This document shows, piece after piece, positions 1 through 64,000 of a stretch of 64,000 nt of DNA. The stretch comes from Candidatus Saccharicenans sp. (GTDB taxonomy: Bacteria; Acidobacteriota; Aminicenantia; Aminicenantales; Saccharicenantaceae), in the NCBI GenBank assembly GCA_030017715.1, contig JASEIU010000004.1, positions 139,456 through 203,455 on the forward strand, in the 5' to 3' direction. The position numbers were made by a program, and so were the translations under genes. The notes beneath the pieces were generated by a model. The model was not told the DNA's origin. It ran no database searches and was given only the letters and a program-made list of their open reading frames with translations. Positions within the stretch are counted from its first letter, which is position 1, and each line of letters starts with the position of its first letter.

Positions 1-886
1 TATACCACCGCTCCCGGGGATTGAACGGGAAGGAATCTTTACCGTTCGGACGCTGGATGATGTCCTGGAGTTGCTGGATTTTGTCAGTTCCAGACCCGAA
101 ATTGTGGTCCTGGGCGGAGGTCTTCTCGGCCTGGAAATTGCCAGGGCCCTGAACCACAGAGGCCTGGAAAAGGTGTCGGTGGTTGAGGTTTTCAGCCGCC
201 TGCTGCCCAGGCAGCTGGATGAGACCGGGTCCGGGTTGCTGAAGTCTCGCCTGGAAGGTATGGGCCTCAGATTTTTCATTGGACGGGAAGCCTCAGAAAT
301 TCTCGGCGACGGCCGGGTAAACGGGATCCGCTTTAAGGACGGGGAGATAGTCAAGGCTGGAACGGTCATTGTCGCTTCGGGCGTTAAGCCGAGACTGGAC
401 CTGGCCCGGGAGGCCGGGCTGGCTTGCGGGCGCGGGGTGATAGTCGACGATTACTTAAAAACCAGCCGCGATCGGGTATATGCTGCCGGCGACGTGGCCG
501 AGCACCGGGGCAAAATCTATGGACTGATTCCGGCCGCTTTTGACCAGGCTCGTACCCTGGCCTTTAACCTCTGCGGCCAGCCGAAGATATACGAAGGCAC
601 CATCCCGTCCAGCACCCTCAAAGTGGCCGGTCTTTACCTGACCTCCATCGGGCTGGTTAACCCGGAGCCTGCAGATTATGAGATTCTGACCATGAATAAA
701 CCCGAAGCCGGTGTTTATAAGAAACTGGTGCTGAAAGAAAATACGGTCGTTGGAGCCATCTGGTTCGGCACCAGGAAGGGAACTCAGGAAATCAGCCGGC
801 TGATCCAGTCGGGGAAAGGAATCGGGGAGTTCAAGAACGAGATTCTGGCAGAGGATTTTGATTTTTCCAGGATTTTTCGGGATTGA
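1..886 (+). CDS. FAD/NAD(P)-dependent pyridine nucleotide-disulfide oxidoreductase, 5'-truncated by the window edge (C-terminal ~290 aa)
   Basis: The reading frame is open from nt 2 (..IPPLPGIEREGIFTVRTLDDVLE..) into ORF 71..886. It contains the Rossmann motif VVLGGGLLGLEIARAL and the AAGDVAE motif typical of NADH oxidase, rubredoxin reductase and nitrite reductase-type flavoproteins. Confidence 0.7.
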   Translation, partial: IPPLPGIEREGIFTVRTLDDVLELLDFVSSRPEIVVLGGGLLGLEIARALNHRGLEKVSVVEVFSRLLPRQLDETGSGLLKSRLEGMGLRFFIGREASEILGDGRVNGIRFKDGEIVKAGTVIVASGVKPRLDLAREAGLACGRGVIVDDYLKTSRDRVYAAGDVAEHRGKIYGLIPAAFDQARTLAFNLCGQPKIYEGTIPSSTLKVAGLYLTSIGLVNPEPADYEILTMNKPEAGVYKKLVLKENTVVGAIWFGTRKGTQEISRLIQSGKGIGEFKNEILAEDFDFSRIFRD

Positions 887-926
887 TTGTCAAGAACTTT
901 TGTGACCGGATAAAAAGGAGCGCATC

Positions 927-1940
927 ATGTCCAGACCGAAAATGCTGTTTTTGCTGTTTTGCGTCTTCTGGCTGTCAGCCAGCCTGGCTGCTCAGGTTAA
1001 AGCCGGCGGCTATTTTTCTTTTGAATACCTGAAGAGCCAGCCTGAAGGCTTGTACTCCAGGGGGACTTTTTCCAATTTCTACGGTGGCCTGTTCGTTTCG
1101 GGGCTCATCTACGGCAGCTTGAGCTTTTCGGTTGAGGGCCGGCTGGACTCACATCAGAATTTCAACCTGGCCCAGGCCTATATCAACTTCCAGGGCAGCC
1201 AGCTGATAGGTCTGAAGATGGGCCTGTTTGAAATTCCGTTTGGCCGTTTCAACAGCTCGGCCCGGCCTCATGAAAATCCCACGGTTTTCAGGCCTCTGGC
1301 TTTTCACTTTTTCCCTTACCGCTGGCATGACCTGGGAATCTGTCTCCAGGGCAATTATGCTATTTTTTATTATTCGGCCTATATAATAAACGGGCTGTCG
1401 GCCGACAGCCGGGGCTACCTGGAAACAGGATTCGCCGACCCCAACAAGGATAAAGGGATGGGCGGCCGCCTGGGTTTGCGCTTCGGCGAGGGCGTTGAGT
1501 TTGGCGGCTCCATTTACAACGGAAAATACGACCCGGACGGGACCAAAGATGTTCAGTTTCGCGGCCTGGACCTGCTCTGGCTGACTCCGGAGTGGGAAGT
1601 CAGGGGCGAATACCTTCAGGTGGTTTATGACCATCCCACCCTTAACCAGAAGATTAATTTTGAGGGCTATTACCTGACCGTCAGCATGCTTTTTAAGAAT
1701 TTCCGGCTTTATTACAGTTACCAGCGATCCGACCTGCCGCAGAATGTCATCGATGACTACCAGGCCCCGCCGCTTAATATTTTCCTGGAGACCATGGTCA
1801 AGAAAACCCGATCGGCCGCTGGACTGAAATGGGATGCGGCCGGAAATTTTTACGTCAAGCTGGAATATGACTGGAATAAAGAAAAAGAATTAAAGCTAAA
1901 AGACAACATTCTTTCGGTTCAGGTCGGTTTTGCCTTCTGA
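927..1940 (+). CDS. putative outer-membrane beta-barrel (porin-like) protein
   Basis: An RBS (aaaggag) precedes the ATG. The N-terminal signal peptide is MSRPKMLFLLFCVFWLSASLAAQVKA. The sequence shows amphipathic alternating beta-strand character, and the C-terminus is aromatic (..VQVGFAF) as in outer-membrane proteins. Confidence 0.5.
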   Translation: MSRPKMLFLLFCVFWLSASLAAQVKAGGYFSFEYLKSQPEGLYSRGTFSNFYGGLFVSGLIYGSLSFSVEGRLDSHQNFNLAQAYINFQGSQLIGLKMGLFEIPFGRFNSSARPHENPTVFRPLAFHFFPYRWHDLGICLQGNYAIFYYSAYIINGLSADSRGYLETGFADPNKDKGMGGRLGLRFGEGVEFGGSIYNGKYDPDGTKDVQFRGLDLLWLTPEWEVRGEYLQVVYDHPTLNQKINFEGYYLTVSMLFKNFRLYYSYQRSDLPQNVIDDYQAPPLNIFLETMVKKTRSAAGLKWDAAGNFYVKLEYDWNKEKELKLKDNILSVQVGFAF

Positions 1941-2029
1941 AGGCTTTATGACGGTTCTGAAATCTGATAGAATAGCTCGGGTTTTTTCCGCTGACATAAT
2001 TTAAGAGATTGCTTGTTAAGGATAACACC

Positions 2030-3352
2030 ATGGCCAATCTTCTGGTTCTCGGCACCCAGTGGGGAGATGAAGGCAAAGGCAAAGTGGTCGATTTTCTGGC
2101 CCCGGCTTTTGAGATTATTGCCAGATATCAGGGCGGACATAATGCCGGCCATACCGTATATCTTCAAGGGAAAAAGATTGTCCTTCATCTGATTCCATCC
2201 GGCATCCTTCACCCGGATAAAGTCTGTATCATCGGCAACGGACTGGTGGTCAGCCCCCAGGCCTTTTTCAAAGAGCTGGAAGACCTGAAGGCGCTGGGAG
2301 TGGAGGTCGGACCCGAGCGGCTGCTGGTCAGCCGGGCGGCTCAGGTCATAATGCCCTATCATCCGCTGCTGGAAAAGATAGCCGAGACCAGCCGCGGCCA
2401 GAAAATGATCGGGACCACCTGCCGGGGCATCGGTCCCTGCTATGAAGACAAAGCCGCCCGCTGGGGGATCAGAGTGGCCGACCTGCTGGAGCCGGATGTC
2501 CTGAGAGAAAAGATTGTGGACAGCCTGGCCCTGAAGAACAGAATTTTCGAGGCCTTCGGTTATCCGCCGCTGGCCGCGGAGTCGATTCTGGCTGAATACC
2601 TGTCTCTGGGTGAAAGGTTGGCGCCTTACGTGGCCGATGTTTCATTGTTCCTGTCCGAACAAATCAGGGCTGGGAAATCGGTCCTGTTTGAAGGAGCTCA
2701 GGGCGCACTGCTGGACCTCGACCACGGGACCTATCCTTTCGTCACTTCCTCCAGTTGCACCGCCGGCGGAGTCTGCACCGGACTCGGTCTGAGTCCCAGG
2801 GAAGTAAACGGCGTTCTGGGAATAACCAAAGCCTATACCACCCGGGTGGGCAGCGGCCCGTTTCCCACCGAGCTCAAGGATGAGGTCGGGGCCAGGATCG
2901 CCCGTAAGGGCGATGAGTTTGGAGCCACTACCGGCCGCCCCCGAAGATGCGGCTGGTTTGATGCCGTGGCCGTGCGTTATGCCTGCCGGATTAACGGGGT
3001 GGACCTTATTGCCCTGACCAAGCCCGATGTCCTGGAAGAATTGACCGAGGTCAAGGCCTGTTATGCTTATCGTTACAAGCGAACGGTCCTCAAGGATTTT
3101 CCTTCCGAACCGTGGATTCTGGAGAAGGTTGAACCGCAATACCGCAGTTTTCCCGTCTGGACCCGTTCGATTCACCGGGCCCGGGATTTTTCCGGTCTGT
3201 CGGCCGGGTTCCTGGATTATCTGAAGTGGCTGGAAGATAACCTGGAGACAAGAGTCGGGTTGATTTCGACCGGCGTTGACCGCGAGGACATCATCTGCCG
3301 GCGGGATGAGTTAGAGAAGGTCCTGGGAGAGAAAGCCCGGCTTCTGGGCTGA
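2030..3352 (+). CDS. purA: adenylosuccinate synthetase
   Basis: The P-loop GTQWGDEGKGKVVD and GHTV, TTGRPRRCGW motifs are present. The start is taken at the internal ATG (MANLLVLGTQWGDEGKGK); ORF 2009 begins with an upstream TTG. Confidence 0.92.
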   Translation: MANLLVLGTQWGDEGKGKVVDFLAPAFEIIARYQGGHNAGHTVYLQGKKIVLHLIPSGILHPDKVCIIGNGLVVSPQAFFKELEDLKALGVEVGPERLLVSRAAQVIMPYHPLLEKIAETSRGQKMIGTTCRGIGPCYEDKAARWGIRVADLLEPDVLREKIVDSLALKNRIFEAFGYPPLAAESILAEYLSLGERLAPYVADVSLFLSEQIRAGKSVLFEGAQGALLDLDHGTYPFVTSSSCTAGGVCTGLGLSPREVNGVLGITKAYTTRVGSGPFPTELKDEVGARIARKGDEFGATTGRPRRCGWFDAVAVRYACRINGVDLIALTKPDVLEELTEVKACYAYRYKRTVLKDFPSEPWILEKVEPQYRSFPVWTRSIHRARDFSGLSAGFLDYLKWLEDNLETRVGLISTGVDREDIICRRDELEKVLGEKARLLG

Positions 3353-3372
3353 GCTTTGAGGAGAGGATAAAA

Positions 3373-4530
3373 GTGGCCAGGAGCAAAGTCCATCAATTTC
3401 CGGTTCAGTGGGTGGAAATCAGCCGCCAGGCCTTCTTAAATAACGTTCAGGAATTCAAGAACAGGCTTGGCCAGACCGGGCTGCTGGCCGTGGTCAAGGC
3501 CAATGCTTACGGGCACGGCCTGGCGGAAATTGCCGGGCTGGCTGCCGGGGCCGGAATCGAATGGTTTGGAGTGCACAGTCTGGAAGAGGGGTTGAGCCTG
3601 CGTCAGAAGGGTTTTTACCAGAAAATTCTCATCCTGGGATATCTGCCGCTGGTGGGCGCCGAGGAAGCCGTCCGGGCAGAGCTCAGGTCAACCGTTTACA
3701 ATCTGGAAACTTTAAAGGCTCTGGCCGCGGCCAGTCGAAAGCTGAAAAAGCGGGCCCTGGTTCATCTAAAAATTGAGACAGGCACCAACCGTCAGGGAAT
3801 TGGCCTGAACAAACTGGGGAGTTTTATAAAGCTGCTGAAAAAGACCCCGGAAGTGGTGCTGGAAGGCATCTCTTCCCATTTTGCCAATATCGAAGATACC
3901 ACCGACGATTACTATCCCCGCTACCAGCTCGAAAATTTTCTCCAGGCCGTAAAATATCTGGAAAACAACGGAATCAAGGTTCCGGTGCGGCACATGTCCT
4001 GCTCGGCCGCAGCTATTCTTTTTCCGGAAACGTACTTTAACCTGGCCAGGGTGGGCATCGGTCTTTACGGTCTCTGGCCGTCCAGAGAGACTATGGTTTC
4101 CTGCCGGCTTCGAGGTCAGTCGCCGCTCAGGCTGAAGCCGGTTTTGAGCTGGAGAGCCCGGGTAGCTCAGATCAAGAATGTTCCCCGGGGAGCATACATC
4201 GGTTACGGATGCACTTATCGGACGACCAGACCAACCCGGCTGGCAGTTATCCCGGTGGGTTACTATGATGGTTACGACCGGGGATTATCCAACTCGGCTT
4301 ACGTCCTGGTGAAAGGGAAAAGGGCCCAGGTCAGAGGCCGGGTCTGTATGGATTTCATCATGGTAGATATCACCGATATTCCCGGCGTCCGACTGGAAGA
4401 CCCGGTGACGCTCGTTGGAACCGAAGGCCGGGAAAAAATCACTGCCGATCAGCTGGCTGCCCTGGCCGGCACCATCAGCTATGAAATGGTAACCAGAATT
4501 AACCCGCTCATTCCCAGATTTATCGTCTAG
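3373..4530 (+). CDS. alr: alanine racemase
   Basis: The PLP-binding signature AVVKANAYGHG is near the N-terminus. Length (~385 aa) and C-terminal domain are typical. A GTG start is preceded by ggagaggataaaa. Confidence 0.9.
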   Translation: MARSKVHQFPVQWVEISRQAFLNNVQEFKNRLGQTGLLAVVKANAYGHGLAEIAGLAAGAGIEWFGVHSLEEGLSLRQKGFYQKILILGYLPLVGAEEAVRAELRSTVYNLETLKALAAASRKLKKRALVHLKIETGTNRQGIGLNKLGSFIKLLKKTPEVVLEGISSHFANIEDTTDDYYPRYQLENFLQAVKYLENNGIKVPVRHMSCSAAAILFPETYFNLARVGIGLYGLWPSRETMVSCRLRGQSPLRLKPVLSWRARVAQIKNVPRGAYIGYGCTYRTTRPTRLAVIPVGYYDGYDRGLSNSAYVLVKGKRAQVRGRVCMDFIMVDITDIPGVRLEDPVTLVGTEGREKITADQLAALAGTISYEMVTRINPLIPRFIV

Positions 4531-4990
4531 TCCGGTCCGGAAAATTAACATATACGGTTCGGCACCCTATTAACTGATGGCAAGAAAAATTTTCGCCTGA
4601 ATTTCTTCATAATTTTATGATATTTAGAGACCAGTTTGAAAGCCTGGCCGGGAAGTCAGGCCAAAAAATATCTTCCGGCTGTTTTGAATAACCCCGACCC
4701 GGACCCGAGGTGAAGCCGTATGTCGCTTCAAACTGCGGAGGATGGTTCGGCCTTTATCCTGCCGTCTAAAGCTTGAGGGCTGCGCAGCCTGTCAGCCGGC
4801 TGGCCCGGTTCTTCCGGCTGCGAGCCGGCCGGAATTTAAGAATTACGAATCACCGAGAAGACCCGGGAACAGGCTGCCGGGCCAAGGATTCCAAAACCGG
4901 GCGGATCGGACCTGAAAACCTGAACTCAAATCCCCGCCTGTCGGTAATCATTCAAGTTGAATCCGCTTATGGTCTCCGCTTATAATTCGG

Positions 4991-7900
4991 GTGATGAAAA
5001 AAGATGATAACACCCCAAAGAGGAAAAAGAGAAAATTTATAAGAACGGCTGTCCGGATCCTGCTCGGACTGGTCTTAATTCTGATTTTTTCCGGTTTGTT
5101 TCTGCAGACTCCCTGGGGCGGGAAACTGGTTCTGAGGAAAGCCGGAAACATTCTGAGAGAGAAGATGGGTCTGAGCCTGCAGGCCGACAGCTTGAAACTG
5201 AATATCTTCAGGCTAAAAGCAGCTCTGTCCGGTCTGAAGATAAGCCCGGCCGGGAAAAGTATACTGCCGGTGGAATTTATCAGCGCCGACCGGATTATTT
5301 TTCAGACCGGCTGGTCAACCATCACCGGCGGCCAGCTCAGAATTAAAGACCTGGAAATAATAAATCCGATTGTCAAATTGAAATCTGGCCAGCCCGGGCC
5401 TGAAGACCGCCAGCCAACCCCGGCCCCTCCGACACCGGAAACCGGAGCGGCTGGCATTTCTTTTCGCATCGATCATTTCCGGCTGGAGCGGGGGGCTTTT
5501 TCCTTTGAAAAACCGGCCACCCCGTTATCCATGAAACTTATCGGTCTGGAGGCCTCAGTCCAATTTGATGAGGACAGCCATTTTCATCTGGCTTCCCTGG
5601 AGGGAAAATCGGGCTCTTTGCTTTTTGGCCGGGGCCAAGCTGAAATCACCGGACTGGAAGTCAAAGCTGCCTTCAACCCGGATACAATCAGGCTGGACAG
5701 AATTTCTCTGGCCGCTGATAATGCCGCCCTCAATATTCATGGAACGGTGGAAAATTATCTTGAAAATCCAGAGCTCAACCTGAAAACCGACGGCCGCCTT
5801 GCCCTGTCGGAACTGGCGGCGATGATATGGCCGGGCCAAAAACTCGGCGGCCAGTTGAGCTGGGAACTTGGCCTGACGGGAACTGCAGCCCGGCCTGAAA
5901 TCACCGGCGGCCTTAAAATTCCCGACCTTGAAATTTATGACCTCAAGCCGGTTGACCTTAGCCTCGATATTTCTCCCTCGAGAGAAGCCGCCCACCTGGT
6001 GAAGGCGGATGTAAGTTATAAGTGGGGGCGGATGCATCTGGCGGGCACCCTGCCGCCCGGACTGAAGGGTAACCTGGAGGCTTCCTTAAGTCTGCAACGG
6101 CTTGACCTCAGGGCGCTTCAGGCGCTTTTGCCCGATTTTCCGGTTGAGCTGGCCTCGGAAATAAGCGGTCGGCTGGAATTTGAAGCCCGGGAGCTATCTG
6201 CCGACGCAATTTCGGGCCTGGCCGAGCTGAAGCTTGAGCCAACCGTTCGGTCCGGGGAGGCGGAGAGCCGACCTGCCGTTCCTGTTTCCGGCGACCTGAG
6301 TCTTTCTTATTCTGACGAAACGCTAAAGGTAAATAAACTCAACCTGGCTCTGCTGAATTCCCGGCTGGAGGTCCGCGGAAAGCTCGAATCGCTGGAAATA
6401 ATATCCGGACAGTTGACCTGGAGATTAGATGACCTGAAAGCTATAATTCAGGCCATAAAATCAAGCGGTCTTCCAAAAATGGCCGTAGGGCTGGAACAGC
6501 AGCTGTCTACCCTGGACGGGCTGAGCGGTTCGGTTCTCCTGGAGGCGCGCTTTTCGGGACAGCTCAACCGGCCGCAATTCAGCCTGGCCCTTGACGGCCA
6601 GAACCTGGGGTACGGCCAGGTTGGCCTGCCGTATCTAGAAATAAAGGCAGACGGGAACCCTGAGAAGATAAATCTCCGTCAGCTTCTCGTCACACTTGAC
6701 CATGGCCGGATAACAGCGGCCGGCGTTTTCCAGGAATTGAAGGCATCTCAAGGGACTGTTTTCAGGCTGGACGGCCGGCTGGATATATCAGACCTTGATT
6801 TATCTCAGTTTTCAGGACTTCTGGCTGAAGAAAACCGGCAGTACTTAAACGGCCTGCTTTCAGGTAAGGTGAACCTGGCCGGAACCACTGCCCGTCCCGG
6901 GGCCGATTTTCAACTGCAGGTCGCCGGGACCGAGGCCGGCACCCTGAAGCTGGAAAGCCTGGAAATTTCGGGAGAGTACAGCCCGGATGAATTGAGTTTC
7001 AATAAAATTGACCTCCGCCTCGGCCAGGAAAGCCAGCTTCAGGGCAGGATAAGTTTCCGGCCGCGATCAGGAGATGTAAGGGTCGAGCTGGAGGGTCGAA
7101 AATTAAAAGCGACTCTGTTTCAGTCGTGGCTGCCGGCACTGACATCGGGATTACTGGACCTGAAGCTCAGCGCCGTCGGACCCTGGAAAAACGCGGTGGC
7201 TGACCTGACAATAACCGGTCAGGGCTTTATGATTGACAGGATCTGGTTTCCGTACTTTGAACTGAAGGCTGACTCAGATGGCCATCTGGCCAGGGCCAGG
7301 CTTAATGTCCCCAGATTTAATCTGAGTCTGGAAACCGGGATGGAATTAAAAGAGCCCCATCTTCTTTCAGGGCTTATTCAGGTCAGGGACCTGCCACTCT
7401 CGGCCCTGGCCGGGTTGCTGCCGGAGGTGGAGGAAACCAGCCCGCTGGTTGCCCTGAGCGCTGTCACCAGGTTTTCATTGCCGCTGAGCAGCCCGGAGAA
7501 GCTGGAGGCCGAGTTTAAGTTCGAGAATTTCGATTTTGCCGGACTGGCTGTGCTGATGCCCTCTCTGGAGAGCCTCAAGCCAGGAGGCCGGGCTGACGGT
7601 CGGCTGGAATTAAAAGGATTTTCATCGGACCTGAAAGGGACGGAACTTGACCTGGAAATTCCTTCCCTTAACCTGCGGCTCGGCGGCAATGAAATCAGGA
7701 ATGAGGGGCCGCTTGCTATCCAGCTGAGGGAAGGAAAACTTCGGGTGGGCAGCTTTATCCTGAACTCCGGCCGGTCAAGATTCAGCCTCGGAGGCGGAGC
7801 CGAATTAAAAGACCCGAAAAATCCTGCCCTGGATTTTACTTTGAAGGGAGACCTGGACCTGTCTGACTTTGGCTCCTGGCTGTCCGGAATGCAGGTCGGA

Positions 7901-10900
7901 GGAAAATTGCAGCTTCAGACTGTGGTCAGGGGCGACCTCGAGGAGCCACTGATTGAAGGCTCAGGGACGATGGAAGAAGTGTTTTTGAGAATGCAGGACC
8001 TGCCCCTTATTCTGAGCAGCGCCAGCGCCAGGTTCAGGGTTGATAATTCACAGCTGGTGCTGGACAGCCTGACCGGGCTGGCCAACTCAGGCAGTTTTTC
8101 CGGCTCCGGCCGGGCTGTATTCGGACAGAATTTCTCGCTGACCTCGGCCAGAATTGATTTCAATCTCCGTGATTTTGATTTCAATTATCCGCCGGGCTTA
8201 AGCAGCCTGTCCGAAGCCAGCCTGGTTCTGAGCAAAGACCGGCGGGGCTGGGCTCTTGCCGGCGACCTTTCCATCCTTAACGCCAGCTACCGACAGGATT
8301 TTTATCCGAGCACTCAGGGCCTGAAGATGGCGTTGAGCAAAGTCTCTCCGGTCGGAACAGAATACCCGGCTTTTCTTTATGACCTACCGCTTGATATCAA
8401 TATCAGGACCATCGAGAACATAATAATCAAAAATAACCTGGCCGACCTGGAACTAAAGGCCAATCTGAACCTCAAGGGGACGATTCCCGCGCCCATTCTT
8501 TCTGGACGGGCTGAAAACGCCTACAGCGGCGAACTGATTATTGGCGAGCGAAAGTATGCCGTGGAGAGGCTCCGGGTGGACTTTCTCGGCCGGGAAAATC
8601 TCGAACCCAACCTGGACATCTTTCTTAAGAGCACGGTCTATGACCTGGAGGAAGAAGTTGAAGTCAGCCTGGTGATGTCGGGAACTCCGTCCGACTTAAA
8701 ATTCTCGCTGACCTCAGTTCCGTCCAGGTCGCAGGAAGACCTGGCCTCGCTTCTCCTGACCGGGAAAAGCCTGCGCCAGGTTCAGGGTTCTGCCCTGAAT
8801 ACCATCAGCGGACAGCTGGTCCAGCATTTTTCCAGCCCCCTGACTTCGCCCGTGACCAGGACCCTGAAAAAATGGCTGAAAGCGGAGGATGTGATCCTGG
8901 AGCCCCTGAATATCGCCACCCTTCAGGACCCCGGGGCCAGACTGACTGTCAGGAAAAGGATGACCAGAGACTTTGCCGTGACTTATTCCATCGACCTGAC
9001 CAACAGCCAGTACCAGACCTGGATTCTCGATTACCGCTTGAAACGGAATTTTTCGACCCGGGCCTTCCGCCGCGACGACGGAGTGGTCGGCTTGAACCTC
9101 AGGCACAGGCTCAATTTTGGACAGACGGCAAAAAGCGGTGGTCAGGCGAAAATCATAACCAAACAGTTGAGCCGGATTGAAATCAGCGGAGAAACTATTT
9201 TCTCCGAAGAACAGCTGACCGGGGTTGTGAAATTGAAGCCGGGGCGCAGGTACCGGACCTCCGCCATCCGGCAGGCCCGGAACCGCCTGGAAGCTTTTTA
9301 CCGGAAACAGGGCTATCTGAATGCCAGGATAGAGGATGAGGTAATCGAACAGGATGAAAACAATCTTGACTTGAAATTTTACATCCAGGCCGGTCAGCCA
9401 GCCGGATTCAAGTTCACTGGAGATAAGCTCCCGGCCAGAGTCAGAAAAAAAGCCATTAATTCCTGGGTCGGACGACTGCCAGAAGAAGCCAACCTTTATC
9501 AGCTGAAAGCTGTTCTGCTCAACGAACTTAACCGGCGGGGTTATTATAAGGCAGAGGTCAACCTGGTCAGAAAGCCCGAAAAAGGTCAAGTCCTGTACGA
9601 AGTTTCAACCAGACTTAACGGCCGCTGGAAGGTCGGAAGTTTCAAGCTGTCCGGGGACCCGGTTTTCAGGGAACCGGTTATCAGAAAAATCGTTTCTGAC
9701 TATTTTGGGGCCAGGGCCAGAGGGCTATGGAACCTGGTCTATGACCGCAAAATAGCCCTGGAGCTTATAGAATACTTTTATCAGGAAAACGGCTACCTCT
9801 CACCGAAAATTGAAGCCCCGGTGATAGAAGAGAATGACCGGAAACGCCTCCTGGACCTGACCTTGAAGATTGAAGCCGGGCCCAGAAGCCAGGTCGATTC
9901 TCTGGAAATAACCGGAAACTCCAGCTTCCAGACGGCCGAGCTGACTCGGATTTTGAACCTTCAGCCCGGCAGCGTTTTTAGCTGGCCGGCACTAAATGAG
10001 GATCGAACCGTTCTTCAGAACCGCTACCGCAGCGCCGGCTATAAGGATGTCAGGGTGGAGATAGAAGCCAGGCCGGCGGGCGAAAAGGCTGATTATGAAG
10101 TTAAAATCAATATAGAGGAAGGGCCTGTTTACACCATTTCCGGCATCGACGTTGAGGGAGCCAGGCGCACCCGGAAATCTTTTGTCCTGAAGGAAAGCGG
10201 CCTCAAGCCGGGCGAGCCGGTTAGCCTGGAAAAGCTGGCCCAGGCCCAGAAAAATCTCTATGATGCCACCAGCTTCCAGGCGGTAAATGTTTCCTCTGAA
10301 GCCGAGAGCAGCCCCGGGCACCAGGAGAAAGTCCGGGTCAGGGTCCTGGAAATGCCCTGGCTAAGCCTGACCTACGGTCTTCAGTATAACACCGATACCA
10401 GATTCGAGGGTTTTACCCAGTTTGATTTTAACAACCTCTTCGGTCGGGGATGGCATAGCTTGCTGTATTTCAGGGCCAACCAGAGACAGCAGGACGCCCG
10501 GGCCTCGCTCAAGATACCTTACCTTTTCGGCCGCAAGCTGGACTCGCTGCTGTCGCTTTTTTATCTGAAGGATATTAGAGACCTTTACATTACCGAGGAA
10601 ATAGGGGCCAGTTTTCAGCAGAAAATCATGATTGTCCGGGGATTTGACCTGAGCTGGGTATACCGTCTGAGCCGGATCCATGATTATGAACAGGAGCCTT
10701 CCTGGCCTTTTCCTTATGATATCAGGGTCACCAGCTCCGAGCTCTCCCTGCTGCTCAGTCGGGACACCCGCGACGACCGATTCGACCCCCGACATGGCAG
10801 CCTGCTGACTGGAAGCTTGAGCTATGCCCCGCGCTATCTCGGCTCCGACCTGAATTATGTCCGTTCTTTTACCCAGTTCACCATGTACAGGTCGGTTCTG

Positions 10901-11326
10901 CCCGGGGTGGTCTGGGCTTCCTGCTATCGGCTGGGGCTGGCCAGCGCTTTCGGGGAAGTCCTGATTCCCGGCAAGCGCTTCTACGCCGGCGGCGGCACCA
11001 GCATCCGCGGTTTCAGACTCGACGCCGTCGGCCCGGTCGATATCTGGACCGGCTTGCCTGAGGGCGGTGAGGCCATGCTGGTCACCAATCAGGAGTTGAG
11101 ATTTCCAATCTATAAAATTTTCAGGGGCGTGATTTTCCTTGACGCCGGCAACGTCTATTCCCGGCTATCTGATTTCAACCCGGGACGCTTGAGGACCGGG
11201 GCCGGGTTCGGCTTGAGGATTGACAGTCCGCTCGGCCTGGTCAGAATCGACTACGGCTTCAATCTCAAGCCGCGCTTGGACGAACCAAAAAGCACTCTTT
11301 TTATCAGTATCGGCCAGGCGTTTTAG
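4991..11326 (+). CDS. giant outer-membrane biogenesis protein: TamB-like (AsmA/DUF490) N-terminal ~1370 aa fused to a POTRA + Omp85 (TamA/BamA-like) C-terminal barrel
   Basis: This is a single 2111-aa ORF. It has an N-terminal signal-anchor helix (ILLGLVLILIFSGLFL). Long beta-rich repeats end in the TamB C-terminal DUF490-type signature (..SGTPSDLKFSLTSVPSRSQEDLASLLLTGKSL.. at about nt 8670-8760). POTRA-like repeats follow (..FYRKQGYLNARIEDEV.., ..YFYQENGYLSPKIE..). The C-terminus carries an Omp85 barrel (RFYAGGGTSIRGF, GVIFLDAGNV, GAGFGLRIDSPLGLVRIDYGFNL) with a terminal aromatic (..SIGQAF). Confidence 0.8.
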   Translation: MMKKDDNTPKRKKRKFIRTAVRILLGLVLILIFSGLFLQTPWGGKLVLRKAGNILREKMGLSLQADSLKLNIFRLKAALSGLKISPAGKSILPVEFISADRIIFQTGWSTITGGQLRIKDLEIINPIVKLKSGQPGPEDRQPTPAPPTPETGAAGISFRIDHFRLERGAFSFEKPATPLSMKLIGLEASVQFDEDSHFHLASLEGKSGSLLFGRGQAEITGLEVKAAFNPDTIRLDRISLAADNAALNIHGTVENYLENPELNLKTDGRLALSELAAMIWPGQKLGGQLSWELGLTGTAARPEITGGLKIPDLEIYDLKPVDLSLDISPSREAAHLVKADVSYKWGRMHLAGTLPPGLKGNLEASLSLQRLDLRALQALLPDFPVELASEISGRLEFEARELSADAISGLAELKLEPTVRSGEAESRPAVPVSGDLSLSYSDETLKVNKLNLALLNSRLEVRGKLESLEIISGQLTWRLDDLKAIIQAIKSSGLPKMAVGLEQQLSTLDGLSGSVLLEARFSGQLNRPQFSLALDGQNLGYGQVGLPYLEIKADGNPEKINLRQLLVTLDHGRITAAGVFQELKASQGTVFRLDGRLDISDLDLSQFSGLLAEENRQYLNGLLSGKVNLAGTTARPGADFQLQVAGTEAGTLKLESLEISGEYSPDELSFNKIDLRLGQESQLQGRISFRPRSGDVRVELEGRKLKATLFQSWLPALTSGLLDLKLSAVGPWKNAVADLTITGQGFMIDRIWFPYFELKADSDGHLARARLNVPRFNLSLETGMELKEPHLLSGLIQVRDLPLSALAGLLPEVEETSPLVALSAVTRFSLPLSSPEKLEAEFKFENFDFAGLAVLMPSLESLKPGGRADGRLELKGFSSDLKGTELDLEIPSLNLRLGGNEIRNEGPLAIQLREGKLRVGSFILNSGRSRFSLGGGAELKDPKNPALDFTLKGDLDLSDFGSWLSGMQVGGKLQLQTVVRGDLEEPLIEGSGTMEEVFLRMQDLPLILSSASARFRVDNSQLVLDSLTGLANSGSFSGSGRAVFGQNFSLTSARIDFNLRDFDFNYPPGLSSLSEASLVLSKDRRGWALAGDLSILNASYRQDFYPSTQGLKMALSKVSPVGTEYPAFLYDLPLDINIRTIENIIIKNNLADLELKANLNLKGTIPAPILSGRAENAYSGELIIGERKYAVERLRVDFLGRENLEPNLDIFLKSTVYDLEEEVEVSLVMSGTPSDLKFSLTSVPSRSQEDLASLLLTGKSLRQVQGSALNTISGQLVQHFSSPLTSPVTRTLKKWLKAEDVILEPLNIATLQDPGARLTVRKRMTRDFAVTYSIDLTNSQYQTWILDYRLKRNFSTRAFRRDDGVVGLNLRHRLNFGQTAKSGGQAKIITKQLSRIEISGETIFSEEQLTGVVKLKPGRRYRTSAIRQARNRLEAFYRKQGYLNARIEDEVIEQDENNLDLKFYIQAGQPAGFKFTGDKLPARVRKKAINSWVGRLPEEANLYQLKAVLLNELNRRGYYKAEVNLVRKPEKGQVLYEVSTRLNGRWKVGSFKLSGDPVFREPVIRKIVSDYFGARARGLWNLVYDRKIALELIEYFYQENGYLSPKIEAPVIEENDRKRLLDLTLKIEAGPRSQVDSLEITGNSSFQTAELTRILNLQPGSVFSWPALNEDRTVLQNRYRSAGYKDVRVEIEARPAGEKADYEVKINIEEGPVYTISGIDVEGARRTRKSFVLKESGLKPGEPVSLEKLAQAQKNLYDATSFQAVNVSSEAESSPGHQEKVRVRVLEMPWLSLTYGLQYNTDTRFEGFTQFDFNNLFGRGWHSLLYFRANQRQQDARASLKIPYLFGRKLDSLLSLFYLKDIRDLYITEEIGASFQQKIMIVRGFDLSWVYRLSRIHDYEQEPSWPFPYDIRVTSSELSLLLSRDTRDDRFDPRHGSLLTGSLSYAPRYLGSDLNYVRSFTQFTMYRSVLPGVVWASCYRLGLASAFGEVLIPGKRFYAGGGTSIRGFRLDAVGPVDIWTGLPEGGEAMLVTNQELRFPIYKIFRGVIFLDAGNVYSRLSDFNPGRLRTGAGFGLRIDSPLGLVRIDYGFNLKPRLDEPKSTLFISIGQAF

Positions 11327-11333
11327 ACGCCGG

Positions 11334-11975
11334 TTATATTCTGCTCAGCAGCGATCTGACCTGGGCCGCCTCTGGAGCTTCCGGAGCCAGGTAAAGGAAT
11401 TTCTGGAAGTGGGTGATGGTCAGGTCCTTGCGGCCTTTCTGATAATAAGCCAGCCCGATATTATAATGGGCGTAGGCATGATTGCCCTTTAACTGCAGGC
11501 ATTTCTGAAGGTCGGCGATCGACAGGTCAATTTTCTTCTGATAGCCGCGGAGCAAGCCCCGGTAGTAGTAAGCTTCGGCGCAATTGGGGTCTTTCTGGAC
11601 GGCGGTGTTGAGCTGGGTTTCAGCGCTGGTGTATTGGGCTTTGGCAATGTCATACTGAGCTTTGCCTATGTAGCCGTAGGGAGAATTGGGGGCGGACTGA
11701 AGGATCTTGTTGAAATAGGTCAGAGCGGCCTCGGGGTTTTTCTGCTTGATCAGAGCTGAACCAAGATAATAATATAGGTCGTTGTTGACAAAGTTTTCGG
11801 CCACCAGCTGGTCGAAAATGGCTTTGGCCTCGGCTGTCTTGCCGGCCTCAAAATAAGCGATGCCCGTCTGCAGCCTTTCCTGCTGGGTCTGGGCGGCCAG
11901 GGGCAGATTCAGGCTGAAGGCGAAGGCCAGCAGCAGAGTGAGGGTAATCCAGAGCCGGTTGGTTCTGATTTTCAT
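11334..11975 (-). CDS. tetratricopeptide-repeat protein with signal peptide
   Basis: The signal peptide is MKIRTNRLWITLTLLLAFAFSLNLPLAAQ. TPR-like repeats follow (AEAYYYRGLL.., AYAHYNIGLAYYQKG..). Confidence 0.65.
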   Translation of the reverse strand: MKIRTNRLWITLTLLLAFAFSLNLPLAAQTQQERLQTGIAYFEAGKTAEAKAIFDQLVAENFVNNDLYYYLGSALIKQKNPEAALTYFNKILQSAPNSPYGYIGKAQYDIAKAQYTSAETQLNTAVQKDPNCAEAYYYRGLLRGYQKKIDLSIADLQKCLQLKGNHAYAHYNIGLAYYQKGRKDLTITHFQKFLYLAPEAPEAAQVRSLLSRI

Positions 11976-12048
11976 CTTGTCCTCCTTGAAAAACCTTTAT
12001 ACCACAGAAGCGACGAATTAGACAAATCTTTTCGTTCGCGCATGGTTT

Positions 12049-12078
12049 TTGACAAAAAGCAGACAAAGTGCTTAAAAT
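12049..12078 (+). promoter_or_regulatory. sigma70-like promoter candidate (TTGACA-18 nt-TAAAAT) for the small basic/Cys-rich protein gene
   Basis: TTGACA is at 12049-12054 and TAAAAT at 12073-12078. It lies about 60 nt upstream of the ATG at 12139, which has a strong RBS (aaaaggaggg). Confidence 0.35.
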
Positions 12079-12138
12079 TAATCCAGCCCGAGAAAGGGCG
12101 GAGGGAAAAATTTTAAGGACAATTAAAAGGAGGGCAGA

Positions 12139-12378
12139 ATGGTCAAAAAGAAAAAAGCAAAACCGGCAGCCAGGAAGCCGGTGAAGAAAGCAATGAAGAA
12201 AAAAGCGGTAAAAAGGACAGTCAAGAAAGTGGCCGCCCCGACCCCCAAACCGGTGACGGCTCTGGAATGCCGGATTTGCGGCTACCGATTGATCATTGAC
12301 CGCCAGTGCGGCTGTGCCGAAGGGCATGTGATGGTTTGTTGCGGCCAGCCCATGGAAAAAACAGAGACTACGGTCTGA
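12139..12378 (+). CDS. small protein with a Lys/Ala/Pro-rich (histone H1-like) N-terminus and a Cys-rich C-terminus (putative metal-binding)
   Basis: A strong RBS precedes it. The N-terminus is MVKKKKAKPAARKPVKKAMKKKAVKRTVKKVAAPTPKP and the C-terminus is CRICGYRLIIDRQCGCAEGHVMVCCGQPM. It sits immediately upstream of a CDF metal transporter gene. Confidence 0.5.
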   Translation: MVKKKKAKPAARKPVKKAMKKKAVKRTVKKVAAPTPKPVTALECRICGYRLIIDRQCGCAEGHVMVCCGQPMEKTETTV

Positions 12379-12466
12379 TTCCCGGCCCGGTTTCGGCTGA
12401 GTTAAAGCCTGAGGTTCAGGCTCATCGAGAGGAGGAGGATTTTTTTATGAAGAGGCTGGTCGCCAG

Positions 12467-13357
12467 ATGGCAGTAACTTTCGCTCAGAAAAAGAAGCTGG
12501 CCTATTATGAGGGCTACCTCTCAATTTTTATCAATCTTGGTCTCTTCCTGCTCAAGTTCCTGGTCGGGCGAAAAGTTCAGTCGGTGGCCATGGTGGCCGA
12601 CGCCTGGCACACTCTGTCCGATTGCCTGACTTCTATAATCGTCGTGGTCGGTTTCTGGATGGCTTCCAGGCCGGCCGACAGCCGTCATGCCTTCGGCCAT
12701 GGCCGTTCCGAGTCGATAGCTTCCGTCGTCATCGGCACCCTGCTGGCCGTGGTTGGCTTCAGTTTTCTCTATGAATCGGGAGTCAGACTTATTCACCGCC
12801 AGGGGATGGGTTTCAGCCGGCTGGCAGTAATCGTATTCGCTGTTTCAGCCGTCCTGAAAGAGGGGCTGGCTCAATTTGCTTTCTGGACCTCCAGAAAAAC
12901 CGGCGCCGGTTCGCTGCGGGCCGATGCCTGGCACCACCGTAGCGATGCCGTAGCTTCGGTGCTGATCGTGGCCGGAGTACTTTTCAGCCGGCAGTTCTGG
13001 TGGCTGGACGGCGTGCTGGGAGCCGGGGTCTCGCTATTAATTCTTCACGCCAGTTATGACATCGTCAGAAGCTCGGCCAGCTACCTGATGGGAGAGGTGC
13101 CGTCCGAGGAAAAGGTGAGTCGGGTTCACTCCCTGGTGAAAAAAGAGTTTCCGCAGCTGGACGGCATTCATCATGTCCATGTGCATCAGTACGGCGACCA
13201 TCATGAGGTAACAGCCCACCTGACCGTTCCGGGAACCATGTCGGTGGACGAAGCCCATACCATTGCCAGCCGGATTGAAGAGATCGTGGAGCAGGAATTT
13301 AACGGGGATGCTACCGTCCATGTGGAACCAGAAAAATCGGACAAAGACGAAAACTGA
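12467..13357 (+). CDS. cation diffusion facilitator (CDF) family divalent-metal efflux transporter
   Basis: Six predicted TM helices carry the paired HxxxD motifs (AWHTLSDCLTS, DAWHHRSDAVAS). A His-rich cytoplasmic C-terminal domain is present (HHVHVHQYGDHHE). Confidence 0.85.
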   Translation: MAVTFAQKKKLAYYEGYLSIFINLGLFLLKFLVGRKVQSVAMVADAWHTLSDCLTSIIVVVGFWMASRPADSRHAFGHGRSESIASVVIGTLLAVVGFSFLYESGVRLIHRQGMGFSRLAVIVFAVSAVLKEGLAQFAFWTSRKTGAGSLRADAWHHRSDAVASVLIVAGVLFSRQFWWLDGVLGAGVSLLILHASYDIVRSSASYLMGEVPSEEKVSRVHSLVKKEFPQLDGIHHVHVHQYGDHHEVTAHLTVPGTMSVDEAHTIASRIEEIVEQEFNGDATVHVEPEKSDKDEN

Positions 13358-14156
13358 GACTGCCGGCCGAGCTGTCAATTATTTCAAATTTCTGGGGACG
13401 GCCGGAGCCAGGTTTGTCATGGCCCGCCAGCTGCGGGCTTCAGGCGGGATTTACCTGGAGTTGCTCGGGCAGAAAATCGCCTTCGACCCGGGACCGGGAG
13501 CGCTGGTCAGGATGACCCACAGCCGCCCGCCGATCGACCCGACCGGTCTTCAGGCCGTCATCCTGAGCCATAGGCATATCGACCATTCCAACGACGTCAA
13601 CATTCTGCTGGATGCCATGACTGCCGGCGGACTGAAAAAGCGGGGCGTACTGATGGCCCCGGAGGAATGTCTGGAAGGGCCCGGGGCTGTCGTTCTGAGA
13701 TACTTAAAGGATTATCTCGAAAGAATAGAAGTCCTGGGGCCGGAAAAAACTTACCGCCTCGGACCGCTTACCCTCAGGACCAGCTGCCGCCATGAACATG
13801 AAGCCGAAACCTACGGCCTGAAGTTCTATCTCCCAGGGCTGGTGCTGGGTTTTATGGTTGATACCAGATACTTCCCCGGATTGCTTCCGAGCTACCGGGA
13901 GGCAGATGTTCTGGTGATGAGCGTCCTGAGGGCCAGGGCAGCCGAGGATGATAATATCAAGCACCTGACAGTAGACGAGGCCACTCAGATCATAAAGGAA
14001 TTAAAACCCCGAAGGGTTTATCTCACCCATTATGGAATGACCATGCTGCAGGCCGACCCCCGGAAGGTGGCCGAGAAAATTACCGCCGAGACCGGGGTGG
14101 AAGTCCTGGCCGCCCATGACGGTCTGACCGTGACTCTGGATGAAAAGCTGTTCTGA
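13263..14156 (+). CDS. MBL-fold metallo-hydrolase
   Basis: The HxHxDH motif is present (ILSHRHIDHSNDVN), with a conserved downstream His/Asp. The true start is uncertain; the ORF's first ATGs overlap the CDF gene, and the first conserved region is ..KFLGTAGARF. Confidence 0.7.
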   Translation: MPAGLKRSWSRNLTGMLPSMWNQKNRTKTKTETAGRAVNYFKFLGTAGARFVMARQLRASGGIYLELLGQKIAFDPGPGALVRMTHSRPPIDPTGLQAVILSHRHIDHSNDVNILLDAMTAGGLKKRGVLMAPEECLEGPGAVVLRYLKDYLERIEVLGPEKTYRLGPLTLRTSCRHEHEAETYGLKFYLPGLVLGFMVDTRYFPGLLPSYREADVLVMSVLRARAAEDDNIKHLTVDEATQIIKELKPRRVYLTHYGMTMLQADPRKVAEKITAETGVEVLAAHDGLTVTLDEKLF

Positions 14157-14225
14157 CCGGGAGCCGGCTTCAAGTCGGAATTCCGGACTCCGGCAAGTTA
14201 ACCGGGGAGGGGCGGTGACCTGAAA

Positions 14226-14250
14226 TATTCCTACTAAATTAGTAGGAATA
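14226..14250. promoter_or_regulatory. perfect 25-bp AT-rich palindrome (TATTCCTACTAAATTAGTAGGAATA), candidate operator upstream of the nfu-nifS-iscU operon
   Basis: Read directly from the sequence: 12-bp arms around a central A, 85 nt upstream of the ATG at 14336. It stands out as AT-rich in a GC-rich intergenic region. Confidence 0.45.
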
Positions 14251-14335
14251 ATATTGAAATTGCCGCCGGAAAAGAATAAAATGCCAGTGTGAGCAACTTC
14301 AGGCTTACGAAAGTTATGGTCTCAGGAGTTATTCA

Positions 14336-14554
14336 ATGAAAGAAAAAGTGGAAGAAGTTCTTAACCGCATAAGACCGGCTCTGCAGGCTGACGGCGGAGA
14401 CGTCGAGCTGGTGGACGTGGTCGACGGTGTGGTCTCGGTCAGGTTGAAAGGAGCCTGCGGCGGCTGTCCCATGTCCCAGATGACCCTTAAAATGGGCATC
14501 GAGCGCCTGCTGAAAAAAGAAATACCGGAAATCAAGAGCGTCATTTCGGTCTGA
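14336..14554 (+). CDS. NifU-like (Nfu-type) Fe-S cluster carrier domain protein
   Basis: The motif ..[18 protein letters not shown].. matches the C-terminal NifU domain CxxC motif. The protein is 72 aa. Confidence 0.8.
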
Positions 14555-14586
14555 ATTTTTTCCTGGGTATCGGGAAGGAGGGTTCG

Positions 14587-15777
14587 GTGACAGGCTTCTA
14601 TGCCGACAGACAGGCGGCGGCTCCGGTCAGGCCGGAAGTGCTGGAGGCCATGCTGCCCTTTTTCTCGGAAAATTTTGGCAATCCCCAGAGTCTGCATTCA
14701 ACCGGGCAGAAGGCAGCCAAAGCTCTGCAGCAGGCCAGAGAGCAGGTGGCCAGGCTTATCAACTGCCAGCCGGAAGAAATCATCTTCGTTTCCTCCGGGT
14801 CAGAAGCTAACAACCTGGCCTTGAAAGGTCTGGCTCTGGCCAACCAGGCCCGGGGAAAAAAGGTCATTGTTTCCGCCATCGAACATATTTCGGTGTTGAG
14901 AGCGGCTAAATTTTTAGAAAAGCTGGGCTTCAGCACGGTGCAGGTCGCGGTTGACGGCCAGGGACTGGTTGACCCGGCGAAAGTGGCTGAAGCTATCAGC
15001 CCGGACACCGTTCTGGTATCGGTGATGATGGCCAACAACGAAGTGGGCACGATTGAACCGGTGGCTGAAATCGCCAGTCTCTGCCGATCGAAAGGAATCC
15101 TGTTCCACACCGATGCCGTGGCTGCGGCAGGAAATATTCCGGTGGATGTCAGGGCCAGCGGGTTCGATGCTTTGAGCCTGGCCGCCGACCAATTCGGCGG
15201 GCCGAAGGGAGCGGCGGCCCTTTATTTAAGGAAAGGAATAAAGCTGACCCCGCTGATCGACGGCGGAGTTCAGGAAAACAACCGCCGGGCCGGAACCGAA
15301 AACCTACCGGCCATTATCGGCCTGGGCAGGGCAGCCGAGCTGGCCCGGCTGGAGATGGAGGAAAAAGGCCGCCGGCTGACTGCCCTGAGAGACAGGCTTA
15401 TAAACGGAGTACTGAGCAGCCTGGATGAAATCCTCCTGACCGGTCATCCTGTCAGGAGGCTTCCCCATCAGGCCAGCTTCTGTGTCAGGTTCGTTGAGGG
15501 CGAGGCTCTGCTGCTGGGCCTGGACATGAATGGCATTCAGGTGGCCAGCGGTTCAGCCTGCACTTCCAGGTCTCTCCGGACCTCGCATGTTCTCACGGCT
15601 ATGGGACTCGACTCAGCTGTGGCCCAGGGCAGCCTGGTGCTCACCCTGCTGGACGGGACCCGAGAGGAACAGATAGAATATTTTCTGGAAAAATTTCCGC
15701 CGGTGGTCGGACGGCTGCGGGAAATGTCCCCGCTTTACACCAGGTATCTTCAGGAGAAGAAAGATGTACACCGATAA
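14587..15777 (+). CDS. cysteine desulfurase (NifS/IscS family)
   Basis: The active-site loop SGSACTS and the PLP-binding region are present. A GTG start is preceded by gggaaggagg. The 3' end overlaps the iscU-like gene. Confidence 0.9.
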   Translation: MTGFYADRQAAAPVRPEVLEAMLPFFSENFGNPQSLHSTGQKAAKALQQAREQVARLINCQPEEIIFVSSGSEANNLALKGLALANQARGKKVIVSAIEHISVLRAAKFLEKLGFSTVQVAVDGQGLVDPAKVAEAISPDTVLVSVMMANNEVGTIEPVAEIASLCRSKGILFHTDAVAAAGNIPVDVRASGFDALSLAADQFGGPKGAAALYLRKGIKLTPLIDGGVQENNRRAGTENLPAIIGLGRAAELARLEMEEKGRRLTALRDRLINGVLSSLDEILLTGHPVRRLPHQASFCVRFVEGEALLLGLDMNGIQVASGSACTSRSLRTSHVLTAMGLDSAVAQGSLVLTLLDGTREEQIEYFLEKFPPVVGRLREMSPLYTRYLQEKKDVHR

Positions 15778-16336
15778 AGTAATGGAACATTTTCTTCACC
15801 CGCGAAACGTCGGGACCATTGCTGACCCCGACGGCGTTGGGGAAGTGGGCAACCCGGTTTGCGGCGATATGATGACTTTTTACATAAAGGTGAAAGACGG
15901 CCGGCTGGAAGACGTTAAGTTTCAGACTTTCGGCTGCGGCGCGGCCATTGCTGTCAGCAGCCTGGTCAGCGAAATGGCCAGGGGCAGGACGCTGGAAGAG
16001 GCTATGAAGATAACCAATCAGCAGGTGGCCGAGGAACTGGGCGGTCTGCCGCCTCACAAAATGCACTGTTCCAATCTGGGAGCGGATGCCCTGCATAAGG
16101 CGATAGAAAATTATCTCCAGAAGCAGACCGGCCGGCAGGCTGAAGCCAATGAAGGAGGGAAACAGGCTGCCGCCCGGGAAGAACATCTGCACTGTCCGTT
16201 CTGCGACCTGGACCTGCCGGAGAATGTCCAGCTCTGTGCCCGCTGTCAGGTCAAACTGATCAGATGCGAGCATTGCGGCCAGTATAACCGTCAGGACGAA
16301 GACACCTGCCGCCACTGCGGGGCCGGGCTGGTTTGA
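15764..16336 (+). CDS. Fe-S cluster assembly scaffold (IscU/NifU N-terminal domain) with Cys-rich C-terminal extension
   Basis: The N-terminal scaffold motifs are GNPVCGDMM, FQTFGCGAAIA and HCSNLGADAL. The C-terminal extension carries CPFCD..CARCQ..CEHCG..CRHCG. Confidence 0.85.
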   Translation: MYTDKVMEHFLHPRNVGTIADPDGVGEVGNPVCGDMMTFYIKVKDGRLEDVKFQTFGCGAAIAVSSLVSEMARGRTLEEAMKITNQQVAEELGGLPPHKMHCSNLGADALHKAIENYLQKQTGRQAEANEGGKQAAAREEHLHCPFCDLDLPENVQLCARCQVKLIRCEHCGQYNRQDEDTCRHCGAGLV

Positions 16337-16412
16337 GAACGGTCGGTTACAGATCTTTCAGCGGAAAACCGGGCGGATTGCGGCCAGAATCAGGACTCAA
16401 GAAGGTTCAGAA

Positions 16413-17321
16413 ATGAAAAAAGAATGGCTGGTAGAAGAAATCGGCAGGCTGAAAAAAGAAAAACGGGCCGTCATTCTGGCTCATAATTATCAACCGGAGG
16501 AAGTCCAGGACCTGGCCGATTTTGTCGGCGATTCTCTGGAACTCAGTCGGAAAGCGGCCGAAGTTGAAGCCGAAATCATAGTTTTCTGCGGGGTTCATTT
16601 TATGGCCGAAACGGCCAAGATTCTGGCCCCGGGCAAAAAAGTCTTGTTGCCCGACCTCCGGGCCCGCTGTCCGATGGCCGACATGGTCAGCGGAGATGAC
16701 CTGCGCTGGATGAAAGAACAGCATCCGGGGAAAAAGGTCGTGGCTTACGTCAACACCACCGCCGAAGTCAAAGCCGAGACCGATGTTTGCTGCACTTCGT
16801 CCAATGCGGTTAAGGTGGTCAGCAGCCTGCCGGAGGCGGAAATAATATTTGTGCCCGACCGCAACCTGGCCGATTATGTCAGCCAGAAGACCGGAAAGAA
16901 ACTTTACATCTGGGATGGTTTTTGTCCGATTCATGAAGACTTCAGGGCCAGGCACATTGAGAAGATGAAAAAGAGTCATCCTGGGGCTGAAGTCTGGGCT
17001 CATCCCGAGTGCCCGGCGGAGGTGCGGCTGCTGGCCGACCGGATTCTGTCCACCGGTCAGATGATCAGGGAAGCTCCAAAATCTGAAGCCAGAGAAATCA
17101 TAGTGGCCACGGAGGTGGGCATTCTGCACCGGTTGAGGAAGGAAAATCCAGGAAAGAAATTTTATCCGGCCAGCGAAAAAGCTGTCTGCCCGAACATGAA
17201 GCGTATAAATCTTAAGAAAATTTATAAAACCCTGCTGCTGGAAAAACCGGAAGTAACAGTCGAGGCTTCCGTCGCCGACCGGGCCAGGGAGGCCATCAAC
17301 CAGATGGTGCGTTTTATTTAA
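16413..17321 (+). CDS. nadA: quinolinate synthase
   Basis: The N-terminus (ILAHNYQ..VQDLADFVGDSLELSRKA) and length are typical of NadA. Confidence 0.9.
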   Translation: MKKEWLVEEIGRLKKEKRAVILAHNYQPEEVQDLADFVGDSLELSRKAAEVEAEIIVFCGVHFMAETAKILAPGKKVLLPDLRARCPMADMVSGDDLRWMKEQHPGKKVVAYVNTTAEVKAETDVCCTSSNAVKVVSSLPEAEIIFVPDRNLADYVSQKTGKKLYIWDGFCPIHEDFRARHIEKMKKSHPGAEVWAHPECPAEVRLLADRILSTGQMIREAPKSEAREIIVATEVGILHRLRKENPGKKFYPASEKAVCPNMKRINLKKIYKTLLLEKPEVTVEASVADRAREAINQMVRFI

Positions 17322-17392
17322 GAAGATGGAATAAACGGGAACCCGCCGTTAGCATAATTAATTTTCAGGAATTAAAGCTCAAAGGAGGCCTG

Positions 17393-17896
17393 ATGAAAAA
17401 AATAACCCAATCCACGGTTAAAGAAGCTCTGGCGGGAGAAAGCCAGGCCCATCTCCGTTACAAGTTCTATGCTCTGAAAGCCAGACAGGAAAACCTGCCG
17501 AATGTTGCCCGGCTTTTCGAGGCCGCTTCTTTTTCGGAACAGATTCATGCCCTGAACCATCTTAACGTTCTGGAAGGTGAGGGCGGAACGGCCGACAATC
17601 TCGGTAAAGCTCACGACGGAGAAAATTTCGAGATAGAGGAAATGTATCCCGCTTATATTGCCGTGGCCAGAGAACAGGGCGAAAAGAGGGCGGCCACCTA
17701 TCACCAGTTTGCCCTGGCGGCCGAAAAAGTCCACGCCGCCCTGTATGCCCGGGCCAAACAGGCGGTCGGCCGGGGTCAGGACCTGGAACTGACGGCTCTG
17801 CACATTTGCTCCGTCTGCGGTTTTACCTTGGAAGGCGAAGCCCCTGACCGCTGCCCGGTGTGCGGCGCCTCCAGCGACCGGTTTGTTAAATTCTAA
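17393..17896 (+). CDS. rubrerythrin
   Basis: Diiron ferritin-like motifs (ESQAHLRYKFYA, EQIHALNHL) are followed by a C-terminal rubredoxin-like CSVCG..CPVCG. A good RBS (aaaggagg) precedes it. Confidence 0.9.
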   Translation: MKKITQSTVKEALAGESQAHLRYKFYALKARQENLPNVARLFEAASFSEQIHALNHLNVLEGEGGTADNLGKAHDGENFEIEEMYPAYIAVAREQGEKRAATYHQFALAAEKVHAALYARAKQAVGRGQDLELTALHICSVCGFTLEGEAPDRCPVCGASSDRFVKF

Positions 17897-18355
17897 TGCC
17901 TGAAGCCACAGGCGGATTATTTCTGGCAGCCTGAAGGCTCCGGCTAAATCTTTTGTTCACAGACAACTGGGCGCAGAGGTACCGGACTGAATTTCTTTTT
18001 GACCCCAGCCATTAAATAATTGAAATTATTTTTTCCGTTATCGCCAGGGCGGGGCTTGTGCTTTGTTGAAACGTTCTTCTCAGTAACAACTCAGGTTTTC
18101 TATCGGTCAGTGTCTGGTTACTCTATTTTTTTGTCCGGCTTCTATCCGGCCCGCAGGACGGGATGGCCTTCAAGCCGGAAGGCTAAAAATCAAAAAAAGC
18201 ACCGTGCTCACTCCGGTTCGGATAGCTTAAGTTATAATTTATGAGGAAATCCTGAAATCAGCCCGGTCATTTTCTCACCGGCCGGAGCAGTCTATTGTTA
18301 TTGGTATCAAAATAAAAAGCTGGTAGAATATAAACGCAGAGAGGAAGGAGGAGTC

Positions 18356-19471
18356 GTGAAACATTCCTGGAAAGTGACCCGCATTTCCGGCATCGATATC
18401 AAGGTTGATTCCAGCTGGCTGGTGATTTTTCTGCTGTTCACCTTTTCGCTGTCGGCTTTTTATTTTCCCCAGTCGTTCCAGGTGGCCAACCGGGCATATT
18501 ATTGGCTGCTGGGTATTTTGACCAGCCTGCTGGTCTTTGCCTCGGTGGTGTTTCATGAACTGGCCCATTCTCTGACCGCCAGGAAGCAGGGAGAAGAAGT
18601 TGAGGACATCACCCTGTTTATCCTGGGCGGAGTGGCCCGGATTACCGATGAACCGGGCACTCCTCAGAAAGAATTTACGATGGCCCTGATCGGTCCGGTT
18701 TCCAGCTTCTTCCTGGCTCTGGTGTTCATGCTGATTTCTTTTCTTGCGGCTCCCTATTCCAAACCCTTTCAGGTGGCGGCGGCCTATCTCGGTTATATCA
18801 ACGCCATTCTCGGCGGCTTCAACCTTCTTCCCGGTTTTCCCATGGACGGAGGGCGGGTGCTTCGGGCCATTGTCTGGAAAGCTACCGGCGATTTGAGAAA
18901 AGCCACCCGGGTGGCTTCTCTGACCGGCCAGGGGCTGGCCTTCCTGCTGATCTTTTTTGGTCTTCTTCAGTTTTTCCGCGGAAACCTCGGCGGCTTATGG
19001 CTGGTTCTCATCGGCTGGTTCCTGCATAACGCCTCGGTCCAGGGCTACAGCCAGGTCTTGCTTAAATCTTCGCTGGAGGGCCTGAAGGCCAGCGACCTGA
19101 TGAGCCGGGATTTTCAGCAGGTCAGCCCCGACCTTCCGGTTGAAGTGCTGGTGCAGGATTACATTCTCAGGCACCGGGAGCGAAATTTTCTGGTGCTGGA
19201 CGGAGAAAATCTGGCCGGTATAGTCTGTCTGGAAGACGTGAAGAAATTCCCCCGGGAACGCTGGCCCGAACTTCGGGTAAGAGACATTATGACTCCGGCT
19301 GATAAGCTGGTTTACGTAACGCCGGGCACCACCGGCGACCGGATTCTGCAACGGCTGGCGACGGCCAACGTCAACCAGGTGCCGGTGCTGGAGGAAGGTC
19401 GGGTGGTGGGCATTGTCTGCCGGAACAATCTGCTTCAGGTGCTGCAGCTGAGGACCGAACTGGGACTTTGA
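18356..19471 (+). CDS. site-2 protease (M50) family metalloprotease with tandem CBS domains
   Basis: HELAHSL (HExxH) and [26 protein letters not shown] motifs sit in a polytopic membrane N-terminal half. A C-terminal CBS pair is present. A GTG start follows gaaggagg. Confidence 0.85.
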
Positions 19472-19485
19472 TTCGGGAGGCCGGT

Positions 19486-20235
19486 ATGGCGGAAAAGGAA
19501 AAAGACAAAGGCACAAGGGTTCTAACACCTGCCGGAAAGCCAGCCCCGGCAAGCGGCTCCGCAGCCCGGGATCTTGAAGAGAAAAAAGCCAGGATTAAAA
19601 AAATAATAAAAATACTGAGAAAGGAATATCCCCGGCCCAGGACTGCCCTTAATTACAGAACACCGTTTGAGCTGCTGGTAGCTACCATCCTGGCCGCCCA
19701 GTGCACCGATGAGAGGGTTAACAAGGTTACCCCGGGCCTGTTTCAGAAGTACCCGACCGTTGAATCATTTGCCCGGGCCCGGCAGGAGGAGCTGGAAAAC
19801 GATATCCGGTCAACCGGCTTTTTCCGGAACAAGGCCAGAAGTATCATCGGTCTGTCTCAAATGCTGATGGCTGAACTCGGGGGCCGGGTTCCAGATTCCA
19901 TGGACCAGCTGGTCAGGCTCCCCGGGGTGGCCCGAAAGACGGCCAACATTGTCCTCGCGTCGGCCTTCCGCAAAGCCGAAGGCATCGCCGTCGATACTCA
20001 TGTCAGGAGACTATCCGAGCGGCTTGGCCTGAGCCGCCAGGCCGACCCCGATAAGATCGAGCGTGACCTGATGGAGATAGTGCCCCGCAGCGACTGGCTC
20101 GATTTTAATTTTCTGCTGGTAGACCATGGCCGTAAAGTCTGTCAGGCCAGAAAACCGCTCTGTCCGCAGTGCGCCGTCAGGCAGCTCTGTCCGTCATCTG
20201 AAAAATTTTCCAGGCTGTTCTCCGGGAGGAAATAA
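19486..20235 (+). CDS. nth: endonuclease III (DNA glycosylase/AP lyase)
   Basis: The HhH-GPD motif is LPGVARKTANIVL and the C-terminal 4Fe-4S loop is CQARKPLCPQCAVRQLC. The start is taken at the ATG preceded by gggagg; ORF 19468 starts 18 nt upstream. Confidence 0.9.
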   Translation: MAEKEKDKGTRVLTPAGKPAPASGSAARDLEEKKARIKKIIKILRKEYPRPRTALNYRTPFELLVATILAAQCTDERVNKVTPGLFQKYPTVESFARARQEELENDIRSTGFFRNKARSIIGLSQMLMAELGGRVPDSMDQLVRLPGVARKTANIVLASAFRKAEGIAVDTHVRRLSERLGLSRQADPDKIERDLMEIVPRSDWLDFNFLLVDHGRKVCQARKPLCPQCAVRQLCPSSEKFSRLFSGRK

Positions 20236-21255
20236 ATGCCCCGGCGAGAAGCCAGTCTCTATGTCCGGCAGGAAGACGGGAAGGTGGCCTGCAGGCTGTG
20301 CGCCCACCGCTGCCAGCTGGAAGACGGTCAGTTCGGAATCTGCGGCGTCAGGCAGAACATAGGTGGAGTTCTTTACACGCACGTTTTTGAGGAGGCCATA
20401 GCCGCCCACATCGACCCCATTGAAAAAAAGCCGCTTTTCCACTTTTTGCCCGGCAGCAGATCTTTATCCATAGCCACCATCGGTTGCAATTTCCGCTGCC
20501 CGTTCTGTCAGAACTGGGAGATTTCCCAGAACAGGCTGTCGGGCGGCAAGAGCGGAGTCAGGAGCACTCATCTGCCGGTCAAGGAAGTGGTGCGGCAGGC
20601 GTTGCTCAACGACTGCCAGAGCATTTCATACACCTACACCGAGCCGACCATTTTTTTTGAATATGCCTATGAGACTGCCCGACTGGCCAGAGAATCAGAC
20701 CTGAAAAACAATTTCGTCACCAACGGCTATATGACCGGCGAGGCTCTGGAGGAAATCAAGCCTTATCTGGATGCGGCTAACGTCGACCTTAAATTTTTCA
20801 AGGATGAAAGCTACCGGAAGGTCTGCCAGGCCAGGTTGCAGCCGGTCCTGGACAGCATCGGGAAAATGCGGGAGCTGGGCATCTGGGTGGAGGTGACCAC
20901 CCTGGTCATACCGGGATTGAATGACTCCGAGGAGGAGCTGCGGGGAATAGCCAGGTTTCTGGCGGGTGTCGACCCCGATATTCCCTGGCATTTGAGCCGT
21001 TTCCACCCCGATTATAAATATCTGAAAGCTTCCGATACCCCTGTCTCCACCCTGAGGAAGGCCCGGGAGATAGGGCAGGCCGAGGGGCTGCGCTATGTCT
21101 ACCTGGGGAATGTCTGGGGGGAGGGGGAGGATACTCACTGTCCGCAATGCGGAACCGCGGTTATCCGCCGGGAGGGTCTCTGGGTGAAGACCAACCTTCT
21201 CCTGGCCGGCCATTGCCCGAAGTGCGGTCGGCAGATAGCCGGCATTTTCGACTGA
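20236..21255 (+). CDS. AmmeMemoRadiSam-system-type radical SAM enzyme (PFL-activase-like)
   Basis: The N-terminus is CRLCAHRCQLEDGQFGICGVRQN, followed by the radical-SAM Cx3Cx2C (GCNFRCPFCQN). A C-terminal Cys pair is present (CPQCG..CPKCG). Confidence 0.8.
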   Translation: MPRREASLYVRQEDGKVACRLCAHRCQLEDGQFGICGVRQNIGGVLYTHVFEEAIAAHIDPIEKKPLFHFLPGSRSLSIATIGCNFRCPFCQNWEISQNRLSGGKSGVRSTHLPVKEVVRQALLNDCQSISYTYTEPTIFFEYAYETARLARESDLKNNFVTNGYMTGEALEEIKPYLDAANVDLKFFKDESYRKVCQARLQPVLDSIGKMRELGIWVEVTTLVIPGLNDSEEELRGIARFLAGVDPDIPWHLSRFHPDYKYLKASDTPVSTLRKAREIGQAEGLRYVYLGNVWGEGEDTHCPQCGTAVIRREGLWVKTNLLLAGHCPKCGRQIAGIFD

Positions 21256-21265
21256 AGACTGCTCT

Positions 21266-21306
21266 CCGGCGCCTCAGCCGGGCCATTCGGCCAGGCGGAT
21301 TTTTTG
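21266..21306 (+). terminator. candidate intrinsic terminator after the radical SAM gene
   Basis: A GC-rich imperfect hairpin (CGCCT..GGCCattcGGCC..AGGCG) is followed by ATTTTTTG. The stem is irregular, so confidence is low. Confidence 0.3.
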
Positions 21307-21553
21307 CTAAAATATTAGGGGCCGCTACCTTCCGGCCGGCCTGATTGGATTTGACGGCTGGCGGCCGGTTAATTCGAAAGCCAGAGCGGTAGCCGTTTTC
21401 GGCTGAAAAAGCGGGCAGGTTCACTTCCCGGCCGGGGTCAGGAGAAGTGAAAAGAATCCTGTTTGAAAAGGCCTCCCAACCCCGGGATTTGAAAACGGGC
21501 GGAGGTAAGAAGGCCTTGATGAATAAATCATCCGGGAAAGGCGGTCCGGACCG

Positions 21554-22015
21554 ATGAGCGAACCGATGAGATTCGAATTTTTGTCACACACGGCTGATGC
21601 CAAGTTCCGGGCTTATGGCCGCAATCTGGAGGAAGCTGTGGCCAACGCCGCCCTGGCCATGGTCTCTCTGATGTGGGATTATGAAAAGATAGAATCGCGA
21701 GGGAAGGAGACAATCGAACTCAGGAGCCGTAGCCTGGAAGGGCTTCTGGTAAAGTTTCTGACTGAAATACTCTATCTTCTGGAAGTTAAGGGTTTTCTGC
21801 TGGGAAGGGTGGAAGCGATCGAGATAATTCAACCGATTTCAGTTCAATCTGAAGAAACCGGCGCCGGGGAATATGTTCTTAAAGCTCTGCTGGTCGGGGA
21901 TAACCACCCGGAAAGATATGAGATGATCAGCGAAGTCAAGGCTGCCACCTATAATGAATTCAGGCTGGAAATCGGGCCGGAAGGAGTGGAACTGGAGATG
22001 GTGGTGGATATGTAA
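21554..22015 (+). CDS. archease (RtcB activator)
   Basis: The N-terminus FEFLSHTADAKFRAYGRNLEEA matches the archease family. It lies immediately upstream of rtcB. Confidence 0.85.
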   Translation: MSEPMRFEFLSHTADAKFRAYGRNLEEAVANAALAMVSLMWDYEKIESRGKETIELRSRSLEGLLVKFLTEILYLLEVKGFLLGRVEAIEIIQPISVQSEETGAGEYVLKALLVGDNHPERYEMISEVKAATYNEFRLEIGPEGVELEMVVDM

Positions 22016-22072
22016 AAGCTTTCCGGAAACTGAAGAGACATATGAAAAATTATTCATATATTGAGGTGAAAG

Positions 22073-23494
22073 ATGGACCTGAAAAAAATTAACGATTTTG
22101 TCTGGGAAATTCCAAAGTCGGGAGAGATGAAAGTCCCGGCCAGAATATATGCCTCGGAAAAACTCATAGAACTGGCCCGACGCGACCAGACTCTGCAGCA
22201 GGCCCGAAATGTGGCCTGTCTGCCGGGGATTCAGCGAATGTCCTATGTCATGCCCGATGCTCACCAGGGATACGGGTTTCCCATAGGGGGAGTGGCTGCT
22301 TTTGACCTGGAGGAAGGAATCATTTCTCCGGGCGGAGTCGGTTATGATATCAACTGCGGAGTCAGGCTGCTGAGAACAGATTATAAGGAGAGCGATATAA
22401 CGGCCAAAAGGAAAGAGCTTCTGGCCGAGATTTTCAAAGAGGTCCCGGCTGGAGTGGGCAAAGGCGGAGTCACCAAACTCAGCCGCAATGTACTGAAAGA
22501 AATACTCGTAAAGGGAGCAGAATGGGCGGTGGAGCAGGGTTATGGCTCGGCTGAAGACCTTGACCGCACCGAAGAACGGGGCCGGATGAAGGATGCTTCC
22601 TGGGAATTTATTTCTGACCGGGCGCTGGAAAGAGGGATTCCCCAGCTGGGGACCCTGGGAGCGGGCAACCATTTTCTGGAGATTCAGAAGGTTGATGAAA
22701 TCTATGATGCTGAAGTGGCCAGGGTGTTTGGCCTTGAGGAAAAGGGTCAGGTTCTGGTTATGATTCATTGCGGCAGCCGCGGTCTGGGACATCAGATTGC
22801 CACAGATTACATAGAGCTGATGGAGCATAAATTCGGCTTCAGGAATCTGCCCGACCGGGAATTGATCAACGCCCCGTTCAAATCGGACATGGGACAGCGT
22901 TATTACAGGTCGATGTGCGCCGCGGTGAATTACGCCTTTGCCAACCGACAGATGATTGCCCACTGGGTGAGAGATGTTTTTAAAAGGGTGATGGGTTCTG
23001 CTAAGGGAATGAGGCAGATCTATGACGTCTGTCACAATGTAGCCAAGGTGGAAAAGCACACGGTTAACGGCAAGGAAAAGCTGCTCTGCGTTCACCGGAA
23101 AGGCGCTACCAGAAGTTTCGGTCCCGGGCGTCAGGAGGTCCCGGAAGTTTACCGGGGAGCGGGCCAGCCGGTGCTGATTCCCGGAAGCATGGGCACGGCT
23201 TCATATATTCTGGTGGGAACAAAGGAAGCTGAAGAACTCAGCTTCAGCTCGACCGCTCACGGGGCCGGTCGGGTGATGAGCCGCAATGAGGCCCTGCGCC
23301 GTTTCCGCGGGGAGCAGATCAGGGACGAACTCGCCCGGAAGGGGGTGGAGCTTAAGGCGACCAGCTGGAAGGGGGTGGCCGAAGAAGCTTCAGCCGCTTA
23401 TAAAGACGTTGATGAGGTGGTCCGGGTGTCGCACGAGACCAGACTGGGCAAGCTGGTCGCCCGGGTGGTTCCGATCGGAGTGATGAAGGGTTGA
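22073..23494 (+). CDS. rtcB: RNA-splicing ligase RtcB
   Basis: Motifs GVGYDINCGVRLL, GAGNHFLEIQ, HCGSRGLGHQ, HNVAKVEKH and PGSMGTASYIL are present. Confidence 0.95.
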   Translation: MDLKKINDFVWEIPKSGEMKVPARIYASEKLIELARRDQTLQQARNVACLPGIQRMSYVMPDAHQGYGFPIGGVAAFDLEEGIISPGGVGYDINCGVRLLRTDYKESDITAKRKELLAEIFKEVPAGVGKGGVTKLSRNVLKEILVKGAEWAVEQGYGSAEDLDRTEERGRMKDASWEFISDRALERGIPQLGTLGAGNHFLEIQKVDEIYDAEVARVFGLEEKGQVLVMIHCGSRGLGHQIATDYIELMEHKFGFRNLPDRELINAPFKSDMGQRYYRSMCAAVNYAFANRQMIAHWVRDVFKRVMGSAKGMRQIYDVCHNVAKVEKHTVNGKEKLLCVHRKGATRSFGPGRQEVPEVYRGAGQPVLIPGSMGTASYILVGTKEAEELSFSSTAHGAGRVMSRNEALRRFRGEQIRDELARKGVELKATSWKGVAEEASAAYKDVDEVVRVSHETRLGKLVARVVPIGVMKG

Positions 23495-23917
23495 ACCCGG
23501 TTATTCCCGGGCCGGCGCTGCTCAATAAAAATGTAATCGGAGTCTGAATCGAAAGATTTTTGTGGGCTGTTCCGGCCTGTATGCATTAGAACACCAGTAA
23601 ATTTGCCTGTCACCACCCGCGCCGCTCAGGCGTTTAAAACTGTTAGCAATACTGCAGCCATTAAGACAAAAATAATATTGGCCCTGAGTTTCCGTGCCCT
23701 CATGATGCTGGAAACAGAGATTGATCTCATTGCCCGTATCCTGTGGTTACCACTGACCAGGATTTAAGTTATAACCGGTGGAACTGTCAACCATCGACCT
23801 CTTTGTTCTGAAAAGAGAGGCCAGACCGGTTTGAATTGGAAACGGTATTATCGAGGCAGCTGCTGATAAACCGACAAAAGGAGAATCTGCTTAAATTTGA
23901 GTATTGAGACCTGTGAT

Positions 23918-25633
23918 TTACTTTCTTATTATCTTCAGCAGCCTGTCAACGGTCAGAGTGTTAATCACATCTTTTCTGGTCAGCCAGGCCCGGCGGGCGA
24001 TTCCCAGCCCGAAGCGCATCATGGCGAACCCGTGGGCATAGTGGGTATCGGTGCCGATGGCGATCGGGACTCCTTTCTCCCGGGCCTTTTTCAGATTGTG
24101 TTCGTCAAGGTCCAGGCGGTCGTAATAGGCGTTCAGCTCAAGGAATTTTCCATATTGGGCCGCGGCCGCGATTACTTTATCGATATCCACTTCATAACCC
24201 TCACGGCCAGAGATAAGCCGACCGGTCGGATGCCCGATAACCTGCACCAGGGGGTTTTTAATTGCTGAAATGATTCGCTCGGTGACGTTTTTCTTAAAGC
24301 CGGAATGGATGGAAGCCACCACCAGGTCAAGCTTCCTGAGTAAACTTTCCGGAAAATCTATTGAGCCGTCAGCCAGGATGTCCGCTTCCGTTCCCTTGAG
24401 CAGGCGGAAGCCTTTCAATCTGGCATTGATTTTATCAATTTCTTTGATTTGCTCGGCCAGCCGCTCGGGAGTCAGGCCATGAGCGTATTTTGCCGACTGG
24501 GAATGGTCGCAGACGGCTATATAACTATAACCCATCTTTTTCCCATGTTCGACGATTTCTTCCAGAGTCAGCACTCCGTCGCTCCAGTTAGAATGCACGT
24601 GCAGGTCGCCCCTGATGTCTTTGAGCTCAATAATTTCCGGAAGCTTTCCCTCCAGAGCCAGCTCGATTTCGCCGCGGTCTTCACGCATCTCAGGTGGAAT
24701 AACCGGCAGGCCAAATACCTTATAAACTTCCTCCTCGGTTCGGCCGGCAATTTTTTTCTCGCCCTTAAAAACTCCGTATTCGGATATTTTTAAGCCTCTG
24801 TCTTTGGCCAGTCCGCGCAGTTTAATGTTATGAGCCTTTGAGCCGGTAAAATACTGCAGGGCCGCGCCGTAAGCATCCTCTTCTACGATTCTCAGGTCAA
24901 CCTGACGTTCTCCCATTTCTGTTTCTATTAGAATCGAGCCCTTGGTGTCGCCTTCGGCCAGAATATTGATGGTCCGGGGATGCTTGACGAAGTGCTTGAT
25001 GATTGCAGGCCCGTCTTTTCCCGTCGCCAGGATATCAATGTCCCCGACGGTCTCCTTCATCCGCCTCAGGGAACCGGCCGGGGAAATATGATTGATCCCC
25101 GGGGCTTCCTTCAGGTAGTCCATAACCTCTTCTGCTATAATCAGAGCGTCACATATGGACATTCTTTCATGGGCCTGTTCGGTCAGTTCTATTCCCTTTT
25201 TTATGTTTTCCACTTTCTTTTTGCCCATTCCATAAAGCTTTTCCAGGCTGCCGTCTTTGATAACCCGCTTCAGGTCATCCAGGTTTTTGACCTTCAATTC
25301 TTTGTTCATCAGGTGGATGGTCCGTCCACCCAGACCCGGAATTTCCAGGAGCTGCAGGAGACTCTCGGGCACATCCCTCATAACTTCTTCGTAGCGCTTG
25401 ATTCGGCCTGTTTTAAGATATTCTTCAATTTTTTCGGCCATGCCCTTACCGATACCGGGGATATCAGCCAGCTTGCCGGAAGCTACCAGCTCGGCCACAT
25501 CCTGAGTGAGATCTTCCAGAATCCGGGCCGCTCTTTGATAGGCTACAACCTTGAATCCGGTTTCACCTTTGATTTCCAGAGCGTCGGCGATACGATAGAA
25601 AAGGCTGGCTATTTCTTTATTTCTGTTTTCCAT
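23918..25633 (-). CDS. DNA polymerase X family protein with C-terminal PHP phosphoesterase domain
   Basis: The N-terminal Pol beta-like HhH region is FKVVAYQRAARILE..ADIPGIGKGMAEKI. The nucleotidyltransferase motif is GSLRRMKETVGDIDIL. The C-terminal PHP domain contains DLHVHSNWSDG. Confidence 0.9.
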   Translation of the reverse strand: MENRNKEIASLFYRIADALEIKGETGFKVVAYQRAARILEDLTQDVAELVASGKLADIPGIGKGMAEKIEEYLKTGRIKRYEEVMRDVPESLLQLLEIPGLGGRTIHLMNKELKVKNLDDLKRVIKDGSLEKLYGMGKKKVENIKKGIELTEQAHERMSICDALIIAEEVMDYLKEAPGINHISPAGSLRRMKETVGDIDILATGKDGPAIIKHFVKHPRTINILAEGDTKGSILIETEMGERQVDLRIVEEDAYGAALQYFTGSKAHNIKLRGLAKDRGLKISEYGVFKGEKKIAGRTEEEVYKVFGLPVIPPEMREDRGEIELALEGKLPEIIELKDIRGDLHVHSNWSDGVLTLEEIVEHGKKMGYSYIAVCDHSQSAKYAHGLTPERLAEQIKEIDKINARLKGFRLLKGTEADILADGSIDFPESLLRKLDLVVASIHSGFKKNVTERIISAIKNPLVQVIGHPTGRLISGREGYEVDIDKVIAAAAQYGKFLELNAYYDRLDLDEHNLKKAREKGVPIAIGTDTHYAHGFAMMRFGLGIARRAWLTRKDVINTLTVDRLLKIIRK

Positions 25634-25750
25634 TTTTGCCCCTCGTCTAAATTCTATACCAGAGAGTTGATATTAACAAATTGACCTGGTCATATATTAT
25701 GTCCCCCGTTTATCATTGACAATTGGGATGGCTCCTTTTATCTTAAAGGC

Positions 25751-27256
25751 ATGAAAATCATACTGGCCGGATATAATTTTGACGCTGAGGTAATAGAGGA
25801 ACTGAAGAGACATTGTCCTGAGCGCCAGGATGTTACTCCGGAGACGCTTTCGGCGGCCTACGCCCGTATCTCCCGCGACCCACGCCCGGTGGATGAGCTC
25901 AGAGCCGTGGCCCGGGCTGAAGTGGAAAGGGCCCGCCGTTCCAACCAGAATATAATTTTCAAGATGGGCCATCACTCGGTGGCCGAGCATGCCGTCTTCA
26001 ACTTCGACCTGATCGGCCTGAGCCGCCTGGCCATCGAGGAAGTCGAGCATTTCAGATTATGCTCTTACACTGAAAAGTCGCAGCGCTATATCACTCTGGA
26101 CGGGGACTATGTTCTTCCCGAGGAGATAAAGCAGGCCGGGCTGCAAGGAGTTTTTGCCGAAACCATAGAGATTCAGAACCAGGCCTATCGCTATTTTTAT
26201 GAGCGGCTGCGAGAGCACATTTTCGAGAAATACAAGGAGCAGGCCGCCAACCCTAAAAATCATCCCATCCTTGACGGCTGGGCCAAGGAAGATGCCCGCT
26301 ACGTGGTCAGCTTAGCCACCAGGGGTCAGCTCGGAATGACCGTTAACGCCCGTAACCTGGAGCTGATGATCAGGCGTTTTTCAGCCCGAAGGAACGCCGA
26401 AATCAGAGAGCTGGTCCGCCAGCTCCATGATCAGGCTAAAAAAGTAGCTCCCTCAATCATCCTGTTTACCGACCCCTCTTCTTATGAGGCAGAAATGATG
26501 GACAATGTGCGGGAGGAGGCTCTGCGGCTTCTGGCCGGCCGCAGGAAAGCAGCGGGCGGTCGCAAACAGCTGCACAAAATCCGGCTGGTGGAATTTTCCG
26601 AAAGAGGAGACGACCTTATAATTGCCGGCCTGCTGTTTTCCACCAGCGGACTTTCCTTCAAAAAAGCTTTGGAGGAAGTAGGCCGCTGGTCCGAAAAAAA
26701 GAAGCTCGACCTGGTGAAGAAAGTGTTTGAATACCTGGAGTTTTATGATTCGCCGCCGCGGGAGTTTGAAATGGCTTTTCTGACTTTTGACCTGGTGGTA
26801 TCGGCTTCCTGCTTTGCCCAGCTCAAAAGGCACCGGATGATGACCCTTCTGGTTCAGCCATACGACCCGGCCCTCGGGGTCACCGTTCCGCCCTCCATCA
26901 GAGAAATCAAAGAACAGAAGAAATTCAAAGAAATTATCAAACAGACTGAAAAGACCTGGCGGATTCTAAAAAAGAAAGCCGGCCCGGCGGCCGATTACAT
27001 TCTCACCAATGCTCACCGCCGGAGGGCGCTGGTGAAAGCCAATGTGCGGGAGCTGTATCATCTGTCGCGGTTGAGGGAAGATGCCACCGCCCAGTGGGAA
27101 ATAAGACAGGTAAGCGCAGCTATGTCAGCCCTGGCTCGTCGGGTTTTTCCTCTTACCGCCTGCCTTCTCGGCGGTAAGGACAGCTATCCGCAGCTTTATA
27201 AAAAACTTTTCGGACATCCGCCGAAGATGATGCCGCCTTCCCTCTTCTTTGATTGA
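25751..27256 (+). CDS. ThyX-like (flavin-dependent thymidylate synthase family) protein with two tandem ThyX-fold halves
   Basis: The first half has ..HSVAEHAVFNF..EVEHFRLCSYTEKSQRY... The second half has ..FDLVVSASCFAQLKRHRMM.. and ..NVRELYHLSRLREDATAQWEIRQV... Both resemble the ThyX RHR..S..SQRY region and helper helices. Confidence 0.6.
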   Translation: MKIILAGYNFDAEVIEELKRHCPERQDVTPETLSAAYARISRDPRPVDELRAVARAEVERARRSNQNIIFKMGHHSVAEHAVFNFDLIGLSRLAIEEVEHFRLCSYTEKSQRYITLDGDYVLPEEIKQAGLQGVFAETIEIQNQAYRYFYERLREHIFEKYKEQAANPKNHPILDGWAKEDARYVVSLATRGQLGMTVNARNLELMIRRFSARRNAEIRELVRQLHDQAKKVAPSIILFTDPSSYEAEMMDNVREEALRLLAGRRKAAGGRKQLHKIRLVEFSERGDDLIIAGLLFSTSGLSFKKALEEVGRWSEKKKLDLVKKVFEYLEFYDSPPREFEMAFLTFDLVVSASCFAQLKRHRMMTLLVQPYDPALGVTVPPSIREIKEQKKFKEIIKQTEKTWRILKKKAGPAADYILTNAHRRRALVKANVRELYHLSRLREDATAQWEIRQVSAAMSALARRVFPLTACLLGGKDSYPQLYKKLFGHPPKMMPPSLFFD

Positions 27257-27282
27257 CCGTTTCTCAGAAGCTTCCGGAAATT

Positions 27283-27927
27283 TCAGGCCGAAACACCCTT
27301 TCTCTTACGGGCAAAGCCGATAATCGCCAGAATAACAGCTACGGCCAGGACTGCGTACAGAATGTTAATGGTCTTTTTCTTTCTGGCAATTTCGCTCTCC
27401 ATCTTCTGAGCCAGGTCGGCCATATCCTTATTCAGAGAAGCAATTTTAGCCTGGCTGGCTTCGTTCTCCCTTCGCAGACTCTCTTCACTGGCTTTAAGGG
27501 CCGAAATTTCATTGTTCCTGGCTTCGATCTCTGCTTCCTTTTGCTTGACTTCGGCCCGCAGGCGGGAAATCAGGTTGTTAAGAGCCCTGACTTTTTTAGA
27601 GGAATCAGCCTCGGTTTTCTGAGCGGCAGCGATCAAATCATTTTTCTCTTTTTCCAGGTCAACAATTTTGGCCTTCAGCGAATCCAGATCTCCTTTGAGC
27701 TGATTGTTTACGGCCCGGGCTTCTTCCAGAGCTTTCTTGGTTTCGGCCAGTGATTGTTCCAGCTGGGCTTTTTCGGACTCAAGGGTTGAAACTCTTGCCT
27801 GGACCTGTGAAAGCTCGTCTTCTACCGTCACCAGTCGCTTCTTGGCGGCGGTGGAACATCCCGCTGCAAGGAAGACTATCAATAAGCTTGTTGTAAATAG
27901 CACTCGGGAAAAAGAATTTCTTTTCAT
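27283..27927 (-). CDS. coiled-coil lipoprotein with C-terminal membrane anchor
   Basis: The lipobox is LAAGCS after a signal peptide. A long heptad-like coiled coil is rich in E/K/A/L. The C-terminal TM helix is ILYAVLAVAVILAIIGF. Confidence 0.55.
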   Translation of the reverse strand: MKRNSFSRVLFTTSLLIVFLAAGCSTAAKKRLVTVEDELSQVQARVSTLESEKAQLEQSLAETKKALEEARAVNNQLKGDLDSLKAKIVDLEKEKNDLIAAAQKTEADSSKKVRALNNLISRLRAEVKQKEAEIEARNNEISALKASEESLRRENEASQAKIASLNKDMADLAQKMESEIARKKKTINILYAVLAVAVILAIIGFARKRKGVSA

Positions 27928-28114
27928 TTCTCCTCCTCATTTATCTAATTTTATTTATCGGCTCGGTTAACCTTGGTAAGCAGTTGCTAATAAACCAGGA
28001 TTATTCTAAAACGCTAAACGGCGGCCTGTCAAAATAAATTATAAGCCTGGGATAAGATATTTTTTGTTGCTTAGGTGCTGCCCGCACATAGGAGTGTAAC
28101 CATAATTAACCCCC

Positions 28115-28143
28115 TTGATTTTTGTTGGTAAAAGAAGTTAAAT
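28115..28143 (+). promoter_or_regulatory. candidate promoter (TTGATT-17 nt-TTAAAT) for the controller/R-M operon
   Basis: The hexamers were read from the sequence, 46 nt upstream of ORF 28190. Confidence 0.3.
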
Positions 28144-28191
28144 TCGGTAATATGAAAATGGTGTCAGCCATTGGCGTTTAGGATAAACTTT

Positions 28192-28203
28192 GTATTGTAA
28201 TAC
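28192..28203. promoter_or_regulatory. imperfect inverted repeat GTATT-gt-AATAC abutting the controller gene start (candidate C-box/operator)
   Basis: 5-bp arms with a 2-bp spacer, 5 nt upstream of the ATG at 28208. No SD is visible before this ATG. TATAAT overlaps the start codon. Confidence 0.35.
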
Positions 28204-28207
28204 TATA

Positions 28208-28429
28208 ATGTCAAACGAAAAAACAAAAATAGCCAAAAACACCAAGAAGCTGCGGAAGCAACGGGATTTGTCGCACGAAAAGTTATCCAAACTTGCCGAT
28301 ATTTCACATAATATGATAATCAAAATTGAGTCCGGGGCGATTCAAAGCCCGACAATAGAAACAGCCCAAAAAATCGCCAGGGCGTTAGGGGTTACTTTGG
28401 ACGATTTAATGAAAGAAAATCATGACTAA
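28208..28429 (+). CDS. XRE-family helix-turn-helix transcriptional regulator (putative R-M controller, C-protein-like)
   Basis: The 73-aa product has a classic HTH (LRKQRDLSHEKLSKLADISHNMIIKIESGAIQSPTIETAQKIARALGV). Its stop overlaps the methyltransferase ATG by 8 nt. ORF 28190 begins at an upstream TTG; ATG 28208 is preferred. Confidence 0.8.
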   Translation: MSNEKTKIAKNTKKLRKQRDLSHEKLSKLADISHNMIIKIESGAIQSPTIETAQKIARALGVTLDDLMKENHD

Positions 28430-30905
28430 AGAACAAAAGTTTTACAAGGCATTACAGGATGTATTCATCGGCGCCAGGATTGAAGGCGAAGGCGGTTTTG
28501 TCAATTTGATGAGGATTAAATCAAGTTACTACCGTCAAATTGAAGATATTCTTAAAAAAGATATTGAAACCGCACTAAGTAGCTACCCGGCATTCAGGGA
28601 CGAACTTTTTGACAAGCTCTATTCATTTTTCAGCCGTTACTTTACGGAAAGCGGATCAATATATTTCAACCAAACGCCTTTTCATAATAATATTTATGAA
28701 AAAATTTATACCGATGAAAAGGATGTTATTCTCTTTTGGAAAACGCAGATGCTCTACTATGTCAAAACCGACCGGATTTTTAAGAGTTTGCCGGTTGAGT
28801 TTGACGGTTTCAAAATTTACTTTGACGCTTCAAAAATAGAAAACAAAAAAGCCAATGAAAAACGCTCGCTTGTTTTTGAGCTGAATGATGTCAAGGAAGA
28901 CGGCACGATTGTTTTCGGTGTTTTATATTCTGAAAAAGGGACAAAAACAAACCAAGACGAGATATTAAAAGCAATAAAGAGAAAAGGCATTGCCATTACC
29001 GAAGACCAATTGGAGCGTGCCTTTAGGGTTTTTGAAAAGCAAAGCGAGGTTGATTTCTTTATTAACAAAAATGCTAAAGCATTTTTGCAGGAACAGTTTA
29101 AGCTCTGGAGTTATCAGTATTTCTGGGAAGGGGCCAAAGAATGGAGTGCAGATAGAGTTAATCAACTGCAAAATCTCAAAAACATTGCTTTTAAGATTAT
29201 TGATTTTATCTCGCAATTTGAAGACGAACTGGTAAAAATCTGGAACAAGCCGAAGTTTGTAAAAAACTCAAATTATGTGATTACGCTGGATAGAATAATA
29301 AGTCAAATCTCAGAAGGCAAAAATCAACACTTGGAATTGATTGAGAAAATTTTTAACCATCCTAATATAAATGAGCAAATAAGGGAATGGGAAGAACTTG
29401 GGATAATAGAAGAAAAGTCAATAGTTAAAAATAAATTTTCAAAATTCAGAGGGAAAGAATTAAAGTTGATAGATGAGATATTTGAAAACACACTGGAAGG
29501 CAAGAGACTTAAAAAAGAATACGTACACCTGCCAATTGATACTAAGTATTTCAAGGATTTGGAGTTTCAGATACTGAGCCAGTTTAATGATTTGGATAAG
29601 TCATTAGACGGCTGGCTGATAAAAAGCGAAAACTACCAAGCGCTAAATACAATCCTTCCAAAATTCAAAGAAAAAGTGCAGACAATTTATATTGATCCGC
29701 CATTTAATTTAGATTCTTCTGACCAGTTTTTATATCGCACAAATTACAAAGACGCTAACTGGGCAACTTTGCTTGAAAACAGATTAAGAATTGCGAAAGA
29801 TTGGCTGAATGAAAAAGGAAGCATTTTTGTAAGGTGCGATTCAAACGGAAATTGGATAGTAAGGTTTTTAATGAACGATGTTTTTGATAACAATTTAAAG
29901 AATGAAATTGCTGTTAAAAGAACCCGCACATTGAAAGGGGAGAGAGGGCGTTTTCATACAGCGTGGGAATCTCTTTATTTCTACGCAAAATCAGAAAACG
30001 CAATTTTTAATGGTTTTAGGAAATTGAAACCAGAAAGCGAATGGCAATGGGTAGAAATGCACTTACCTGGGACTAGAAAAGACGAAGATTTACTTTATAG
30101 AAACTTTTTTGGAAAAAGACTAAAAGCACCGGAAGGACGAAGATGGGCATTAAGTCAGGATGCCTTGGATGATGCTATTTCAAAGGGATTGGTTAAAATG
30201 GATGAACAAACTGGAATGCCCAAATTCCTTACAAAATGGGAAACGCTCGGTTCTAACTGGACAGATATTTCTGGATATTCCCCAGCGCATGGTTTTACAA
30301 CAGAAAATTCAGAAGAATTATTACAGAGGGCAATAGAATCTACTTCTAATAAAAATAGTTTGGTTCTTGACTTCTTCCTTGGCTCTGGCACAACAACAGC
30401 CGTAGCTCATAAACTTGGTAGAAAATGGATTGGCGTTGAGATGGGAGAGCATTTCTATAGTGTAGTTTTGACGAGAATGAAAAAGGTCTTGGCTTATGAT
30501 AAAAGCGGGATTTCAAAAGAAGTCAAAGAATATCAAGGCGGCGGGTTTTTCAAGTATTATGAGCTGGAGCAATACGAGGAGGCGCTGGCAAATTGTAAAT
30601 ATGAAGATGGTGATTTATTCAATGCGCCCGGCAGAAGTCCGTACCAGGAATATGTCTTTATGAAAGATGAAAAAATGCTCAAGGCGTTGGAGATTGATTA
30701 TAAAAAAGGGAAAGTCAAAATTGATTTATCAAAACTCTATCCGAACATAGACATTGCCGAAACATTGTCTAACCTGACAGGAAAATGGATTAGACAAATC
30801 AAAAGTCAAAACTTAAAAATCAAAAGTGTGGTGTTTGAGGATGGCAACGAAATTGATATTGAAAACCTTGATTATAGACTAATTAAGCCATTGATTTGGT
30901 GGTAG
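28422..30905 (+). CDS. beta-class N6-adenine/N4-cytosine DNA methyltransferase (Type III Mod-like) with ~420-aa uncharacterised N-terminal extension
   Basis: Motif IV TIYIDPPFN (aa ~425) precedes motif I LVLDFFLGSGTTTAVAHKLGRKWIGVEM (aa ~650). A ~220-aa putative TRD lies between them. This order (IV before I) is diagnostic of beta-class amino-MTases such as Type III Mod. Confidence 0.85.
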   Translation: MTKEQKFYKALQDVFIGARIEGEGGFVNLMRIKSSYYRQIEDILKKDIETALSSYPAFRDELFDKLYSFFSRYFTESGSIYFNQTPFHNNIYEKIYTDEKDVILFWKTQMLYYVKTDRIFKSLPVEFDGFKIYFDASKIENKKANEKRSLVFELNDVKEDGTIVFGVLYSEKGTKTNQDEILKAIKRKGIAITEDQLERAFRVFEKQSEVDFFINKNAKAFLQEQFKLWSYQYFWEGAKEWSADRVNQLQNLKNIAFKIIDFISQFEDELVKIWNKPKFVKNSNYVITLDRIISQISEGKNQHLELIEKIFNHPNINEQIREWEELGIIEEKSIVKNKFSKFRGKELKLIDEIFENTLEGKRLKKEYVHLPIDTKYFKDLEFQILSQFNDLDKSLDGWLIKSENYQALNTILPKFKEKVQTIYIDPPFNLDSSDQFLYRTNYKDANWATLLENRLRIAKDWLNEKGSIFVRCDSNGNWIVRFLMNDVFDNNLKNEIAVKRTRTLKGERGRFHTAWESLYFYAKSENAIFNGFRKLKPESEWQWVEMHLPGTRKDEDLLYRNFFGKRLKAPEGRRWALSQDALDDAISKGLVKMDEQTGMPKFLTKWETLGSNWTDISGYSPAHGFTTENSEELLQRAIESTSNKNSLVLDFFLGSGTTTAVAHKLGRKWIGVEMGEHFYSVVLTRMKKVLAYDKSGISKEVKEYQGGGFFKYYELEQYEEALANCKYEDGDLFNAPGRSPYQEYVFMKDEKMLKALEIDYKKGKVKIDLSKLYPNIDIAETLSNLTGKWIRQIKSQNLKIKSVVFEDGNEIDIENLDYRLIKPLIWW

Positions 30906-32404
30906 GTATGGTAAAATTTAATCTATATAAAATTTATCCCGGTCAGCGAGAAAAACTTATAGAGAAGCTTAATTCTGTGGGGCTTACTAAGATAGGCAGT
31001 AAGAATATAGACGGTTTTTCTCTAGATTTTTATTTTTCAGACGAACCCGACTCCATTGATATTTGGTGGACTGATATTTATAAGGAATTTTTCGGAGAAG
31101 TAGAGAAGCCAAAAAACAAAATTTACTTCGCAACCCTACTTGTATATAATACCCAAATTGTTTATGCGGTTAGTCTTGGCAAGTCACATTTTTATTTAAA
31201 ACACTTTTGCGATGGTGATTTCGGGCTTAATTTAGCGGAAAGAATCGCCGACGAGATAAATCCAAAAATGAAAAATTCAAAGTTTTACAAAAGCCGTAAA
31301 AACAAGATTATTACAACCTATCAGGAAGGTAGCGGAATTGATTTTGATAGCGGAGAATCACTCCATTATTTGCGAGCTAAAACGATCGATAAAGACAATT
31401 GGGGTAAAACTGCAAGTTTTGGACATTCAGCTCAATTTAGTATTGAGATTAAACCCGAAGATCTACCAGATTTTATAAAAAAGATTGAAGAAACTCTAAA
31501 ACAAAAATCACGAATAAAATTGCCAAAGGTAATAGTTGCGCGGGATGAAGAAACGAAAAATAAACTTGATAATTTACTCGCCAGGGTTTTAATGGGATCG
31601 TCCCAATCATTTACGGTGCAAGAAAGTGATATTACCCTATCGGGTGTAGATTTTATATTTTCTGACCAATATGAATATAGCTTTTATTTGAGGGGAGATC
31701 GCGATTCTCAGACTGATAAGGGAGAACTTACATTAGATCGGCTGAGGCGGTTTATTTCAGAAAAAAATATCAATCTAGAAACACAACTTAACGATGTGAA
31801 AGTAAAAGTCCACAATGAGTTTGGCAGAGATTTTTCTGTTTCGCTTAAGGAGACGTTGGACTTTATAGACGAAAAAGAACGATATTGTCTTATTGACGGT
31901 AAGTGGTATCAATTTAACCAATCATATTTGGATTTCTTAAAAGAGGAAGTTGATAGTATTGATTTTAAGGAGCAGGAGGAAATCGGCGATAAGACAGAGC
32001 AGGAATTCAACCAAAGAAAAGGCCGAGAAGGATTTGTTAATTGTGATAGATTAAATGAATCTTTGTGCAAAAAGTATAAGGTGGAAAAGGTAGATTTGTA
32101 TAAAGAAAAGATACTCCACTTTGTTAAATTTGGATCTCCGAAAAATATGAACTATGCTGTGGATCAAGCAATCAACACAGTTAAGCTATTGCAAAATAAC
32201 CAAAGCAAGATTCAAATCAATGACGAAGAACAAGGCGTTGAAACGATTTGTTTGTGGCTTGTTTTTGACAGAAAACAGAAACTTAACAAACTTTCAGAAT
32301 TAAACTCATTGATATTTCATATGAAATTAGCCGATTGGAAACGAATAGTGCAAAATGCCAGATATAAACCAATGATTTATGTAAGTTATAGAAAAAATGT
32401 CTAA
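30896..32404 (+). CDS. uncharacterised 502-aa protein embedded between mod-like and res-like genes (no recognisable catalytic motif)
   Basis: The start overlaps the mod stop (TTG at 30896 or ATG at 30908 after ggtggtagg). The stop overlaps the res-like ATG (32397) by 8 nt. Composition is AT-rich like its neighbours. No P-loop, HxH or clear nuclease motif was seen; LWLVFDRK near the C-terminus is only weakly (D/E)xK-like. Confidence 0.7.
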   Translation: MVVGMVKFNLYKIYPGQREKLIEKLNSVGLTKIGSKNIDGFSLDFYFSDEPDSIDIWWTDIYKEFFGEVEKPKNKIYFATLLVYNTQIVYAVSLGKSHFYLKHFCDGDFGLNLAERIADEINPKMKNSKFYKSRKNKIITTYQEGSGIDFDSGESLHYLRAKTIDKDNWGKTASFGHSAQFSIEIKPEDLPDFIKKIEETLKQKSRIKLPKVIVARDEETKNKLDNLLARVLMGSSQSFTVQESDITLSGVDFIFSDQYEYSFYLRGDRDSQTDKGELTLDRLRRFISEKNINLETQLNDVKVKVHNEFGRDFSVSLKETLDFIDEKERYCLIDGKWYQFNQSYLDFLKEEVDSIDFKEQEEIGDKTEQEFNQRKGREGFVNCDRLNESLCKKYKVEKVDLYKEKILHFVKFGSPKNMNYAVDQAINTVKLLQNNQSKIQINDEEQGVETICLWLVFDRKQKLNKLSELNSLIFHMKLADWKRIVQNARYKPMIYVSYRKNV

Positions 32405-35342
32405 ACTTTATTTACAAAACATCATAGATGATATTTCCTTTGAAAACTTGCCGGTCAAGTGGCAGGGGTTTGATTTTAGCCGATTTTCAAAAGACAAGAC
32501 ACTTTTTGATTTTCAAAAGAAAGGTTTGCAAAACGCGTTGAAAACATTGCATCTGTATTTTAAGGATAAAAACGGAGATAAAAAAGCATTATTTGATCAC
32601 TACAAATTTAATGGCCTGGAAGAAGATTTTGATTATGATTTAAAGAAAAAACAAGATAGCAAGATTGCAAAATATCTGTTGGAATACGATAAAGATTACC
32701 CAGTCATCGATAAAAAAATTTCCTTTGTTCATTTTATTAACCGGATGAGTTTTTGGATGGCCACTGGTTCGGGTAAAACGCTGATTATAGTTAAGCTGAT
32801 TGAGCTTTTGGGTAAGCTGATTGCCGAAAAAGAGTTGCCGGCGCGCGATATTCTCTTTTTAGCCCACCGCGATGATCTTTTGGACCAGTTCAAAAACCAT
32901 GTTGAAGAATTTAATAGCTTTAACTTTGACAGAAAGATAAACCTTAAAAGTCTGCGGGATTACGAAAACGTTAAGCGCGATAATCCTTTGCCGTTTACCA
33001 AAAATGGGATTAATGTTTTTTATTACCGTTCCGACTTGATTTCCGATGAACAGAAAGAAAAAATCGTTAACTTTCAAAACTATGACAACAGCGGGCGGTG
33101 GTATATCCTTTTAGACGAAGCCCATAAGGGCGATAAAGAAGACAGCAAACGACAAATTTTATACTCCATACTTTCAAGAAACGGATTTTTGTTTAATTTT
33201 TCTGCGACATTTACCGACCCAAGGGATTTTGCGACCTGCGCTTTTAACTTCAATCTTTCAAGGTTTGTAGAAGAAGGTTACGGCAAGCATATTTATGTGT
33301 CTTCGGCCGAGATCAGCGGATTTCGCGGCCGAGGCGCTTTTTCTTCCATTGAAAAACAGAAAATCGTTTTAAAAACACTTTTGCTTTTGACCTACATCAA
33401 TAAATATTTTGAAGAAATCAGAAAGCTTAATAATTCCCTATATCACCGCCCGCTTCTTTTAACTCTCGTTAATTCCGTGGATGTGGAAGAATCCGACCTG
33501 GAGTTATTTTTTAGGGAATTAGAAAAGGTAGCGAGAAATGAAATTAGAGCGGATTCGCTTAAAATAGCAAAAGACGAACTTATCCAAGAATTTCGCCATA
33601 ACCCCAAATTCGTATTTGAAGAGTTGGAGTGCCCCATAGACGGTAATTTGGTTTCAAAATTAGATTATCAGGATATTTTGAAATATATTTTAAATGCAAA
33701 CAGGCCTGGTAAGATTGAAGTTTTGAAAATCCCCGGGAATAGGCAAGAATTGATTTTCAGGTTAATGACGTCTCATAGACCGTTTGCGTTAATTAAGATT
33801 GGCGATATTTCCAGCTGGTTGAAGAACAAACTTGAAGGATATGAGATAAATGAAAGTTTTGAGAACGAAAGCTATTTTAAGGCCATCAATTGCGATGATT
33901 CCGACCTAAATATTTTAATGGGCTCTCGCTCCTTTTACGAGGGTTGGGATTCTAACCGACCAAACCTGCTTTTGTTTGTGAATATCGGAGTTGGAAGCGA
34001 CGCAAAGAAATTCGTTCTGCAATCGGTGGGCAGAGGTGTGAGAATAGAGCCGCAAAAAAACATGAGGAAACGGTTACAAAATTTGTACAATGCTGGGATT
34101 ATAAAGGATCAGTTATTTGAGAAAGTGAAAGATTTGATTTTGCCGATTGAGAGCTTGTTTGTTTTTGGCACAAATGCTGAAAACCTGAAGGAAATAATTG
34201 CAACGCTGAAAGCAGAGAAGCAAGATGAAAATTTAGGCGACGCCTTTATTTTGAATCCGGAAGCGCAAAGACATATTCTTTTGGTGCCAGTTTATAAAAC
34301 GGCCGAGAGAATATTTGCCGAAGAACAAGTCCCGCAAAAATACGCTATCAGCCTCGAAGATTTTGAGTTGACTTCTAGATTTTATGAATTTTTAGGAGAC
34401 AAAATAATTTTGGCTAAATATGATTGTGAAGTAAATGTTTTGAAGAAGGCAAAAGATAGTTTTGAAGAAAAAGGAAGATATTATGATTTCAGCGAAAAGA
34501 ACTCTCTTTTTGATCCCGAGCTGATTCTTGGACGCATTTTTGATTATCTTGGAGTTAAAAGCAGGGAATTTGAGAAGTTTAAGAAGTTGGAAAACGAGAT
34601 CGTGCATTTCAGAAAGATTAGATTCAGCGCCATCGAAAAATACGAGGAAATAAAAAAGAAAATAGAAGTAATGAAAGAGTATCCTGAAAAGAAAAAGGAA
34701 TTAAAAGCTAAATATGGAAAGATTCCAGAAGAAGAATATAACAAGCAGTTAAAACTGTTTGAAGAAGCAGGAAAGTACGAAGTAAAAAATCAAAAAATAA
34801 AAATCAAGTATTTGGCTAATCATTACTATCTTCCGGTGATAATTTCAGAGACAGAAAAAATTGACTATCTTAATCATATTATCAATGTTGAGAGCGAAAT
34901 AAAATTTATTGAGGAGCTGGAAGAATATCTTGCCAGGTCCAAAAATGTATTTACGCAATTTGACTGGTGGATGTTTTCAAAACTTGACCAAACGCTGGAT
35001 GAAGTTTTTATTCCTTATTACAATCCGAAAGAAAACAAGATGGCCAATTTCAAGCCGGACTTCATTTTTTGGATGCAAAAAGACAATCGCTATTTAATTT
35101 TATTTGTTGATCCCAAAGGAACCGAACACGCGGATGGATATAGAAAGATTGACGGCTATTCAAGGATATTTGAAATTGAAAAAAATGGACAAAGGCAAAA
35201 TAGAGATTTTTCATACGGTAGATTTACAATAAATGCAAAATTATTGCTCAAGCCCGCGAAAGGTGGTATTGACAGGGTTCCAGAACCTCAAAGGAAATAC
35301 TGGTTTGACAACTTTGATGATTTTGCGGGCAAAATCAGTTAA
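32397..35342 (+). CDS. SF2 helicase-nuclease (Type III Res-like restriction subunit)
   Basis: Helicase motifs are I (FWMATGSGKT, aa ~120), II (ILLDEAHKG, aa ~250), III (FSATF) and VI (LQSVGRGVRIEP, aa ~545). The C-terminal PD-(D/E)xK-like endonuclease motif is FKPDFIFW..LILFVDPKGTEH (aa ~885-908). The domain order (helicase N, nuclease C) matches Type III Res. Confidence 0.85.
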   Translation: MSKLYLQNIIDDISFENLPVKWQGFDFSRFSKDKTLFDFQKKGLQNALKTLHLYFKDKNGDKKALFDHYKFNGLEEDFDYDLKKKQDSKIAKYLLEYDKDYPVIDKKISFVHFINRMSFWMATGSGKTLIIVKLIELLGKLIAEKELPARDILFLAHRDDLLDQFKNHVEEFNSFNFDRKINLKSLRDYENVKRDNPLPFTKNGINVFYYRSDLISDEQKEKIVNFQNYDNSGRWYILLDEAHKGDKEDSKRQILYSILSRNGFLFNFSATFTDPRDFATCAFNFNLSRFVEEGYGKHIYVSSAEISGFRGRGAFSSIEKQKIVLKTLLLLTYINKYFEEIRKLNNSLYHRPLLLTLVNSVDVEESDLELFFRELEKVARNEIRADSLKIAKDELIQEFRHNPKFVFEELECPIDGNLVSKLDYQDILKYILNANRPGKIEVLKIPGNRQELIFRLMTSHRPFALIKIGDISSWLKNKLEGYEINESFENESYFKAINCDDSDLNILMGSRSFYEGWDSNRPNLLLFVNIGVGSDAKKFVLQSVGRGVRIEPQKNMRKRLQNLYNAGIIKDQLFEKVKDLILPIESLFVFGTNAENLKEIIATLKAEKQDENLGDAFILNPEAQRHILLVPVYKTAERIFAEEQVPQKYAISLEDFELTSRFYEFLGDKIILAKYDCEVNVLKKAKDSFEEKGRYYDFSEKNSLFDPELILGRIFDYLGVKSREFEKFKKLENEIVHFRKIRFSAIEKYEEIKKKIEVMKEYPEKKKELKAKYGKIPEEEYNKQLKLFEEAGKYEVKNQKIKIKYLANHYYLPVIISETEKIDYLNHIINVESEIKFIEELEEYLARSKNVFTQFDWWMFSKLDQTLDEVFIPYYNPKENKMANFKPDFIFWMQKDNRYLILFVDPKGTEHADGYRKIDGYSRIFEIEKNGQRQNRDFSYGRFTINAKLLLKPAKGGIDRVPEPQRKYWFDNFDDFAGKIS

Positions 35343-35510
35343 TTTACAAAGGACGGAGTATTTGGCAAATCTAAATACGAAAAAATATGGGTGCGAGCCG
35401 GGTGCGGCTCTCTACCCGTCGGGGCCGAAATGCTTGCACAAAAAAAGTCCCCATTGGGTTCAGTAATCGCGGGCTTTATAATTTAGGAGCCGTATCGAGC
35501 TTAAGAAGGT

Positions 35511-35852
35511 ATGATTATAGAAAATTATTCGTTTGGTCGGATGGTTATAGGCGGGAAGTCCTATACTGCTGACCTGATTATAATCGGAGACGAAATCTTC
35601 CCCAACTGGTGGCGCCGGGAAGGTCACTCTTTGTGTCTGGAAGACCTGGGCCCGGTTTTGGCGGCCAGACCTGAGGTTCTGGTTATCGGGACCGGTGCTT
35701 ATGGAGCGATGGACGTTCCTTACGAAACGGAGAGATTTCTGGAGGAGCGAGGAATAGAAGTTATCTGGAAACCGACCGCCGAAGCAGTAGAAATATTTAA
35801 CAGGCTGACCGGGAGGAAAAAAGCCGCCGCTGCCTTTCATTTGACCTGTTGA
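35511..35852 (+). CDS. Mth938-like (DUF498) domain protein
   Basis: The 113-aa product contains ..GGKSYTADLIIIGDEIFPNWW..VLVIGTGAYG... GC-rich codon usage resumes here. TATAAT and an RBS lie upstream. Confidence 0.6.
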   Translation: MIIENYSFGRMVIGGKSYTADLIIIGDEIFPNWWRREGHSLCLEDLGPVLAARPEVLVIGTGAYGAMDVPYETERFLEERGIEVIWKPTAEAVEIFNRLTGRKKAAAAFHLTC

Positions 35853-36021
35853 ATCTTAAAGACCGTTGAAGTCGACTTCTCAGAACCGGGGATTTTTCTG
35901 TTTTGATTGCCGGGGCAACCAATCAACCAGGGAAATGTATCCGATTCCGCAGTCGGCGGGCTTCATGGGTTGAGGCAGGCCCTCGGTGGTTTCCTTACGC
36001 TCACGGCCTGTTAACCGGGGC

Positions 36022-37485
36022 TCACTTCACTGATTTAATCTTCGGGTGATAATTGCTATGACGCACCATCCTGACGACTCTGCCCGATTGATCACGTTCG
36101 AAGACCACTTCTTCCCCGAGGGTATCGTCATCGCGGAGGCGTCTGAAAGTGTCGGCTTCAATGTGCCGAAGCAGCGTCAGCCCCTTCGCCGGATTGTCGG
36201 ACGGCAGACTGACCAGAGCCAGTTTACCCTGCCAGGGAAGGACTACGGTTTCACCCCACCAGGGTTGAGCATCATAATAACCGGCATAGTCTTCAAGATT
36301 AACAGCCGGGTCTTCAGCCCCTTCTTTTTTTGGGGCGGCTTTTTTGAGGATCTCCCGGAGGCCCCTGGCGTATTTTTCCGGTTCCGTTCCAGAGGCATTA
36401 ATCATCACGACAAAGGCCTGTTTCTGGCCGGGGTCAATCATCAGGGTGCTTCTGTATCCGGGGCAGGAACCTCCATGTCCAACCACTGTCCTGCCGTCCA
36501 TCTCATAAACGGAAAATCCCAGGCCCCAGGAAGTTTTCCAGTCCGGATCCATCCAGTGAACCCGGTGCATTTCGCACAGGGTTGGGGCTTTAAGAACCTC
36601 TTCCCCGCCTCTGGACAGAAGGCGGAATTGCCAGGAAGCAAATCTGGCCAGGTCCAGGACGGTGGAGGAAAATCCGGCTGCCGGTTTGATCCCTTCGGCC
36701 TGGAAAAGCGGCAACCTTTCCCGGGTGCCATTTCTGGTGAGAAAGCTGTACCCGGTGGCCAGCCTGTTTCTCCACAGTTCTTTGGGGAGATAGGGGCGAG
36801 TGTCTTGCAGGCCGAGCGGTTTAAGGATTTTTTCCTGGATGTAATCATCGTAGGATTGTCCTGACAATTCAACCACAATCTCGCCCAGGAGGCTCATTCC
36901 AAGGTTGCTGTACTGAAAATAAGTCGATGGCGGGTAGAGGGTTTTTTGACTTCCGAGTTTTTCTCTGAGCTGCTCTCGGCCGGGAAAAATAAAATCCGGT
37001 TTGCTCCAGTATGGATAATCAGACTCGCGGGGCAAACCTGAGGAATGGGTTAAAAGCGAACGGATGGTAATGGGTCCGCTGTCCGGGTACTGCTGTTTGA
37101 TGTCAAACCAGGGCAGATGATCGCTCACCAGGTCGTCCAGCCTGAGCCGGCCTGCGTCGCGAAGCTGCATGATGGCCACCGAGGTAAACAGCTTGGAGAT
37201 CGAACAGATGCTGTAGATTGTATCCGTTGAAGCCTTAACTTTTTTCTCCAGGTCAGCCAGACCGTAAGCTCTGGCAAAAATTATATCCTGATCTTCCACC
37301 ACAGCTACTGACATACCGGGCAGACGTTCATAATCGCGCTGAGCCTCCAGCCAGATGTCAATCAGCCTTAAGGCTTCGGTATAAACAGCCTGGCTGCTGG
37401 TTTTATTCTGGGCACTAATTCCGTCAGGGAAGCTTAAAATAATGAGTAAGAATAGAAAAAAGCCCCATAAACACTTTCTTTCCAT
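36022..37485 (-). CDS. secreted serine hydrolase of the beta-lactamase/PBP4 (class C-like) family
   Basis: The S-x-x-K motif (SICSISKLFTS) and a YSN motif are present. The signal peptide is MERKCLWGFFLFLLIILSF. The start is taken at the ATG preceded by GGAGG; ORF 37530 is a longer in-frame alternative. Confidence 0.8.
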   Translation of the reverse strand: MERKCLWGFFLFLLIILSFPDGISAQNKTSSQAVYTEALRLIDIWLEAQRDYERLPGMSVAVVEDQDIIFARAYGLADLEKKVKASTDTIYSICSISKLFTSVAIMQLRDAGRLRLDDLVSDHLPWFDIKQQYPDSGPITIRSLLTHSSGLPRESDYPYWSKPDFIFPGREQLREKLGSQKTLYPPSTYFQYSNLGMSLLGEIVVELSGQSYDDYIQEKILKPLGLQDTRPYLPKELWRNRLATGYSFLTRNGTRERLPLFQAEGIKPAAGFSSTVLDLARFASWQFRLLSRGGEEVLKAPTLCEMHRVHWMDPDWKTSWGLGFSVYEMDGRTVVGHGGSCPGYRSTLMIDPGQKQAFVVMINASGTEPEKYARGLREILKKAAPKKEGAEDPAVNLEDYAGYYDAQPWWGETVVLPWQGKLALVSLPSDNPAKGLTLLRHIEADTFRRLRDDDTLGEEVVFERDQSGRVVRMVRHSNYHPKIKSVK

Positions 37486-37878
37486 CCGTTCCTCCGGCGC
37501 CATAAAATTTAGACAGACTTTATTAGACAACAGCTAAAGACTTTTTTTAAGCGGGAAATTTCTCCAGCCTGGCTCCGGAAAAGCTTAAATTAAGAAATAT
37601 CCGAAAGTATTCACCAAGATCCATTCGCTGTCTGAGAAAATGGTTTCGCCAGCTTCGGGCTGGCGAGGACAGAAAAAGATTCTGATTAAGGTCAATAAGA
37701 GAAGGCAAATTCTTGTCACACTTGATATTTTAGCCAGCCAAAAAGAGAATTTTATTTTTAACACCCATCATCGACAGAGCAATCTTATCCTTGACCGAAA
37801 GCAAGAAAAGGATTCCTTAAGGGACGCCAGCCTAAAAATTAATTTGCCGGACGCCGGCCAGAATGGTAAATTTTTCCC

Positions 37879-39054
37879 ATGGAAAAAAGCAGTTTTCTTG
37901 CCAATTTAGAATGCGGCTGGTGCCGGAGGGAGTATGAACCCGACCGGCTGTGGAATCTCTGTCCGGACTGCGGCAAACCGCTCCTGGCCCGCTATGACCT
38001 CCGGGCCGTGGCCCGGGCGGTTAGCCCGAGGGACCTGCCGGGGCGGGAGCCGTCGCTCTGGCGCTACCGGGAGCTGCTTCCTCTGCGCAGCGACCGTTTC
38101 AAGCTTTCTCTGGGCGAGGGCTATACACCTTTAATGAGGGCTTACCGGCTGGAAAAGGAAATCGGACACGGCCCTCTTTTCATCAAGGACGAGGGACTTA
38201 ACCCGACCGGGTCTTTCAAGGCGAGAGGACTCAGCCTGGCCGTCTCCCGGGCTCTGGAGCTCGGGATTAAGTCTCTTTCCATTCCTTCCGCCGGCAATGC
38301 CGCCTGTGCCCTCAGTGCCTATGCAGCTGCAGCCGGGCTGGAAGCCCACGTTTACCTGCCGGCCGACGTTCCCCGGCCTTTCATCACTGAATGCCGGGTG
38401 CTTGGAGCTCAGGTGCATTTAATCGACGGCTTGATCACCGACTGCGCCCGGGCTGCCAGAGAAGACCTGGAGAAATACGGTCGTTTTGATGTTTCCACGC
38501 TCAAGGAGCCTTACAGACTCGAAGGCAAAAAAACTATGGGCTATGAACTGGCCGAGCAGATGGACTGGGCTCTTCCGGAAGTGATCGTTTATCCGACGGG
38601 CGGAGGCACCGGGCTGGTCGGGATGTGGAAAGCCTTTGAGGAGCTGGAAAAACTCGGCTGGATCGGTTCCAAACGTCCGAGGCTGGTCACGGTTCAAGCC
38701 GAAGGCTGCGCCCCGATGGTCAAAGCCTTCCATGAGGGGAAGGAATTTGCCGAACCCTGGTCTGAAGCCAGCACCATAGCCGACGGTCTGCGGGTGCCGG
38801 CGGCCGTCGGGGATTTCCTGATTCTGCGGGCTTTGCGGGAAAGCCGGGGAACGGCGGTGGCGGTTTCCGACCGAGAAATTCTGGAGGCAACTTACCTGCT
38901 GGGAAGAACGACCGGCATCTGGCCGGCTCCCGAGGGGGGAGCGACGCTGGCCGCTCTTCGGCGTTTGCAGCAAGAGGAATGGATAAAAGATGGCCAATCA
39001 GTCGTGCTGTTCAACACCGGAAACGGCGCCAGGTATTCTCGACTCTGGGACTGA
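37879..39054 (+). CDS. thrC: threonine synthase-like PLP enzyme with N-terminal zinc ribbon
   Basis: The PLP lysine motif is GSFKARG. The N-terminus is CGWCRREY..CPDCG. The glycine-rich loop PTGGGTG is present. Confidence 0.85.
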   Translation: MEKSSFLANLECGWCRREYEPDRLWNLCPDCGKPLLARYDLRAVARAVSPRDLPGREPSLWRYRELLPLRSDRFKLSLGEGYTPLMRAYRLEKEIGHGPLFIKDEGLNPTGSFKARGLSLAVSRALELGIKSLSIPSAGNAACALSAYAAAAGLEAHVYLPADVPRPFITECRVLGAQVHLIDGLITDCARAAREDLEKYGRFDVSTLKEPYRLEGKKTMGYELAEQMDWALPEVIVYPTGGGTGLVGMWKAFEELEKLGWIGSKRPRLVTVQAEGCAPMVKAFHEGKEFAEPWSEASTIADGLRVPAAVGDFLILRALRESRGTAVAVSDREILEATYLLGRTTGIWPAPEGGATLAALRRLQQEEWIKDGQSVVLFNTGNGARYSRLWD

Positions 39055-39291
39055 ACTGAGCTCCAGGCGCAGCTTGCGGCCTGAAAAAGTGTTCCCGGTT
39101 GTCCTTTCCGGGCCAATCGGGGAGAGCCTGAGTTTTTGCTTTCGTCCGTCTGTCGGTTGACCTGTTTCCGAAGACATGTATAATCATCGTGATTGATTGG
39201 TTAAAAATCAAAATATTTTTGATTTACGGACATAATTATTATCAAGAAATTTTGCTTCCGGGCAAGCTAAAGCCTGATCGGGAGGGTGAGG

Positions 39292-39747
39292 ATGGATAAA
39301 GCGGTGCTTTATGAGAGAATAATTCAACAGCTTCAAGAATTGTTCCGAAAGTCAGAAGACCCGATTGCCAGAATGGCGACAGTCAGCGCCCTGCTTTATC
39401 ATAAATTCGATTATTATTTCTGGTGTGGGTTTTACCTGCTAAAAGATAATGAGCTCATCGTCGGTCCTTACCAGGGACCGCTGGCCTGCCTTAAGCTGGC
39501 CCATAATAAAGGCGTTTGCTGGGCCGGGGTGCGAGAGAGAAAACCGGTTATCGTCCCTGACGTTCATAAGTTCCCGGACCATATTGCCTGCGATGAGCGT
39601 TCGCAATCGGAAATCGTCGTTCCGGTTTTTACCCCTGAAGGACAGGTTTACGGAGTAATCGATGTCGATTCCGACAGGCTGGACAGTTTCGACCAGGTGG
39701 ATGCCCGGCACCTGCAGCAGATAGCCGGGATGATTTTTGCGGGATAA
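39292..39747 (+). CDS. GAF-domain protein (free methionine-(R)-sulfoxide reductase, fRMsr/MsrC-like)
   Basis: Motifs YYFWCGFYLL, GPLACLKLAHNKGVCWAGV and IACDERSQSEIVVPV are present. The start is taken at the ATG 6 nt after GGGAGG; ORF 39286 uses a GTG. Confidence 0.8.
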   Translation: MDKAVLYERIIQQLQELFRKSEDPIARMATVSALLYHKFDYYFWCGFYLLKDNELIVGPYQGPLACLKLAHNKGVCWAGVRERKPVIVPDVHKFPDHIACDERSQSEIVVPVFTPEGQVYGVIDVDSDRLDSFDQVDARHLQQIAGMIFAG

Positions 39748-39829
39748 TCGCTCTGGCAGATAAAAGTCTGCCTCTTAGTCCTCAGAAAAATATTCTTCCG
39801 GGTTACCAGAAAATACAGGGAATCGGCGG

Positions 39830-41062
39830 CTACTTCCGGTGCAGCTTCAGACGATAGAATTTTCTCTTGCCGATCTTGAGGATCTGTTCCGTCCTGGCGC
39901 TGTCAAGTTTGTGTTCCAGGTCTTCGACCCTCTGGCTGTTGATATATACTCCGCCCTGGCGGATGAGCCGTTTGGCCTCGCCGCGGGAGGAGACTATTCC
40001 CAGATTAACCATCAACTCGACCAGCTCCGGAAGGTTCTCCGCCCCTCCGACTTCGACAATTTTTTCTTCCATTTCGCTGGGCAGGTCTTTATGTTTGAAA
40101 ATCCGGTCGAACTCTTCGGCCGCTCTTTTTCCTTCTTCCTCTCCCCAGAAATCAGCCACTATCATCCGGGCCAGTTGAGCCTTCAAGTCGCGGGGGTTGA
40201 CTTTGCCCTCTCTGGCCTGCTGTTTCCAGCTTTCAATCTGTTCGCTCGGGACATCGGTCAGCAGCTCATAGTAGCGATACATAAGCTGGTCGGAAATTGA
40301 CATCAGCTTGCCGAAAATTTCTTCCGGGGGTTCGTTGATACCGACGTAATTGCCGAGCGACTTGGACATTTTTTCCACTCCGTCCAGTCCTTCAAGCAGG
40401 GGCATGGTCAGAATCACCTGGGGCTCCTGACCGTACTCGCGCTGGATTTCCCGGCCGACCAGCAGGTTGAATTTCTGGTCGGTGCCTCCCAGCTCCACGT
40501 CAGCCTTGAGAGCCACTGAATCGTAGGCCTGCATCAGAGGGTAGAGGAGCTCGTGGACTGAAATTGGCAGCCCGGCTCTAAACCTTTTGGTGAAATCGTC
40601 ACGCTCCAGAATCCTGGCCACCGTGTATCTGGAGGTGAGTCTGATGATGTCAAAACTGGACAGCGCCCCCAGCCAGTGCGAGTTGAAATCTATAATTGTT
40701 TTCTGGGGGTCGAGAATTTTGAAAACCTGCTGTTTATAGGTCTCGGCGTTGCGATTGATTTCCTCCCTGGTCATGGCCGGCCTGGTGGCCGAGCGGCCGC
40801 TGGGGTCGCCGATCAGGCCGGTAAAGTCACCGATCAGAAAAATAACCTCATGACCCAGCTCCTGGAAGTGCTTCATCTTTCTTAGGAGGACAGTATGTCC
40901 CAGATGAATATCCGGGGCCGTCGGGTCAAACCCGGCTTTAACCCGGAGCGGACGGTTCTCTTGCCTGGACCTTTCCAGTTTTCTGACCAGGTCTTCTTCC
41001 TGGATGATTTCCACCGCTCCTTTTTTAAGCAGCTTCATTTGTTCTTCGACCGGCTTGAACAT
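39830..41062 (-). CDS. tyrS: tyrosine--tRNA ligase
   Basis: The HIGH motif (PDIHLGHTV), KMSKS (KMSKSLGN) and a C-terminal S4-like domain are present. Confidence 0.95.
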
Positions 41063-41212
41063 GGCTCTAACCTCGGTTGAACTTTAAGCTATAAATATGA
41101 CCTAATATGAATTTAATTTCAAGGGAAGGAAACAGGATTTTTTGAGGCCGAAGCGCAGGTCCCGGGACATCTGCCGGCCGCTCATAATATCTAAGGTTTA
41201 GTTGAAACGCTA

Positions 41213-41857
41213 TCAGTCGAGAATATAGACCTTGCGGCCCCGCACTTCCAGCCGGCCTTCAAAGTAAAGTCGCACCGCTTCGGGATATATTTTGTGTTCC
41301 CATTCTAAAATTCTGTTGGCCAGAGTCTCCTCGGTATCATCCTGGTGGACAGGGACCACGGCCTGCAGAATAATCGGTCCGGCATCAACTTCTTCCCAGA
41401 CGAAATGCACGGTGGCCCCTGAATAACGAACTCCGTAATCCACTGCCTGTTTCTGGGCATGAAGTCCGGGAAATGAGGGCAGGAGCGCGGGGTGGATATT
41501 CATGATGCGGTTTCTAAAAGCCTGGCAGAACGGTGGCGTGATTATTTTCATGTAGCCGGCCAGGCAGACCAGGTCGGCCTCGCGTTTTTTCAATTCTTCC
41601 ACAATGGCCGCATCATAGGCTTCCTTGCCGGGAAAGGTTTTAGGGTCCAGATGAAGAGTCTCCAGGCCTCTTTCTCTGGCGGTTTGCAGCCCCGGGGCAT
41701 CGGCTTTGTTGCTGACAACCAGCACAATGTCGGCGTTGATAACGCCGGCCAGGATGGCATCATGAATGGCTCTAAAATTAGAACCTCTTCCGGAGAGCAA
41801 AATCGCCACCCGGCCTCTTTTATTTGGGCTCCTGAAGATTGGCTCTTCCATGTTCAC
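41213..41857 (-). CDS. purN: phosphoribosylglycinamide formyltransferase
   Basis: Motifs VAILLSGRGSNFRAI and VCLAGYMKII are present. It is the last gene of the minus-strand pur cluster. Confidence 0.9.
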   Translation of the reverse strand: MNMEEPIFRSPNKRGRVAILLSGRGSNFRAIHDAILAGVINADIVLVVSNKADAPGLQTARERGLETLHLDPKTFPGKEAYDAAIVEELKKREADLVCLAGYMKIITPPFCQAFRNRIMNIHPALLPSFPGLHAQKQAVDYGVRYSGATVHFVWEEVDAGPIILQAVVPVHQDDTEETLANRILEWEHKIYPEAVRLYFEGRLEVRGRKVYILD

Positions 41858-41873
41858 TCACCTTTTATTTTTT

Positions 41874-44111
41874 CTAATTTTTTTTAATCTTAAAATAGTC
41901 CGGGATGGCGTTCTTCCAGGCTCTGAAGCCCAGGTCTAAGGGCTGGTCGATGACTTTCTTCTTCCTGTGCCAGATGACCATCTTCCGGCCTCCGGTCTGA
42001 CCTATAATCCTGGCCGGAACTTTCATTTTTCTGGCCAGGGCCAGAATTTTTCTGACATTTTTCTGCCTGGCTACCAGAATTATTCTCGACTGGCTTTCGC
42101 CGAACAGAAGGGCATCAGTCCTGATAGCGTCGTTGAGCTTGACCTGAAAACCGATCCGGCGCTGACCCTTAAATGAACACTCAGCCAGGGCCAGAGCCAG
42201 TCCGCCTTCGGACAGGTCATGGGCGGTTCTAACCAGCCCGGCCATAATGGCCTGTCGGCAACATTCCTGGACCCGTTTTTCTTTCTCGAAATTGAGAGTC
42301 GGCGGCTCGCCCTTTTCCTCCGAAAATACCAGGCGCAGGTATTCGGAACCGCCCAGCTCAGCTTTGTTTTCTCCGAGCAGGATAATGGTTTCGCCTGCGG
42401 CCCTGAATCCGGCTGCCGGCACCAGAGAGGTGTTTTCAACCAGCCCTATAATCCCCAGCACCGGGGTTGGGTAGACCGCTTTACCTTCAGTTTCGTTATA
42501 GAAGCTGACGTTTCCGCCTGTGACCGGAATTTCAAACTGGCGGCAGGCTTCGGCGATTCCTTCCACTGCCTGTTTGAACTGCCACATGACTTCCGGTTTT
42601 TCAGGATTGCCGAAATTGAGGCAATTGGTAACGCCGATGGGAGCGGCCCCGGCACAGGCCAGGTTACGGCAGGCCTCGGCCACCGCTATTTGCCCGCCTT
42701 TTCTGGGATTCAGATAAGTGTAAAGGGAGTTTCCGTCGAGCGTTATAGCCAGGCCTTTTTTAAGGCCCTTCAGCCTGAGGACGGCGGCATCGGCTCCCGG
42801 AAGCACCATGGTGTTAACCTGGACCATATGGTCATACTGTCGGAAGACCCATTCTTTATCGGCGATATTTGGTGAGGCCAGCAGCTGGAGGAAAACCTGG
42901 TTGAGGTCCGAGGGCATCTCCGGAAGGCGCAATCTGGTCGCTTTTTTAAGAAAAGCGGGTGTCGCGGCCGGCCGCCGGTAAGCCGGACAGAGGTCGACCA
43001 CCGCTTCGACCGGAATATCTATCACGAGCTGGCCCTGAAAATAAGCCTTGAGCTGACCGTCTCCTGTGACTTTTCCGATGACCACGGCATCAAGGTCCCA
43101 TTTGTTGAAAATTCTCTGCAGCTCTTCCACCTTATCCGGCTCGGCTACAATCAGCATCCGCTCCTGCGATTCGGACAGCATTATTTCGTAAGGATTCATC
43201 CCGGCTTCTCGCTGGGGCACCAGGTCCAGGTTTATTTCCATTCCAGTCCCGGCTTTAGCGGCCATTTCGGTGGTGGAACAGGTCAGTCCGGCCGCGCCCA
43301 TATCCTGGATACCGATGATCAGATTCCTGGACATGGCTTCGAGGCAGGCTTCCAGGAGAAGTTTTTCTTTGAAGGGGTCGCCCACCTGAACATTCGGTCT
43401 CTTGTGTTCGGTTTCTTCGCCGAATTCGGCCGAGGCCATGGTGGCTCCATGTATGCCGTCGCGCCCGGTTTTGGCCCCGACATAAATCACCGCATTGCCA
43501 GGGCCATGGGCTCTGGCCAGGAAAAGTTTATCTTTACGGGCCAGACCGAGGCAACAGACATTGACCAGCGGATTCTGGGCGTAACAGTCGTTAAAATAAA
43601 CTTCGCCCCCGACGGTGGGTACGCCGAAGGAATTTCCATAACCGGAGATGCCGCTGACCACCCCGTCCATGATGGAACGGTTCCGGGGCTCGTCGATCGG
43701 TCCGAAGCGGAGGGAATCCAGAACTGCCACCGGCCTGGCTCCCATGGTAAAGATATCTCTCAGGATGCCCCCGACTCCGGTCGCGGCTCCCTGGTAGGGT
43801 TCGATATAAGAAGGATGGTTATGGGATTCTATCTTAAAAACAACAGCCAGCCCGTCTCCGATGTCCATAACTCCGGCATTCTCTCCTGGCCCCTGGATCA
43901 GGTGCTTACCCCGGGTCGGGAATTTTTTCAGGTGGACCCTGGAACTCTTGTAGCCACAGTGTTCCGACCACATTACAGAAAAGATGCCCAGTTCGGTCAG
44001 GTTTGGTTCGCGGCCGATGAGCTTGACGATCAGGTCGTATTCTTCCCGGGTCAGGTTATGGTCAGCCAGCGTTTTTGCGTCAATCATGGTCATATCCTCA
44101 GAAAGTTCCAA
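41874..44111 (-). CDS. purL: phosphoribosylformylglycinamidine synthase subunit PurL
   Basis: The 745-aa product has duplicated AIR-synthase-like domains. The N-terminus is typical (..[25 protein letters not shown]). Confidence 0.95.
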
Positions 44112-44874
44112 TGAGGGGCGGAAGGGGAGAAACCGCGGGCCTGACAGCCCGGACTGTTTTTTTCTTCCCGGTTCCCTTCTTTTTTTCTAAGTAATCAATC
44201 AGCGACCGGAAGATAACCTTCCCGTCCTCACTGCCCAGAATATTTTCCGAGGCTCTTTCGGGGTGAGGCATCATTCCCAGAACATTTCCCTGGCGGTTGA
44301 TCAGGCCGGCGATGCTGTTAACCGAACCGTTGACGTTGGCCTCTTCGGTCAGCTGTCCCTTCCGGTCGCAATAGCGAAAAACGATCTGGTTGTTTTTTTC
44401 CAGCTCGGACAGGAGTTCGGGCGGGGCATAATAATTGCCGTCAAAATGGGCAATCGGAATTCTCAGCACCTGTCCTTTTTTCCCGGCGCCACTGAAAGCG
44501 GTCCGGTTATTTTCGATCCTGATGTTGACCTGCTGGCAGAGGAATTTGAGGTTCTTGTTTCTGAGCATGGCTCCGGGCAGTAAACCTGCCTCCAGCAGAA
44601 TTTGAAAACCGTTACAGATACCGAGAATCAGCCCTCCCGAATCGGCGAATTTTTTAATTTCCCTCATGATGGGGGAAAAGCGGGCGATAGCTCCGGACCG
44701 CAGGTAATCTCCGTAGGAAAACCCCCCCGGCAGAACCACACAGTCGACTCCCTGCAGGTCATGGTCCTTATGCCAGAGAAAAACAGTTTCTTGACCCATG
44801 ACATTCTGCAGAACGTGAAAGGTATCGTAATCGCAATTGGAACCAGGGAAAACGACCACTCCAAACTTCATCAT
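44098..44874 (-). CDS. purQ: phosphoribosylformylglycinamidine synthase subunit PurQ (glutaminase)
   Basis: The N-terminus is [16 protein letters not shown]. The catalytic Cys is in GICNGFQ and the His in MMPHPER. It overlaps the purL start. Confidence 0.9.
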
Positions 44875-44897
44875 TCGATCCTTTCTCCACCGGGCCT

Positions 44898-45143
44898 TCA
44901 GGCTTCCATGATTTCCCAGCTGAATTTTTCGATGATAGGGTTGGCCAGCACCCGGTCGGAAATTTCTGGAATTATCTTTTCTGCATCCTGGCGGTTCAGC
45001 CCTTCCAGTTCAAGTTCAAAAACTTTGCCCTGGCGGACATCTTTAACCTGGTGATAGCCCAGGGTGTGCAGCGCATTTCTAACTGTCTGTCCCTGAGGGT
45101 CGAGAACGCTTTCCTTTAACGAGACCAGAATTCTTACCTTCAT
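44898..45143 (-). CDS. purS: phosphoribosylformylglycinamidine synthase subunit PurS
   Basis: The 81-aa product has [21 protein letters not shown]. The gene overlaps the purB stop. Confidence 0.9.
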
Positions 45144-46432
45144 TGGAGAACCCTTTCAAATATAAAATCTATCTTCTGTAAATAAGGTTCGAGGAAGAAA
45201 CAGGATTTGATTTCAGCAGCCGACAGGTGGCGGGTAATTTCCGGGTCGGCCGAAACCAGCTCTCGGAAATCGAGATTTTCCTGCCAGGCCTTCAAACTGC
45301 AGCTCTGCACCAGACGGTAGGCTTCTTCTCGGCTCAACCCCTTCCGGGTCAGGGCCAGCATTACTGCCTGGGAAAAAATCAAGCCTCTGGTAGCCTGGAT
45401 ATTCTTCATCATTCTATCCGGATAGACATGCCAGTTGGCGATAATGTCGGTCATTTCTTTCAATAAATAGTCTGTGAGAATAAATGAATCGGGGAAAATA
45501 ATTCTTTCCGCCGAGGAGTGCGAGATGTCTCGTTCATGCCAGAGAGGAATATTTTCCAGGGCTACCTGCAGGTAGCCGCGGACAATCCTGGCCAGGCCGG
45601 CCACTCGTTCGCAGCGCACCGGATTTCTCTTGTGGGGCATGGCCGAGGAACCTTTCTGGCCGCGGGTGAACGGCTCCTCCACTTCCAGGACTTCAGATTT
45701 CTGGAGATGCCTGATTTCAAGGGCAAATTTTTCAAGGGAGGTTACAATCAAAGCCAGGCAGCTCATGACCTCGGCGTGACGGTCGCGCTGCAGGACCTGG
45801 GTGGAGACCGGGGCCGGCTTCAGTTTCAGGGACTTAAGCGCGTGCTTTTCAACCCTTGGGTCCAGGTGAATATAGGTTCCGACTGAGCCGGCAATACGGC
45901 CGACGCTGATTATTTCTCGGGCTGCCCGAAGCCTTTTCAGGTGACGATTTGTTTCTTCGTACCAGACCAGGATCTTAAAACCGAAGGTTATGGGTTCGGC
46001 ATGAACGCCATGAGTTCGTCCGATACACGGAGTTTTCTTGTACTTGAGGGCCATCTTCCTGAGTATTTTCTTGAGTTCCAGCAGTCTCTTTTCCACCCGG
46101 TCCAGTGATTCCACTATCAACAGTGATAAAGCGGTGTCGACCACATCATAGGAGGTAAGACCCATATGGACAAAGCGAGAATCTTGTCCGATATGCTCGG
46201 CTACCGAATTCAAGAAAGCGATCACATCATGCTTGACCACTTTCTCTATTTCTTCGATGCGCTCGACGGAAAATGCGGCTTTTTTCTTGATATTGTTGAG
46301 GGAAGTCCTCGGAATTTTTCCCAGCCGGGCCCAGGCCTCGCAGACGGCCAGCTCCACTGCCAGCCATTTTTGGTATTTGTTTTTTTCGGACCAGATGGCC
46401 CCCATTTCAGGCAGGGTATATCTTTCGATCAT
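45140..46432 (-). CDS. purB: adenylosuccinate lyase
   Basis: The fumarase/ASL family signature region is ..GSSAMPHKRNP... The 430-aa product heads the purBSQLN cluster. Confidence 0.9.
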   Translation of the reverse strand: MIERYTLPEMGAIWSEKNKYQKWLAVELAVCEAWARLGKIPRTSLNNIKKKAAFSVERIEEIEKVVKHDVIAFLNSVAEHIGQDSRFVHMGLTSYDVVDTALSLLIVESLDRVEKRLLELKKILRKMALKYKKTPCIGRTHGVHAEPITFGFKILVWYEETNRHLKRLRAAREIISVGRIAGSVGTYIHLDPRVEKHALKSLKLKPAPVSTQVLQRDRHAEVMSCLALIVTSLEKFALEIRHLQKSEVLEVEEPFTRGQKGSSAMPHKRNPVRCERVAGLARIVRGYLQVALENIPLWHERDISHSSAERIIFPDSFILTDYLLKEMTDIIANWHVYPDRMMKNIQATRGLIFSQAVMLALTRKGLSREEAYRLVQSCSLKAWQENLDFRELVSADPEITRHLSAAEIKSCFFLEPYLQKIDFIFERVLQ

Positions 46433-46464
46433 CAGCAGTTCCTTGTTACCAGAATTGATAATTC

Positions 46465-46493
46465 ATATTACCAATTAGCCTTTTTTAAGTCAA
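46465..46493 (-). promoter_or_regulatory. sigma70-like promoter candidate for the purB operon (minus strand TTGACT-17 nt-TAATAT)
   Basis: The plus-strand complement ATATTA is at 46465-46470 and AGTCAA at 46488-46493, with a 17-nt spacer. It lies about 30 nt upstream of the purB ATG. Confidence 0.4.
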
Positions 46494-46879
46494 TTAAGAA
46501 GAAAGATTGCCTCTCCATTTCCTTGATGACAGAAACAGGGAAAAAGAGGGTCCTGTCAGGTCGGGCCACTATCCTGAAATCCATTCCTTGCCGCTTCATT
46601 ATCGGCCCGGATTGGAAGGAGGGACCTGTCACGGCGCGCCTCCTCCCGTCCTCGCTCCACCCATCCCCCGTGGGGAACCCCTGCGGCTCCGGGCGGTGGG
46701 AGATAGGCCGTGCCACCTTCCTTCAAATATGGTCATAAACCGCCAAAACTCTGGCGCCTGCGGATAAAAAAATGCCCGCGGCGGCCAATTTTTTGCCCGG
46801 GAATCTGTCTAAAGTAATTGAAAGGTTGAAGCTGTGTTGAATTGCGGGCCGTTCCCGGATTAAACTTAATTGAGTTTGG

Positions 46880-47461
46880 ATGATAGATAGAGAGCAGGAA
46901 CTGGGTCTGATCGATAGGGCCCGTAAGGGCGAGGTGGAAGCTTTTATGGCTTTGATTAAAGCTTACCAGGCACCGATTTTCAGACTGATCTATCGGTTGA
47001 CCCGGAACCGGGAAGATGCTGCCGACCTGACCCAGGAAACAATGCTCAAAGCTTACAGCGGCCTGAAAAGTTTCAAGGGCCGGTCCAGCTTTTACACATG
47101 GCTGCACAGAATTGCGGTCAACGAGTCCCTGAATTTTCTAAATAAAATGAACCGGGAAAAGGGAAAGATGGAGTACCTGGACGAAATAAAACCGACCGAC
47201 CCGGGGCTGGCGGCTATAGCTTCTCCCGAAGAGTCCTCGCTGCAGGAGGAGTTCAGGGCCGGTCTGGAACGGGCTCTGGCTGAACTCCCGCTGAATTATA
47301 AGCTGGCTTTTTTTCTGGTCGTGTTTCAGGGCCTGAGTCAGGCCGAAGCCGCGGCTGTGCTCGGTTGTTCGGAAGGAACGGTTTCCTGGAAAATACATGA
47401 GGCCAGGAAGATGATCAGAGAGAGAATGAAGCCCTATCTGAACCGGACCGGAGAGGCGTAA
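46880..47461 (+). CDS. ECF-family RNA polymerase sigma-70 factor
   Basis: Region 2 is RLIYRLTRNREDAADLTQETMLKAY. Region 4 is LPLNYKLAFFLVVFQGLSQAEAAAVLGCSEGTV. Confidence 0.85.
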   Translation: MIDREQELGLIDRARKGEVEAFMALIKAYQAPIFRLIYRLTRNREDAADLTQETMLKAYSGLKSFKGRSSFYTWLHRIAVNESLNFLNKMNREKGKMEYLDEIKPTDPGLAAIASPEESSLQEEFRAGLERALAELPLNYKLAFFLVVFQGLSQAEAAAVLGCSEGTVSWKIHEARKMIRERMKPYLNRTGEA

Positions 47462-47462
47462 A

Positions 47463-48062
47463 ATGAGATGCAAAGACTATCAAAAATTAATTTCTGACAG
47501 GCTGGACGGGTGTCTTTCTCCAGTTTACCGGGAGAGATTAGAAGCCCACCTGAAAACTTGCCCTGTCTGCGGTCAGTATGAGAAGGAACTAAAAACAATA
47601 GACCGGGAGATCAGAAATCTGCCGGTTGAAGAACTGGAAAACCTGGCCGGCCTGGAATCAGGTCTAAGAGAACGGCTCAGCCGGGTCGAAACTGAGAATG
47701 GAATAAAACAAAGAGGGGGCAGGTTCATAAAATGGACTCCGGCCTGGGCCTCCGGCCTGTTGCTGCTGATGGTAGCCGTCTATTTTGTTTTTTTCAGGCC
47801 GGCGGCCGTGGAACAGAACCAGGACCTGGCCACTTTGATGTCTTTTGAAGATTCCTATCTTACTCTGACCCAGACCCTTAACAATGATGAAAGTTTGAAA
47901 GAGAAATACAATGAAGAAATACTCAACAGCATTTTTGAAGAGGTAGAGGACCTGAGCGTAGAGAAGGAAGGCGGAGACAAATATTACAATGAGCAAATTA
48001 TCAATAATAATAACGATATAACCTTGCTGCCAGAAAACATGGGATTTTCGGAGGGAAAATGA
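47463..48062 (+). CDS. putative anti-sigma factor (zf-HC2 N-terminus, single TM)
   Basis: The start is 2 nt after the sigma factor stop. The HC2-type motif is H..C..C (EAHLKTCPVCG) after C at ..RLDGCLS. One TM helix follows (WASGLLLLMVAVYFVFF). Confidence 0.65.
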   Translation: MRCKDYQKLISDRLDGCLSPVYRERLEAHLKTCPVCGQYEKELKTIDREIRNLPVEELENLAGLESGLRERLSRVETENGIKQRGGRFIKWTPAWASGLLLLMVAVYFVFFRPAAVEQNQDLATLMSFEDSYLTLTQTLNNDESLKEKYNEEILNSIFEEVEDLSVEKEGGDKYYNEQIINNNNDITLLPENMGFSEGK

Positions 48063-48559
48063 ACCAGAAGAAATTGGCCATAAGTCTTTTAGGGCTGACT
48101 CTGATCTTGTTGTTGGCCCGGGCCGAGTTTGCGGCTCAATTGCCCGGTGCCCAGGCTCAACAGCATAATCTGAGACGGAATCTTGTGACCCTAAGAGCTT
48201 TAAGGATGACCCAGGTGCTGGAACTTACTGAAGAACAGACGGCGGTCATCTTTCCCGAGCTGAACAGGGCGGAAAAGGAGAAAGCAGAGCTGCAAAGGCA
48301 GCTGGCCGAGGAGATTAGAAATTTGAGGAAAATGATTGGCGCGGGAAAATATTCCGACGAAGAATTTGAATCCGGGGTGAGAAAAGTCAGGGAACTCAGA
48401 CAGAAAATTCAGGCCAGAGAACAGGCTTTTGAAGAGTTTTTAATGGCTCGGTTGACACCGCTCCAGAAAGCGCGATATATTATATTTAACCTGGATTTTA
48501 ACCGGGTTATTATGGAAAGAGCTCGCCAGCTCGGGCCGGCCGGTCAAAAAATTAAATAA
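48059..48559 (+). CDS. periplasmic LTXXQ-motif (Spy/CpxP-like) protein
   Basis: A signal peptide is followed by an LTEEQ motif and coiled-coil segments. The start overlaps the anti-sigma stop (ATGA). Confidence 0.5.
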   Translation: MNQKKLAISLLGLTLILLLARAEFAAQLPGAQAQQHNLRRNLVTLRALRMTQVLELTEEQTAVIFPELNRAEKEKAELQRQLAEEIRNLRKMIGAGKYSDEEFESGVRKVRELRQKIQAREQAFEEFLMARLTPLQKARYIIFNLDFNRVIMERARQLGPAGQKIK

Positions 48560-48573
48560 ATATCATCCCTATC

Positions 48574-48602
48574 TTGACAAAAAGATTAAATTAAGTTAGT
48601 AT
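48574..48602 (+). promoter_or_regulatory. sigma70-like promoter candidate (TTGACA-17 nt-TAGTAT) for the tRNA-tuf transcription unit, followed by an A/T-rich leader
   Basis: The hexamers were read from the sequence, about 105 nt upstream of the first tRNA. An additional AT-rich stretch extends to 48700. Confidence 0.35.
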
Positions 48603-48706
48603 TCAGGTTGTAAATTTATATCTCAATTTAACTTTTTTCAATAAAAAAAACAGTAATATAGAAATTTTTTGAAAAAATAAGGAAAATTTTTGATTTGCTC
48701 ATGATT

Positions 48707-48779
48707 GCCAGCGTAGCTCAGCCGGTAGAGCAGCTGATTTGTAATCAGCGGGTCGGGGGTTCGAATCCCTTCGCTGGCT
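48707..48779 (+). tRNA. tRNA-Thr (anticodon TGT)
   Basis: A 73-nt cloverleaf was folded by hand. The acceptor is GCCAGCG/CGCTGGC, the D-arm GCTCAGCCGGTAGAGC, the anticodon stem GCTGA/TCAGC with loop TTTGTAA, and the T-loop TTCGAAT. Confidence 0.85.
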
Positions 48780-48822
48780 CAGAAATAGAAAGCAGGCCTG
48801 GCCTGATAGGGAAGACCGGTAT

Positions 48823-48905
48823 GGGCAGGTACCAAAGTGGCCAAATGGGGCGGGCTGTAAACCCGCTGCGGAAACGCTTCGGAGGTTCGAATCCTTCCCT
48901 GCCCA
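48823..48905 (+). tRNA. tRNA-Tyr (anticodon GTA), class II with long variable arm
   Basis: An 83-nt fold. The acceptor is GGGCAGG/CCTGCCC, the anticodon stem GCGGG/CCCGC with loop CTGTAAA, the long variable arm CTGCGGAAACGCTTC, and the T-loop TTCGAAT. Confidence 0.85.
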
Positions 48906-48913
48906 TTTTTGAT

Positions 48914-48986
<73 letters not shown>

Positions 48987-49005
48987 TTCTAAGAACTGAA
49001 GTTAA

Positions 49006-49078
49006 GCCCAAGTAGCTCAGTTGGCAGAGCACGTCCTTGGTAAGGACGGGGTCACCAGTTCAAATCTGGTCTTGGGCT
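49006..49078 (+). tRNA. tRNA-Thr (anticodon GGT)
   Basis: A 73-nt fold. The acceptor is GCCCAAG/CTTGGGC, the anticodon stem CGTCC/GGACG with loop TTGGTAA, and the T-loop TTCAAAT. Confidence 0.85.
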
Positions 49079-49117
49079 TTTATAAAAAATTTGCCTGGCT
49101 CCTAGGAGGTAAAAGAG

Positions 49118-50320
49118 ATGGCCAAGGAAAAATTTGCGAGGACGAAGCCGCACGTTAACATAGGGACGATCGGGCACATTGATCACGGGAAGACGACGTT
49201 GACTGCGGCGATCACCAAGGTGTTATCGACGAAGGGGTTGGCGCAGTTCAAGCCCTACGATGAGGTGGCGAAGGCGGACGCCAAGATGTTTCGTCGGGAC
49301 GCGACGAAGATCCTGACGGTGGCTCTGTCGCACGTGGAGTACGAGTCGGAGAAGAGGCACTATGCGCACATAGACTGTCCGGGGCACGTGGATTACATCA
49401 AGAACATGATCAGCGGGGCGGCGCAGATGGACGGTTCGATTCTGGTGGTGGCGGCTGATGATGGGCCGATGCCGCAGACGAGGGAACACATCTTGCTGGC
49501 TCGTCAGGTGGATGTTCCGGCGATCGTGGTTTTTATCAACAAGGTGGACCTGGTAGATGATCCTGAGATACTGGACCTGGTGGAGTTAGAGGTCAGGGAG
49601 CTGTTGAGCAAGTATGAATTTCCTGGAGACAAGACGCCGGTGATACGGGGCAGCGCGACCAGGGCGATGGCCGATCCTGAGGGAGAGGGTGGCAAGCCGA
49701 TCTGGGAGTTGATGAAGGCGCTGGACGAGTTCATACCGGAGCCGGTGCGGGAGATAGACAAGCCGTTTTTGATGAGCATAGAGGATGTTTTTTCGATAAC
49801 TGGCCGTGGGACGGTGGTAACGGGCAGAGTGGAGCGGGGGATAGTCAAGGTAGGTGATGAGGTGGAGATAGTAGGCTTTGGGGAGACGAAGAAGACGGTG
49901 GTGACCGGGGTGGAGATGTTCCGGAAGATTCTGGACCAGGGGCAGGCGGGAGACAACGTAGGTTGTTTGCTGCGTGGCATAGGAAAGGACGAGGTGGAGA
50001 GGGGGCAGGTTCTGGCCAAGCCCGGTTCGATCACGCCGCACAAGAAGTTTCGGGCGCAGATATACGCTTTGACCAAGGATGAGGGCGGGCGGCACACGCC
50101 GTTTTTCACTGGTTACCGGCCGCAGTTTTATTTTCGGACGACCGACGTGACCGGGACGGTTAAGTTACCGGCGGGGGTGGAGATGGTGATGCCCGGGGAC
50201 AATGCCAACGTGGAGGTGGAGCTGATCACCACGGTGGCCATGGAGAAAGGCCTGAGGTTTGCCATCCGCGAGGGCGGCCGGACGGTGGGCGCCGGAACCG
50301 TCACCGAAATTTTGGAATAG
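49118..50320 (+). CDS. tuf: elongation factor Tu
   Basis: The N-terminus is [37 protein letters not shown] and NKVD motifs are present. The RBS is aggaggt. Confidence 0.98.
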
Positions 50321-50370
50321 AACTTCAGCCGCCGACTTCTGGTTGAATTCAGTGATAAGGAAATAGCGAG

Positions 50371-50520
50371 ATGCGGGAAATAATTACTCTCCAGTGCTCG
50401 GATTGCAAGCGTCGCAATTACAGCACCACCAGGAACAAGAAGAAGCAGACCGAACGGCTGGAAATAAAGAAATTTTGTCCGTTCTGCCGCAAGCATACAC
50501 TGCATAAAGAAGTTAAATAA
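50371..50520 (+). CDS. rpmG: 50S ribosomal protein L33
   Basis: This 49-aa ORF is below the ORF-track size cutoff. The product is [49 protein letters not shown] with the L33 zinc-ribbon CxxC..CxxC. It sits between tuf and tRNA-Trp, as in many bacteria. Confidence 0.85.
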
Positions 50521-50536
50521 TGACTGACCGGACTGA

Positions 50537-50613
50537 GGGTGAGTAGCTCAATTGGCTAGAGCAGCGGTCTCCAAAACCGCAGGCTGCGGGTTCGAGTCCT
50601 GCCTCACCCGCCA
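50537..50613 (+). tRNA. tRNA-Trp (anticodon CCA), CCA encoded
   Basis: A 77-nt fold. The acceptor is GGGTGAG/CTCACCC, the anticodon stem GCGGT/ACCGC with loop CTCCAAA, the T-loop TTCGAGT, and a 3' GCCA. Confidence 0.85.
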
Positions 50614-50643
50614 GTATCAGGATGAGATAAAGGCGTAGGTAAC

Positions 50644-50856
50644 ATGAACGACAAACTGCCCTGGCACAAACGATTTGTAAACTTTCTGAAGGACGTCAGG
50701 TCCGAACTGAAGAAAGTCACCTGGCCGGCCAAGCAGGAAGTCTACGGAACAACCATCATTGTCATCATTGCCGTGTTTTTCTTCGGCCTCTATCTGTTCT
50801 TTGTCGATGTCGTTTTTTCCTGGCTGATCGCTCAGGTCAAAACATTTTTTGGATAA
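50644..50856 (+). CDS. secE: preprotein translocase subunit SecE
   Basis: The 70-aa product has the conserved ..FLKDVRSELKKVTWP.. motif and a single C-terminal TM helix. Confidence 0.9.
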   Translation: MNDKLPWHKRFVNFLKDVRSELKKVTWPAKQEVYGTTIIVIIAVFFFGLYLFFVDVVFSWLIAQVKTFFG

Positions 50857-50869
50857 AGCAGGGATTTAA

Positions 50870-51400
50870 ATGGCCAAAAACTGGTACGTAATTCATACCT
50901 ATTCAGGCTTCGAGAATTTTGTAGCCGAATCGATCCGCCTGAAAGCCGCGGAGATGAAGCTGGAAGACAACATTGGCCAGATCGTCATCCCGACCGAGGA
51001 TGTGGTGGAGATCAGGGGCGGTAAAAAAGTCGTCACCACCAAAAAACCCTACCCGGGCTATATCCTGGTGGAAATGGAGATGAACGACGAAACCTGGTTG
51101 ATGATCCGGCAGATTCCCAAAGTCACCGGGTTTGTCGGTTCCGGCCGCAAGCCTACTCCTCTAAGTCCGGAAGAAGTCAACAAGATTATCCATCATATGG
51201 AAGTTACTTCCGAAAAGCCCAAGCCCAAGCATACTTTTGAAAAGGGCGAGGCGGTTCGCATCATCGACGGTCCTTTTTATAATTTTAACGGCATAGTCGA
51301 AGAGGTCAATCACGAACGCAATACTCTGAAGGTCATGGTGACAATCTTCGGCCGCTCCACTCCGGTGGAACTGGAGTTCCTGCAGGTGGAGAAAATCTAG
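50870..51400 (+). CDS. nusG: transcription termination/antitermination factor NusG
   Basis: The NGN domain is MAKNWYVIHTYSGFENFV. The C-terminal KOW region is VRIIDGPFYNFNGIVEEV. Confidence 0.95.
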   Translation: MAKNWYVIHTYSGFENFVAESIRLKAAEMKLEDNIGQIVIPTEDVVEIRGGKKVVTTKKPYPGYILVEMEMNDETWLMIRQIPKVTGFVGSGRKPTPLSPEEVNKIIHHMEVTSEKPKPKHTFEKGEAVRIIDGPFYNFNGIVEEVNHERNTLKVMVTIFGRSTPVELEFLQVEKI

Positions 51401-51409
51401 GAGGAACCA

Positions 51410-51841
51410 ATGTCAAAGGAAGTCGTGGCCAAAGTTAAACTGCAGATAGTGGCCGGACAGGCCAGTCCGGCGCCCCCGGTAGGCCCTGCGCTGGCTCCTC
51501 ACGGCGTCAACCTGATGGATTTTGTCCGGCAGTTTAACGACCGGACCAAGAACCTGGAAGAGGGCACCATCGTTCCGGTGGTGGTGACGGTTTTCAAAGA
51601 CCGCAGTTTTACCTTCGTCATCAAGACTCCTCCGGCCTCTTTTCTTCTGAAGAAAGCGGCCGGAATTGCCAAGGGGTCAAGTGCTCCCAACAAGGACAAG
51701 GTGGGCAGAGTGACCAGGAAGCAGATCGAAGACATCGCCCGGATCAAGCTGTCAGACCTTAATACCGACGACCTGGAAGCGGCCATCCGCTCCATAGAAG
51801 GAACTGCTAAAAATATGGGATTGGAGATCGTCAGTGAGTAA
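51410..51841 (+). CDS. rplK: 50S ribosomal protein L11
   Basis: The sequence [25 protein letters not shown] is canonical for L11. Confidence 0.95.
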
Positions 51842-52529
51842 ACGTGGAAAGAATTACTTAAAGGCCAGAGCTTTAAAGGAAGAGACAAAAGAATACACCA
51901 TCGAGGAAGCCGTTCATCTGCTCAAGGAAACTAAGTTTGCCAAGTTTGATGAGTCGGTGGACGTGGCCCTCCGCCTCGGGGTGAACCCCAAGTATTCGGA
52001 CCAGATGGTTCGGGGAACGGTTGTCCTGCCCCACGGAACCGGCAAGACGAAGAAGATCTGCGTGATCGCTTCCGGCGAAAAGATTAAGGAAGCGGAAGAG
52101 GCCGGGGCCGATTACGTGGGCGGCGACGATATCATCGAAAAAATTTCCGGAGGCTGGATTGACTTTGATGTGGTTATCGCCACCCCGGATATGATGAGAA
52201 GCGTGGGCAAACTGGGAAGAATCTTAGGAACCAAAGGCCTGATGCCCAACCCCAAGGCCGGAACCGTCACCTTCGATATCAAGAAGGCCATCGAGGAAAC
52301 CAAGGCCGGAAAGGTGGAATTCAGAGTTGATAAGACCGGAATCGTCCATGCCGCGGTGGGCAAGGTTTCCTTTCCAGAAGAGAAGCTGGCGGAAAACATA
52401 AGAGCGTTTATTCAGGCCGTGATCCAGGCCAAACCGCCGGCCGCCAAAGGCAAGTACATCAGGTCGATGTTCGTGTCTTCAACCATGGGACCGTCCTTCA
52501 AGCTTTCGGAAGAGATCTTAGAGAAATAG
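51834..52529 (+). CDS. rplA: 50S ribosomal protein L1
   Basis: Motifs ..[34 protein letters not shown].. are present. The start overlaps the rplK stop. Confidence 0.95.
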
Positions 52530-52539
52530 GAGTCCGACG

Positions 52540-53055
52540 GTGAAAAAAGAGACCAAATATAAGATCGTCCAAGAACTGGAAGAATCACTTCAGAAGAATC
52601 ACACCTGGTATCTGGTCGACTACAAGCAGATGCCGGTCTGGAAGATGGTGGCGCTCAGGAAGCTCCTGAAAAAGAACAACTTCCGGCTAAAAGTGGTTAA
52701 GAACCGGCTGGCCCTGAAGGCCATCGGCCAGCGTTTCCCGGAGCTCAAACCCTATTTCCAGAAAAATAATGCCCTGGCCTTTACCGACAGCGACCCCATC
52801 GCCCTGGCCAAGACCCTCCAGGAATTTTCCGATCGGGGCAAGGTGCTGGAGATTAAAGCCGGGGTGGTGGAGGGCCATTACCTGGCTCCCGATATGTTTG
52901 GCGAAATCATCAAGCTGAACTCCAGAATGGATTTAGTGGCCAGAATCGGGTATCTGATGTCATACCCGTTAAGTCAGTTCTTGAGAACCCTGCAAACTCC
53001 CCTGGTTAACATGGGTAGGTTGTTGAGTGTCCTCAAGGATAAAAAAGAGAGTTGA
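52540..53055 (+). CDS. rplJ: 50S ribosomal protein L10
   Basis: Position in the rplKAJL cluster, length, and ..[12 protein letters not shown].. support the call. Confidence 0.9.
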
Positions 53056-53101
53056 GGGAATATCCCTTGAACTAAGCTCATGTAAAGGAGAGGAGAGACC
53101 A

Positions 53102-53500
53102 ATGGAAAAACAAGAAAAACTCACCAAGGAACAGTTTTTCGCCCATCTTGACAACCTGACGGTTCTGGAACTCGTTGACTACATCAAAGAGTTTGAAACC
53201 CGCTACGGAATCAGCGCGGCCATGGCCGCCCCGGTCATGATGGCCGGCGGAGGCGCGGCTCAGGCTGAAGCCAAGCCGGCGGAAGAGAAGACTTCTTTCA
53301 ACGTCATCCTGAAAGACGTCGGCAGCCAGAAAATCCAGGTGATTAAAGTGGTGCGTGAAGTTACCAACCTGGGCCTGAAAGAAGCCAAGGATTTTGTGGA
53401 CGGCGTGCCCAAGACCCTGAAAGAGGGTGTCACCAAGGACGAAGCTGAGGCCATTAAAGCCAAATTTGTCGAGGTCGGAGCCACAGTCGAAATTCAGTGA
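53102..53500 (+). CDS. rplL: 50S ribosomal protein L7/L12
   Basis: The N-terminus [32 protein letters not shown] is followed by an Ala-rich hinge and a C-terminal domain (..[20 protein letters not shown]..). The start is at the internal ATG after aaaggagagg; ORF 53027 is longer in frame. Confidence 0.9.
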
Positions 53501-53506
53501 CCTTGG

Positions 53507-53526
53507 TCAAAAAATTAATTTTTTGA
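53507..53526. promoter_or_regulatory. perfect 20-bp A/T palindrome TCAAAAAATTAATTTTTTGA between rplL and rpoB (candidate attenuator/partial terminator hairpin)
   Basis: Read directly: the 10-nt arms are exact reverse complements. It starts 6 nt after the rplL stop. The rplL-rpoB junction is a classical attenuation site. Confidence 0.3.
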
Positions 53527-53571
53527 TGATAGAAAACAAAAACTATCAAACTCTTTTTTTAGAGAGCTACC

Positions 53572-56500
53572 ATGCTTGATCAAAACCATCATATTTATCG
53601 GGAAAGAGTCGACTTTTCTAAAATCAAGACGGTTTTTGAATTGCCCGACCTGCTCGAAATTCAACGCAAGTCCTACGATGAGTTCCTGCAGATGGACCTT
53701 CTGCCTGAGGAGAGGAAGGAAGTAGGTCTCCAGGCCGCCTTCAAGGATGTCTTTCCCATAACCGATTTCAAGGAAACGACCGAGCTTCAATTTCTCAGTT
53801 ACACCATCGGTGACTGGGAATGCAAGTGCGGCCGTTTGAAGGGCGTGGAGAACTCCCGGCCGCGCTGCCTGTCCTGCGGGGCTCTGCTCCCGTCCGAGGT
53901 AGCTCTTCAAGAAAAGAAAATCTGTCCCTATTGCGGAGAGCATAAGAAGATCGAGATGCCGCTCTGCGATTACTGCGGAGACCGGGTCAGGCTGAAAATC
54001 AAATACAGCCCCCTGGAGTGCATCCAGAAAGGTTATACTTACGAGGCTCCGCTCAAGCTCAAGGTTCAGCTGGTTTCCTGGGAGAAGGACCCGGCCACCA
54101 AGACCCGGCGGCTGAAACATATCAAACAACAGGAAGTCTATTTCGGCAATATCCCGCTGATGACCGACAAGGGCACCTTTATATTTAATGGAGTGGAAAG
54201 GGTGGTGGTCAGCCAGCTGCAGCGTTCGCCCGGAGTGTTTTTCAGGCCGGGTGAAATCAAAGGCCAGTTCGTCGGCAAGGTCATTCCTTACCGCGGGGCC
54301 TGGGTGGAATTCGAAAACGACACCAAGAATATTCTGTGGGTCAGACTCGACCGCAAGAAGAAATTCCTGGCAACTGTATTTCTGCGGGCCCTCGGTTACG
54401 GTTCAGATGAGGAAATTATCAAGCTGTTCTTTAAATCTTATGAGTTGATTCCGGAAGACGGAAAACTCTACTGGAAGGTTACCGATAGCCTGGTCGGCAA
54501 AGTTCTGAGAGAAGATGTTTACAGCCCGGAAAGCTCCAGAGTCCCGGTAGTCAGAGCCGGCGCCAGGCTGGACCAGGAATTAATCAACAAACTGCTGGAA
54601 AAGAATGTTACCAGGATCAAGGCCAGCCGTCAGGACCTGCAAGGGGCCTGTTCCCTGGTTAATGTCCGGGGAAAGATCAAGGCCGGGGAAGAGCTGACCG
54701 CGGAACAGCTGGAAAACCTTACCACCAGAGGAGAGCCATTCGAGGTTTTCTTCCCGGCTGAAGATGAAGCCGCCCAGATGATTCTTAACACCCTGAAGAA
54801 GGACCTGAAGAAAGACCAGCAGCAGGCCCTGAGCGAAATTTACAAGAAGCTCAGGCCGGGAGAGCCGCACACCGCGGAAAGCGCCAGAGCTCTTTTCGAC
54901 AATATGTTTTTCAACCCCCAGAAGTTTAACTTCTCCCGGATTGGCCGCCTGAAGTTCAATATCAAGCTGGGACTGGAGAGCGGACAGCGAGATGTTCTGC
55001 TGGAAACCGAGAGGAAGTCAGGTCCGGAGGACCCGAAAGACCGCCTGCTGTCCAAAGAAGACTATGTTCAGGTTATAAAGTACCTGCTGAAGCTCAAGAA
55101 CGGCGAGGGTTCGGTGGACGACATCGACCACCTGGGCAACCGTCGGGTGCGCCCGGTGGGCGAGTTGATGGAAAACGCTTTCCGGATAGGCCTGACCCGG
55201 ATGGAGAGAACCATCAAGGAAAAGATGACCATCAGCGCCGACCTGTCCTCAGCCATGCCGCAGGACCTGATAAATTCCAAGCCGGTCATTGCTGCCCTGA
55301 AAGAGTTCTTCGGCAGCTCTCAGCTCTCGCAGTTTATGGACCAGATCAACACCCTGGCCGAATTGACCCATAAAAGAAGATTAAGCGCCCTCGGGCCCGG
55401 CGGCTTGAGCCGCGAAAGGGCCGGCTTTGAAGTCAGAGACATTCAGACCTCTCATTACGGGCGAATCTGCCCGATCGAAACTCCGGAAGGTCCCAACATC
55501 GGTTTAATCGCTTCTCTCAGCAGCTATGCCAGAATAAATGAATACGGTTTCATTGAAACTCCGTACCGCAAAGTGGAAAAAGGCCGGGTGGTCGACTATG
55601 TCCGGGTCATTCATCCCGGCGCTACCTCCTACCGTCCGGGGCAGCTGGTCCGCAAAGATGAGGTCGAAAAAGCCGTCAACCAGTTGCAGGATCAGAAAGC
55701 CAAAAATCTCCCGCTCTATGAACCATACATTTTTTATCTGACTGCCTGGGAGGAAGAAAATTATAAGATTGCTCAGGCCAACGTCGAAATCGACTCTCGC
55801 GGCTATATCAAGCAGGAAATGGTCAGCGCCCGCGACCGTGGTAATTTCAGGATCCTGCCGCGGGAAGAAATTGATTTCATGGATGTTTCTCCCAAGCAGC
55901 TGGTCTCCCTGTCAGCAGCCTTGATTCCCTTTCTGGAGCACGACGACGCCAACCGGGCGCTGATGGGTTCCAACATGCAGCGCCAGGCCGTGCCGCTGCT
56001 CAAGCCCGAAGCTCCGCTGATCGGAACCGGACTCGAACATATCGTGGCCAAAGGTTCCGGGGATGTGGTGGTCTGCGAGCGGTCGGGAGTGGTGGAGTTT
56101 GTCGATGCCGAAAGAATCATAGTCAGGGTTGACGAAAAGGAAAACAGCCTGTATGACCTGGGCACCGACCTTTATCTTCTGACCAAGTTCCTCAGAACCA
56201 ACCAGAACACCTGCATCAACCAGCGCCCCATAGTGAGAAAAGGAGACCGGGTGGTGAAGGGACAGATTCTGGCCGACGGTTCCTGCACCGACCGCGGCGA
56301 GATGGCTCTGGGCCGGAATATCCTCTGCGCCTTCATGCCCTGGCGGGGTTACAATTTCGAGGACGCCATCATCGTCAGCGAGAAACTGATTAAAGAGGAC
56401 GTCTTCACTTCCGTTCATATCGTGGAAGAAATGATTGAAGCCCGGGACACCAAACTCGGTCCCGAGGAAATTACCCGCGACATCCCCAACGTTTCGGAGA

Positions 56501-57908
56501 ATTTGCTTCGCAACCTCGATGAAACCGGTATCGTCAGAATCGGGGCCTATGTGAAACCCGGCGATATCCTGGTGGGCAAGGTGGCTCCCAAGGGAGAGAC
56601 CCAGCTCTCGCCCGAAGAAAAGCTGCTCAAAGCCATCTTCGGCGAGAAAGCCCTGGACGTCAAAGACGCCTCTCTATACTGCCCTCCGGGAGTGGAAGGC
56701 ACGGTGATAGATGTCCGGATCTTCACCCGGCGCGGCCAGGAAAAGAACGAGCGCGCCAAGATCATCGAAAAAGAAGAAATCGCCAAGCTGAAGCGGAACC
56801 TGGAAGATGAGATTGAAATCCTGGAAAAGGAAAAATGGCGGCGTATCAAGAACCTGATCAAGGGTCAGGTGGTCGGCAAGAATGCCAAACTCGGCGGGCG
56901 GACGATAGATAAGGGCACCAGGCTCACCGAAAAATTGCTGGAAATACTGGAATTTGATGACCTGAAGGACCTGGAAGAATTGAAACTCCCGGCCGATGCT
57001 GAAAGAGACGAGAAGATAAGAGACCTCGACCGAAAAGTTAAACGTCAGATTGACGCCCTGAAGGCTGAATTCAAAGAGAAAGTCGATACCCTGAAGAAGG
57101 GCGATGAGCTTTCCCCGGGTGTCATTCAGGCTATAAAAGTCTTCATCGCCATGAAGAGAAGGCTGTCGGTGGGCGACAAGATGTCGGGACGGCACGGCAA
57201 CAAGGGTGTTATCGCCAAGATAGTGCCGGAAGAGGACATGCCCCGCCTGCCCGACGGGACGCCGGTTGACATCGTGCTCAACCCCCTGGGCGTTCCTTCC
57301 CGTATGAACCTGGGCCAAATTCTGGAAACTCACGCTGGCTGGGCCGCCCGCAAAATGAATCTGTGGCTGTCCTCGCCCGTTTTTGACGGGGCCAAAGAAG
57401 AAGAGATCAAAGAACTGCTCAGGAAGGCCGGCTTGCCGGAATCGGGTAAAATCCGGCTGTATGACGGTTTGACCGGGCAGCCTTTCGACCAGGAAGTTAC
57501 AGTCGGCTACATCTACATGATGAAACTCTATCATCTGGTGGATGACAAGATTCATGCCCGCTCCACCGGACCATACTCGCTGATCACCCAGCAGCCCCTG
57601 GGCGGAAAAGCCCAGTTCGGCGGCCAGAGGTTCGGAGAGATGGAGGTCTGGGCTCTGGAAGCTTACGGCGCCGCTCATACCCTTCAGGAAATCCTGACAG
57701 TCAAGTCGGATGATGTTGAGGGCAGGGCCAAGATTTATGAAGCTATAGTCAAGGGGGACCTGGATTTTCAGCCCGGATTGCCAGAATCGGTAAACGTCCT
57801 GATCCGGGAACTCCAGGGGTTGTCCCTTAATATTGAATTGCTTAAAGGCGAGACAGAGGAAGCGTTGCCCTGGGGTATTTCCATACCTCAGTCAACCAAA
57901 GGAGATTA

Positions 57909-57909
<1 letters not shown>
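53572..57909 (+). CDS. rpoB: DNA-directed RNA polymerase subunit beta (1445 aa, with lineage-specific insertions including a double CxxC zinc-ribbon-like module near the N-terminus)
   Basis: Conserved blocks include [46 protein letters not shown] and [24 protein letters not shown]. Confidence 0.98.
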
Positions 57910-62057
<4,148 letters not shown>

Positions 62058-62112
62058 TCTCGACCCCAGGCCAGCCTGGAAGTCCGCAGAACCCCTGCTA
62101 TCGGGTATCAGG

Positions 62113-62132
62113 GGAAGCCAGCCCTGGCTTCC
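62113..62132 (+). other. strong GC hairpin downstream of rpoC (GGAAGCCAG-ccc-CTGGCTTCC); possible terminator or processing element lacking a U-tract
   Basis: A perfect 9-bp stem read from the sequence. A second weaker GGAAG..CTTCC hairpin follows. No T-run follows, so intrinsic termination is doubtful. Confidence 0.25.
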
Positions 62133-62230
62133 ACCCGGCCCGGAAAAAGGGGAAGAATGGCCTGGCTTCCGGTCCTTGAGCTGGAGAGGGCCGGACGGTG
62201 TAAAAAAAAGCAAAATAGCCTGTTGTTTTC

Positions 62231-62259
62231 TTGACAAGACAGGCGGTTTTTGCTATTCT
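62231..62259 (+). promoter_or_regulatory. sigma70-like promoter candidate (TTGACA-17 nt-TATTCT) for rpsL-rpsG-fusA
   Basis: The hexamers were read from the sequence, about 76 nt upstream of the rpsL GTG start (RBS gaggag). Confidence 0.4.
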
Positions 62260-62335
62260 TCAAGCATATTTCTCGGGAAATTCATCCTGGGAAGAGAGTA
62301 TAAATATTTTTCTATTTTTTAGAGGAGATTTATAA

Positions 62336-62728
62336 GTGCCAACAGTCAACCAACTGGTGCGAATGGGCAGGATGCCCAAGAAGTATAAGAGTAAAGCTCC
62401 GGCTCTTGATGCCTGTCCACAGAAGAGAGGAGTCTGCGTTCGTGTGTTCACCACCACTCCCAAAAAGCCTAATTCGGCTTTAAGAAAAGTGGCCAGGGTC
62501 AGGTTGACCAATAATGTCGAGGTAACTGCCTACATTCCCGGAATCGGACACAACCTGCAGGAACATTCGATTGTTCTAATCAGGGGCGGAAGAGTTAAAG
62601 ACCTGCCCGGCGTCCGGTATCACATCATCCGTGGTACGCTCGATGCCGAGGGAGTTCAGAATAGATTCCAGGGCCGTTCCCGGTATGGAGCCAAGAAGCC
62701 CAAGGAGAAAAAGGTTCCAGGCAAGTAA
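62336..62728 (+). CDS. rpsL: 30S ribosomal protein S12
   Basis: The sequence (M)[28 protein letters not shown].. is canonical. It has a GTG start. Confidence 0.95.
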
Positions 62729-62748
62729 GCTGAGCGAGGAGAAAAGAT

Positions 62749-63219
62749 ATGCCGAGACGTGGAATTATCAGAAAGCGGAAGCCGCAACCGGACCCACTCT
62801 ATAATTCGACTCTGGTCGGGAGATTGATAAGCCTGGTTCTGAAAAAAGGCAAGAAGAGCGTGGCCGAGGATATTGTTTACGGCACCCTGGACCTTTTAAG
62901 ACAGCGGACCAAGGATGACCCGCTCAAAGTGCTGGAAAAGGCCATCGATAATGTCCGGCCTCTTCTGGAAACGAAATCCCGGAGGGTTGGCGGGGCCACT
63001 TATCAGGTTCCGGTGGAAGTTCCAGAACACAGGTCAATCTCTCTGGGAATGCGCTGGTTGGTGAAGTTTGCCAAAGAACGCGGCGGCAAGAGCATGGCCG
63101 AAAAGCTGGCGGCCGAAATTCTGGATGCACTGGCCAACAAAGGCGGAGCAGTAAAGAAGAGAGAAGATACCCATAAAATGGCTGAAGCCAACCGGGCTTT
63201 TGCGCATTATAAATGGTAA
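62749..63219 (+). CDS. rpsG: 30S ribosomal protein S7
   Basis: The sequence [20 protein letters not shown].. is canonical for S7. The product is 156 aa. Confidence 0.95.
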
Positions 63220-63281
63220 AAATTATAAATACAGCCAGGCTGATAAATTTATTTTTTTTATATATATATGGAGAAGAAATT

Positions 63282-64000
63282 TCATGCGGTCGTGCCCGAT
63301 CGAACGAGTCAGGAACATTGGCTTCATGGCTCATATCGATGCGGGGAAGACTACAACTACGGAGCGGATTCTGTACTTCACCGGCATCACGTACAAGATG
63401 GGTGAGGTCGATGAGGGCACTGCCGTCATGGACTGGATGGTTCAGGAGCAGGAACGCGGTATTACCATAACAGCTGCCGCCACAACCTGTTACTGGAAAG
63501 ACCACCGGATAAACATAATCGACACCCCGGGACACGTCGATTTTACCGCCGAAGTGGAGCGGTCTTTAAGGGTCCTTGACGGGGCAATTATTATTCTCTG
63601 TGCCGTCGGGGGTGTGGAGTCTCAGTCGGAAACAGTCTGGAGACAGGCCGATAAGTATCGGGTTCCCAGAATTATTTATGTGAATAAGATGGACAGATTA
63701 GGTGCTGACCCGCTAAGAACAGTGGACGAGGTGCGTACCCGTCTGGGGGCCAGACCTCTGCCCATTCAGATCCCCATAGGAACCGAAGACAGATTTGTCG
63801 GAGTGATCGACCTGGTGGAGAAGCAGGAAATAGTCTGGAAAAGCGACCTGCCGGGAACCGACTTTGAGAAGAGGTCGATATCCGAATCCTATCTGGAAGA
63901 GGTTGAAGCCCGCAGGAAGGAGCTTTTGGAGGTCCTGAGCGAAGTCGATGATGAGTTGATGAAGAAGTACCTTGAAGATGAGGAAATTACTCCCCTGGAA
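63282..64000 (+). CDS. fusA: elongation factor G, 3'-truncated by the window edge
   Basis: The sequence [43 protein letters not shown] is present. The reading frame remains open to the end of the window. Confidence 0.9.

Follow-up and report, generated by a model that had tools for sequence, protein, structure and literature searches.

Identification of a fused TamB-Omp85 gene

Within the window analysed, a stretch of 64,000 nucleotides of Candidatus Saccharicenans sp., we have identified a single open frame (4991..11326, + strand, 2111 codons counted from a GTG) encoding, in this order, an inner-membrane anchor, a TamB part, POTRA domains and an Omp85 barrel (Table 1). This order had been proposed in a preliminary description of the locus and was agreed upon by Pfam, NCBIfam, AlphaFold2 and Foldseek, and every motif quoted there (SGTPSDLKFSLTSVPS..LLLTGKSL, GLRIDSPLGLVRIDYGFNL and a terminal F) was found in the sequence. 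The same description gave one uninterrupted ORF of 2111 aa; the absence of interruption was confirmed, but the ATG at 4994 is the likelier start codon, giving a 2110-aa product that is identical to one NCBI protein from a metagenome-assembled genome (MAG).

Table 1. Coordinates of the features identified in and around the fused gene
Feature	Position	Strand	Protein (aa)	Basis and remarks
Promoter-like TTGAAT-18-TATAAT	4957..4986	+		Consensus scan 10/12; ends 7 nt before ATG 4994
Fused TamB-Omp85 gene	4994..11326	+	2110 plus stop	In-frame GTG at 4991
N-terminal signal-anchor (inner-membrane) helix	5039..5107	+	~16-38	Hydropathy; Lys/Arg-rich stretch before helix
Long beta-rich TamB/AsmA-like periplasm-spanning region	5120..8068	+	~43-1025	DUF748 match; AsmA/YhdP/TamB_N in homologues; beta-taco from aa 960 (model)
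DUF490/TamB C-terminal domain	8069..9118	+	1026-1375	PF04357; DSSP of models; Foldseek; alignment to unfused TamB
Linker GQTAKSGGQAKIIT, last TamB strand to POTRA1	9119..9160	+	1376-1389	pLDDT <50; length constrained in 211 homologues
Five POTRA domains	9161..10351	+	1390-1786	PF07244; five beta-alpha-alpha-beta-beta units in model; superposes on BamA POTRA1-5
16-strand Omp85 barrel	10361..11323	+	1790-2110	PF01103; TIGR03303; 16 modelled strands; loop-6 IRGF; C-terminal ...FISIGQAF
Secreted TPR protein	11334..11975	-	213	Signal peptide, no lipobox; convergent with fused gene

No Shine-Dalgarno sequence lies ahead of the ATG, and the start is of the leaderless type. The -35, -10 and start region is conserved in three Saccharicenans species and the remaining spacer is not. 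An additional regulatory role had been suggested for a leader of ~460 bp, yet the spacer measures just ~220 nt in sister species, its conserved part is confined to the last ~60 nt, where the promoter lies, and an Rfam search of the upstream spacer gave no match; such a role finds no support.

On the other side, the convergent TPR gene is homologous to a TPR gene found beside a fused gene of 27% identity (E 2e-22), and a homologous secreted TPR gene adjoins the fusion in 35/53 complete loci; its product is probably an accessory subunit. An assignment as BamD was rejected, as the protein scores 22-26 bits with TIGR03302/YfiO (cutoff 81.4) and carries a signal of the signal-peptidase-I type without the lipobox cysteine of a lipoprotein.

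The anchor and the TamB part

Hydrophobic windows of 19 residues (Kyte-Doolittle mean >1.6) are confined to aa ~13-42 of the fused protein, in agreement with the inner-membrane signal anchor of the preliminary description, and a similar N-terminal hydrophobic segment is present in 164/184 full-length family members. The long TamB/AsmA-like region with a DUF490 end, also claimed there, was supported by domain searches, models and Foldseek. At the N-terminus, DUF748 scores 49 bits, slightly below its Pfam cutoff of 50, and homologues carry precomputed matches to AsmA, YhdP and TamB_N; the C-terminal domain matches nearly the whole PF04357 (TamB/DUF490) profile (aa 1026-1372, E 9e-31; score 107.9 bits, cutoff 22.4; positions 3-380 of the 381 in the profile). 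By DSSP of the AlphaFold2 models, the beta-taco ends within this domain and is followed by three helices and then by six terminal strands, up to a final ...GLNLRHRLNF. Searched with Foldseek over the portion modelled (aa 960-1375 only), the TamB part has 9xdc_B as its best match (E 1.9e-14, 374 columns), followed by 9xdd_B and 5vtg; the first two are TamB chains of TamAB cryo-EM entries, 9xdc representing the hybrid-barrel state, and 5vtg is a crystal structure.

The fused TamB part can be aligned with an unfused TamB right through to its final residue, a position at which 205/211 proteins have F, L, I or W. As judged from sequence and models, a complete TamB is kept in the fusion, DUF490 end included, with the three helices and six strands whose E. 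coli counterparts insert beside TamA beta1, and with a bridge that is comparable to E. coli TamB in predicted length. Scored against the proteobacterial TamB equivalog NF047952, the protein reaches 83 bits versus a cutoff of 825, which places it in the TamB domain family and outside the equivalog.

The POTRA domains and the Omp85 barrel

The region around the junction (aa 960-2110) was modelled with AlphaFold2 (pLDDT 78.5, pTM 0.61), giving beta-taco strands, three helices, six strands, the linker, five POTRAs and 16 barrel strands. Pfam searches detected POTRA domains in 4-5 stretches (PF07244, E 4e-45) and Omp85 at aa 1814-2110 (PF01103, E 6e-44), so that the POTRA-like repeats and the canonical 16-strand barrel with terminal F, as previously described, are found by profile and model alike. 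The loop-6 (V/I)RG(F/Y) motif is present as TSIRGFRLD and the C-terminus is GQAF, with the terminal F shared by 179/184 family members; the barrel thus carries a beta-signal of its own at the C-terminus. POTRA1 starts 14 residues after the TamB end and, by hydropathy and model, no signal peptide of its own was found for the Omp85 part.

The Omp85 part had been called TamA/BamA-like, of which only the second half is retained. It passes, as a borderline case, the cutoff of the BamA equivalog TIGR03303 (308.1 bits, or 302.4 for the whole protein, cutoff 297.15), and its best Foldseek match is full-length E. coli BamA (E 4e-42, ~800 columns). Identity as TamA was rejected, since NF047950 gives 104-110 bits versus a cutoff of 625 and five POTRAs are present, not the three expected of a TamA.

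Conservation of the fusion

In a search of representatives of clusters at 50% identity, which gave 648 matches at E<=1e-30, each of the best 150 covers the junction in a single stretch. When species-level genomes were scanned, 80/80 loci, nearly all of them labelled Acidobacteriota, likewise matched over the junction. The frame over the junction remains open for ~2,000-2,500 codons in about 50/57 complete loci, the few shorter frames being due to scattered frameshifts away from the junction. With identities reaching down to 21-30%, ~65 fused homologues were found, and of 60 homologues about 55 are covered on both sides of the junction by a single alignment; 211 proteins show the same colinear junction, with 21-27 residues from the TamB terminal residue to the POTRA1 Gly in 196 of them.

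We considered whether a stop codon had been lost or whether neighbouring tamB and bamA genes had been joined in a chimeric contig, the case that would have undone the preliminary description, since the genus does possess an unfused tamB-bamA pair with just a 4-nt gap which one error might join. However, the fused gene of the window differs from that pair, both halves being only ~26-27% identical to it, and the linker of conserved length stands at the position occupied by the signal peptide in stand-alone BamA. The same architecture and junction, moreover, recur across several sequencing projects, in independent assemblies that number in the hundreds, and with 211 proteins, 150 representatives and 80 genomes showing a colinear junction, we regard an artefact as having a negligible chance. 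These comparisons indicate that the TamB-Omp85 fusion is genuine and that, as the presence of fused orthologues in related genomes also tells, it is conserved across Acidobacteriota. The colinearity of the junction together with the tightly constrained linker length points to one ancient fusion event.

Public databases name such proteins just "TamB domain-containing" or "YaeT", and because of these labels the fused architecture is easily overlooked.

The fused module as a paralogue of a tamB-bamA pair

In the Saccharicenans assembly GCA_026414545.1, an unfused tamB (1131 aa) is followed 4 nt later by bamA (905 aa), in addition to a fused gene that is 75% identical to that of the window; this co-occurrence rests on MAG binning. 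The stand-alone BamA obtains 348 bits on the BamA model versus 308 for the fused Omp85 part, and within the genus it is 82-90% identical whereas the fused protein is 60-80% identical, i.e. diverging faster. A separate 905-aa BamA is also found across Aminicenantes, some copies being called BamA by NCBI. In a neighbour-joining tree, 87/90 fused Omp85 modules lie apart from all 27 stand-alone ones.

By its sequence relationships, then, the fused barrel is an extra paralogue and not the BamA of the cell. As the cell's principal free BamA it was rejected, lacking a signal peptide and having a better-scoring, more conserved BamA beside its orthologue. We also weighed whether it might be the housekeeping BamA, with TamB as an appendage of the essential BAM core; this would carry to an extreme the partnership seen in Borrelia, where TamB binds BamA directly (PMC5582053, PMC11361582). 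The five POTRAs, the passing of the BamA equivalog cutoff and the full-length BamA as top structural match would all suit this explanation; nevertheless, the higher-scoring and better conserved BamA that accompanies a fused orthologue in one assembly, the faster divergence of the fused protein and the clade of their own formed by the fused Omp85 modules make it very improbable. Since these genomes have the unfused tamB-bamA pair as well as the fusion, the fused module is likely to be a specialised or second conduit for envelope lipids or OMPs rather than a housekeeping BAM.

Comparison with known systems

No description of a single-chain TamB-Omp85 fusion was found in the searchable literature, and it is apparently a previously undescribed version of the TAM. 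In E. coli, the C-terminal beta-signal strand of the TamB DUF490 domain pairs with TamA beta1, which gives a stable hybrid barrel, and the domain carries lipid-like density (PMC13119328); a role of TamB in anterograde phospholipid transport is cited in PMC10665443. The fusion shares with this proteobacterial TAM an inner-membrane-anchored TamB, a DUF490 end of three helices and six strands with a beta-signal-like last strand, and a partner made of POTRAs and an Omp85 barrel (PMC13119328, PMC11014939) and, by analogy, a presumed transfer of phospholipids and/or OMPs to the outer membrane (PMC13119328, PMC11014939). In proteobacteria, however, tamA precedes tamB as a gene of its own and TamA has three POTRAs, whereas here one polypeptide runs from TamB to Omp85, with five POTRAs, a score of BamA rather than TamA and a barrel part devoid of a signal peptide.

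Unfused tamB-bamA operons, as in Saccharicenans and in Spirochaetes such as Borrelia, have the same gene order and likewise pair TamB with an Omp85 of BamA type instead of TamA (PMC4494059; PMC5582053), yet they encode two proteins and their BamA has its own signal peptide; the Saccharicenans pair coexists with the fusion. A second BamA by TamB, i.e. an extra BamA-like Omp85 linked to TamB, was reported in the same phylum, with the proposal that TamA evolved from it (Heinz et al. 2015, PMC4494059), but the genes of that BamA-TamB operon are described as separate, some having seven POTRAs, and a fusion is not mentioned there (PMC4494059).

Analogous solutions exist in other envelopes. The long MlaD of Veillonella parvula is also an inner-membrane-anchored single polypeptide ending in an outer-membrane beta-barrel and is proposed as a trans-envelope phospholipid bridge (PMC10665443), although it belongs to unrelated families, having an MCE domain, a helical tube, a 10-strand barrel and a hexameric state, and the direction proposed is retrograde (PMC10665443). 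In chloroplasts, according to bioRxiv 10.1101/2021.04.25.441383, TIC236, a TamB homologue of the inner envelope, bridges to the outer-envelope Omp85 TOC75, there as separate proteins and for protein import. Finally, Omp85s with a WD40-like N-terminus ("BamA-BamB-like fusion", Heinz & Lithgow 2014, PMC4104836) set a precedent for fusing an Omp85 to the equivalent of a partner subunit, but the partner fused there is a beta-propeller of the periplasm (PMC4104836), in contrast to a bridge that is anchored in a membrane and spans the envelope.

Proposed working of the fusion

From sequence and models combined, we consider it probable that the fusion is genuine and ancient and that the gene encodes a TAM-like machine of Acidobacteriota made of a single chain. 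By analogy, its most likely function would be that of a self-tethered trans-envelope TAM, a conduit for phospholipids and/or OMPs; as to the substrate, lipid or protein, we infer by homology only. Physical tethering of the TamB conduit to the Omp85 barrel, already suggested in the preliminary description, is supported by the architecture itself because both reside in one chain. The chain would be exported by Sec with its N-terminus remaining in the inner membrane, and the separate canonical BamA of the cell would probably fold the C-terminal barrel into the outer membrane, resulting in a single polypeptide embedded in both membranes. The TamB end would thereby be kept permanently at its own Omp85 barrel, the covalent link replacing the 1:1 TamA-TamB complex of proteobacteria.

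Sequence elements for docking of the TamB strand on Omp85 beta1 in a hybrid barrel are all present in the sequence and the models. Perhaps the chain stays uncleaved and a cis hybrid barrel grips its own TamB lipid groove, served by a dedicated secreted TPR subunit and forming a self-contained trans-envelope phospholipid conduit parallel to the TamB-BamA pair; we put this detailed version forward tentatively. It has to be noted that, with five POTRAs, a 14-residue linker is geometrically tight, having to connect a TamB end close to the membrane with a POTRA1 distant from it, and the arrangement of the TamB end may differ from that in E. coli.

A polyprotein could also be envisaged, exported as one chain and cut in the linker by a periplasmic protease into an ordinary separate TamB and Omp85, the fusion merely ensuring co-expression and 1:1 stoichiometry. 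The linker, modelled with low confidence, variable and rich in G, R, A, P, K and S, would be accessible to a protease in principle, and all elements of a free TamB C-terminus are retained exactly, terminal aromatic residue included. Yet the linker shows no conserved cleavage motif, no protease gene is among the conserved neighbours, and a length held within a 7-residue range suits a structural tether more than a disposable spacer; cleavage thus seems unlikely.

Docking in trans, with the terminal TamB strands inserting by another Omp85 (a second fusion copy or the canonical BamA) and the linker keeping POTRA1 near its neighbour to give dimers or chains, appears quite unlikely to us. Judging from BamA geometry and the lengths involved, the linker may be too short to lead from a strand docked at the cis beta1 to POTRA1 when the arm has five POTRAs, but a curled POTRA arm could satisfy the same constraint. 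In the models, the six terminal strands do fold independently of the cis Omp85 part, being predicted with equal confidence when it is left out, a result that is mute on docking to the cis barrel; E. coli TamB, on the other hand, touches the TamA POTRAs lengthwise via a coupling loop to POTRA2 (PMC13119328), suggesting that the TamB end runs alongside the POTRAs.

Implications for envelope biogenesis

The route of phospholipids to the outer membrane and the true role of the TAM are open and active questions, and a covalent TamB-to-Omp85 link is, as was pointed out in the preliminary description, of mechanistic interest for models of lipid and OMP transport. Recent cryo-EM work has argued that a stable hybrid barrel shared with TamA keeps TamB in place at the outer membrane (PMC13119328), and a natural, ancient and widespread covalent fusion would offer independent support for a permanent 1:1 TamB-Omp85 bridge. 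It also sets a hard topological constraint, with the TamB C-terminus within about 14-20 residues of POTRA1, and a problem of biogenesis, as a single chain must reach both membranes.

If the uncleaved cis conduit is true, this conserved tether would fix the TamB C-terminus relative to POTRA1, acting as a natural experiment that limits structural models of the TAM, and it may provide a glimpse of how TamA-type partners originated from BamA duplicates. Acidobacteriota, a major phylum of soils, would possess two TamB/Omp85 modules, their co-occurrence being known from MAG binning, one of which has a conserved and uncharacterised TPR partner.

Architecture and predicted structure of the fused protein

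The preliminary description had proposed that TamB and Omp85 parts follow one another in a single ORF, and this was borne out: one frame carries the Pfam TamB/DUF490, POTRA and Omp85 matches in that order. The 2110-aa product is exactly the NCBI MAG protein P0001 (assembly GCA_030018335.1), annotated only as 'TamB domain-containing protein [Candidatus Saccharicenans sp.]'. Its sole strongly hydrophobic segment (aa ~13-42) is preceded by a Lys/Arg-rich N-terminus, which is the pattern of a predicted signal anchor. Among the NCBIfam models, the BamA equivalog TIGR03303 was passed narrowly (302-308 bits vs a cutoff of 297), and the TamA and proteobacterial TamB equivalogs scored far under their cutoffs; sequence scores against BamA and TamA in the PDB (71 vs 67 bits) do not discriminate for the Omp85 part. 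By its domains, the protein is classified as TamB plus a BamA-like Omp85, outside the proteobacterial TamA/TamB equivalogs.

An AlphaFold2 model of residues 960-2110, built on 47 aligned fused homologues, has a mean pLDDT of 78.5 and a pTM of 0.61. The Omp85 part of the model matched full-length E. coli BamA over ~800 columns (Foldseek E 4e-42). A sequence search of the DUF490 part against the PDB gave no match, and when the TamB end was modelled without the Omp85 part (pLDDT 82.3), its three top PDB matches in Foldseek were all TamB chains, namely 9xdc_B ('TamAB hybrid barrel state', E 1.9e-14), 9xdd_B and 5vtg. In E. coli, TamB has six strands in the membrane and a C-terminal beta-signal strand that pairs with strand beta1 of TamA (PMC13119328); the three helices and six strands of the fusion are counterparts of elements in that TamB (PMC13119328). 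The terminal strands were modelled just as confidently in the separate TamB end; they may dock on the barrel in cis or on another Omp85. The reach of 14 residues to POTRA1 of a five-POTRA arm is geometrically tight.

Features of the fused gene, its product and related loci (nucleotide positions are those of the window unless a locus is named; L numbers denote homologous loci from other assemblies)
Feature	Position	Strand	Remarks
-35/-10 pair (TTGAATC...TATAAT) and start	4957-4996	+	kept in three Saccharicenans species
Uninterrupted open frame	4991..11326	+	2111 codons from GTG (translation)
Likely start ATG, one codon on	4994	+	2110-aa protein
DUF748	N-terminus		49 bits, just below cutoff 50 (Pfam)
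TamB/DUF490	aa 1026-1372		E 9e-31 (Pfam)
POTRA repeats, four to five			E 4e-45 (Pfam)
Omp85	aa 1814-2110		E 6e-44 (Pfam)
Beta-taco strands, then three helices	N-terminal part of aa 960-2110 model		AlphaFold2 model
Terminal TamB strands, exactly six	last, aa 1365-1375		VVGLNLRHRLNF (last strand); AlphaFold2 model
Linker, 14 residues	aa 1376-1389		low confidence in AlphaFold2 model
Five beta-alpha-alpha-beta-beta POTRA units	aa 1390-1786		AlphaFold2 model
Barrel strands, 16			loop-6 IRGF motif, C-terminal GQAF; AlphaFold2 model
Small TPR protein, sole conserved neighbour	11334-11975	-	cleavable signal peptide, no lipobox
TPR gene in other loci	L001 9299-9985; L002 16518-17114; L004 9378-9992		also many of L007-L081
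YihY/BrkB-family inner-membrane protein gene	L003 9201-10004; L005 9199-9999		also L013, L057, L070, L074, L076
Unfused tamB and bamA	L006 4601-10718		contig JAOAIU010000007.1, GCA_026414545.1

Conservation and single origin of the fusion

An initial homologue search returned ~65 proteins, 1,900-2,400 aa long, that share the Pfam architecture at identities down to 21-30%. For an exhaustive HMMER search, aa 1001-1813, which span the junction, served as the query against 1.84 billion cluster representatives; there were 648 matches at E<=1e-30, the best 150 of which all align as one segment from query position ~1 to 810. Genomes, one for each GTDB species, were scanned with a three-sequence junction alignment (A3), which favours lineages having the motifs PGARLTVGQ and [IV]EP[NS]LIA[AN]E, so that the resulting taxon list is a lower bound; 80 loci in 80 genomes were retrieved, and all of them match across the junction. 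A stop codon lost, or an assembly error made, at the junction is thereby excluded, since both the 150 best HMMER representatives and the 80 scan loci span it. The scan loci are labelled Bryobacterales, Solibacteraceae, Acidobacteriaceae, Terriglobia, Vicinamibacteria, Luteitalea, Sulfopaludibacter and Aminicenantes, with one Acidimicrobiia bin. The latter (L074; CAWCGQ010000001.1, a 2.6-Mb contig) carries a full-length fused gene under the label 'uncultured Acidimicrobiia bacterium', a monoderm class, and is probably a mislabelled acidobacterial bin.

The frame through the junction is open for ~2,000-2,500 codons in ~50 of the 57 complete loci. The exceptions are colinear matches whose frame shifts here and there along the gene, which is what indel errors or pseudogenes would give; that they are natural splits into two genes was ruled out, the frameshifts and deletions being scattered and none lying at the junction. 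Frameshifted copies of the fused gene were seen in the MAG loci L082, L080, L055, L064, L067, L050 and L085, with an apparent internal deletion of ~1,000 codons in L082 (4420-7849), and such copies are either sequencing errors or pseudogenes.

Moreover, the junction is colinear in 211 proteins. In 205 of them TamB ends in F, L, I or W, and in 196 this last residue is separated by 21-27 residues from the conserved Gly in the first strand of POTRA1; G, R, A, P, K and S are frequent in the linker. The exported chain may stay intact or be cleaved. The fused TamB part aligns through the very last residue of an unfused TamB, and the fusion is for this reason a complete TamB joined to a mature Omp85, the linker standing in place of the signal peptide. 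A rough NJ tree has a split that sets 87 of the 90 fused Omp85 modules apart from all 27 stand-alone ones. As judged from these sequence comparisons, the fusion is one ancient event and no artefact.

A second, unfused TamB-BamA module

A search with the Omp85 part alone identified in Ca. Saccharicenans a 905-aa stand-alone 'BamA/TamA family' protein (P0291; 27% identical), encoded 4 nt downstream of a stand-alone 1131-aa tamB (GCA_026414545.1, contig 7; locus L006). At that length of 905 aa, the BamA seems to carry more than five POTRAs. Its gene is followed by a 220-aa ORF without family match and by fabD-like and CDP-alcohol phosphatidyltransferase genes. On contig 62 of that assembly lies a fused orthologue sharing 75% identity with the window protein, and these organisms thus possess two TamB/Omp85 modules. 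The stand-alone BamA scores higher with the BamA model than the fusion does (348 bits), is more conserved within the genus (82-90% vs 60-80% identity), is named BamA by NCBI in some copies, and has its nearest relatives beyond the phylum among Thermodesulfobacteria BamAs. The unfused tamB→bamA operon is very likely the housekeeping BAM with its TamB; the other module is the fused paralogue. Since both modules share their gene order, read-through fusion of a duplicated tamB-bamA operon is the obvious origin, and we infer that the fusion arose in this way. According to Heinz et al. 2015, Acidobacteria have a second, TamB-linked BamA, and such duplicates were proposed as the origin of TamA (PMC4494059); no fusion is mentioned there (PMC4494059).

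Upstream spacer and neighbouring genes

A regulatory role had been suggested for the ~460-bp leader upstream of the gene (4531-4990), and it found no support. The Rfam search of 4400-5100 returned no match, the 460-nt spacer has no repeat within the window and no notable ORF, and its first ~235 nt (4531-~4770, in the alr-fusion gap) have no counterpart in two sister species, where the spacer is only ~220 nt; a conserved regulatory leader was therefore rejected. Conservation is confined to the last ~60 nt, which read TTGAATC, 17-18 nt, TATAAT, 7 nt and ATG without a Shine-Dalgarno sequence. This looks like a promoter that would give a leaderless or near-leaderless mRNA for a 2,110-codon gene.

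In the window, the fusion is flanked by housekeeping genes, purA and alr upstream and a cation-efflux gene downstream, and the remaining window is chromosomal (rpoB, rpoC, purL, purB, thyX); no further envelope-biogenesis genes were found in the rest of the 64 kb. Between an oxidoreductase gene and purA, an ORF (927-1940) weakly matches the Gram-negative porin family Porin_4, scoring under the Pfam cutoff. Amid the housekeeping DNA, DNA methylase, DUF6119 and ResIII helicase genes in series (28422-35342) look like a type III-like restriction or defence island.

Across Acidobacteriota, 35 of 53 complete loci have a TPR homologue directly beside the fused gene, usually immediately upstream in the same orientation and 5-20 nt away. 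These neighbours are secreted proteins of 195-240 aa that lack a lipobox, and one of them aligns with the window's copy over its full length (E 2e-22) although the two fused proteins share only 27% identity. The TPR protein is a candidate dedicated partner. Its identification as BamD was rejected, as it scores below the BamD model cutoff and has no lipobox. In some lineages without an adjoining TPR gene, a YihY/BrkB gene lies directly upstream of or beside the fused gene, overlapping its start in L003 and separated by 2 nt in L005.

Proposed mechanism and significance

A single frame encodes both a TamB bridge anchored in the inner membrane and an outer-membrane barrel of the BamA type, each with all its elements; the tether between them is short and its length is conserved. 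TamB-type proteins hold phospholipid in a hydrophobic groove and serve anterograde lipid transport (PMC13119328; PMC10665443), and the E. coli protein has its DUF490 end anchored at the outer membrane by a hybrid barrel with TamA (PMC13119328). We infer that the fusion works like TAM. The acidobacterial protein would be exported by Sec with its N-terminus kept in the inner membrane, and its barrel would be inserted by the separate BamA, giving a self-tethered trans-envelope conduit in which the TPR protein probably acts with the fusion.

The closest conceptual precedent is the long MlaD of Veillonella, one chain residing in both membranes as a lipid bridge (PMC10665443), and the WD40-Omp85 type of Heinz and Lithgow is a precedent for an Omp85 fused to a partner (PMC4104836). 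Among 8 million open-access papers and preprints, including the main TAM evolution and review papers, we found no description of a TamB-BamA, TamB-TamA or TamB-Omp85 fusion, subscription literature being outside this scope; domain databases already show the architecture implicitly. Evolution is well known to fuse partners that interact, and the function proposed here is putative. The fusion itself is real and widespread, and it informs on mechanism in a question under active study.

Follow-up and report, generated by a model that had tools for sequence, protein, structure and literature searches.

A perfect 25-bp palindrome upstream of the nfu-nifS-iscU operon in Candidatus Saccharicenans: a predicted operator for an Rrf2-family, IscR-like regulator

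Known operators of Fe-S cluster biogenesis genes include those of IscR and related regulators of the Rrf2 family. In E. coli, type-1 IscR sites have the consensus ATASYYGACTRWWWYAGTCRRSTAT; in P. aeruginosa the AT-rich 3-bp ends of type-1 sites are highly conserved, and a type-1 site that lies upstream of the -35 element (site A) contributes only a little to repression (PMC6599224). RisR, an Rrf2 regulator of Myxococcus xanthus, represses both isc and suf, and its footprinted operator is an imperfect palindrome, T(t/g)GAC-N7-GTCC(t/a), with AT-rich flanks (PMC9973013). In Rickettsia and Pelagibacter, a 19-bp palindromic IscR box has been predicted before iscR-suf (Rodionov et al. 2006, PMC1698941).

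In this paper we compare these systems with a 25-bp palindrome found before an nfu-nifS-iscU operon in an uncultured Aminicenantes bacterium, Candidatus Saccharicenans. The window, that is, the whole stretch of DNA that was analysed, is 64,000 nucleotides long, and positions are those of the window unless a locus is named. The palindrome is probably the operator of an Rrf2-family, IscR-like transcription factor that senses Fe-S clusters. This would be a well-known kind of switch, here with a regulator gene that lies elsewhere in the genome. The features of the region are as follows.

14226..14250, no strand: predicted Rrf2/IscR-type operator, 25-bp perfect palindrome (repeat search, orthologue conservation, flank analysis)
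14229..14247, no strand: 19-bp core TCCTACTAAATTAGTAGGA, CCTAC-N7-GTAGG (alignment of orthologues, genome-collection scan)
14254..14259, + strand: predicted -35 hexamer TTGAAA, 3 nt after the palindrome (promoter scan; same hexamer and offset in orthologues)
14277..14282, + strand: predicted -10 hexamer TAAAAT after a 17-nt spacer (promoter scan; unchanged in alignment)
14324..14328, + strand: Shine-Dalgarno sequence AGGAG of nfu (sequence read; unchanged in alignment)
14336..14554, + strand: nfu, NifU C-terminal-domain protein, 72 aa, first gene of the operon (Pfam PF01106)
14587..15777, + strand: nifS-type class-V cysteine desulfurase, 396 aa (Pfam PF00266; homologues named cysteine desulfurase, Ca. 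Saccharicenans)
15764..16336, + strand: iscU/NifU-N scaffold with C-terminal double zinc ribbon, 190 aa (Pfam PF01592, PF12773)
16413..17321, + strand: nadA, quinolinate synthase, a 4Fe-4S enzyme (Pfam PF02445; synteny kept across the clade)
17393..17896, + strand: rubrerythrin (Pfam PF02915, PF21349; synteny)

The palindrome, TATTCCTACTAAATTAGTAGGAATA at 14226-14250, is an inverted repeat without a mismatch, its two 12-nt arms flanking a single central base (12-1-12). It begins 70 nt after the stop codon of an upstream MBL-fold hydrolase gene (which ends at 14156) and its end is separated from the ATG of nfu (14336) by 85 nt, so that a reading of the sequence bears out what the preliminary description of this DNA had said of its length, its arms and its distance from the first gene. 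A search of the 64-kb window for perfect inverted repeats whose arms measure 12 nt or more, with spacers of 0-3 nt, gave no other, and by our own estimate (4 spacers x 64,000 / 4^12) about 0.015 would be expected per window by chance; the description was likewise right that a palindrome of this length is rare. When up to three mismatches were allowed, the 19-nt core had no second match in the window and none in 100 shuffles. The preliminary description had also proposed a search with the half-site for further members of a regulon; in the window the 12-nt half-site (up to two mismatches) was found four times against 2.7 expected, which is no enrichment and therefore points to no further regulon members there. 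The palindrome has a GC content of 22%, against 55-65% in the spacer upstream of it; the spacer had been called GC-rich, which is correct upstream of the palindrome and incorrect downstream, where an AT-rich promoter follows. Its stem contains three G-C pairs, and no T-run follows it in the window.

The promoter scanner called TTGAAA-17-TAAAAT at 10/12 matches, and the same pair was called in two orthologues. From the positions of the hexamers, transcription would start near 14289, and since the palindrome ends 3 nt before the -35 hexamer it would then span about -63 to -39. Pfam matches confirmed the Fe-S genes named earlier and the rubrerythrin gene near them. The nadA gene is co-directional and syntenic with nfu-nifS-iscU and probably belongs to the same transcription unit, and the rubrerythrin gene, which shares both properties, possibly does. 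The annotation of the window thus gains a predicted IscR-type operator and promoter for the sole Fe-S assembly operon seen in it; we know of no cultured members of the Aminicenantes and of no studied regulators in this phylum. The IscU-type scaffold (15764-16336) carries an extra double zinc ribbon that is conserved across the clade and is 190 aa long, compared with about 125-140.

The NifS protein of the window is 100% identical to a protein from a Candidatus Saccharicenans MAG, and its best matches all come from that clade. We aligned the window with seven syntenic loci (eight in total), in which Nfu is identical to the protein of the window and NifS is 84-99% identical. In this alignment TCCTACTA.A.T.GTAGGA is invariant, and about 65 nt upstream of it are largely unalignable. 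Directly behind the site, TTGAAAT and TAAAAT are likewise unchanged, with a 17-nt spacer before the second. The core is constant in about 20 orthologous promoters despite the divergence of the DNA upstream, its distance to the -35 hexamer varies by no more than 1 nt in all nfu copies, and relatives whose NifS is 67-72% identical have TCCTACTAAAATGATAGGA at the same place. As far as sequence comparison goes, this shows that purifying selection maintains the nfu-promoter site and that its distance from the conserved promoter is fixed. Before the nfu-nifS-iscU genes of remoter Aminicenantes, whose NifS is 61-65% identical, no copy was found when up to four mismatches were allowed. Judged from these alignments, the site is conserved over a family-level clade and replaced at greater distance. 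In several of the distant Aminicenantes (L131-L135, L008), nfu-nifS-iscU(-tusA-nadA-rubrerythrin) lies about 40 nt behind genes for 2-oxoacid:ferredoxin oxidoreductase and the palindrome is absent. One of these loci, L134, has a sigma-54-type -24/-12 element, TGGCAT-N5-TTGCT, with a gene for a GAF/sigma-54 activator upstream, an arrangement which suggests that the regulator has been replaced there.

The preliminary description had found the palindrome unlike a canonical IscR type-1 box or a Fur box, and hence possibly the site of a different regulator. This impression is understandable, because the match to the degenerate E. coli type-1 consensus is 15/25, which about 0.9% of all 25-mers of the window equal or exceed and which alone proves nothing. 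It is not supported, however, in view of the central 17 bp, of which 15 match, of the type-1/RisR architecture, and of the occurrence of the same 19-mer before Rrf2/IscR-like genes and nifS-iscU. The proposal in the same description that the palindrome is the operator of a dimeric regulator which controls Fe-S biogenesis is supported. The consensus of the clade, AATTCCTACTAAAATAGTAGGAATT, matches the E. coli consensus at 17/25, the score of P. aeruginosa site A. In the flanks of the Aminicenantes copies (about 51% GC), half-site position -3 is A in 95%, position -2 is A in 87% and position -1 is A or T, and the bases beyond are near random, which makes this a 25-bp motif with AT-rich 3-bp ends. 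Intragenic matches in other phyla, which are likely due to chance, lack the AT-rich flanks.

With CCTAC-N7-GTAGG, AAW/WTT ends and a length of 25 bp, the site has the xAC-N7-GTx core and AT-rich ends by which type-1 dyads are recognised (PMC6599224, PMC9973013). It shares with the type-1 sites of E. coli and P. aeruginosa the 25-bp dyad, this core, a YY/RR shoulder (here CC...GG), a W-rich centre, AT-rich 3-bp ends and a location in promoters of Fe-S biogenesis genes (isc, nfuA and erpA in those species), and site A of P. aeruginosa, at -43 to -67, occupies a similar position (PMC6599224). It differs from them in the half-site, which is SYYGACT in type-1 sites and TCCTACT here (T for G and, symmetrically, A for C), and in the outer triplets, which are ATA/TAT there and AAW/WTT in Saccharicenans. 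Moreover, Saccharicenans has a single site upstream of -35, without a second one over the -35/-10 spacer, and the regulator gene does not head the operon. The RisR operator has the same spacing and flank architecture, but its core is GAC/GTC instead of TAC/GTA and its sites overlap the -10 or the -35/-10 elements (PMC9973013). The IscR-alpha-I box of the alpha-proteobacteria is likewise a 19-bp palindrome, and the exact 19-mer is present in the same lineages (L064, L065), from which loci we take it to be identical to the published logo; that box precedes the gene of its own regulator (autoregulated iscR-suf), whereas the Saccharicenans box precedes nfu-nifS-iscU with no regulator gene nearby (PMC1698941). 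In Gram-positive iscR-nifS-iscU operons, with IscR of the Thermincola potens type, the 19-mer stands before Rrf2-nifS-iscU (L018, L068), and it stands before nifS-iscU in Thermovenabulum and other Firmicutes; there the site is 8-63 nt from the start codon of the regulator, over or after the promoter, whereas in Saccharicenans it is upstream of -35.

The occurrence of the motif outside the clade was determined by scanning one genome for each of 185,579 species with TCCTACTAWAWTWGTAGGA. At least 117 loci were found, and chance matches for the whole collection are estimated by us at about 35. Among the 117 matches listed, 43 are labelled Aminicenantes, Saccharicenans or 'Acidobacteria UBA10528', and four more, with the same synteny, are from two MAGs with other labels. 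These two, CAZDZU01 ('uncultured Eubacteriales bacterium'; L055, L071) and CALEUG01 ('uncultured bacterium'; L062, L128), have the Aminicenantes-type synteny of a SelB-wing/697-aa gene pair and a DUF438 gene, both described below, and are probably mislabelled or unclassified Aminicenantes.

The remaining 70 listed loci were examined by tblastn. The motif lies 8-72 bp upstream of an Rrf2-family gene in at least ten lineages (L018, L030, L032, L042, L053, L057, L064, L065, L068 and L123) and 36-85 bp upstream of nifS-iscU in at least four more, namely Thermovenabulum, two other Firmicutes and a Coriobacteriales genome (L017, L035, L077, L088); the 19-mer is therefore linked to Rrf2/IscR-like genes or nifS-iscU in at least 14 unrelated lineages. 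In a Peptococcaceae genome (L018), a Lachnospiraceae genome (L068) and a contig labelled Corallococcus (L123) the motif heads Rrf2-nifS-iscU, and in Rickettsia typhi (L064) and a Pelagibacteraceae genome (L065) it stands 27-37 bp ahead of genes for IscR proteins that share 46% identity with the IscR of E. coli. The other Rrf2-linked lineages are Rhodothermaceae, Hanamia, Nanopelagicaceae, a Beckwithbacteria genome and an unclassified bacterium. At most IscR-linked loci outside the clade the box is 8-37 nt from the start codon, which is clearly the geometry of a repressor. On the contig labelled Corallococcus sp. (JAMPHX010000010.1) the operon looks AT-rich, and the exact palindrome stands 8 nt ahead of the regulator gene. 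This agrees poorly with a high-GC myxobacterium, the studied relative of which has a RisR box of the form GAC-N7-GTC, and the contig may therefore have entered the bin as a contaminant.

The regulators linked to the motif pass the Rrf2 superfamily cutoff, and their best specific models are IscR or CymR, at scores below the equivalog cutoffs. All but one have three Cys in the cluster-binding segment, and the closest solved structures are IscR/CymR-group proteins; for the Peptococcaceae regulator the closest is PDB 4cic (E = 1.6e-58), which is a regulator of the BadM/Rrf2 family, and structures of CymR and IscR come next. Further genes behind the motif outside Aminicenantes encode an ErpA/IscA-type carrier (Vogesella), a SufC-like ATPase, CysD, a CysE-like acetyltransferase adjoining iscR, 1-Cys peroxiredoxins, 2Fe-2S ferredoxins (weak Pfam match) and a siroheme-synthase/TauE protein. 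By their predicted functions, this is the target gene set expected for regulators of the IscR/CymR type. The identical 19-mer before IscR-like genes and nifS-iscU, together with the type-1/RisR geometry, thus marks the Saccharicenans palindrome as most probably an IscR-type box. The half-site variant TCCTACT is shared almost unchanged by Rickettsia, Firmicutes, candidate-phyla-radiation bacteria (CPR) and Aminicenantes, and could for this reason be used to annotate Fe-S regulons in metagenome-assembled genomes.

In the proposed mechanism an IscR-like dimer would bind the palindrome with one winged helix-turn-helix on each half-site (AAW-TCCTACTA / TAGTAGGA-WTT). If the footprint measures 25-30 bp, like those of IscR and RisR, it would extend to the first base of the -35 hexamer and cover the position of an UP element. 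When the supply of Fe-S clusters is adequate, the cluster-loaded regulator would occupy the site and lower transcription; when clusters are scarce or oxidised, it would leave and the operon would be induced, as in canonical negative feedback. We infer which protein regulates the operon in Saccharicenans, that it represses and does not activate, and the form in which it binds. Searches by tblastn with three probes and by an HMM built from 15 sequences detected no Rrf2 gene, either in the window or in 563 kb of DNA from Aminicenantes. Judged from the 64-kb window, the regulator gene is therefore unlinked to the operon, which the preliminary description had thought possible. Nor was an Rrf2 gene found beside the operon in four distant NifS orthologues (P0063, P0085, P0092, P0080); in these the palindrome is missing and the operon is fused on behind POR genes. 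Around the 47 Aminicenantes copies of the motif, no regulator gene turned up repeatedly; a ParB-like gene is 2.6 kb from one copy and a YebC gene is next to another.

The Saccharicenans clade differs from other taxa in the number of copies that a genome contains. Exact copies number at least six in Ca. S. subterraneus BY38 (L027, L037, L060, L078, L091, L097) and at least three or four in several other genomes of the clade, and other taxa have one each among the matches listed, in which 37 other Aminicenantes loci fall among L014-L130. The copies occupy orthologously conserved places, one of which is the nfu promoter. A second, which follows closely on a conserved TTGTGG-17-TATCAT and therefore lies over the transcription start, is 24-62 nt ahead of a DUF1858-DUF438-hemerythrin-PAS gene; a third stands just before OsmC, after a TATAAT. 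At other places it follows a stop codon: 4-6 nt past the end of the gene before GH127 (L025, L027, L063, L090, L119, L127) comes the palindrome, then a separate GC-rich hairpin with a T-run and then the GH127 ribosome-binding site (e.g. L027 7290-7375, - strand), an arrangement that could be an intra-operon control point. Copies are also found inside the signal-peptide coding sequence of three unrelated families, in the frame IPTI(L/I)VG(F/I) before the lipobox or cleavage site: a GH3 lipoprotein (L037 6791, L095 5673, L108 3461), a SIS-domain protein (L052 7346, L070 4019, L097 2492) and a DUF1302-like outer-membrane protein (L109 873). The nucleotides of these copies are kept exactly, and the cores of signal peptides normally drift.

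Another conserved copy lies in a 63-nt gap between two convergent genes (L082 6331-6349; also L014, L055, L091, L111, L113, L118, L128, L136-L145, L149 and L150). One gene encodes a protein of 697 aa with an acidic/lysine-rich tail and no Pfam match, and the other a protein of 364 aa that consists only of SelB-type winged-helix domains. Among the matches listed, the context in Aminicenantes is convergent in eight cases (plus four homologous cases at contig edges) and divergent in three, and elsewhere it is convergent in five and divergent in 15. A scan of metagenomes with the SelB-wing protein gave 15 orthologous loci, in seven of which the palindrome is exact (66-100% protein identity) and in one of which, L137 (75%), it has one mismatch. 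The copy is kept to about 60% protein identity and is gone at 53-55%; it decays one half-site at a time (L142/143, L149) or to CTAC-N7-GTA (L144/145), and the variation includes no compensatory change. This lack of compensation, together with the fixed arms at non-orthologous copies, argues for a sequence-specific DNA-binding protein and against an RNA hairpin, a terminator or a mobile repeat.

The preliminary description had held that an operator should recur in the orthologous promoters of relatives and should be absent from many unrelated intergenic and coding sites. The motif is indeed present in the orthologous promoters of close relatives; it is also present at several unrelated intergenic and coding places in the Saccharicenans clade, though these copies are few and orthologously conserved, and their decay resembles that of protein-binding sites and not of a mobile repeat. 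Because some copies occupy places that cannot hold a promoter, the palindrome may do more than control promoters, and our guess for the non-promoter copies is that the bound protein acts as a roadblock to transcription. We put forward tentatively, and with considerable doubt, that an IscR-type box was recruited in this clade beyond Fe-S promoters, with perfect 25-bp copies under selection between convergent genes, directly behind stop codons and, with the reading IPTILVGF, within the hydrophobic signal-peptide cores of an outer-membrane protein and of glycoside hydrolases that are secreted. If a single Fe-S- or redox-sensing Rrf2 protein did bind all the copies, it would be a global regulator of the roadblock type that couples Fe-S/oxygen status to polysaccharide degradation, and its operators would in part be written in coding sequence, an unusual arrangement. 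The Aminicenantes are an obligately fermentative candidate phylum. The lineage-specific spread to non-promoter and coding positions is the sole aspect of the system that could yield something new. A scan of 18 loci found no Rfam family of RNA genes beside the copies. In one Aminicenantes MAG a CRISPR array (Rfam CRISPR-DR7; L111 7726-7980) lies 6.7 kb from the copy and is unrelated to the palindrome.

Other readings of the site must be weighed against repression by an IscR-like protein, and the nearest keeps the regulator and reverses its effect: the same Rrf2/IscR-like protein, bound upstream of -35, would recruit RNA polymerase. E. coli IscR is known to activate in this way at the suf promoter. 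The position of the palindrome, upstream of -35 and not over the core promoter, counts against repression, and activation would also agree with a site that adjoins -35 and leaves the -10 and start free, with a spacing to -35 that is held within 1 nt across species, as would suit a contact between protein and polymerase, and with promoter hexamers that are good and not perfect. The centre of the site, however, would fall near -51, away from both standard activator positions, class I and class II, that are known from CRP-type activation; the short distance to the start codon at most IscR-linked loci elsewhere is that of a repressor, and in E. coli and P. aeruginosa, perfect dyads of the type-1 kind serve as sites of repression (PMC6599224). 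We regard activation as unlikely, and within the IscR-type reading repression is clearly favoured over it.

The multiple copies in the clade could instead reflect a lineage-specific factor other than IscR, such as a nucleoid-type or roadblock protein or the SelB-wing winged-helix protein itself, for which the nfu site would be one target of several. The six or more exact copies in a clade genome against one in other taxa (among the matches listed), their positions between convergent genes, after stop codons and in signal-peptide coding sequence, the lack of an Rrf2 gene near any of the 47 copies and, in many genomes, a SelB-wing gene ending 31-50 nt from a conserved copy would all fit such a factor. 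It is nevertheless quite improbable, since in sequence and 25-bp extent the motif is identical to the Rrf2-linked box of at least ten other lineages and the nfu, DUF438-hemerythrin and OsmC copies have the geometry of ordinary operators; as for the SelB-wing protein, its gene persists where the adjacent palindrome has been lost (L146-L148). Still less probable, and in our view very much so, is a role as RNA in place of a DNA operator: the hairpin would stabilise the mRNA of the MBL-fold gene or end its transcription, and would serve other 3' ends in the same way. As RNA the palindrome does fold (-12.4 kcal/mol, z = -5.8), it lies 70 nt behind the stop codon of that gene, TTTTTC follows it in several orthologues, and many other copies come just after stop codons or between convergent genes. 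The terminator scan, however, did not call a terminator at the palindrome, either in the window or at two orthologous loci, and no T-run comes after it here; at all non-orthologous copies it is the sequence of the arms, and not merely their pairing, that is fixed; divergent copies lose pairs on one side only, without compensation; the palindrome of L027 has a separate GC-rich hairpin and T-run behind it; and the linkage to Rrf2 genes would be left unexplained. An intrinsic terminator, with a GC-rich stem and a T-run, was rejected on the terminator scans and the analysis of variation. REP-like palindromes and intrinsic terminators resemble the element in that several copies occur per genome of the clade, often just after stop codons or between convergent genes, but differ in that the copies here are few (at least six exact, not hundreds), with an AT-rich stem and no consistent T-run, and stand at orthologously fixed positions with a fixed arm sequence and no compensatory changes. 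A structure-selected hairpin or REP-like repeat was likewise rejected, as the compensatory changes, the high copy number and the variable positions by which it is recognised were not found. A palindrome of no function could arise in AT-rich spacers, which can hold inverted repeats, but the expected number of such repeats per window is far below one, the palindrome is unique in the window, and it is conserved in about 20 orthologous promoters and recurs beside Fe-S genes across phyla; chance is refuted by this conservation and has a negligible probability.

Upstream in the same window (4991-11326), a 2111-aa ORF joins DUF748/TamB and POTRA/Omp85 domains, as identified by Pfam in its orthologues, and would be a fusion of both parts of a translocation-and-assembly module.

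Follow-up and report, generated by a model that had tools for sequence, protein, structure and literature searches.

A DUF6119 gene in the mod-res interval of a probable, horizontally acquired Type III restriction-modification operon

An AT-rich island in a 64,000-nucleotide stretch of DNA from Candidatus Saccharicenans sp. [quoted passage not shown] Is that gene a subunit of the restriction machinery or a guest in its operon? The reading favored here, with a probability of about 0.75, is that the island arrived by horizontal transfer and is a Type III R-M operon under C-protein control (HTH-mod-res), with a cargo slot between mod and res. The operon family is very widespread and unusually conserved. 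It was surveyed in a census built around the 80 metagenome loci with the closest match to the window's Res, comprising 67 sister operons whose Res proteins are 71-83% identical to that of the window.

The island and its restriction-modification genes

The island, its control region and the genes of the R-M system proper are as follows.

28100-35400, AT-rich island, GC 0.354 against 0.531 across the remaining window
28100-28207, + strand, left island border and presumed upstream control region
28125-28130 (TTGGTA) and 28148-28153 (TAATAT), + strand, weak sigma-70-like pair with a 17-nt spacer, below the promoter-scan threshold
28192-28203, palindrome GTATTGTAATAC, candidate operator (C-box) directly before the HTH start
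28208-28429, + strand, XRE/HTH_3 controller (C) protein, 73 aa
28422-30905, + strand, Type III Mod, beta-class N6-adenine methyltransferase by Pfam, PADLOC and motifs, 827 aa
29694-29705, + strand, Mod DPPF, aa 425-428
30375-30395, + strand, Mod FLGSGTT, aa 652-658
30426-30443, + strand, Mod WIGVEM, aa 669-674
32397-35342, + strand, Type III Res with SF2 helicase-like motor and C-terminal nuclease motif, 981 aa
32763-32780, + strand, Res motif I TGSGKT, aa 123-128
33114-33125, + strand, Res DEAH, aa 240-243
33201-33209, + strand, Res SAT, aa 269-271
34020-34043, + strand, Res motif VI QSVGRGVR, aa 542-549
35055-35063, + strand, Res PDF of the PD...D-x-K motif, aa 887-889
35106-35117, + strand, Res VDPK of the PD...D-x-K motif, aa 904-907

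GC per kb is 0.34-0.38 over 28001-35000 and approximately 0.50-0.58 on both flanks, such that the sharp compositional shift described in the first-pass annotation (about 0.35 against 0.53) is confirmed and its proposal of horizontal acquisition is upheld. Neither a recombinase nor a mobility gene was found at the island borders in the window. The four co-directional, tightly packed genes that it had listed are likewise present as four intact + strand ORFs (HTH, Mod, ORF2 and Res), and a check for decay or frameshifts found all four proteins to be full length relative to their homologues. Its claim of overlapping stops and starts holds for the HTH stop and the Mod ATG, which share 8 nt (ATGACTAA), and for the ORF2 stop and the res ATG, which also share 8 nt (ATGTCTAA), but fails for Mod and ORF2, where an overlap would require the TTG at 30896 as the start of ORF2. 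Promoter and terminator scans returned nothing above chance.

The first gene bears out the earlier identification of an XRE C-protein preceding mod, as its product matches Pfam HTH_3 (1.3e-16) and PADLOC Control_protein (1.1e-10). It also matches PADLOC capH (3.4e-12), scoring just as well against capH and RstR-type repressors. The same HTH gene lies upstream of mod in sister operons. When the upstream regions of 21 sister operons were aligned, the same promoter-like stretch and a GTATTnnAATAC palindrome were found in three of them (L071, L072 and L074), and the sequence differed in the others.

Mod matches Pfam N6_N4_Mtase over aa 419-680 (1.1e-36) and the PADLOC MTase_III profile PDLC03638 over its full length (2.6e-279), and its order of motif IV (DPPF), target-recognition region and motif I (FLGSGTT), together with WIGVEM, is the beta-class order that had been recognized from the sequence. 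The N-terminal region of approximately 420 aa, previously described as unknown, indeed has no Pfam match, newer precomputed annotation included, but it is a constant part of a known REBASE-derived Type III Mod profile.

For Res, motif I, DEAH, SAT and motif VI are followed in order by PDF...VDPK, as first reported, and these motifs identify it as an N-terminal SF2 helicase-like ATPase with a predicted C-terminal PD-(D/E)xK nuclease. It matches Pfam ResIII over aa 114-273 (1.7e-19), SWI2_SNF2 (5.3e-09) and, partially and over aa 283-561 only, PADLOC REase_III (1.1e-25), with no match in NCBIfam and no sequence match in the PDB. The protein is 100% identical to one from a Candidatus Saccharicenans metagenome-assembled genome, JGI annotates some of its homologues as "type III restriction enzyme", and both its helicase region and its C-terminal PDF...(D/E)PKG align with the canonical Type III Res of another locus, L030. 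With this helicase-then-nuclease order the protein is Res-like, and it is not a fragment of a Type I HsdR, which the earlier annotation had named as a refuting outcome.

The middle gene encodes a DUF6119 protein

The embedded gene and the residues that are invariant in its family are listed below.

30908-32404, + strand, embedded cargo gene, DUF6119/TIGR04141, 498 aa (TTG 30896 is the start in the mechanical ORF call)
residues ~340-498, predicted PD-(D/E)xK-like nuclease domain of DUF6119
31997-31999, + strand, E364
32084-32086, + strand, E393
32093-32095, + strand, D396
32126-32128, + strand, K407
32165-32167, + strand, Q420

The start of ORF2 is almost certainly the ATG at 30908, because all sister genes begin with MAKFNLYKI at an ATG 1-5 nt past the mod stop, and the window's ATG yields MVKFNLYKI and a protein of 498 aa, 2 nt after the mod TAG. 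By this comparison mod and ORF2 are tightly adjacent with no overlap. An extra gene between mod and res is thus present as first claimed. Its description as a 502-aa protein with no recognizable motifs did not survive, given that the 498-aa product scores above the cut-offs of both Pfam DUF6119 (8.6e-30, 104.3 bits against 27) and NCBIfam TIGR04141 (1.2e-22, 80.1 bits against 35), and that the source records of its homologues call them "DUF6119 family protein" or "TIGR04141 family". The family is a known one of unknown function, described as a "sporadically distributed protein"; no function has been published for DUF6119/TIGR04141, and neither PADLOC-DB v2 nor PHROGs contains DUF6119, PF19614 or TIGR04141.

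Residues 1 to approximately 340, the N-terminal two-thirds, have no assignable fold. The C-terminal domain is predicted to adopt the alpha-beta-beta-beta-alpha-beta core fold of restriction-endonuclease-like proteins, with D396 just before and K407 within consecutive strands. The residue two before K407 is Phe405, and a second catalytic acid would therefore come from E393 or E364. Length and architecture are maintained in the family, and no catalytic-type residue varies over the range of 21-90% identity, which indicates purifying selection on function. Searches of Pfam and PADLOC gave no ATPase or AAA_13 match. DUF6119 is a new nuclease-type defense candidate.

The mod-res slot and its cargo

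Among the sister operons the position between mod and res is empty in 20 of 67, with the two genes directly adjacent (gap of -2 to 24 nt), is occupied by DUF6119 in 8 and holds other co-directional cargo at the identical junction in 39, proportions that do not represent population frequencies because the census was anchored on the 80 loci nearest the window's Res. The other cargo comprises about 20 unrelated types, all on the operon strand. By Pfam and PADLOC these include a RhuM-Fic protein matching PDC-S23 (7.6e-124), an AAA_13 protein matching PDC-S06 (1e-75) and a Ppl-like ATPase (7e-47), as well as DarT with DarG, PDC-S01, DUF3800/PDC-M04A, Bro-N, a trypsin-like peptidase, an M78 peptidase and unknowns; matches to PDC-S05 and PDC-M36A occur too. 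PrrC and RloC belong to the Pfam family AAA_13. Validated defense systems (DarTG, Ppl) share the slot with PADLOC defense candidates.

On the Res tree, operons with different cargo types are interleaved. One operon with a three-gene cargo (L125) and one with an empty slot (L127) have Res proteins that are 99.9% identical, a DUF6119 carrier (L070) and an empty operon (L069) share 95.3% Res identity, and DUF6119 carriers resemble one another in Res (median identity 81%) no more than random pairs do (80%). Judged by these identities, turnover of the cargo is fast. Since the slot is so often empty or otherwise filled, and since DUF6119 mostly occurs in the absence of any relative of the window's Mod and Res, comparison of these loci identifies ORF2 as an optional, interchangeable embedded gene rather than a subunit by which a new R-M subtype would be defined. 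The undescribed three-component Type III variant, or distinct system, of the first-pass annotation is therefore abandoned. Its proviso that ORF2 might belong to a known Type III accessory family does not literally apply, because DUF6119 is undescribed in that role.

The slot is bounded by two conserved coding ends.

30816-30905, + strand, mod-3′ junction element, last ~90 nt of mod, ending ...ATTTGGTGG-stop, putative left homology arm
32397-32516, + strand, res-5′ junction element, first ~120 nt of res (ATGTCTAAACTTTATTTACAAAACATC...), putative right homology arm

The mod-3′ element, conserved in 67/67 sister loci, carries a TGGTGG that is spaced from the next gene's start as a Shine-Dalgarno sequence would be, and the res-5′ element is conserved in all sister loci. 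Extra junction copies are found in 17/85 loci, in most of which they lie between or beside stacked cargos: an nhmmer profile places additional mod-3′ copies between stacked cargos in L001, L125, L129, L133 and L112-114, further res-5′ copies flank or separate cargos in L001, L095, L100, L118 and L129, and a second res-5′ copy lies directly upstream of or inside res in L075 and L144. The short junction of mod stop and res start acts as a variable slot for unrelated, co-directional genes, packed tightly enough that co-transcription and translational coupling with mod and res may be expected. Recombination between the conserved ends of mod (3′) and res (5′) would allow cargo in the slot to be exchanged, gained, lost and stacked. 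An integron-like cassette platform was considered and rejected, as no integrase or recombinase was found in or next to the window operon and the repeats are themselves the mod and res coding ends, a pattern that fits homologous or illegitimate recombination.

Two bolder and tentative readings, doubtful on balance, are that the slot of this pan-phylum family is more than a tolerant insertion site, namely a dedicated, integrase-free cassette-exchange platform, and that DUF6119 is an immune effector of a new, nuclease-based kind whose N-terminal region is a novel sensor. Under the first, the coding ends at mod-3′ and res-5′ would be portable homology arms by which defense and toxin genes, DUF6119 included, are shuffled and stacked and travel between bacterial phyla as well as into archaea, with each cargo automatically gaining the expression signals of the operon. 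Under the second, a failing R-M enzyme on its flanks might license DUF6119.

Function of DUF6119 and relation to known systems

Beyond this operon family, DUF6119 is mostly solitary. In approximately 50 of 61 genome loci, neither the window's Mod nor its Res has a relative, so the tie of ORF2 homologues to mod and res that the first-pass annotation had proposed to look for is not general. No constant neighbor was found among the loci compared; neighbors are often defense or mobility genes, integrases and recombinases among them. The family is small (761 clusters among 1.84 billion representatives), and it is rare yet present on phages and plasmids. The DUF6119 gene is also intact beside the truncated or frameshifted res of L001 and L144. 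From its distribution, then, it is an autonomous module, independent of Mod and Res. Most likely it would function as a self-contained nuclease-based defense or abortive-infection effector that rides in the R-M operon and adds a second layer of immunity.

Three other explanations must be weighed against a self-contained effector. DUF6119 might instead be a guard in the manner of PrrC, kept latent by Mod/Res or HsdR and freed as a nuclease when a phage anti-restriction protein disables the R-M system. The precedent of PrrC in EcoprrI (PMC1484252, PMC12707154) lends this some appeal, as does the repeated occurrence of DUF6119 directly beside R-M motor or nuclease subunits of different types: two unrelated Type III families have it in the mod-res interval, that of the window and that of L030, where a canonical TypeIII_RM_meth Mod and a ResIII protein enclose a copy 41% identical to the window's; it follows Type I hsdR by 22-26 bp in Legionella and Thermobacillus; it follows a methyltransferase with a Type ISP C-terminal domain (N6_Mtase + Type_ISP_C) and likewise a MerR-ResIII helicase; its stop overlaps the res start; and the slot also hosts the AAA_13 (PDC-S06) ATPase. 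Yet most DUF6119 genes have no adjacent R-M gene, whereas prrC is always R-M-linked (PMC3458546), the gene persists beside broken res, and it encodes no ABC ATPase or anticodon-nuclease domain. The many unrelated cargos in the slot, moreover, favor a permissive landing site over a specific partnership, and a guard is therefore unlikely.

Less likely again is that DUF6119 is a selfish passenger, an addiction-type toxin or mobile nuclease gene with no benefit to host defense, which owes its persistence to the R-M operon's tolerance of insertions (a "genomic sink") and to the frequent transfer of that operon. The small, sporadic family, its integrase and recombinase neighbors, its occasional presence on phages and plasmids, its predicted nuclease-like domain and the toxin-type genes (Fic, DarT) found in the same slot are all consistent with such a passenger, but no cognate antitoxin or immunity gene lies beside DUF6119, the invariant residues indicate purifying selection, and the slot-mates include DarTG, Ppl and PADLOC defense candidates. 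As for an obligate HTH-Mod-DUF6119-Res variant in which the middle protein is a required Type III subunit or accessory, the four-gene arrangement with the same overlaps does recur in at least 11 loci from different phyla, and the L030 pair displays the same sandwich. Against this stand the sister operons that are empty or filled with other genes, the 95% identity of Res between a DUF6119-carrying and an empty operon, and the predominance of DUF6119 without a Type III partner, which together make an obligate variant very improbable.

Payne, Hughes, Fineran & Jackson (bioRxiv 10.1101/2024.01.29.577857) described guilt-by-embedding in Hma, BREX, DISARM and Type I R-M, and the window operon is a Type III example of this published phenomenon. 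As with the embedded defense genes of that study, DUF6119 is nested in the same orientation inside a multi-gene defense system, is not a mobility or housekeeping gene and has non-embedded homologues, and the slot-mates of the window family match the PDC and HEC families of that study as well as known systems. The host system differs, since Type III was not covered there, and DUF6119, PF19614 and TIGR04141 are absent from the paper's text and 11 supplementary files. In contrast to published embedding, the site in the window family is a single nucleotide-precise junction with conserved arms and with remnants between stacked cargos.

PrrC, an anticodon nuclease encoded within the hsd operon of the Type Ic system EcoprrI, is the classical example of a second-line effector residing in a restriction locus (PMC1484252, PMC12707154). 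DUF6119 resembles it as a predicted nuclease-type gene inside an R-M operon, and resembles RloC in being only sometimes R-M-linked (PMC3458546). Unlike either, it has neither the ABC ATPase nor the anticodon-nuclease domain, its predicted nuclease being PD-(D/E)xK, and, unlike in PrrC, its R-M linkage is the exception and not the rule and silencing by the R-M enzyme is without support. Classification as a PrrC/RloC-type anticodon nuclease was accordingly rejected, both for want of an ATPase/AAA_13 match in Pfam and PADLOC and because most loci have no adjacent R-M genes.

With regard to the R-M enzymes themselves, the window operon shares with EcoP1I and EcoP15I a beta-class N6-adenine Mod whose target-recognition region lies between motifs IV and I, a Res whose SF2 helicase-like motor lies N-terminal to a PD..(D/E)xK nuclease motif, and the order of mod then res within one operon, although a sequence comparison with solved structures, EcoP15I among them, gave no match. 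Compared with that type, the window's Mod has an extra conserved region of ~420 aa at its N-terminus, with no Pfam family, and lacks the TypeIII_RM_meth domain, an HTH controller gene lies upstream, and a 1.5-kb cargo gene stands between mod and res. The classical C proteins are those of Type II systems. The window operon is Type III, yet like C-protein-regulated R-M systems it begins with a small HTH_3 gene that overlaps the next gene, with a palindrome just upstream of the HTH start codon as a candidate operator.

A Type III operon on an AT-rich island

The AT-rich island of the window carries four genes, set off in composition from their surroundings: GC is 0.354 within 28100-35400 as against 0.531 in the remainder of the window, with per-kilobase values of 0.34-0.38 over 28001-35000 and about 0.50-0.58 on either side.

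Genes of the island operon, in window coordinates
28208-28429, + strand: HTH, open reading frame; Pfam HTH_3 (1.3e-16), PADLOC Control_protein (1.1e-10)
28422-30905, + strand: Mod, open reading frame; Pfam N6_N4_Mtase (1.1e-36), PADLOC MTase_III at full length (2.6e-279)
30896/30908-32404, + strand: ORF2 (498 aa), open reading frame; Pfam DUF6119 (8.6e-30), NCBIfam TIGR04141 (1.2e-22)
32397-35342, + strand: Res, open reading frame; Pfam ResIII (1.7e-19), PADLOC REase_III (1.1e-25)

Searches with Pfam and PADLOC agree with the first-pass annotation on the families of HTH, Mod and Res; the Mod and Res motifs it listed are all found in the order it gave, and the overlaps it saw between HTH and mod (ATGACTAA) and between ORF2 and res (ATGTCTAA) are confirmed. 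Its account of ORF2 fares differently. The gene was described as having no recognisable motifs, whereas its DUF6119 and TIGR04141 matches both stand well over curated cut-offs. Likewise, the proposed overlap of mod stop and ORF2 start requires the TTG at 30896, use of which is unlikely; given that sister genes begin alike, ORF2 almost certainly starts at the ATG at 30908, 2 nt past the mod stop.

The neighbours of the island are housekeeping genes (PolX and ThyX at one border; a beta-lactamase-fold protein, a PALP enzyme and TyrRS at the opposite one), and no integrase, tRNA or flanking direct repeat was found at its borders. Promoter and terminator scans gave no signal above shuffled expectation, and an Rfam search of 27000-36500 returned no RNA family. 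With its two ThyX (Thy1) stretches, the 501-aa protein encoded immediately upstream (25751-27256) resembles a flavin-dependent thymidylate synthase in tandem or duplicated form. Well away from the island, and unassociated with it, the window has a five-gene tRNA cluster at 48707-50613 (Thr-TGT, Tyr, Gly-TCC, Thr-GGT, then Trp).

A Candidatus Saccharicenans MAG encodes a protein 100 % identical to the window Res. Proteins of the operon family are 65-84 % identical (about 80 %) across phyla and archaea, the family being present in Acidobacteriota, Patescibacteria, Ignavibacteria, Bacteroidota, Phycisphaerae, Elusimicrobia, Nitrospirota and archaea; the window operon is AT-rich relative to its 53 % GC host, and no mobility gene adjoins it. 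The N-terminal region of Mod (28422-29651, aa 1-410) belongs to no Pfam family and is 65-80 % conserved in many bacterial phyla and in Archaea (Aenigmatarchaeota, Nitrososphaeria). Some variants of this region, in matches covering 81-91 % of the 410-aa query, carry DUF559 (PF04480, a Vsr-like endonuclease). Because matches to the window Mod break near aa 331-366 in many sister operons, two of which (L136 and L137) have an unmatched segment of about 420 nt at the break, this may be the insertion point.

Cargo turnover between mod and res

The operon had been read as a three-component variant of Type III R-M, or as a distinct defence system built on that chassis. The three-component claim is contradicted by the slot, that is, the junction between the mod stop and the res start. 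A Res-anchored census covered 80 metagenome loci with sister operons (Res 71-83 % identical to that of the window), 67 of which show the C-terminus of Mod as well as the start of Res. Mod and res are directly adjacent in 20 of the 67 (gap of -2 to 24 nt), and inserts of 0.5-4.4 kb hold DUF6119 in 8 and other cargo in 39. Every inserted ORF lies on the operon strand, and Res clusters at about 80 % identity far outnumber DUF6119 clusters at that level. An extra gene within an R-M operon does not by itself make a new R-M subtype, and this operon is not one. What the first-pass annotation observed is borne out overall, and its interpretation finds support in part. The non-DUF6119 cargos comprise about 20 unrelated families.

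Cargos other than DUF6119 in the slot of sister operons (PDC names are candidate defence families from bioRxiv 10.1101/2024.01.29.577857, matched via PADLOC)
RhuM-Fic: 18 loci; PADLOC PDC-S23, 7.6e-124
Family of about 250 aa: 6 loci (L078, L130, L131, L132, L141, L142; e.g. L141:2018-2764); no match in Pfam, PADLOC or PHROGs
Bro-N
Fic_N-Fic
Trypsin-like peptidase
DUF3800, three types
M78 peptidase
Fused DarT-DarG
AAA_13 ATPase: PDC-S06, 1e-75
PHP-ABC ATPases: Ppl, 7e-47; paired at two loci with a Schlafen/AlbA_2 protein
AAA_14-DUF4143 (PDC-S01) with an extra methyltransferase
Further cargos without family assignment

One 475-aa cargo (L090) matches the uncharacterised PHROG family phrog_30194 over its full length (3e-109).

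The boundaries of the slot are precise. The mod 3′ end (...GATTATAAAyTnATTAARCCnTTnATTTGGTGG-stop) and the res 5′ end (ATGTCTAAACTnTATTTACAAAACATC...GATATTTCTTTTGAAAA) are conserved at the nucleotide level in every locus, and cargo sits exactly between them, mostly a few nucleotides from each. Both the Res tree and the pairwise identities oppose the idea that DUF6119 was acquired once and then inherited vertically together with Res. Cargo types are interleaved on the neighbour-joining tree of Res, cargo state being uncoupled from Res phylogeny; a three-gene cargo (L125) and an empty slot (L127) occur beside Res proteins 99.9 % identical, as do DUF6119 (L070) and an empty slot (L069) at 95.3 %. 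Median Res identity is 81 % among DUF6119 carriers versus 80 % over all pairs, and the nearest Res to that of the window comes from an empty operon.

Additional copies of the junction elements were detected with an nhmmer profile in 17 of 85 loci and, in most of these loci, lie between or beside stacked cargos. The Thermodesulfovibrio thiophilus locus (L001), for example, reads mod 3′ end, DUF6119, res 5′ end, then mod 3′ end, M78/DUF4411/RhuM-Fic, res 5′ end; layouts at L129, L125, L133 and L112-114 are analogous, and the RhuM-Fic gene of L095, L100 and L118 is separated from the mod end by a partial res-5′ copy, with the res 5′ end proper following the gene. We infer that cargo moves as units delimited by mod and res ends, probably when sister operons recombine homologously, at times through unequal or illegitimate exchange; neither the window operon nor its borders yielded a recombinase. 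The conserved TGGTGG at the mod end lies at Shine-Dalgarno distance from the next gene and would thus supply ready-made translation signals to any cargo. A separate arrangement occurs at L077 (1302-6195), HTH-mod-mod-res, where two complete tandem mod genes with unlike central regions precede a single res and the mod-3′ junction is present twice.

DUF6119 as a predicted nuclease effector

With 761 clusters (E ≤ 1e-3) in 1.84 billion representatives, the DUF6119 family is small; almost all of the clusters measure 500-550 aa and lack fusions. No functional study of DUF6119 or TIGR04141 turned up in literature searches, PADLOC and PHROG gave no significant match, Foldseek comparison of the full-length model with the PDB returned nothing at E ≤ 0.001, and sequence-profile searches of DUF6119 and Res against PDB sequences yielded nothing usable. 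In a 60-sequence alignment reaching down to about 21 % identity, the only invariant residues of the C-terminal 159 aa are E364, E393, D396, K407 and Q420. Residues 340-498 modelled alone (pLDDT 91.9, pTM 0.87) place E364 at a helix start, D396 directly before a strand, K407 inside the next strand and Q420 in the following helix. On the strength of this model and of the positions of the conserved residues, the C-terminal third is predicted to adopt a nuclease-like fold, the active site of which would be variant since Phe405 stands where an acidic residue is usual. The rest of the protein, an N-terminal stretch of about 340 aa that could be assigned to no fold, has conserved residues of its own, including H94-F-Y, R112, K122 and G149-E150.

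Full-length homologues of ORF2 number in the hundreds across very different phyla. Co-localisation with mod and res, raised as a check on the three-component claim, was followed in 61 genome loci and the contigs of four homologues. Within the 61, only the closest clade again shows the HTH-Mod-DUF6119-Res cassette (L009, Paceibacterota; L010, Zixibacteria; partially L008), and about 50 other genomes carry DUF6119 without any relative of the window Mod or Res. Clustering of ±4 neighbours gave lineage-specific synteny rather than a constant partner, and bulk PADLOC and Pfam scans found no recurring family among 108 neighbours, which include integrases and scattered defence genes (CBASS cyclase, QatC/D, Gabija, SoFic, DRT, Type I REase). 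Plasmid and phage copies are rare, and an origin there was rejected, just 2 plasmid and 3 phage records matching at 22-27 % identity. In a distant enterobacterial clade (27-29 % identity; L053-L056, L058 and L063, Enterobacterales), a co-directional conserved set encoding 92-aa, 462-aa radical-SAM and 370-aa proteins lies upstream of DUF6119, and four of the six loci also have an 86-aa protein in the set; DUF6119 could here be part of a multi-gene system specific to the lineage.

We consider that the HTH protein would probably autoregulate the operon, a palindrome at 28192-28203 being a candidate site, and that Mod and Res would form a Type III enzyme, with DUF6119 co-expressed through tight coupling yet acting independently, most likely as a predicted nuclease effector adding a second layer of defence or abortive infection. 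It is possible instead that DUF6119 guards the R-M enzyme in the manner of PrrC, given that it repeatedly adjoins R-M motor subunits: it lies 22-26 bp downstream of Type I hsdR in Legionella and Thermobacillus, downstream of an N6_Mtase plus Type ISP C-terminal-domain methyltransferase and of a MerR-ResIII helicase elsewhere, and at L030 between a canonical Type III Mod (TypeIII_RM_meth and N6_N4_Mtase) and a ResIII protein, both only remote relatives of the window pair. Many copies are solitary, however, as in Leptolyngbya and Manganitrophus, and DUF6119 remains intact beside a broken res at L001 and L144, which argues against a guard and leaves independent action the preferred reading. At L001 (9490-17497) res survives as 5′ stubs, a 43-aa ORF and a 94-aa ORF (Res aa 3-59), followed downstream by a 1124-aa PLD-SNF2 helicase protein and an Eco57I/TaqI_C-type methyltransferase-endonuclease; the R-M operon there is now the core of a larger defence island.

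Implications and relation to embedded defence genes

Since one nucleotide-precise site takes at least 20 alternative cargos, the slot is a compact natural catalogue of defence candidates. Its position implicates DUF6119/TIGR04141 as a nuclease-type candidate with five residues named for mutation, it exposes other uncharacterised cargos such as the 250-aa family, and the operon family merits attention as a means by which defence genes spread. Although a known phenomenon explains the locus, both the slot and DUF6119 offer concrete, testable leads. Defence genes embedded in multi-gene defence loci have been published, with 145 candidates predicted in Hma, BREX, DISARM and Type I R-M, Type III not being covered (bioRxiv 10.1101/2024.01.29.577857); the classical example is that of PrrC in EcoprrI (PMC1484252, PMC12707154). 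DUF6119, PF19614 and TIGR04141 are absent from the text and supplements of the embedding study and from PADLOC-DB v2, and only phasevarion papers came up when the literature was searched for insertions between mod and res. The window operon is a further case of embedding that extends the picture to Type III R-M, and its new features are a slot with precise junctions, remnants of those junctions between cargos, and a predicted nuclease-type candidate that had not been flagged before.

Follow-up and report, generated by a model that had tools for sequence, protein, structure and literature searches.

The Mod-like DNA methyltransferase encoded in the window (the whole 64,000-nucleotide stretch of DNA that was analysed) begins with a large and highly conserved region, here called the N-extension, which by sequence comparison defines a large, widespread and uncharacterised lineage of Type III-like restriction-modification (R-M) systems. 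The N-extension is the family-defining module of this 'long-Mod' lineage and most likely a scaffold for assembly of the Mod2 dimer and Res, an interpretation to which we give about an even chance of being correct. What is known of how Type III enzymes work comes from EcoP1I and EcoP15I. The long-Mod lineage includes at least 550 species representatives (GTDB loci with the N-extension) from bacteria and archaea, with a sister family carried by clinical Klebsiella/E. coli IncF plasmids, and the most conserved third of the long Mod has no recognised fold or function in Pfam, NCBIfam or Foldseek searches against the PDB.

Table 1 Features of the mod-res locus. Nucleotide positions are those of the window; aa positions are those of the encoded protein.
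Feature	Position	Strand	Details
HTH_3 (Xre/C-protein-like) gene, 73 aa	28208..28429	+	PF01381 E = 1.3e-16; stop overlaps Mod ATG by 8 nt
Mod-like beta-class N6/N4 DNA methyltransferase	28422..30905	+	827 aa; PF01555 aa 419-680, E = 1.1e-36
N-extension core, aa 1-295	28422..29306	+	AF2 pLDDT 81.5; 65% mean identity, 48 species
N-extension loop, aa 74-110 (FTESGSIYF...DVILFWKTQ)	28641..28751	+	73% identity, entropy 0.81 bits; candidate interface
Variable linker, aa 296-365	29307..29516	+	25% identity, 31% gaps; short helices, position of EcoP15I NTD
MTase N-lobe, aa 366-500	29517..29921	+	Motif IV DPPF aa 425-428, nt 29694-29705
Hypervariable block, aa 501-620 (motifs VII/VIII + TRD)	29922..30281	+	21% identity, entropy 2.85 bits
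Motifs X and I-III, aa 621-700	30282..30521	+	FLGSG aa 652-656, nt 30375-30389
C-terminal domain (CTD), aa 701-827	30522..30902	+	Evolves with Res and N-extension
DUF6119/TIGR04141 gene, 502 aa	30896..32404	+	PF19614 E = 8.6e-30; TIGR04141 E = 1.2e-22
Res-like SF2 helicase-nuclease, 981 aa	32397..35342	+	PF04851 E = 1.7e-19; PADLOC REase_III PDLC03654 E = 1.1e-25
Res Walker A, aa 124-128	32766-32780	+	
Res DEAH, aa 240-243	33114-33125	+	
Res PD...DxK, aa 887-907	35055-35117	+	

The N-extension is part of the Mod reading frame

The Mod gene of this Ca. Saccharicenans MAG carries the NCBI product name 'site-specific DNA-methyltransferase', and its start ATG is overlapped by the end of the preceding HTH gene. 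The protein contains IYIDPPFN at aa 422-429 and the motif I sequence FLGSGTT at 652, and motif IV (aa 425), the hypervariable block and FLGSG (aa 652) follow one another in the beta-class order. The sequence-only reading, which had located the first methyltransferase (MTase) motif at about residue 425 of 827, was therefore accurate on this point, nucleotides 28422-29690 corresponding to aa 1-423. It was equally right to accept the annotated start and not one further downstream. The PADLOC profile MTase_III PDLC03638, which is derived from REBASE, aligned from residue 2 and matched Mod over its full length (aa 2-827 against profile positions 3-816 of 816, E = 2.6e-279), and aa 1-420 alone matched positions 3-404 (E = 4.6e-150). 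Homologues share the N-terminus MTKEQKFY, and there is no methionine between aa 110 and 484.

The unusual length of the N-extension, and nothing else, would fit an annotation error in which the start codon was misplaced or two genes were fused. This explanation is practically out of the question, given the absence of an internal methionine, the colinear full-length homologues with an identical N-terminus in hundreds of genomes, and the finding that in all complete genes examined the N-extension occurs solely fused to PF01555. A wrong start or gene fusion was thus rejected on the profile match, the shared N-terminus and the lack of an internal start.

Conservation within Mod peaks in the N-extension

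The region before motif IV had been described as an additional segment of about 420 aa, on the premise that typical Mod proteins begin close to motif IV. The premise does not hold: the EcoP15I Mod has an NTD at aa 14-60 and its DPPY at aa 123-126 (PMC4490356), and motif IV lies near aa 120-130 in the structurally characterised beta-class Mods EcoP15I, the H. pylori Mod and Mbo45V. The segment is real and translated, but EcoP15I aa 43-139 align to Mod aa 341-442, which together with the position of EcoP15I motif IV reduces the additional part to about 300 aa (aa 1-295 plus the linker). The linker coincides with the site at which some Mod homologues carry an inserted DUF559 (Vsr-like endonuclease) domain.

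In composition, the N-extension is 12.4% K, 10.0% E and 6.0% N. Of the K/E/N richness noted from the sequence, K and E are indeed somewhat enriched, whereas N shows no excess over the rest of the protein. The net charge is about +2, and the GC content is 0.347 compared to 0.368 in the C-terminal half of Mod. The statement that the extension holds no recognisable motif was borne out, as Pfam, NCBIfam and PADLOC yielded just the full-length family profile, with zero Pfam or NCBIfam families matching aa 1-418. Searches of aa 1-420 against PDB sequences (phmmer and HMM profile) gave no match, and Foldseek against the PDB returned nothing at E <= 0.001.

Conservation was assessed over 48 species. 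Mean identity was highest in the N-extension (65%, entropy 1.13 bits), compared to 46-56% in the catalytic blocks and 21% in the TRD, and about two thirds of the Mod positions conserved at >=95% lie within aa 1-408. D425, P426 and P427 are also conserved in >=95% of sequences. The AF2 model of the core, which is of moderate quality (pTM 0.66), begins with three helices (aa 3-73) and the conserved loop, after which come a five-stranded sheet (aa 111-169) and long helices (aa 178-274), and the N-extension contains the invariant polar residues D101, K115, E146, D211, K216, E267, E269 and K276. The loop at aa 74-110 combines the highest conservation with the lowest model confidence (pLDDT 48-68 in both models) and is for that reason a candidate interface; this combination would be expected of a segment that becomes ordered only within a complex.

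Distribution of the long-Mod family

Homologues of the N-extension were found down to E = 1e-200, far beyond chance, and its carriers group into at least 1440 clusters at 50% identity. Across 65 long Mods, the median position of motif IV was aa 406. The extension, which had been regarded as unusual, is thus common within its own lineage, which it defines and in which no other part is better conserved. The profile match indicates that Mod belongs to a long-Mod family already catalogued as Type III MTase (PDLC03638): the profile includes the N-extension, and the window Mod shows no difference from it at the sequence level. No characterised representative of this family was found, nor any Pfam or NCBIfam model over the N-terminal module, which merits its own domain model in annotation. 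A phage origin was considered and rejected, since a search of 50,697 phage records produced no match. In one record (P0202) the N-extension was placed after an MTase; this arrangement resembles a tandem-gene fragment.

Comparison with known systems

The locus resembles canonical Type III R-M systems (EcoP15I/EcoP1I) in having mod and res adjacent, co-directional and in one operon, in the beta-class order of motif IV, TRD and motif I with a CTD after motif III, in the hypervariable central TRD between conserved ends, and in an SF2 helicase Res with a C-terminal PD-(D/E)xK motif (PMC4490356; PMC1557822). Type III systems are further defined by hemimethylation of an asymmetric site and by ATP-dependent cleavage that needs two unmodified sites in inverse orientation. 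It differs in the position of motif IV (aa 425 versus ~123), with about 300 extra residues ahead of the NTD-equivalent region instead of the short NTD that is typical, although not strictly defining, of Type III Mods. Further differences are a Res without detectable sequence similarity to EcoP15I Res, an extra gene between mod and res, and the upstream HTH regulator gene.

A second relative was identified on Klebsiella/E. coli IncF plasmids, where a DrmD-like SNF2 protein is encoded with MTase_III PDLC03646 (1046 aa) and REase_III PDLC03654 (1120 aa). This MTase is colinear with window Mod aa 44-796 (24% identity, E = 9e-44) and retains the N-extension motifs FFSRY, YY[VI]K, DYFIxKN and QxED..W.K.KF, and the plasmid Res matches the sole PADLOC REase_III model that the window Res matches, PDLC03654. 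In contrast to the window locus, the plasmid system has the added SNF2/DrmD-like ATPase gene, longer proteins, a DPPY near aa 495 and identity of only ~23%. It is a distant sister family of the long-Mod lineage.

Other classes fit less well. Mod has no N-terminal PD-(D/E)xK/Mrr-like nuclease domain and is accompanied by a separate Res, unlike Type IIG/IIL/ISP enzymes. It also differs from BREX PglX and DISARM DrmM, since the best 25 of 51 PADLOC families for Mod were all MTase_III, MTase_II or orphan MTase; no Brx or Drm partner genes (BrxC, PglZ, DrmA/B) were found within the island. A defence-type gene inside an R-M operon, here DUF6119, brings to mind PrrC, which sits in the Type IC EcoprrI operon and is guarded by EcoprrI (PMC12707154). 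The window host operon, however, is Type III-like and not Type I, and the likeness concerns the cargo gene, not the N-extension.

The N-extension and CTD diverge in step with Res

A homologous Res followed every N-extension Mod that had enough downstream DNA (n = 50 Mod-Res pairs). Among 72,556 plasmid records, 28 matched the N-extension and 28 matched Res, with 27 common to both. Mantel tests, performed on only 32 Mod-Res pairs that are related to each other, gave distance-matrix correlations of r = 0.83 for N-extension and Res, 0.74 for CTD and Res, and 0.72 for N-extension and CTD, whereas the MTase/TRD core correlated with Res at r = 0.21-0.31 (0.21 for the hypervariable block, aa 501-620). 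In sliding windows along Mod, aa 1-260 and 700-827 tracked Res and aa 340-700 did not. The TRD occupies the canonical beta-class position, and alleles switch just after DPPFN and rejoin at motif I. One fused Mod-Res ORF (L082) was also observed; it is a deletion fusion in which half of Mod and parts of Res have been lost, so it is uninformative as Rosetta-stone evidence.

Possible functions of the N-extension

The anatomy, conservation, co-occurrence with Res and mosaic evolution of Mod are direct observations. In the reading that we favour, aa 1-295 and the CTD belong to a conserved 'chassis' inherited with the Res helicase-nuclease, the MTase/TRD core between the chassis ends is exchanged among systems, and DNA specificity resides in an ordinary hypervariable TRD that separates motifs IV-VIII from X/I-III. 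Res binding falls to the CTD in EcoP15I, where the short NTD serves as the Mod2 interface and restricts the stoichiometry of Res (PMC4490356). The N-module is most likely an enlarged counterpart of that NTD, a scaffold that would build the Mod2 dimer, dock or position Res, and couple site recognition by Mod to the Res ATPase and nuclease. The full-length PDLC03638 match, the wide distribution and exceptional conservation of the N-extension, its co-occurrence and correlation with Res, the poorly modelled loop and the EcoP15I precedent all argue for this scaffold. Of the functions proposed from the sequence, a protein-interaction domain is thus favoured, since the evolution of the N-extension runs parallel to that of Res and the CTD, although physical contact with Res or a second Mod is something that we infer. 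The correlation could also arise without contact if the N-extension and CTD served as resident homology arms during cassette recombination; in addition, the Mantel sample is small, the structure model is moderate, and the many invariant polar residues would also suit a catalytic or ligand site. If the N-module is a Mod2/Res hub, it would explain how one helicase-nuclease accepts many swapped specificity cassettes and would offer a handle for engineering or inhibiting long-Mod systems.

A second DNA-recognition domain, also proposed earlier, is disfavoured by the near invariance of the region and its low net charge, and a second sequence-reading domain is unlikely because the hypervariable TRD is in its canonical position. 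The N-extension might instead bind DNA without sequence specificity, as a clamp holding flanking DNA for the 1D sliding or inter-site communication that Type III systems need. Its attachment directly upstream of the MTase hub, its lysine content and its conservation whatever the target specificity fit such a role, as does EcoP15I, in which several Mod and Res domains share DNA handling (PMC4490356); we nevertheless regard it as unlikely. It is rather improbable that the N-extension acts as a regulator or sensor, gating methylation or restriction in response to a ligand or a phage or host protein, such as an anti-restriction protein. The extremely conserved surface loop that is predicted to be disordered would suit a sensor, and abortive-infection-type cargo often lies between mod and res, recalling PrrC and EcoprrI (PMC12707154). 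However, Foldseek against the PDB (E <= 0.001) found no known ligand-binding or sensor fold, the N-module is invariant with or without cargo (27 cargo-free loci) and across cargo types, and DUF6119 occurs elsewhere without a long Mod. The earlier suggestion that the extension senses something beyond unmethylated DNA accordingly found no footing, nothing tying the extension to sensing, and suits the separate DUF6119 cargo better. The invariant acidic and basic residues listed above, and the gain of DUF559 in the same region by some homologues, could point to a hidden enzyme domain, such as a nuclease or hydrolase, giving Mod a second catalytic activity, which we consider improbable.

A broader version of the scaffold model would make the N-module a new-fold hub of an unrecognised Type III-like class, in which a chassis of N-module, CTD and Res takes up both an exchangeable MTase/TRD specificity cassette and, in the bay separating mod from res, abortive-infection cargo such as DUF6119, CBASS, PrrC-like ATPases or M78/DUF4411. 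Besides docking Res, the hub would signal what state the restriction complex is in, for instance that phage anti-restriction proteins have inhibited it. To this version we attach only a small probability; if it were true, the guard logic of EcoprrI and PrrC would extend beyond Type I systems.

Neighbouring genes

The upstream HTH_3 gene also matched the PADLOC Control_protein model (E = 1.1e-10), and a homologous HTH gene lay upstream of Mod in only 4/80 related loci. C-protein-controlled R-M systems combine a small upstream HTH controller gene with operator (C-box) repeats. A scan for promoters and terminators gave nothing above chance. At the edges of the AT-rich island, neither a nearby tRNA nor any meaningful direct or inverted repeats on the flanks were found.

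Mod and Res lie on the same strand with overlapping gene ends and one cargo gene between them. The Res Walker A, DEAH, SAT, QxxGRxxR and P887-D888...D905-P-K907 motifs were each kept in >=95% of 34 homologues. With phmmer against all PDB chains, EcoP15I Res included, the best hit had E = 0.83, and PDLC03654 was the only PADLOC REase_III model to match Res, and only partially; the window Res therefore represents a distant helicase branch.

The cargo gene, DUF6119, was present in only 1/80 GTDB loci, plus L001, and elsewhere occurs beside a Type I RM system, beside Qat, or alone. It was therefore rejected as a dedicated partner of the N-extension and is an interchangeable, independent cargo of the mod-res slot. 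No relevant papers came up in literature searches on DUF6119, TIGR04141 or the Klebsiella plasmid system. Mod and Res are immediate neighbours in 27/50 related pairs, while in other related loci the slot holds a PrrC-like AAA_13 ATPase, CBASS, M78 + DUF4411, Schlafen/AlbA_2, DUF3800 or Bro-N genes, among others. Candidate defence genes can readily be sought in this variable cargo bay, which also lends itself to testing whether abortive-infection effectors are guarded by restriction complexes.

The N-terminal extension of Mod is a family trait

The sequence-only reading had placed the first methyltransferase (MTase) motif of the Mod-like protein only at about residue 425 of 827, after a long stretch with no recognized domain, and this was borne out: IYIDPPFN (motif IV) occupies aa 422-429, motif I (FLGSGTT) lies at aa 652, PF01555 covers aa 419-680, and no Pfam or NCBIfam model matched aa 1-418. 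A true start further downstream was also dismissed correctly, as the ATG overlaps the HTH stop codon, aa 110-484 contain no methionine, and homology runs from residue 2; the secure start and these homologues excluded an annotation artefact. The exact sequence is MDI6699116.1 of a Candidatus Saccharicenans MAG, annotated as 'site-specific DNA-methyltransferase'. Of the proposed K/E/N richness, lysine (12.4%) and glutamate (10.0%) are somewhat enriched, but asparagine is not.

The premise that typical Mods begin close to motif IV did not stand, since EcoP15I Mod has an N-terminal domain (NTD) at aa 14-60 and reaches DPPY only at aa 123-126 (PMC4490356). The proposed ~420-aa extension is real and rightly located, but only aa 1-295 and a variable linker are genuinely extra, because EcoP15I aa 43-139 align to aa 341-442 of the window Mod. 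Its length is unusual against studied enzymes, yet the 816-position PADLOC profile PDLC03638 ('Type III methyltransferase') aligns from end to end with Mod aa 2-827 (E = 2.6e-279), and aa 1-420 by themselves cover its positions 3-404 (E = 4.6e-150). Judged from alignment offsets, motif IV falls at about positions 70-250 in most other PADLOC Type III MTase profiles and at or beyond about 400 only in PDLC03638 and PDLC03646.

Searched exhaustively with HMMER, 1.84 billion cluster representatives yielded the N-extension in at least 1440 clusters at E <= 1e-3 and 228 at E <= 1e-30, with full-length members mostly of 770-970 aa. When one genome per GTDB species was scanned, at least 550 loci carried it, in Patescibacteria, Chloroflexota, Bacteroidota, Acidobacteriota, Spirochaetota, DPANN archaea, Bathyarchaeota, Methanolliviera, Geoglobus and others. 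Across 65 Mod ORFs of these loci, the median position of motif IV is aa 406 (range 379-596), and the N-extension-bearing proteins examined contained PF01555 as their only Pfam domain, joined in some by DUF559. Homology therefore marks the extension as a family trait, not an oddity of the window gene, and as the defining feature of a large lineage that is catalogued but uncharacterised; we regard the assignment of Mod to this family as close to certain. A literature search on the family and its neighbour genes found nothing relevant.

The N-module is a very strongly conserved domain

An AlphaFold2 model of Mod aa 1-420, built from a 65-sequence alignment, was confident (mean pLDDT 81.5, pTM 0.66). 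Profile and sequence searches of the N-extension against PDB chains gave no matches, and no fold relative of the N-module was found in the PDB. Conservation was computed over 48 full-length Mods from different species, and about two thirds of the Mod positions conserved at >=95% lie in aa 1-408. The N-module, a domain not yet characterised, shows very strong conservation and a net charge of only +2 to +3.

Features of the island and of Mod (gene positions in the window; identity is to the window sequence)
Feature	Position	Strand	Details	Identity	Entropy (bits)
HTH_3 gene	28208-28429	+	73 aa; PADLOC Control_protein E = 1.1e-10, capH E = 3.4e-12		
Mod-like methyltransferase	28422-30905	+	827 aa; PF01555		
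DUF6119/TIGR04141 gene	30896-32404	+	502 aa		
ResIII helicase (Res)	32397-35342	+	981 aa; conservation over whole protein	50%	1.60
N-extension core	Mod aa 1-295			65%	1.13
Three helices	Mod aa 3-73		AlphaFold2		
Low-confidence loop	Mod aa 74-110		AlphaFold2	73%	0.81
Five-stranded sheet	Mod aa 111-169		AlphaFold2		
Long helices	Mod aa 178-274		AlphaFold2		
Poorly modelled linker, into MTase N-lobe	Mod ~aa 295-345		AlphaFold2		
Linker	Mod aa 296-365		gaps 31%	25%	1.77
Motifs IV-VI	Mod			46%	1.84
VII/VIII + TRD block	Mod aa 501-620			21%	2.85
Motifs X-III	Mod			56%	1.60
C-terminal domain (CTD)	Mod aa 701-827			56%	1.34

The variable linker carries a DUF559 insert (Vsr-like endonuclease; in some also PF18741) of about 150-170 aa in 13 of the 120 closest homologues, for example at L024 4535-7639 (aa ~344-494), L054 643-3768 (aa ~314-483) and in the homologous protein P0022 (aa 367-469). 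The insertion point varies among homologues, and the partner Res remains full length.

Mod is a mosaic whose outer parts follow Res

Wherever a related locus extends far enough downstream, a homologous Res follows Mod (50 pairs, E-values down to 0). Its Walker A, DEAH, SAT, QxxGRxxR and C-terminal P887-D888...D905-P-K907 motifs are kept in >=95% of 34 homologues, and no similarity was found between the Res sequence and any PDB chain, EcoP15I Res included. In a tblastn search of 72,556 plasmids, the N-extension and Res were each present in 28 records, 27 of them common to both, including distant Priestia and haloarchaeal examples (21-32% identity) as well as Klebsiella and E. coli ones.

Pairwise distances in 32 Mod-Res pairs correlated with those of Res for each Mod region (Mantel p <= 0.002), most strongly for the N-extension (r = 0.83) and the CTD (r = 0.74), and at r = 0.31, 0.21 and 0.30 for motifs IV-VI, the TRD and motifs X-III. 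The N-extension and CTD correlated with each other (r = 0.72), as did the three central blocks among themselves (r = 0.63-0.81). Sliding 40-aa windows put the limits between these parts at about aa 260-340 and aa 700, and Mod is therefore a mosaic. The outer chassis (N-module and CTD; aa 1-260, 700-827) is inherited with Res, and the inner MTase/TRD cassette (aa 340-700) is exchanged independently of it.

Immediately past DPPFN, close Mod homologues change over to unrelated sequence types, and they come together again near motif I, the classical Type III pattern of specificity swapping (compare PMC1557822). This allele switching, together with the hypervariable block, indicates that the canonical TRD accounts for specificity. 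The suggested second DNA-recognition domain was thus not upheld: a near-invariant 295-aa module of low net charge is unlikely to read a second sequence.

Several loci depart from the usual arrangement. One gammaproteobacterial chromosome (L031) carries two complete Mod-Res systems of this family head to tail (3252-8605 and 8953-14317). At L082 (8956-12747), a single 1264-aa ORF is a deletion fusion of Mod aa 1-611 with Res aa 74-496 and 795-980, and in a Nanoarchaeota MAG (L034, 105-2831) a stop codon at the linker separates the N-extension (324 aa) from the remaining Mod; both have the look of decayed or odd alleles.

A sister system on IncF plasmids of Klebsiella and E. coli has a 1046-aa PDLC03646 MTase that is colinear with window Mod aa 44-796 (24% identity, E = 9e-44) and has N-extension motifs in common with it. 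The system comprises an HTH gene, a DrmD-like SNF2 ATPase (PADLOC DrmD E = 2.5e-196), the MTase and a 1120-aa REase_III (PDLC03654), and is found at L004 5665-15185 (E. coli plasmid pEC316_2, NZ_CP018955.1) and on about 20 Klebsiella, Citrobacter and Raoultella plasmids. These IncF plasmids are clinical, and their system is distant from that of the window. No literature on the sister system was found.

Possible roles of the N-module

In EcoP15I, the ModA CTD is the main Res-binding domain, and the short NTD forms the Mod2 interface, its position blocking a second Res (PMC4490356). From its position and evolutionary behaviour, the N-module is most likely the assembly and Res-coupling hub of the enzyme, our preferred reading, though our confidence in this mechanism is only moderate. 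The main caveat is that the N-extension and CTD may merely be resident homology arms in cassette exchange, from which the same correlation with Res would arise. A non-specific DNA clamp is unlikely, given the neutral charge of the module and the failure to find a DNA-binding fold in it.

The earlier suggestion of a regulatory or protein-interaction role divides along the same lines, as interaction fits assembly and Res coupling, but a sensor or regulatory module is improbable, drawing on the conserved loop, which probably forms an interface, and otherwise lacking positive support. Slightly less probable still is a cryptic enzyme; the many invariant polar residues would suit one, but fold searches lend it no support and Res retains its own nuclease. 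If the window locus does sense something further, the mod-res junction is more plausibly the place for it than the N-extension.

The mod-res junction holds varied defence genes

The four co-directional genes, with overlapping ends, form an AT-rich island at ~28.0-35.4 kb (28000-35400; GC 0.34-0.40 (0.35) versus 0.51-0.55 around), at which no tRNA gene, integrase or meaningful flanking repeats were found. At the sequence level the locus qualifies as a Type III R-M system, and it belongs to the catalogued long-Mod family. A near-identical four-gene cassette in a Zixibacteria MAG (L007; N-extension identity 79%, DUF6119 E = 8e-288) indicates recent transfer between phyla. The last 8 nt of the HTH_3 gene lie within the Mod ORF, suggestive of translational coupling; among 80 related loci, only four (L007, L013, L025, L070) have a homologous HTH upstream of Mod.

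DUF6119 was rejected as a partner of the N-extension, occurring in only one of the 80 GTDB loci (the L007 cassette) and in L001. On an Athalassotoga plasmid, Res directly follows Mod. Mod and res abut in 27 of the 50 pairs; in the other 23, a gap of 0.5-3.9 kb holds other co-directional genes (L005 10717-12170, L014 11660-15534, L020 2555-4200, L030 11503-14772, L063 11414-14261 and others). These encode DUF3800, Bro-N, Peptidase_M78 with DUF4411, a 23S-rRNA-IVP protein, a transglutaminase-like protein, AAA_13 (PrrC-type) or AAA_15/AAA_21 ATPases, Schlafen/AlbA_2 and, on a Rhodothermus plasmid, a complete CBASS cyclase and 2TM effector pair. More distant homologues of DUF6119/TIGR04141 (48-57% identity; L087 7001-8503, L088 7001-8503, L089 7001-8518) lie immediately downstream of a Type I hsdM-hsdS-hsdR operon in Legionella pneumophila and of QatABCD in Membranihabitans; the one in Leptolyngbya stands alone, adjoining a DUF433/DUF5615 pair. 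DUF6119 thus has the look of a defence-island gene, as yet uncharacterised, that moves independently. Given this varied cargo and the occurrence of DUF6119 elsewhere, the junction is a cargo bay for defence genes, reminiscent of prrC within ecoprrI (PMC12707154).
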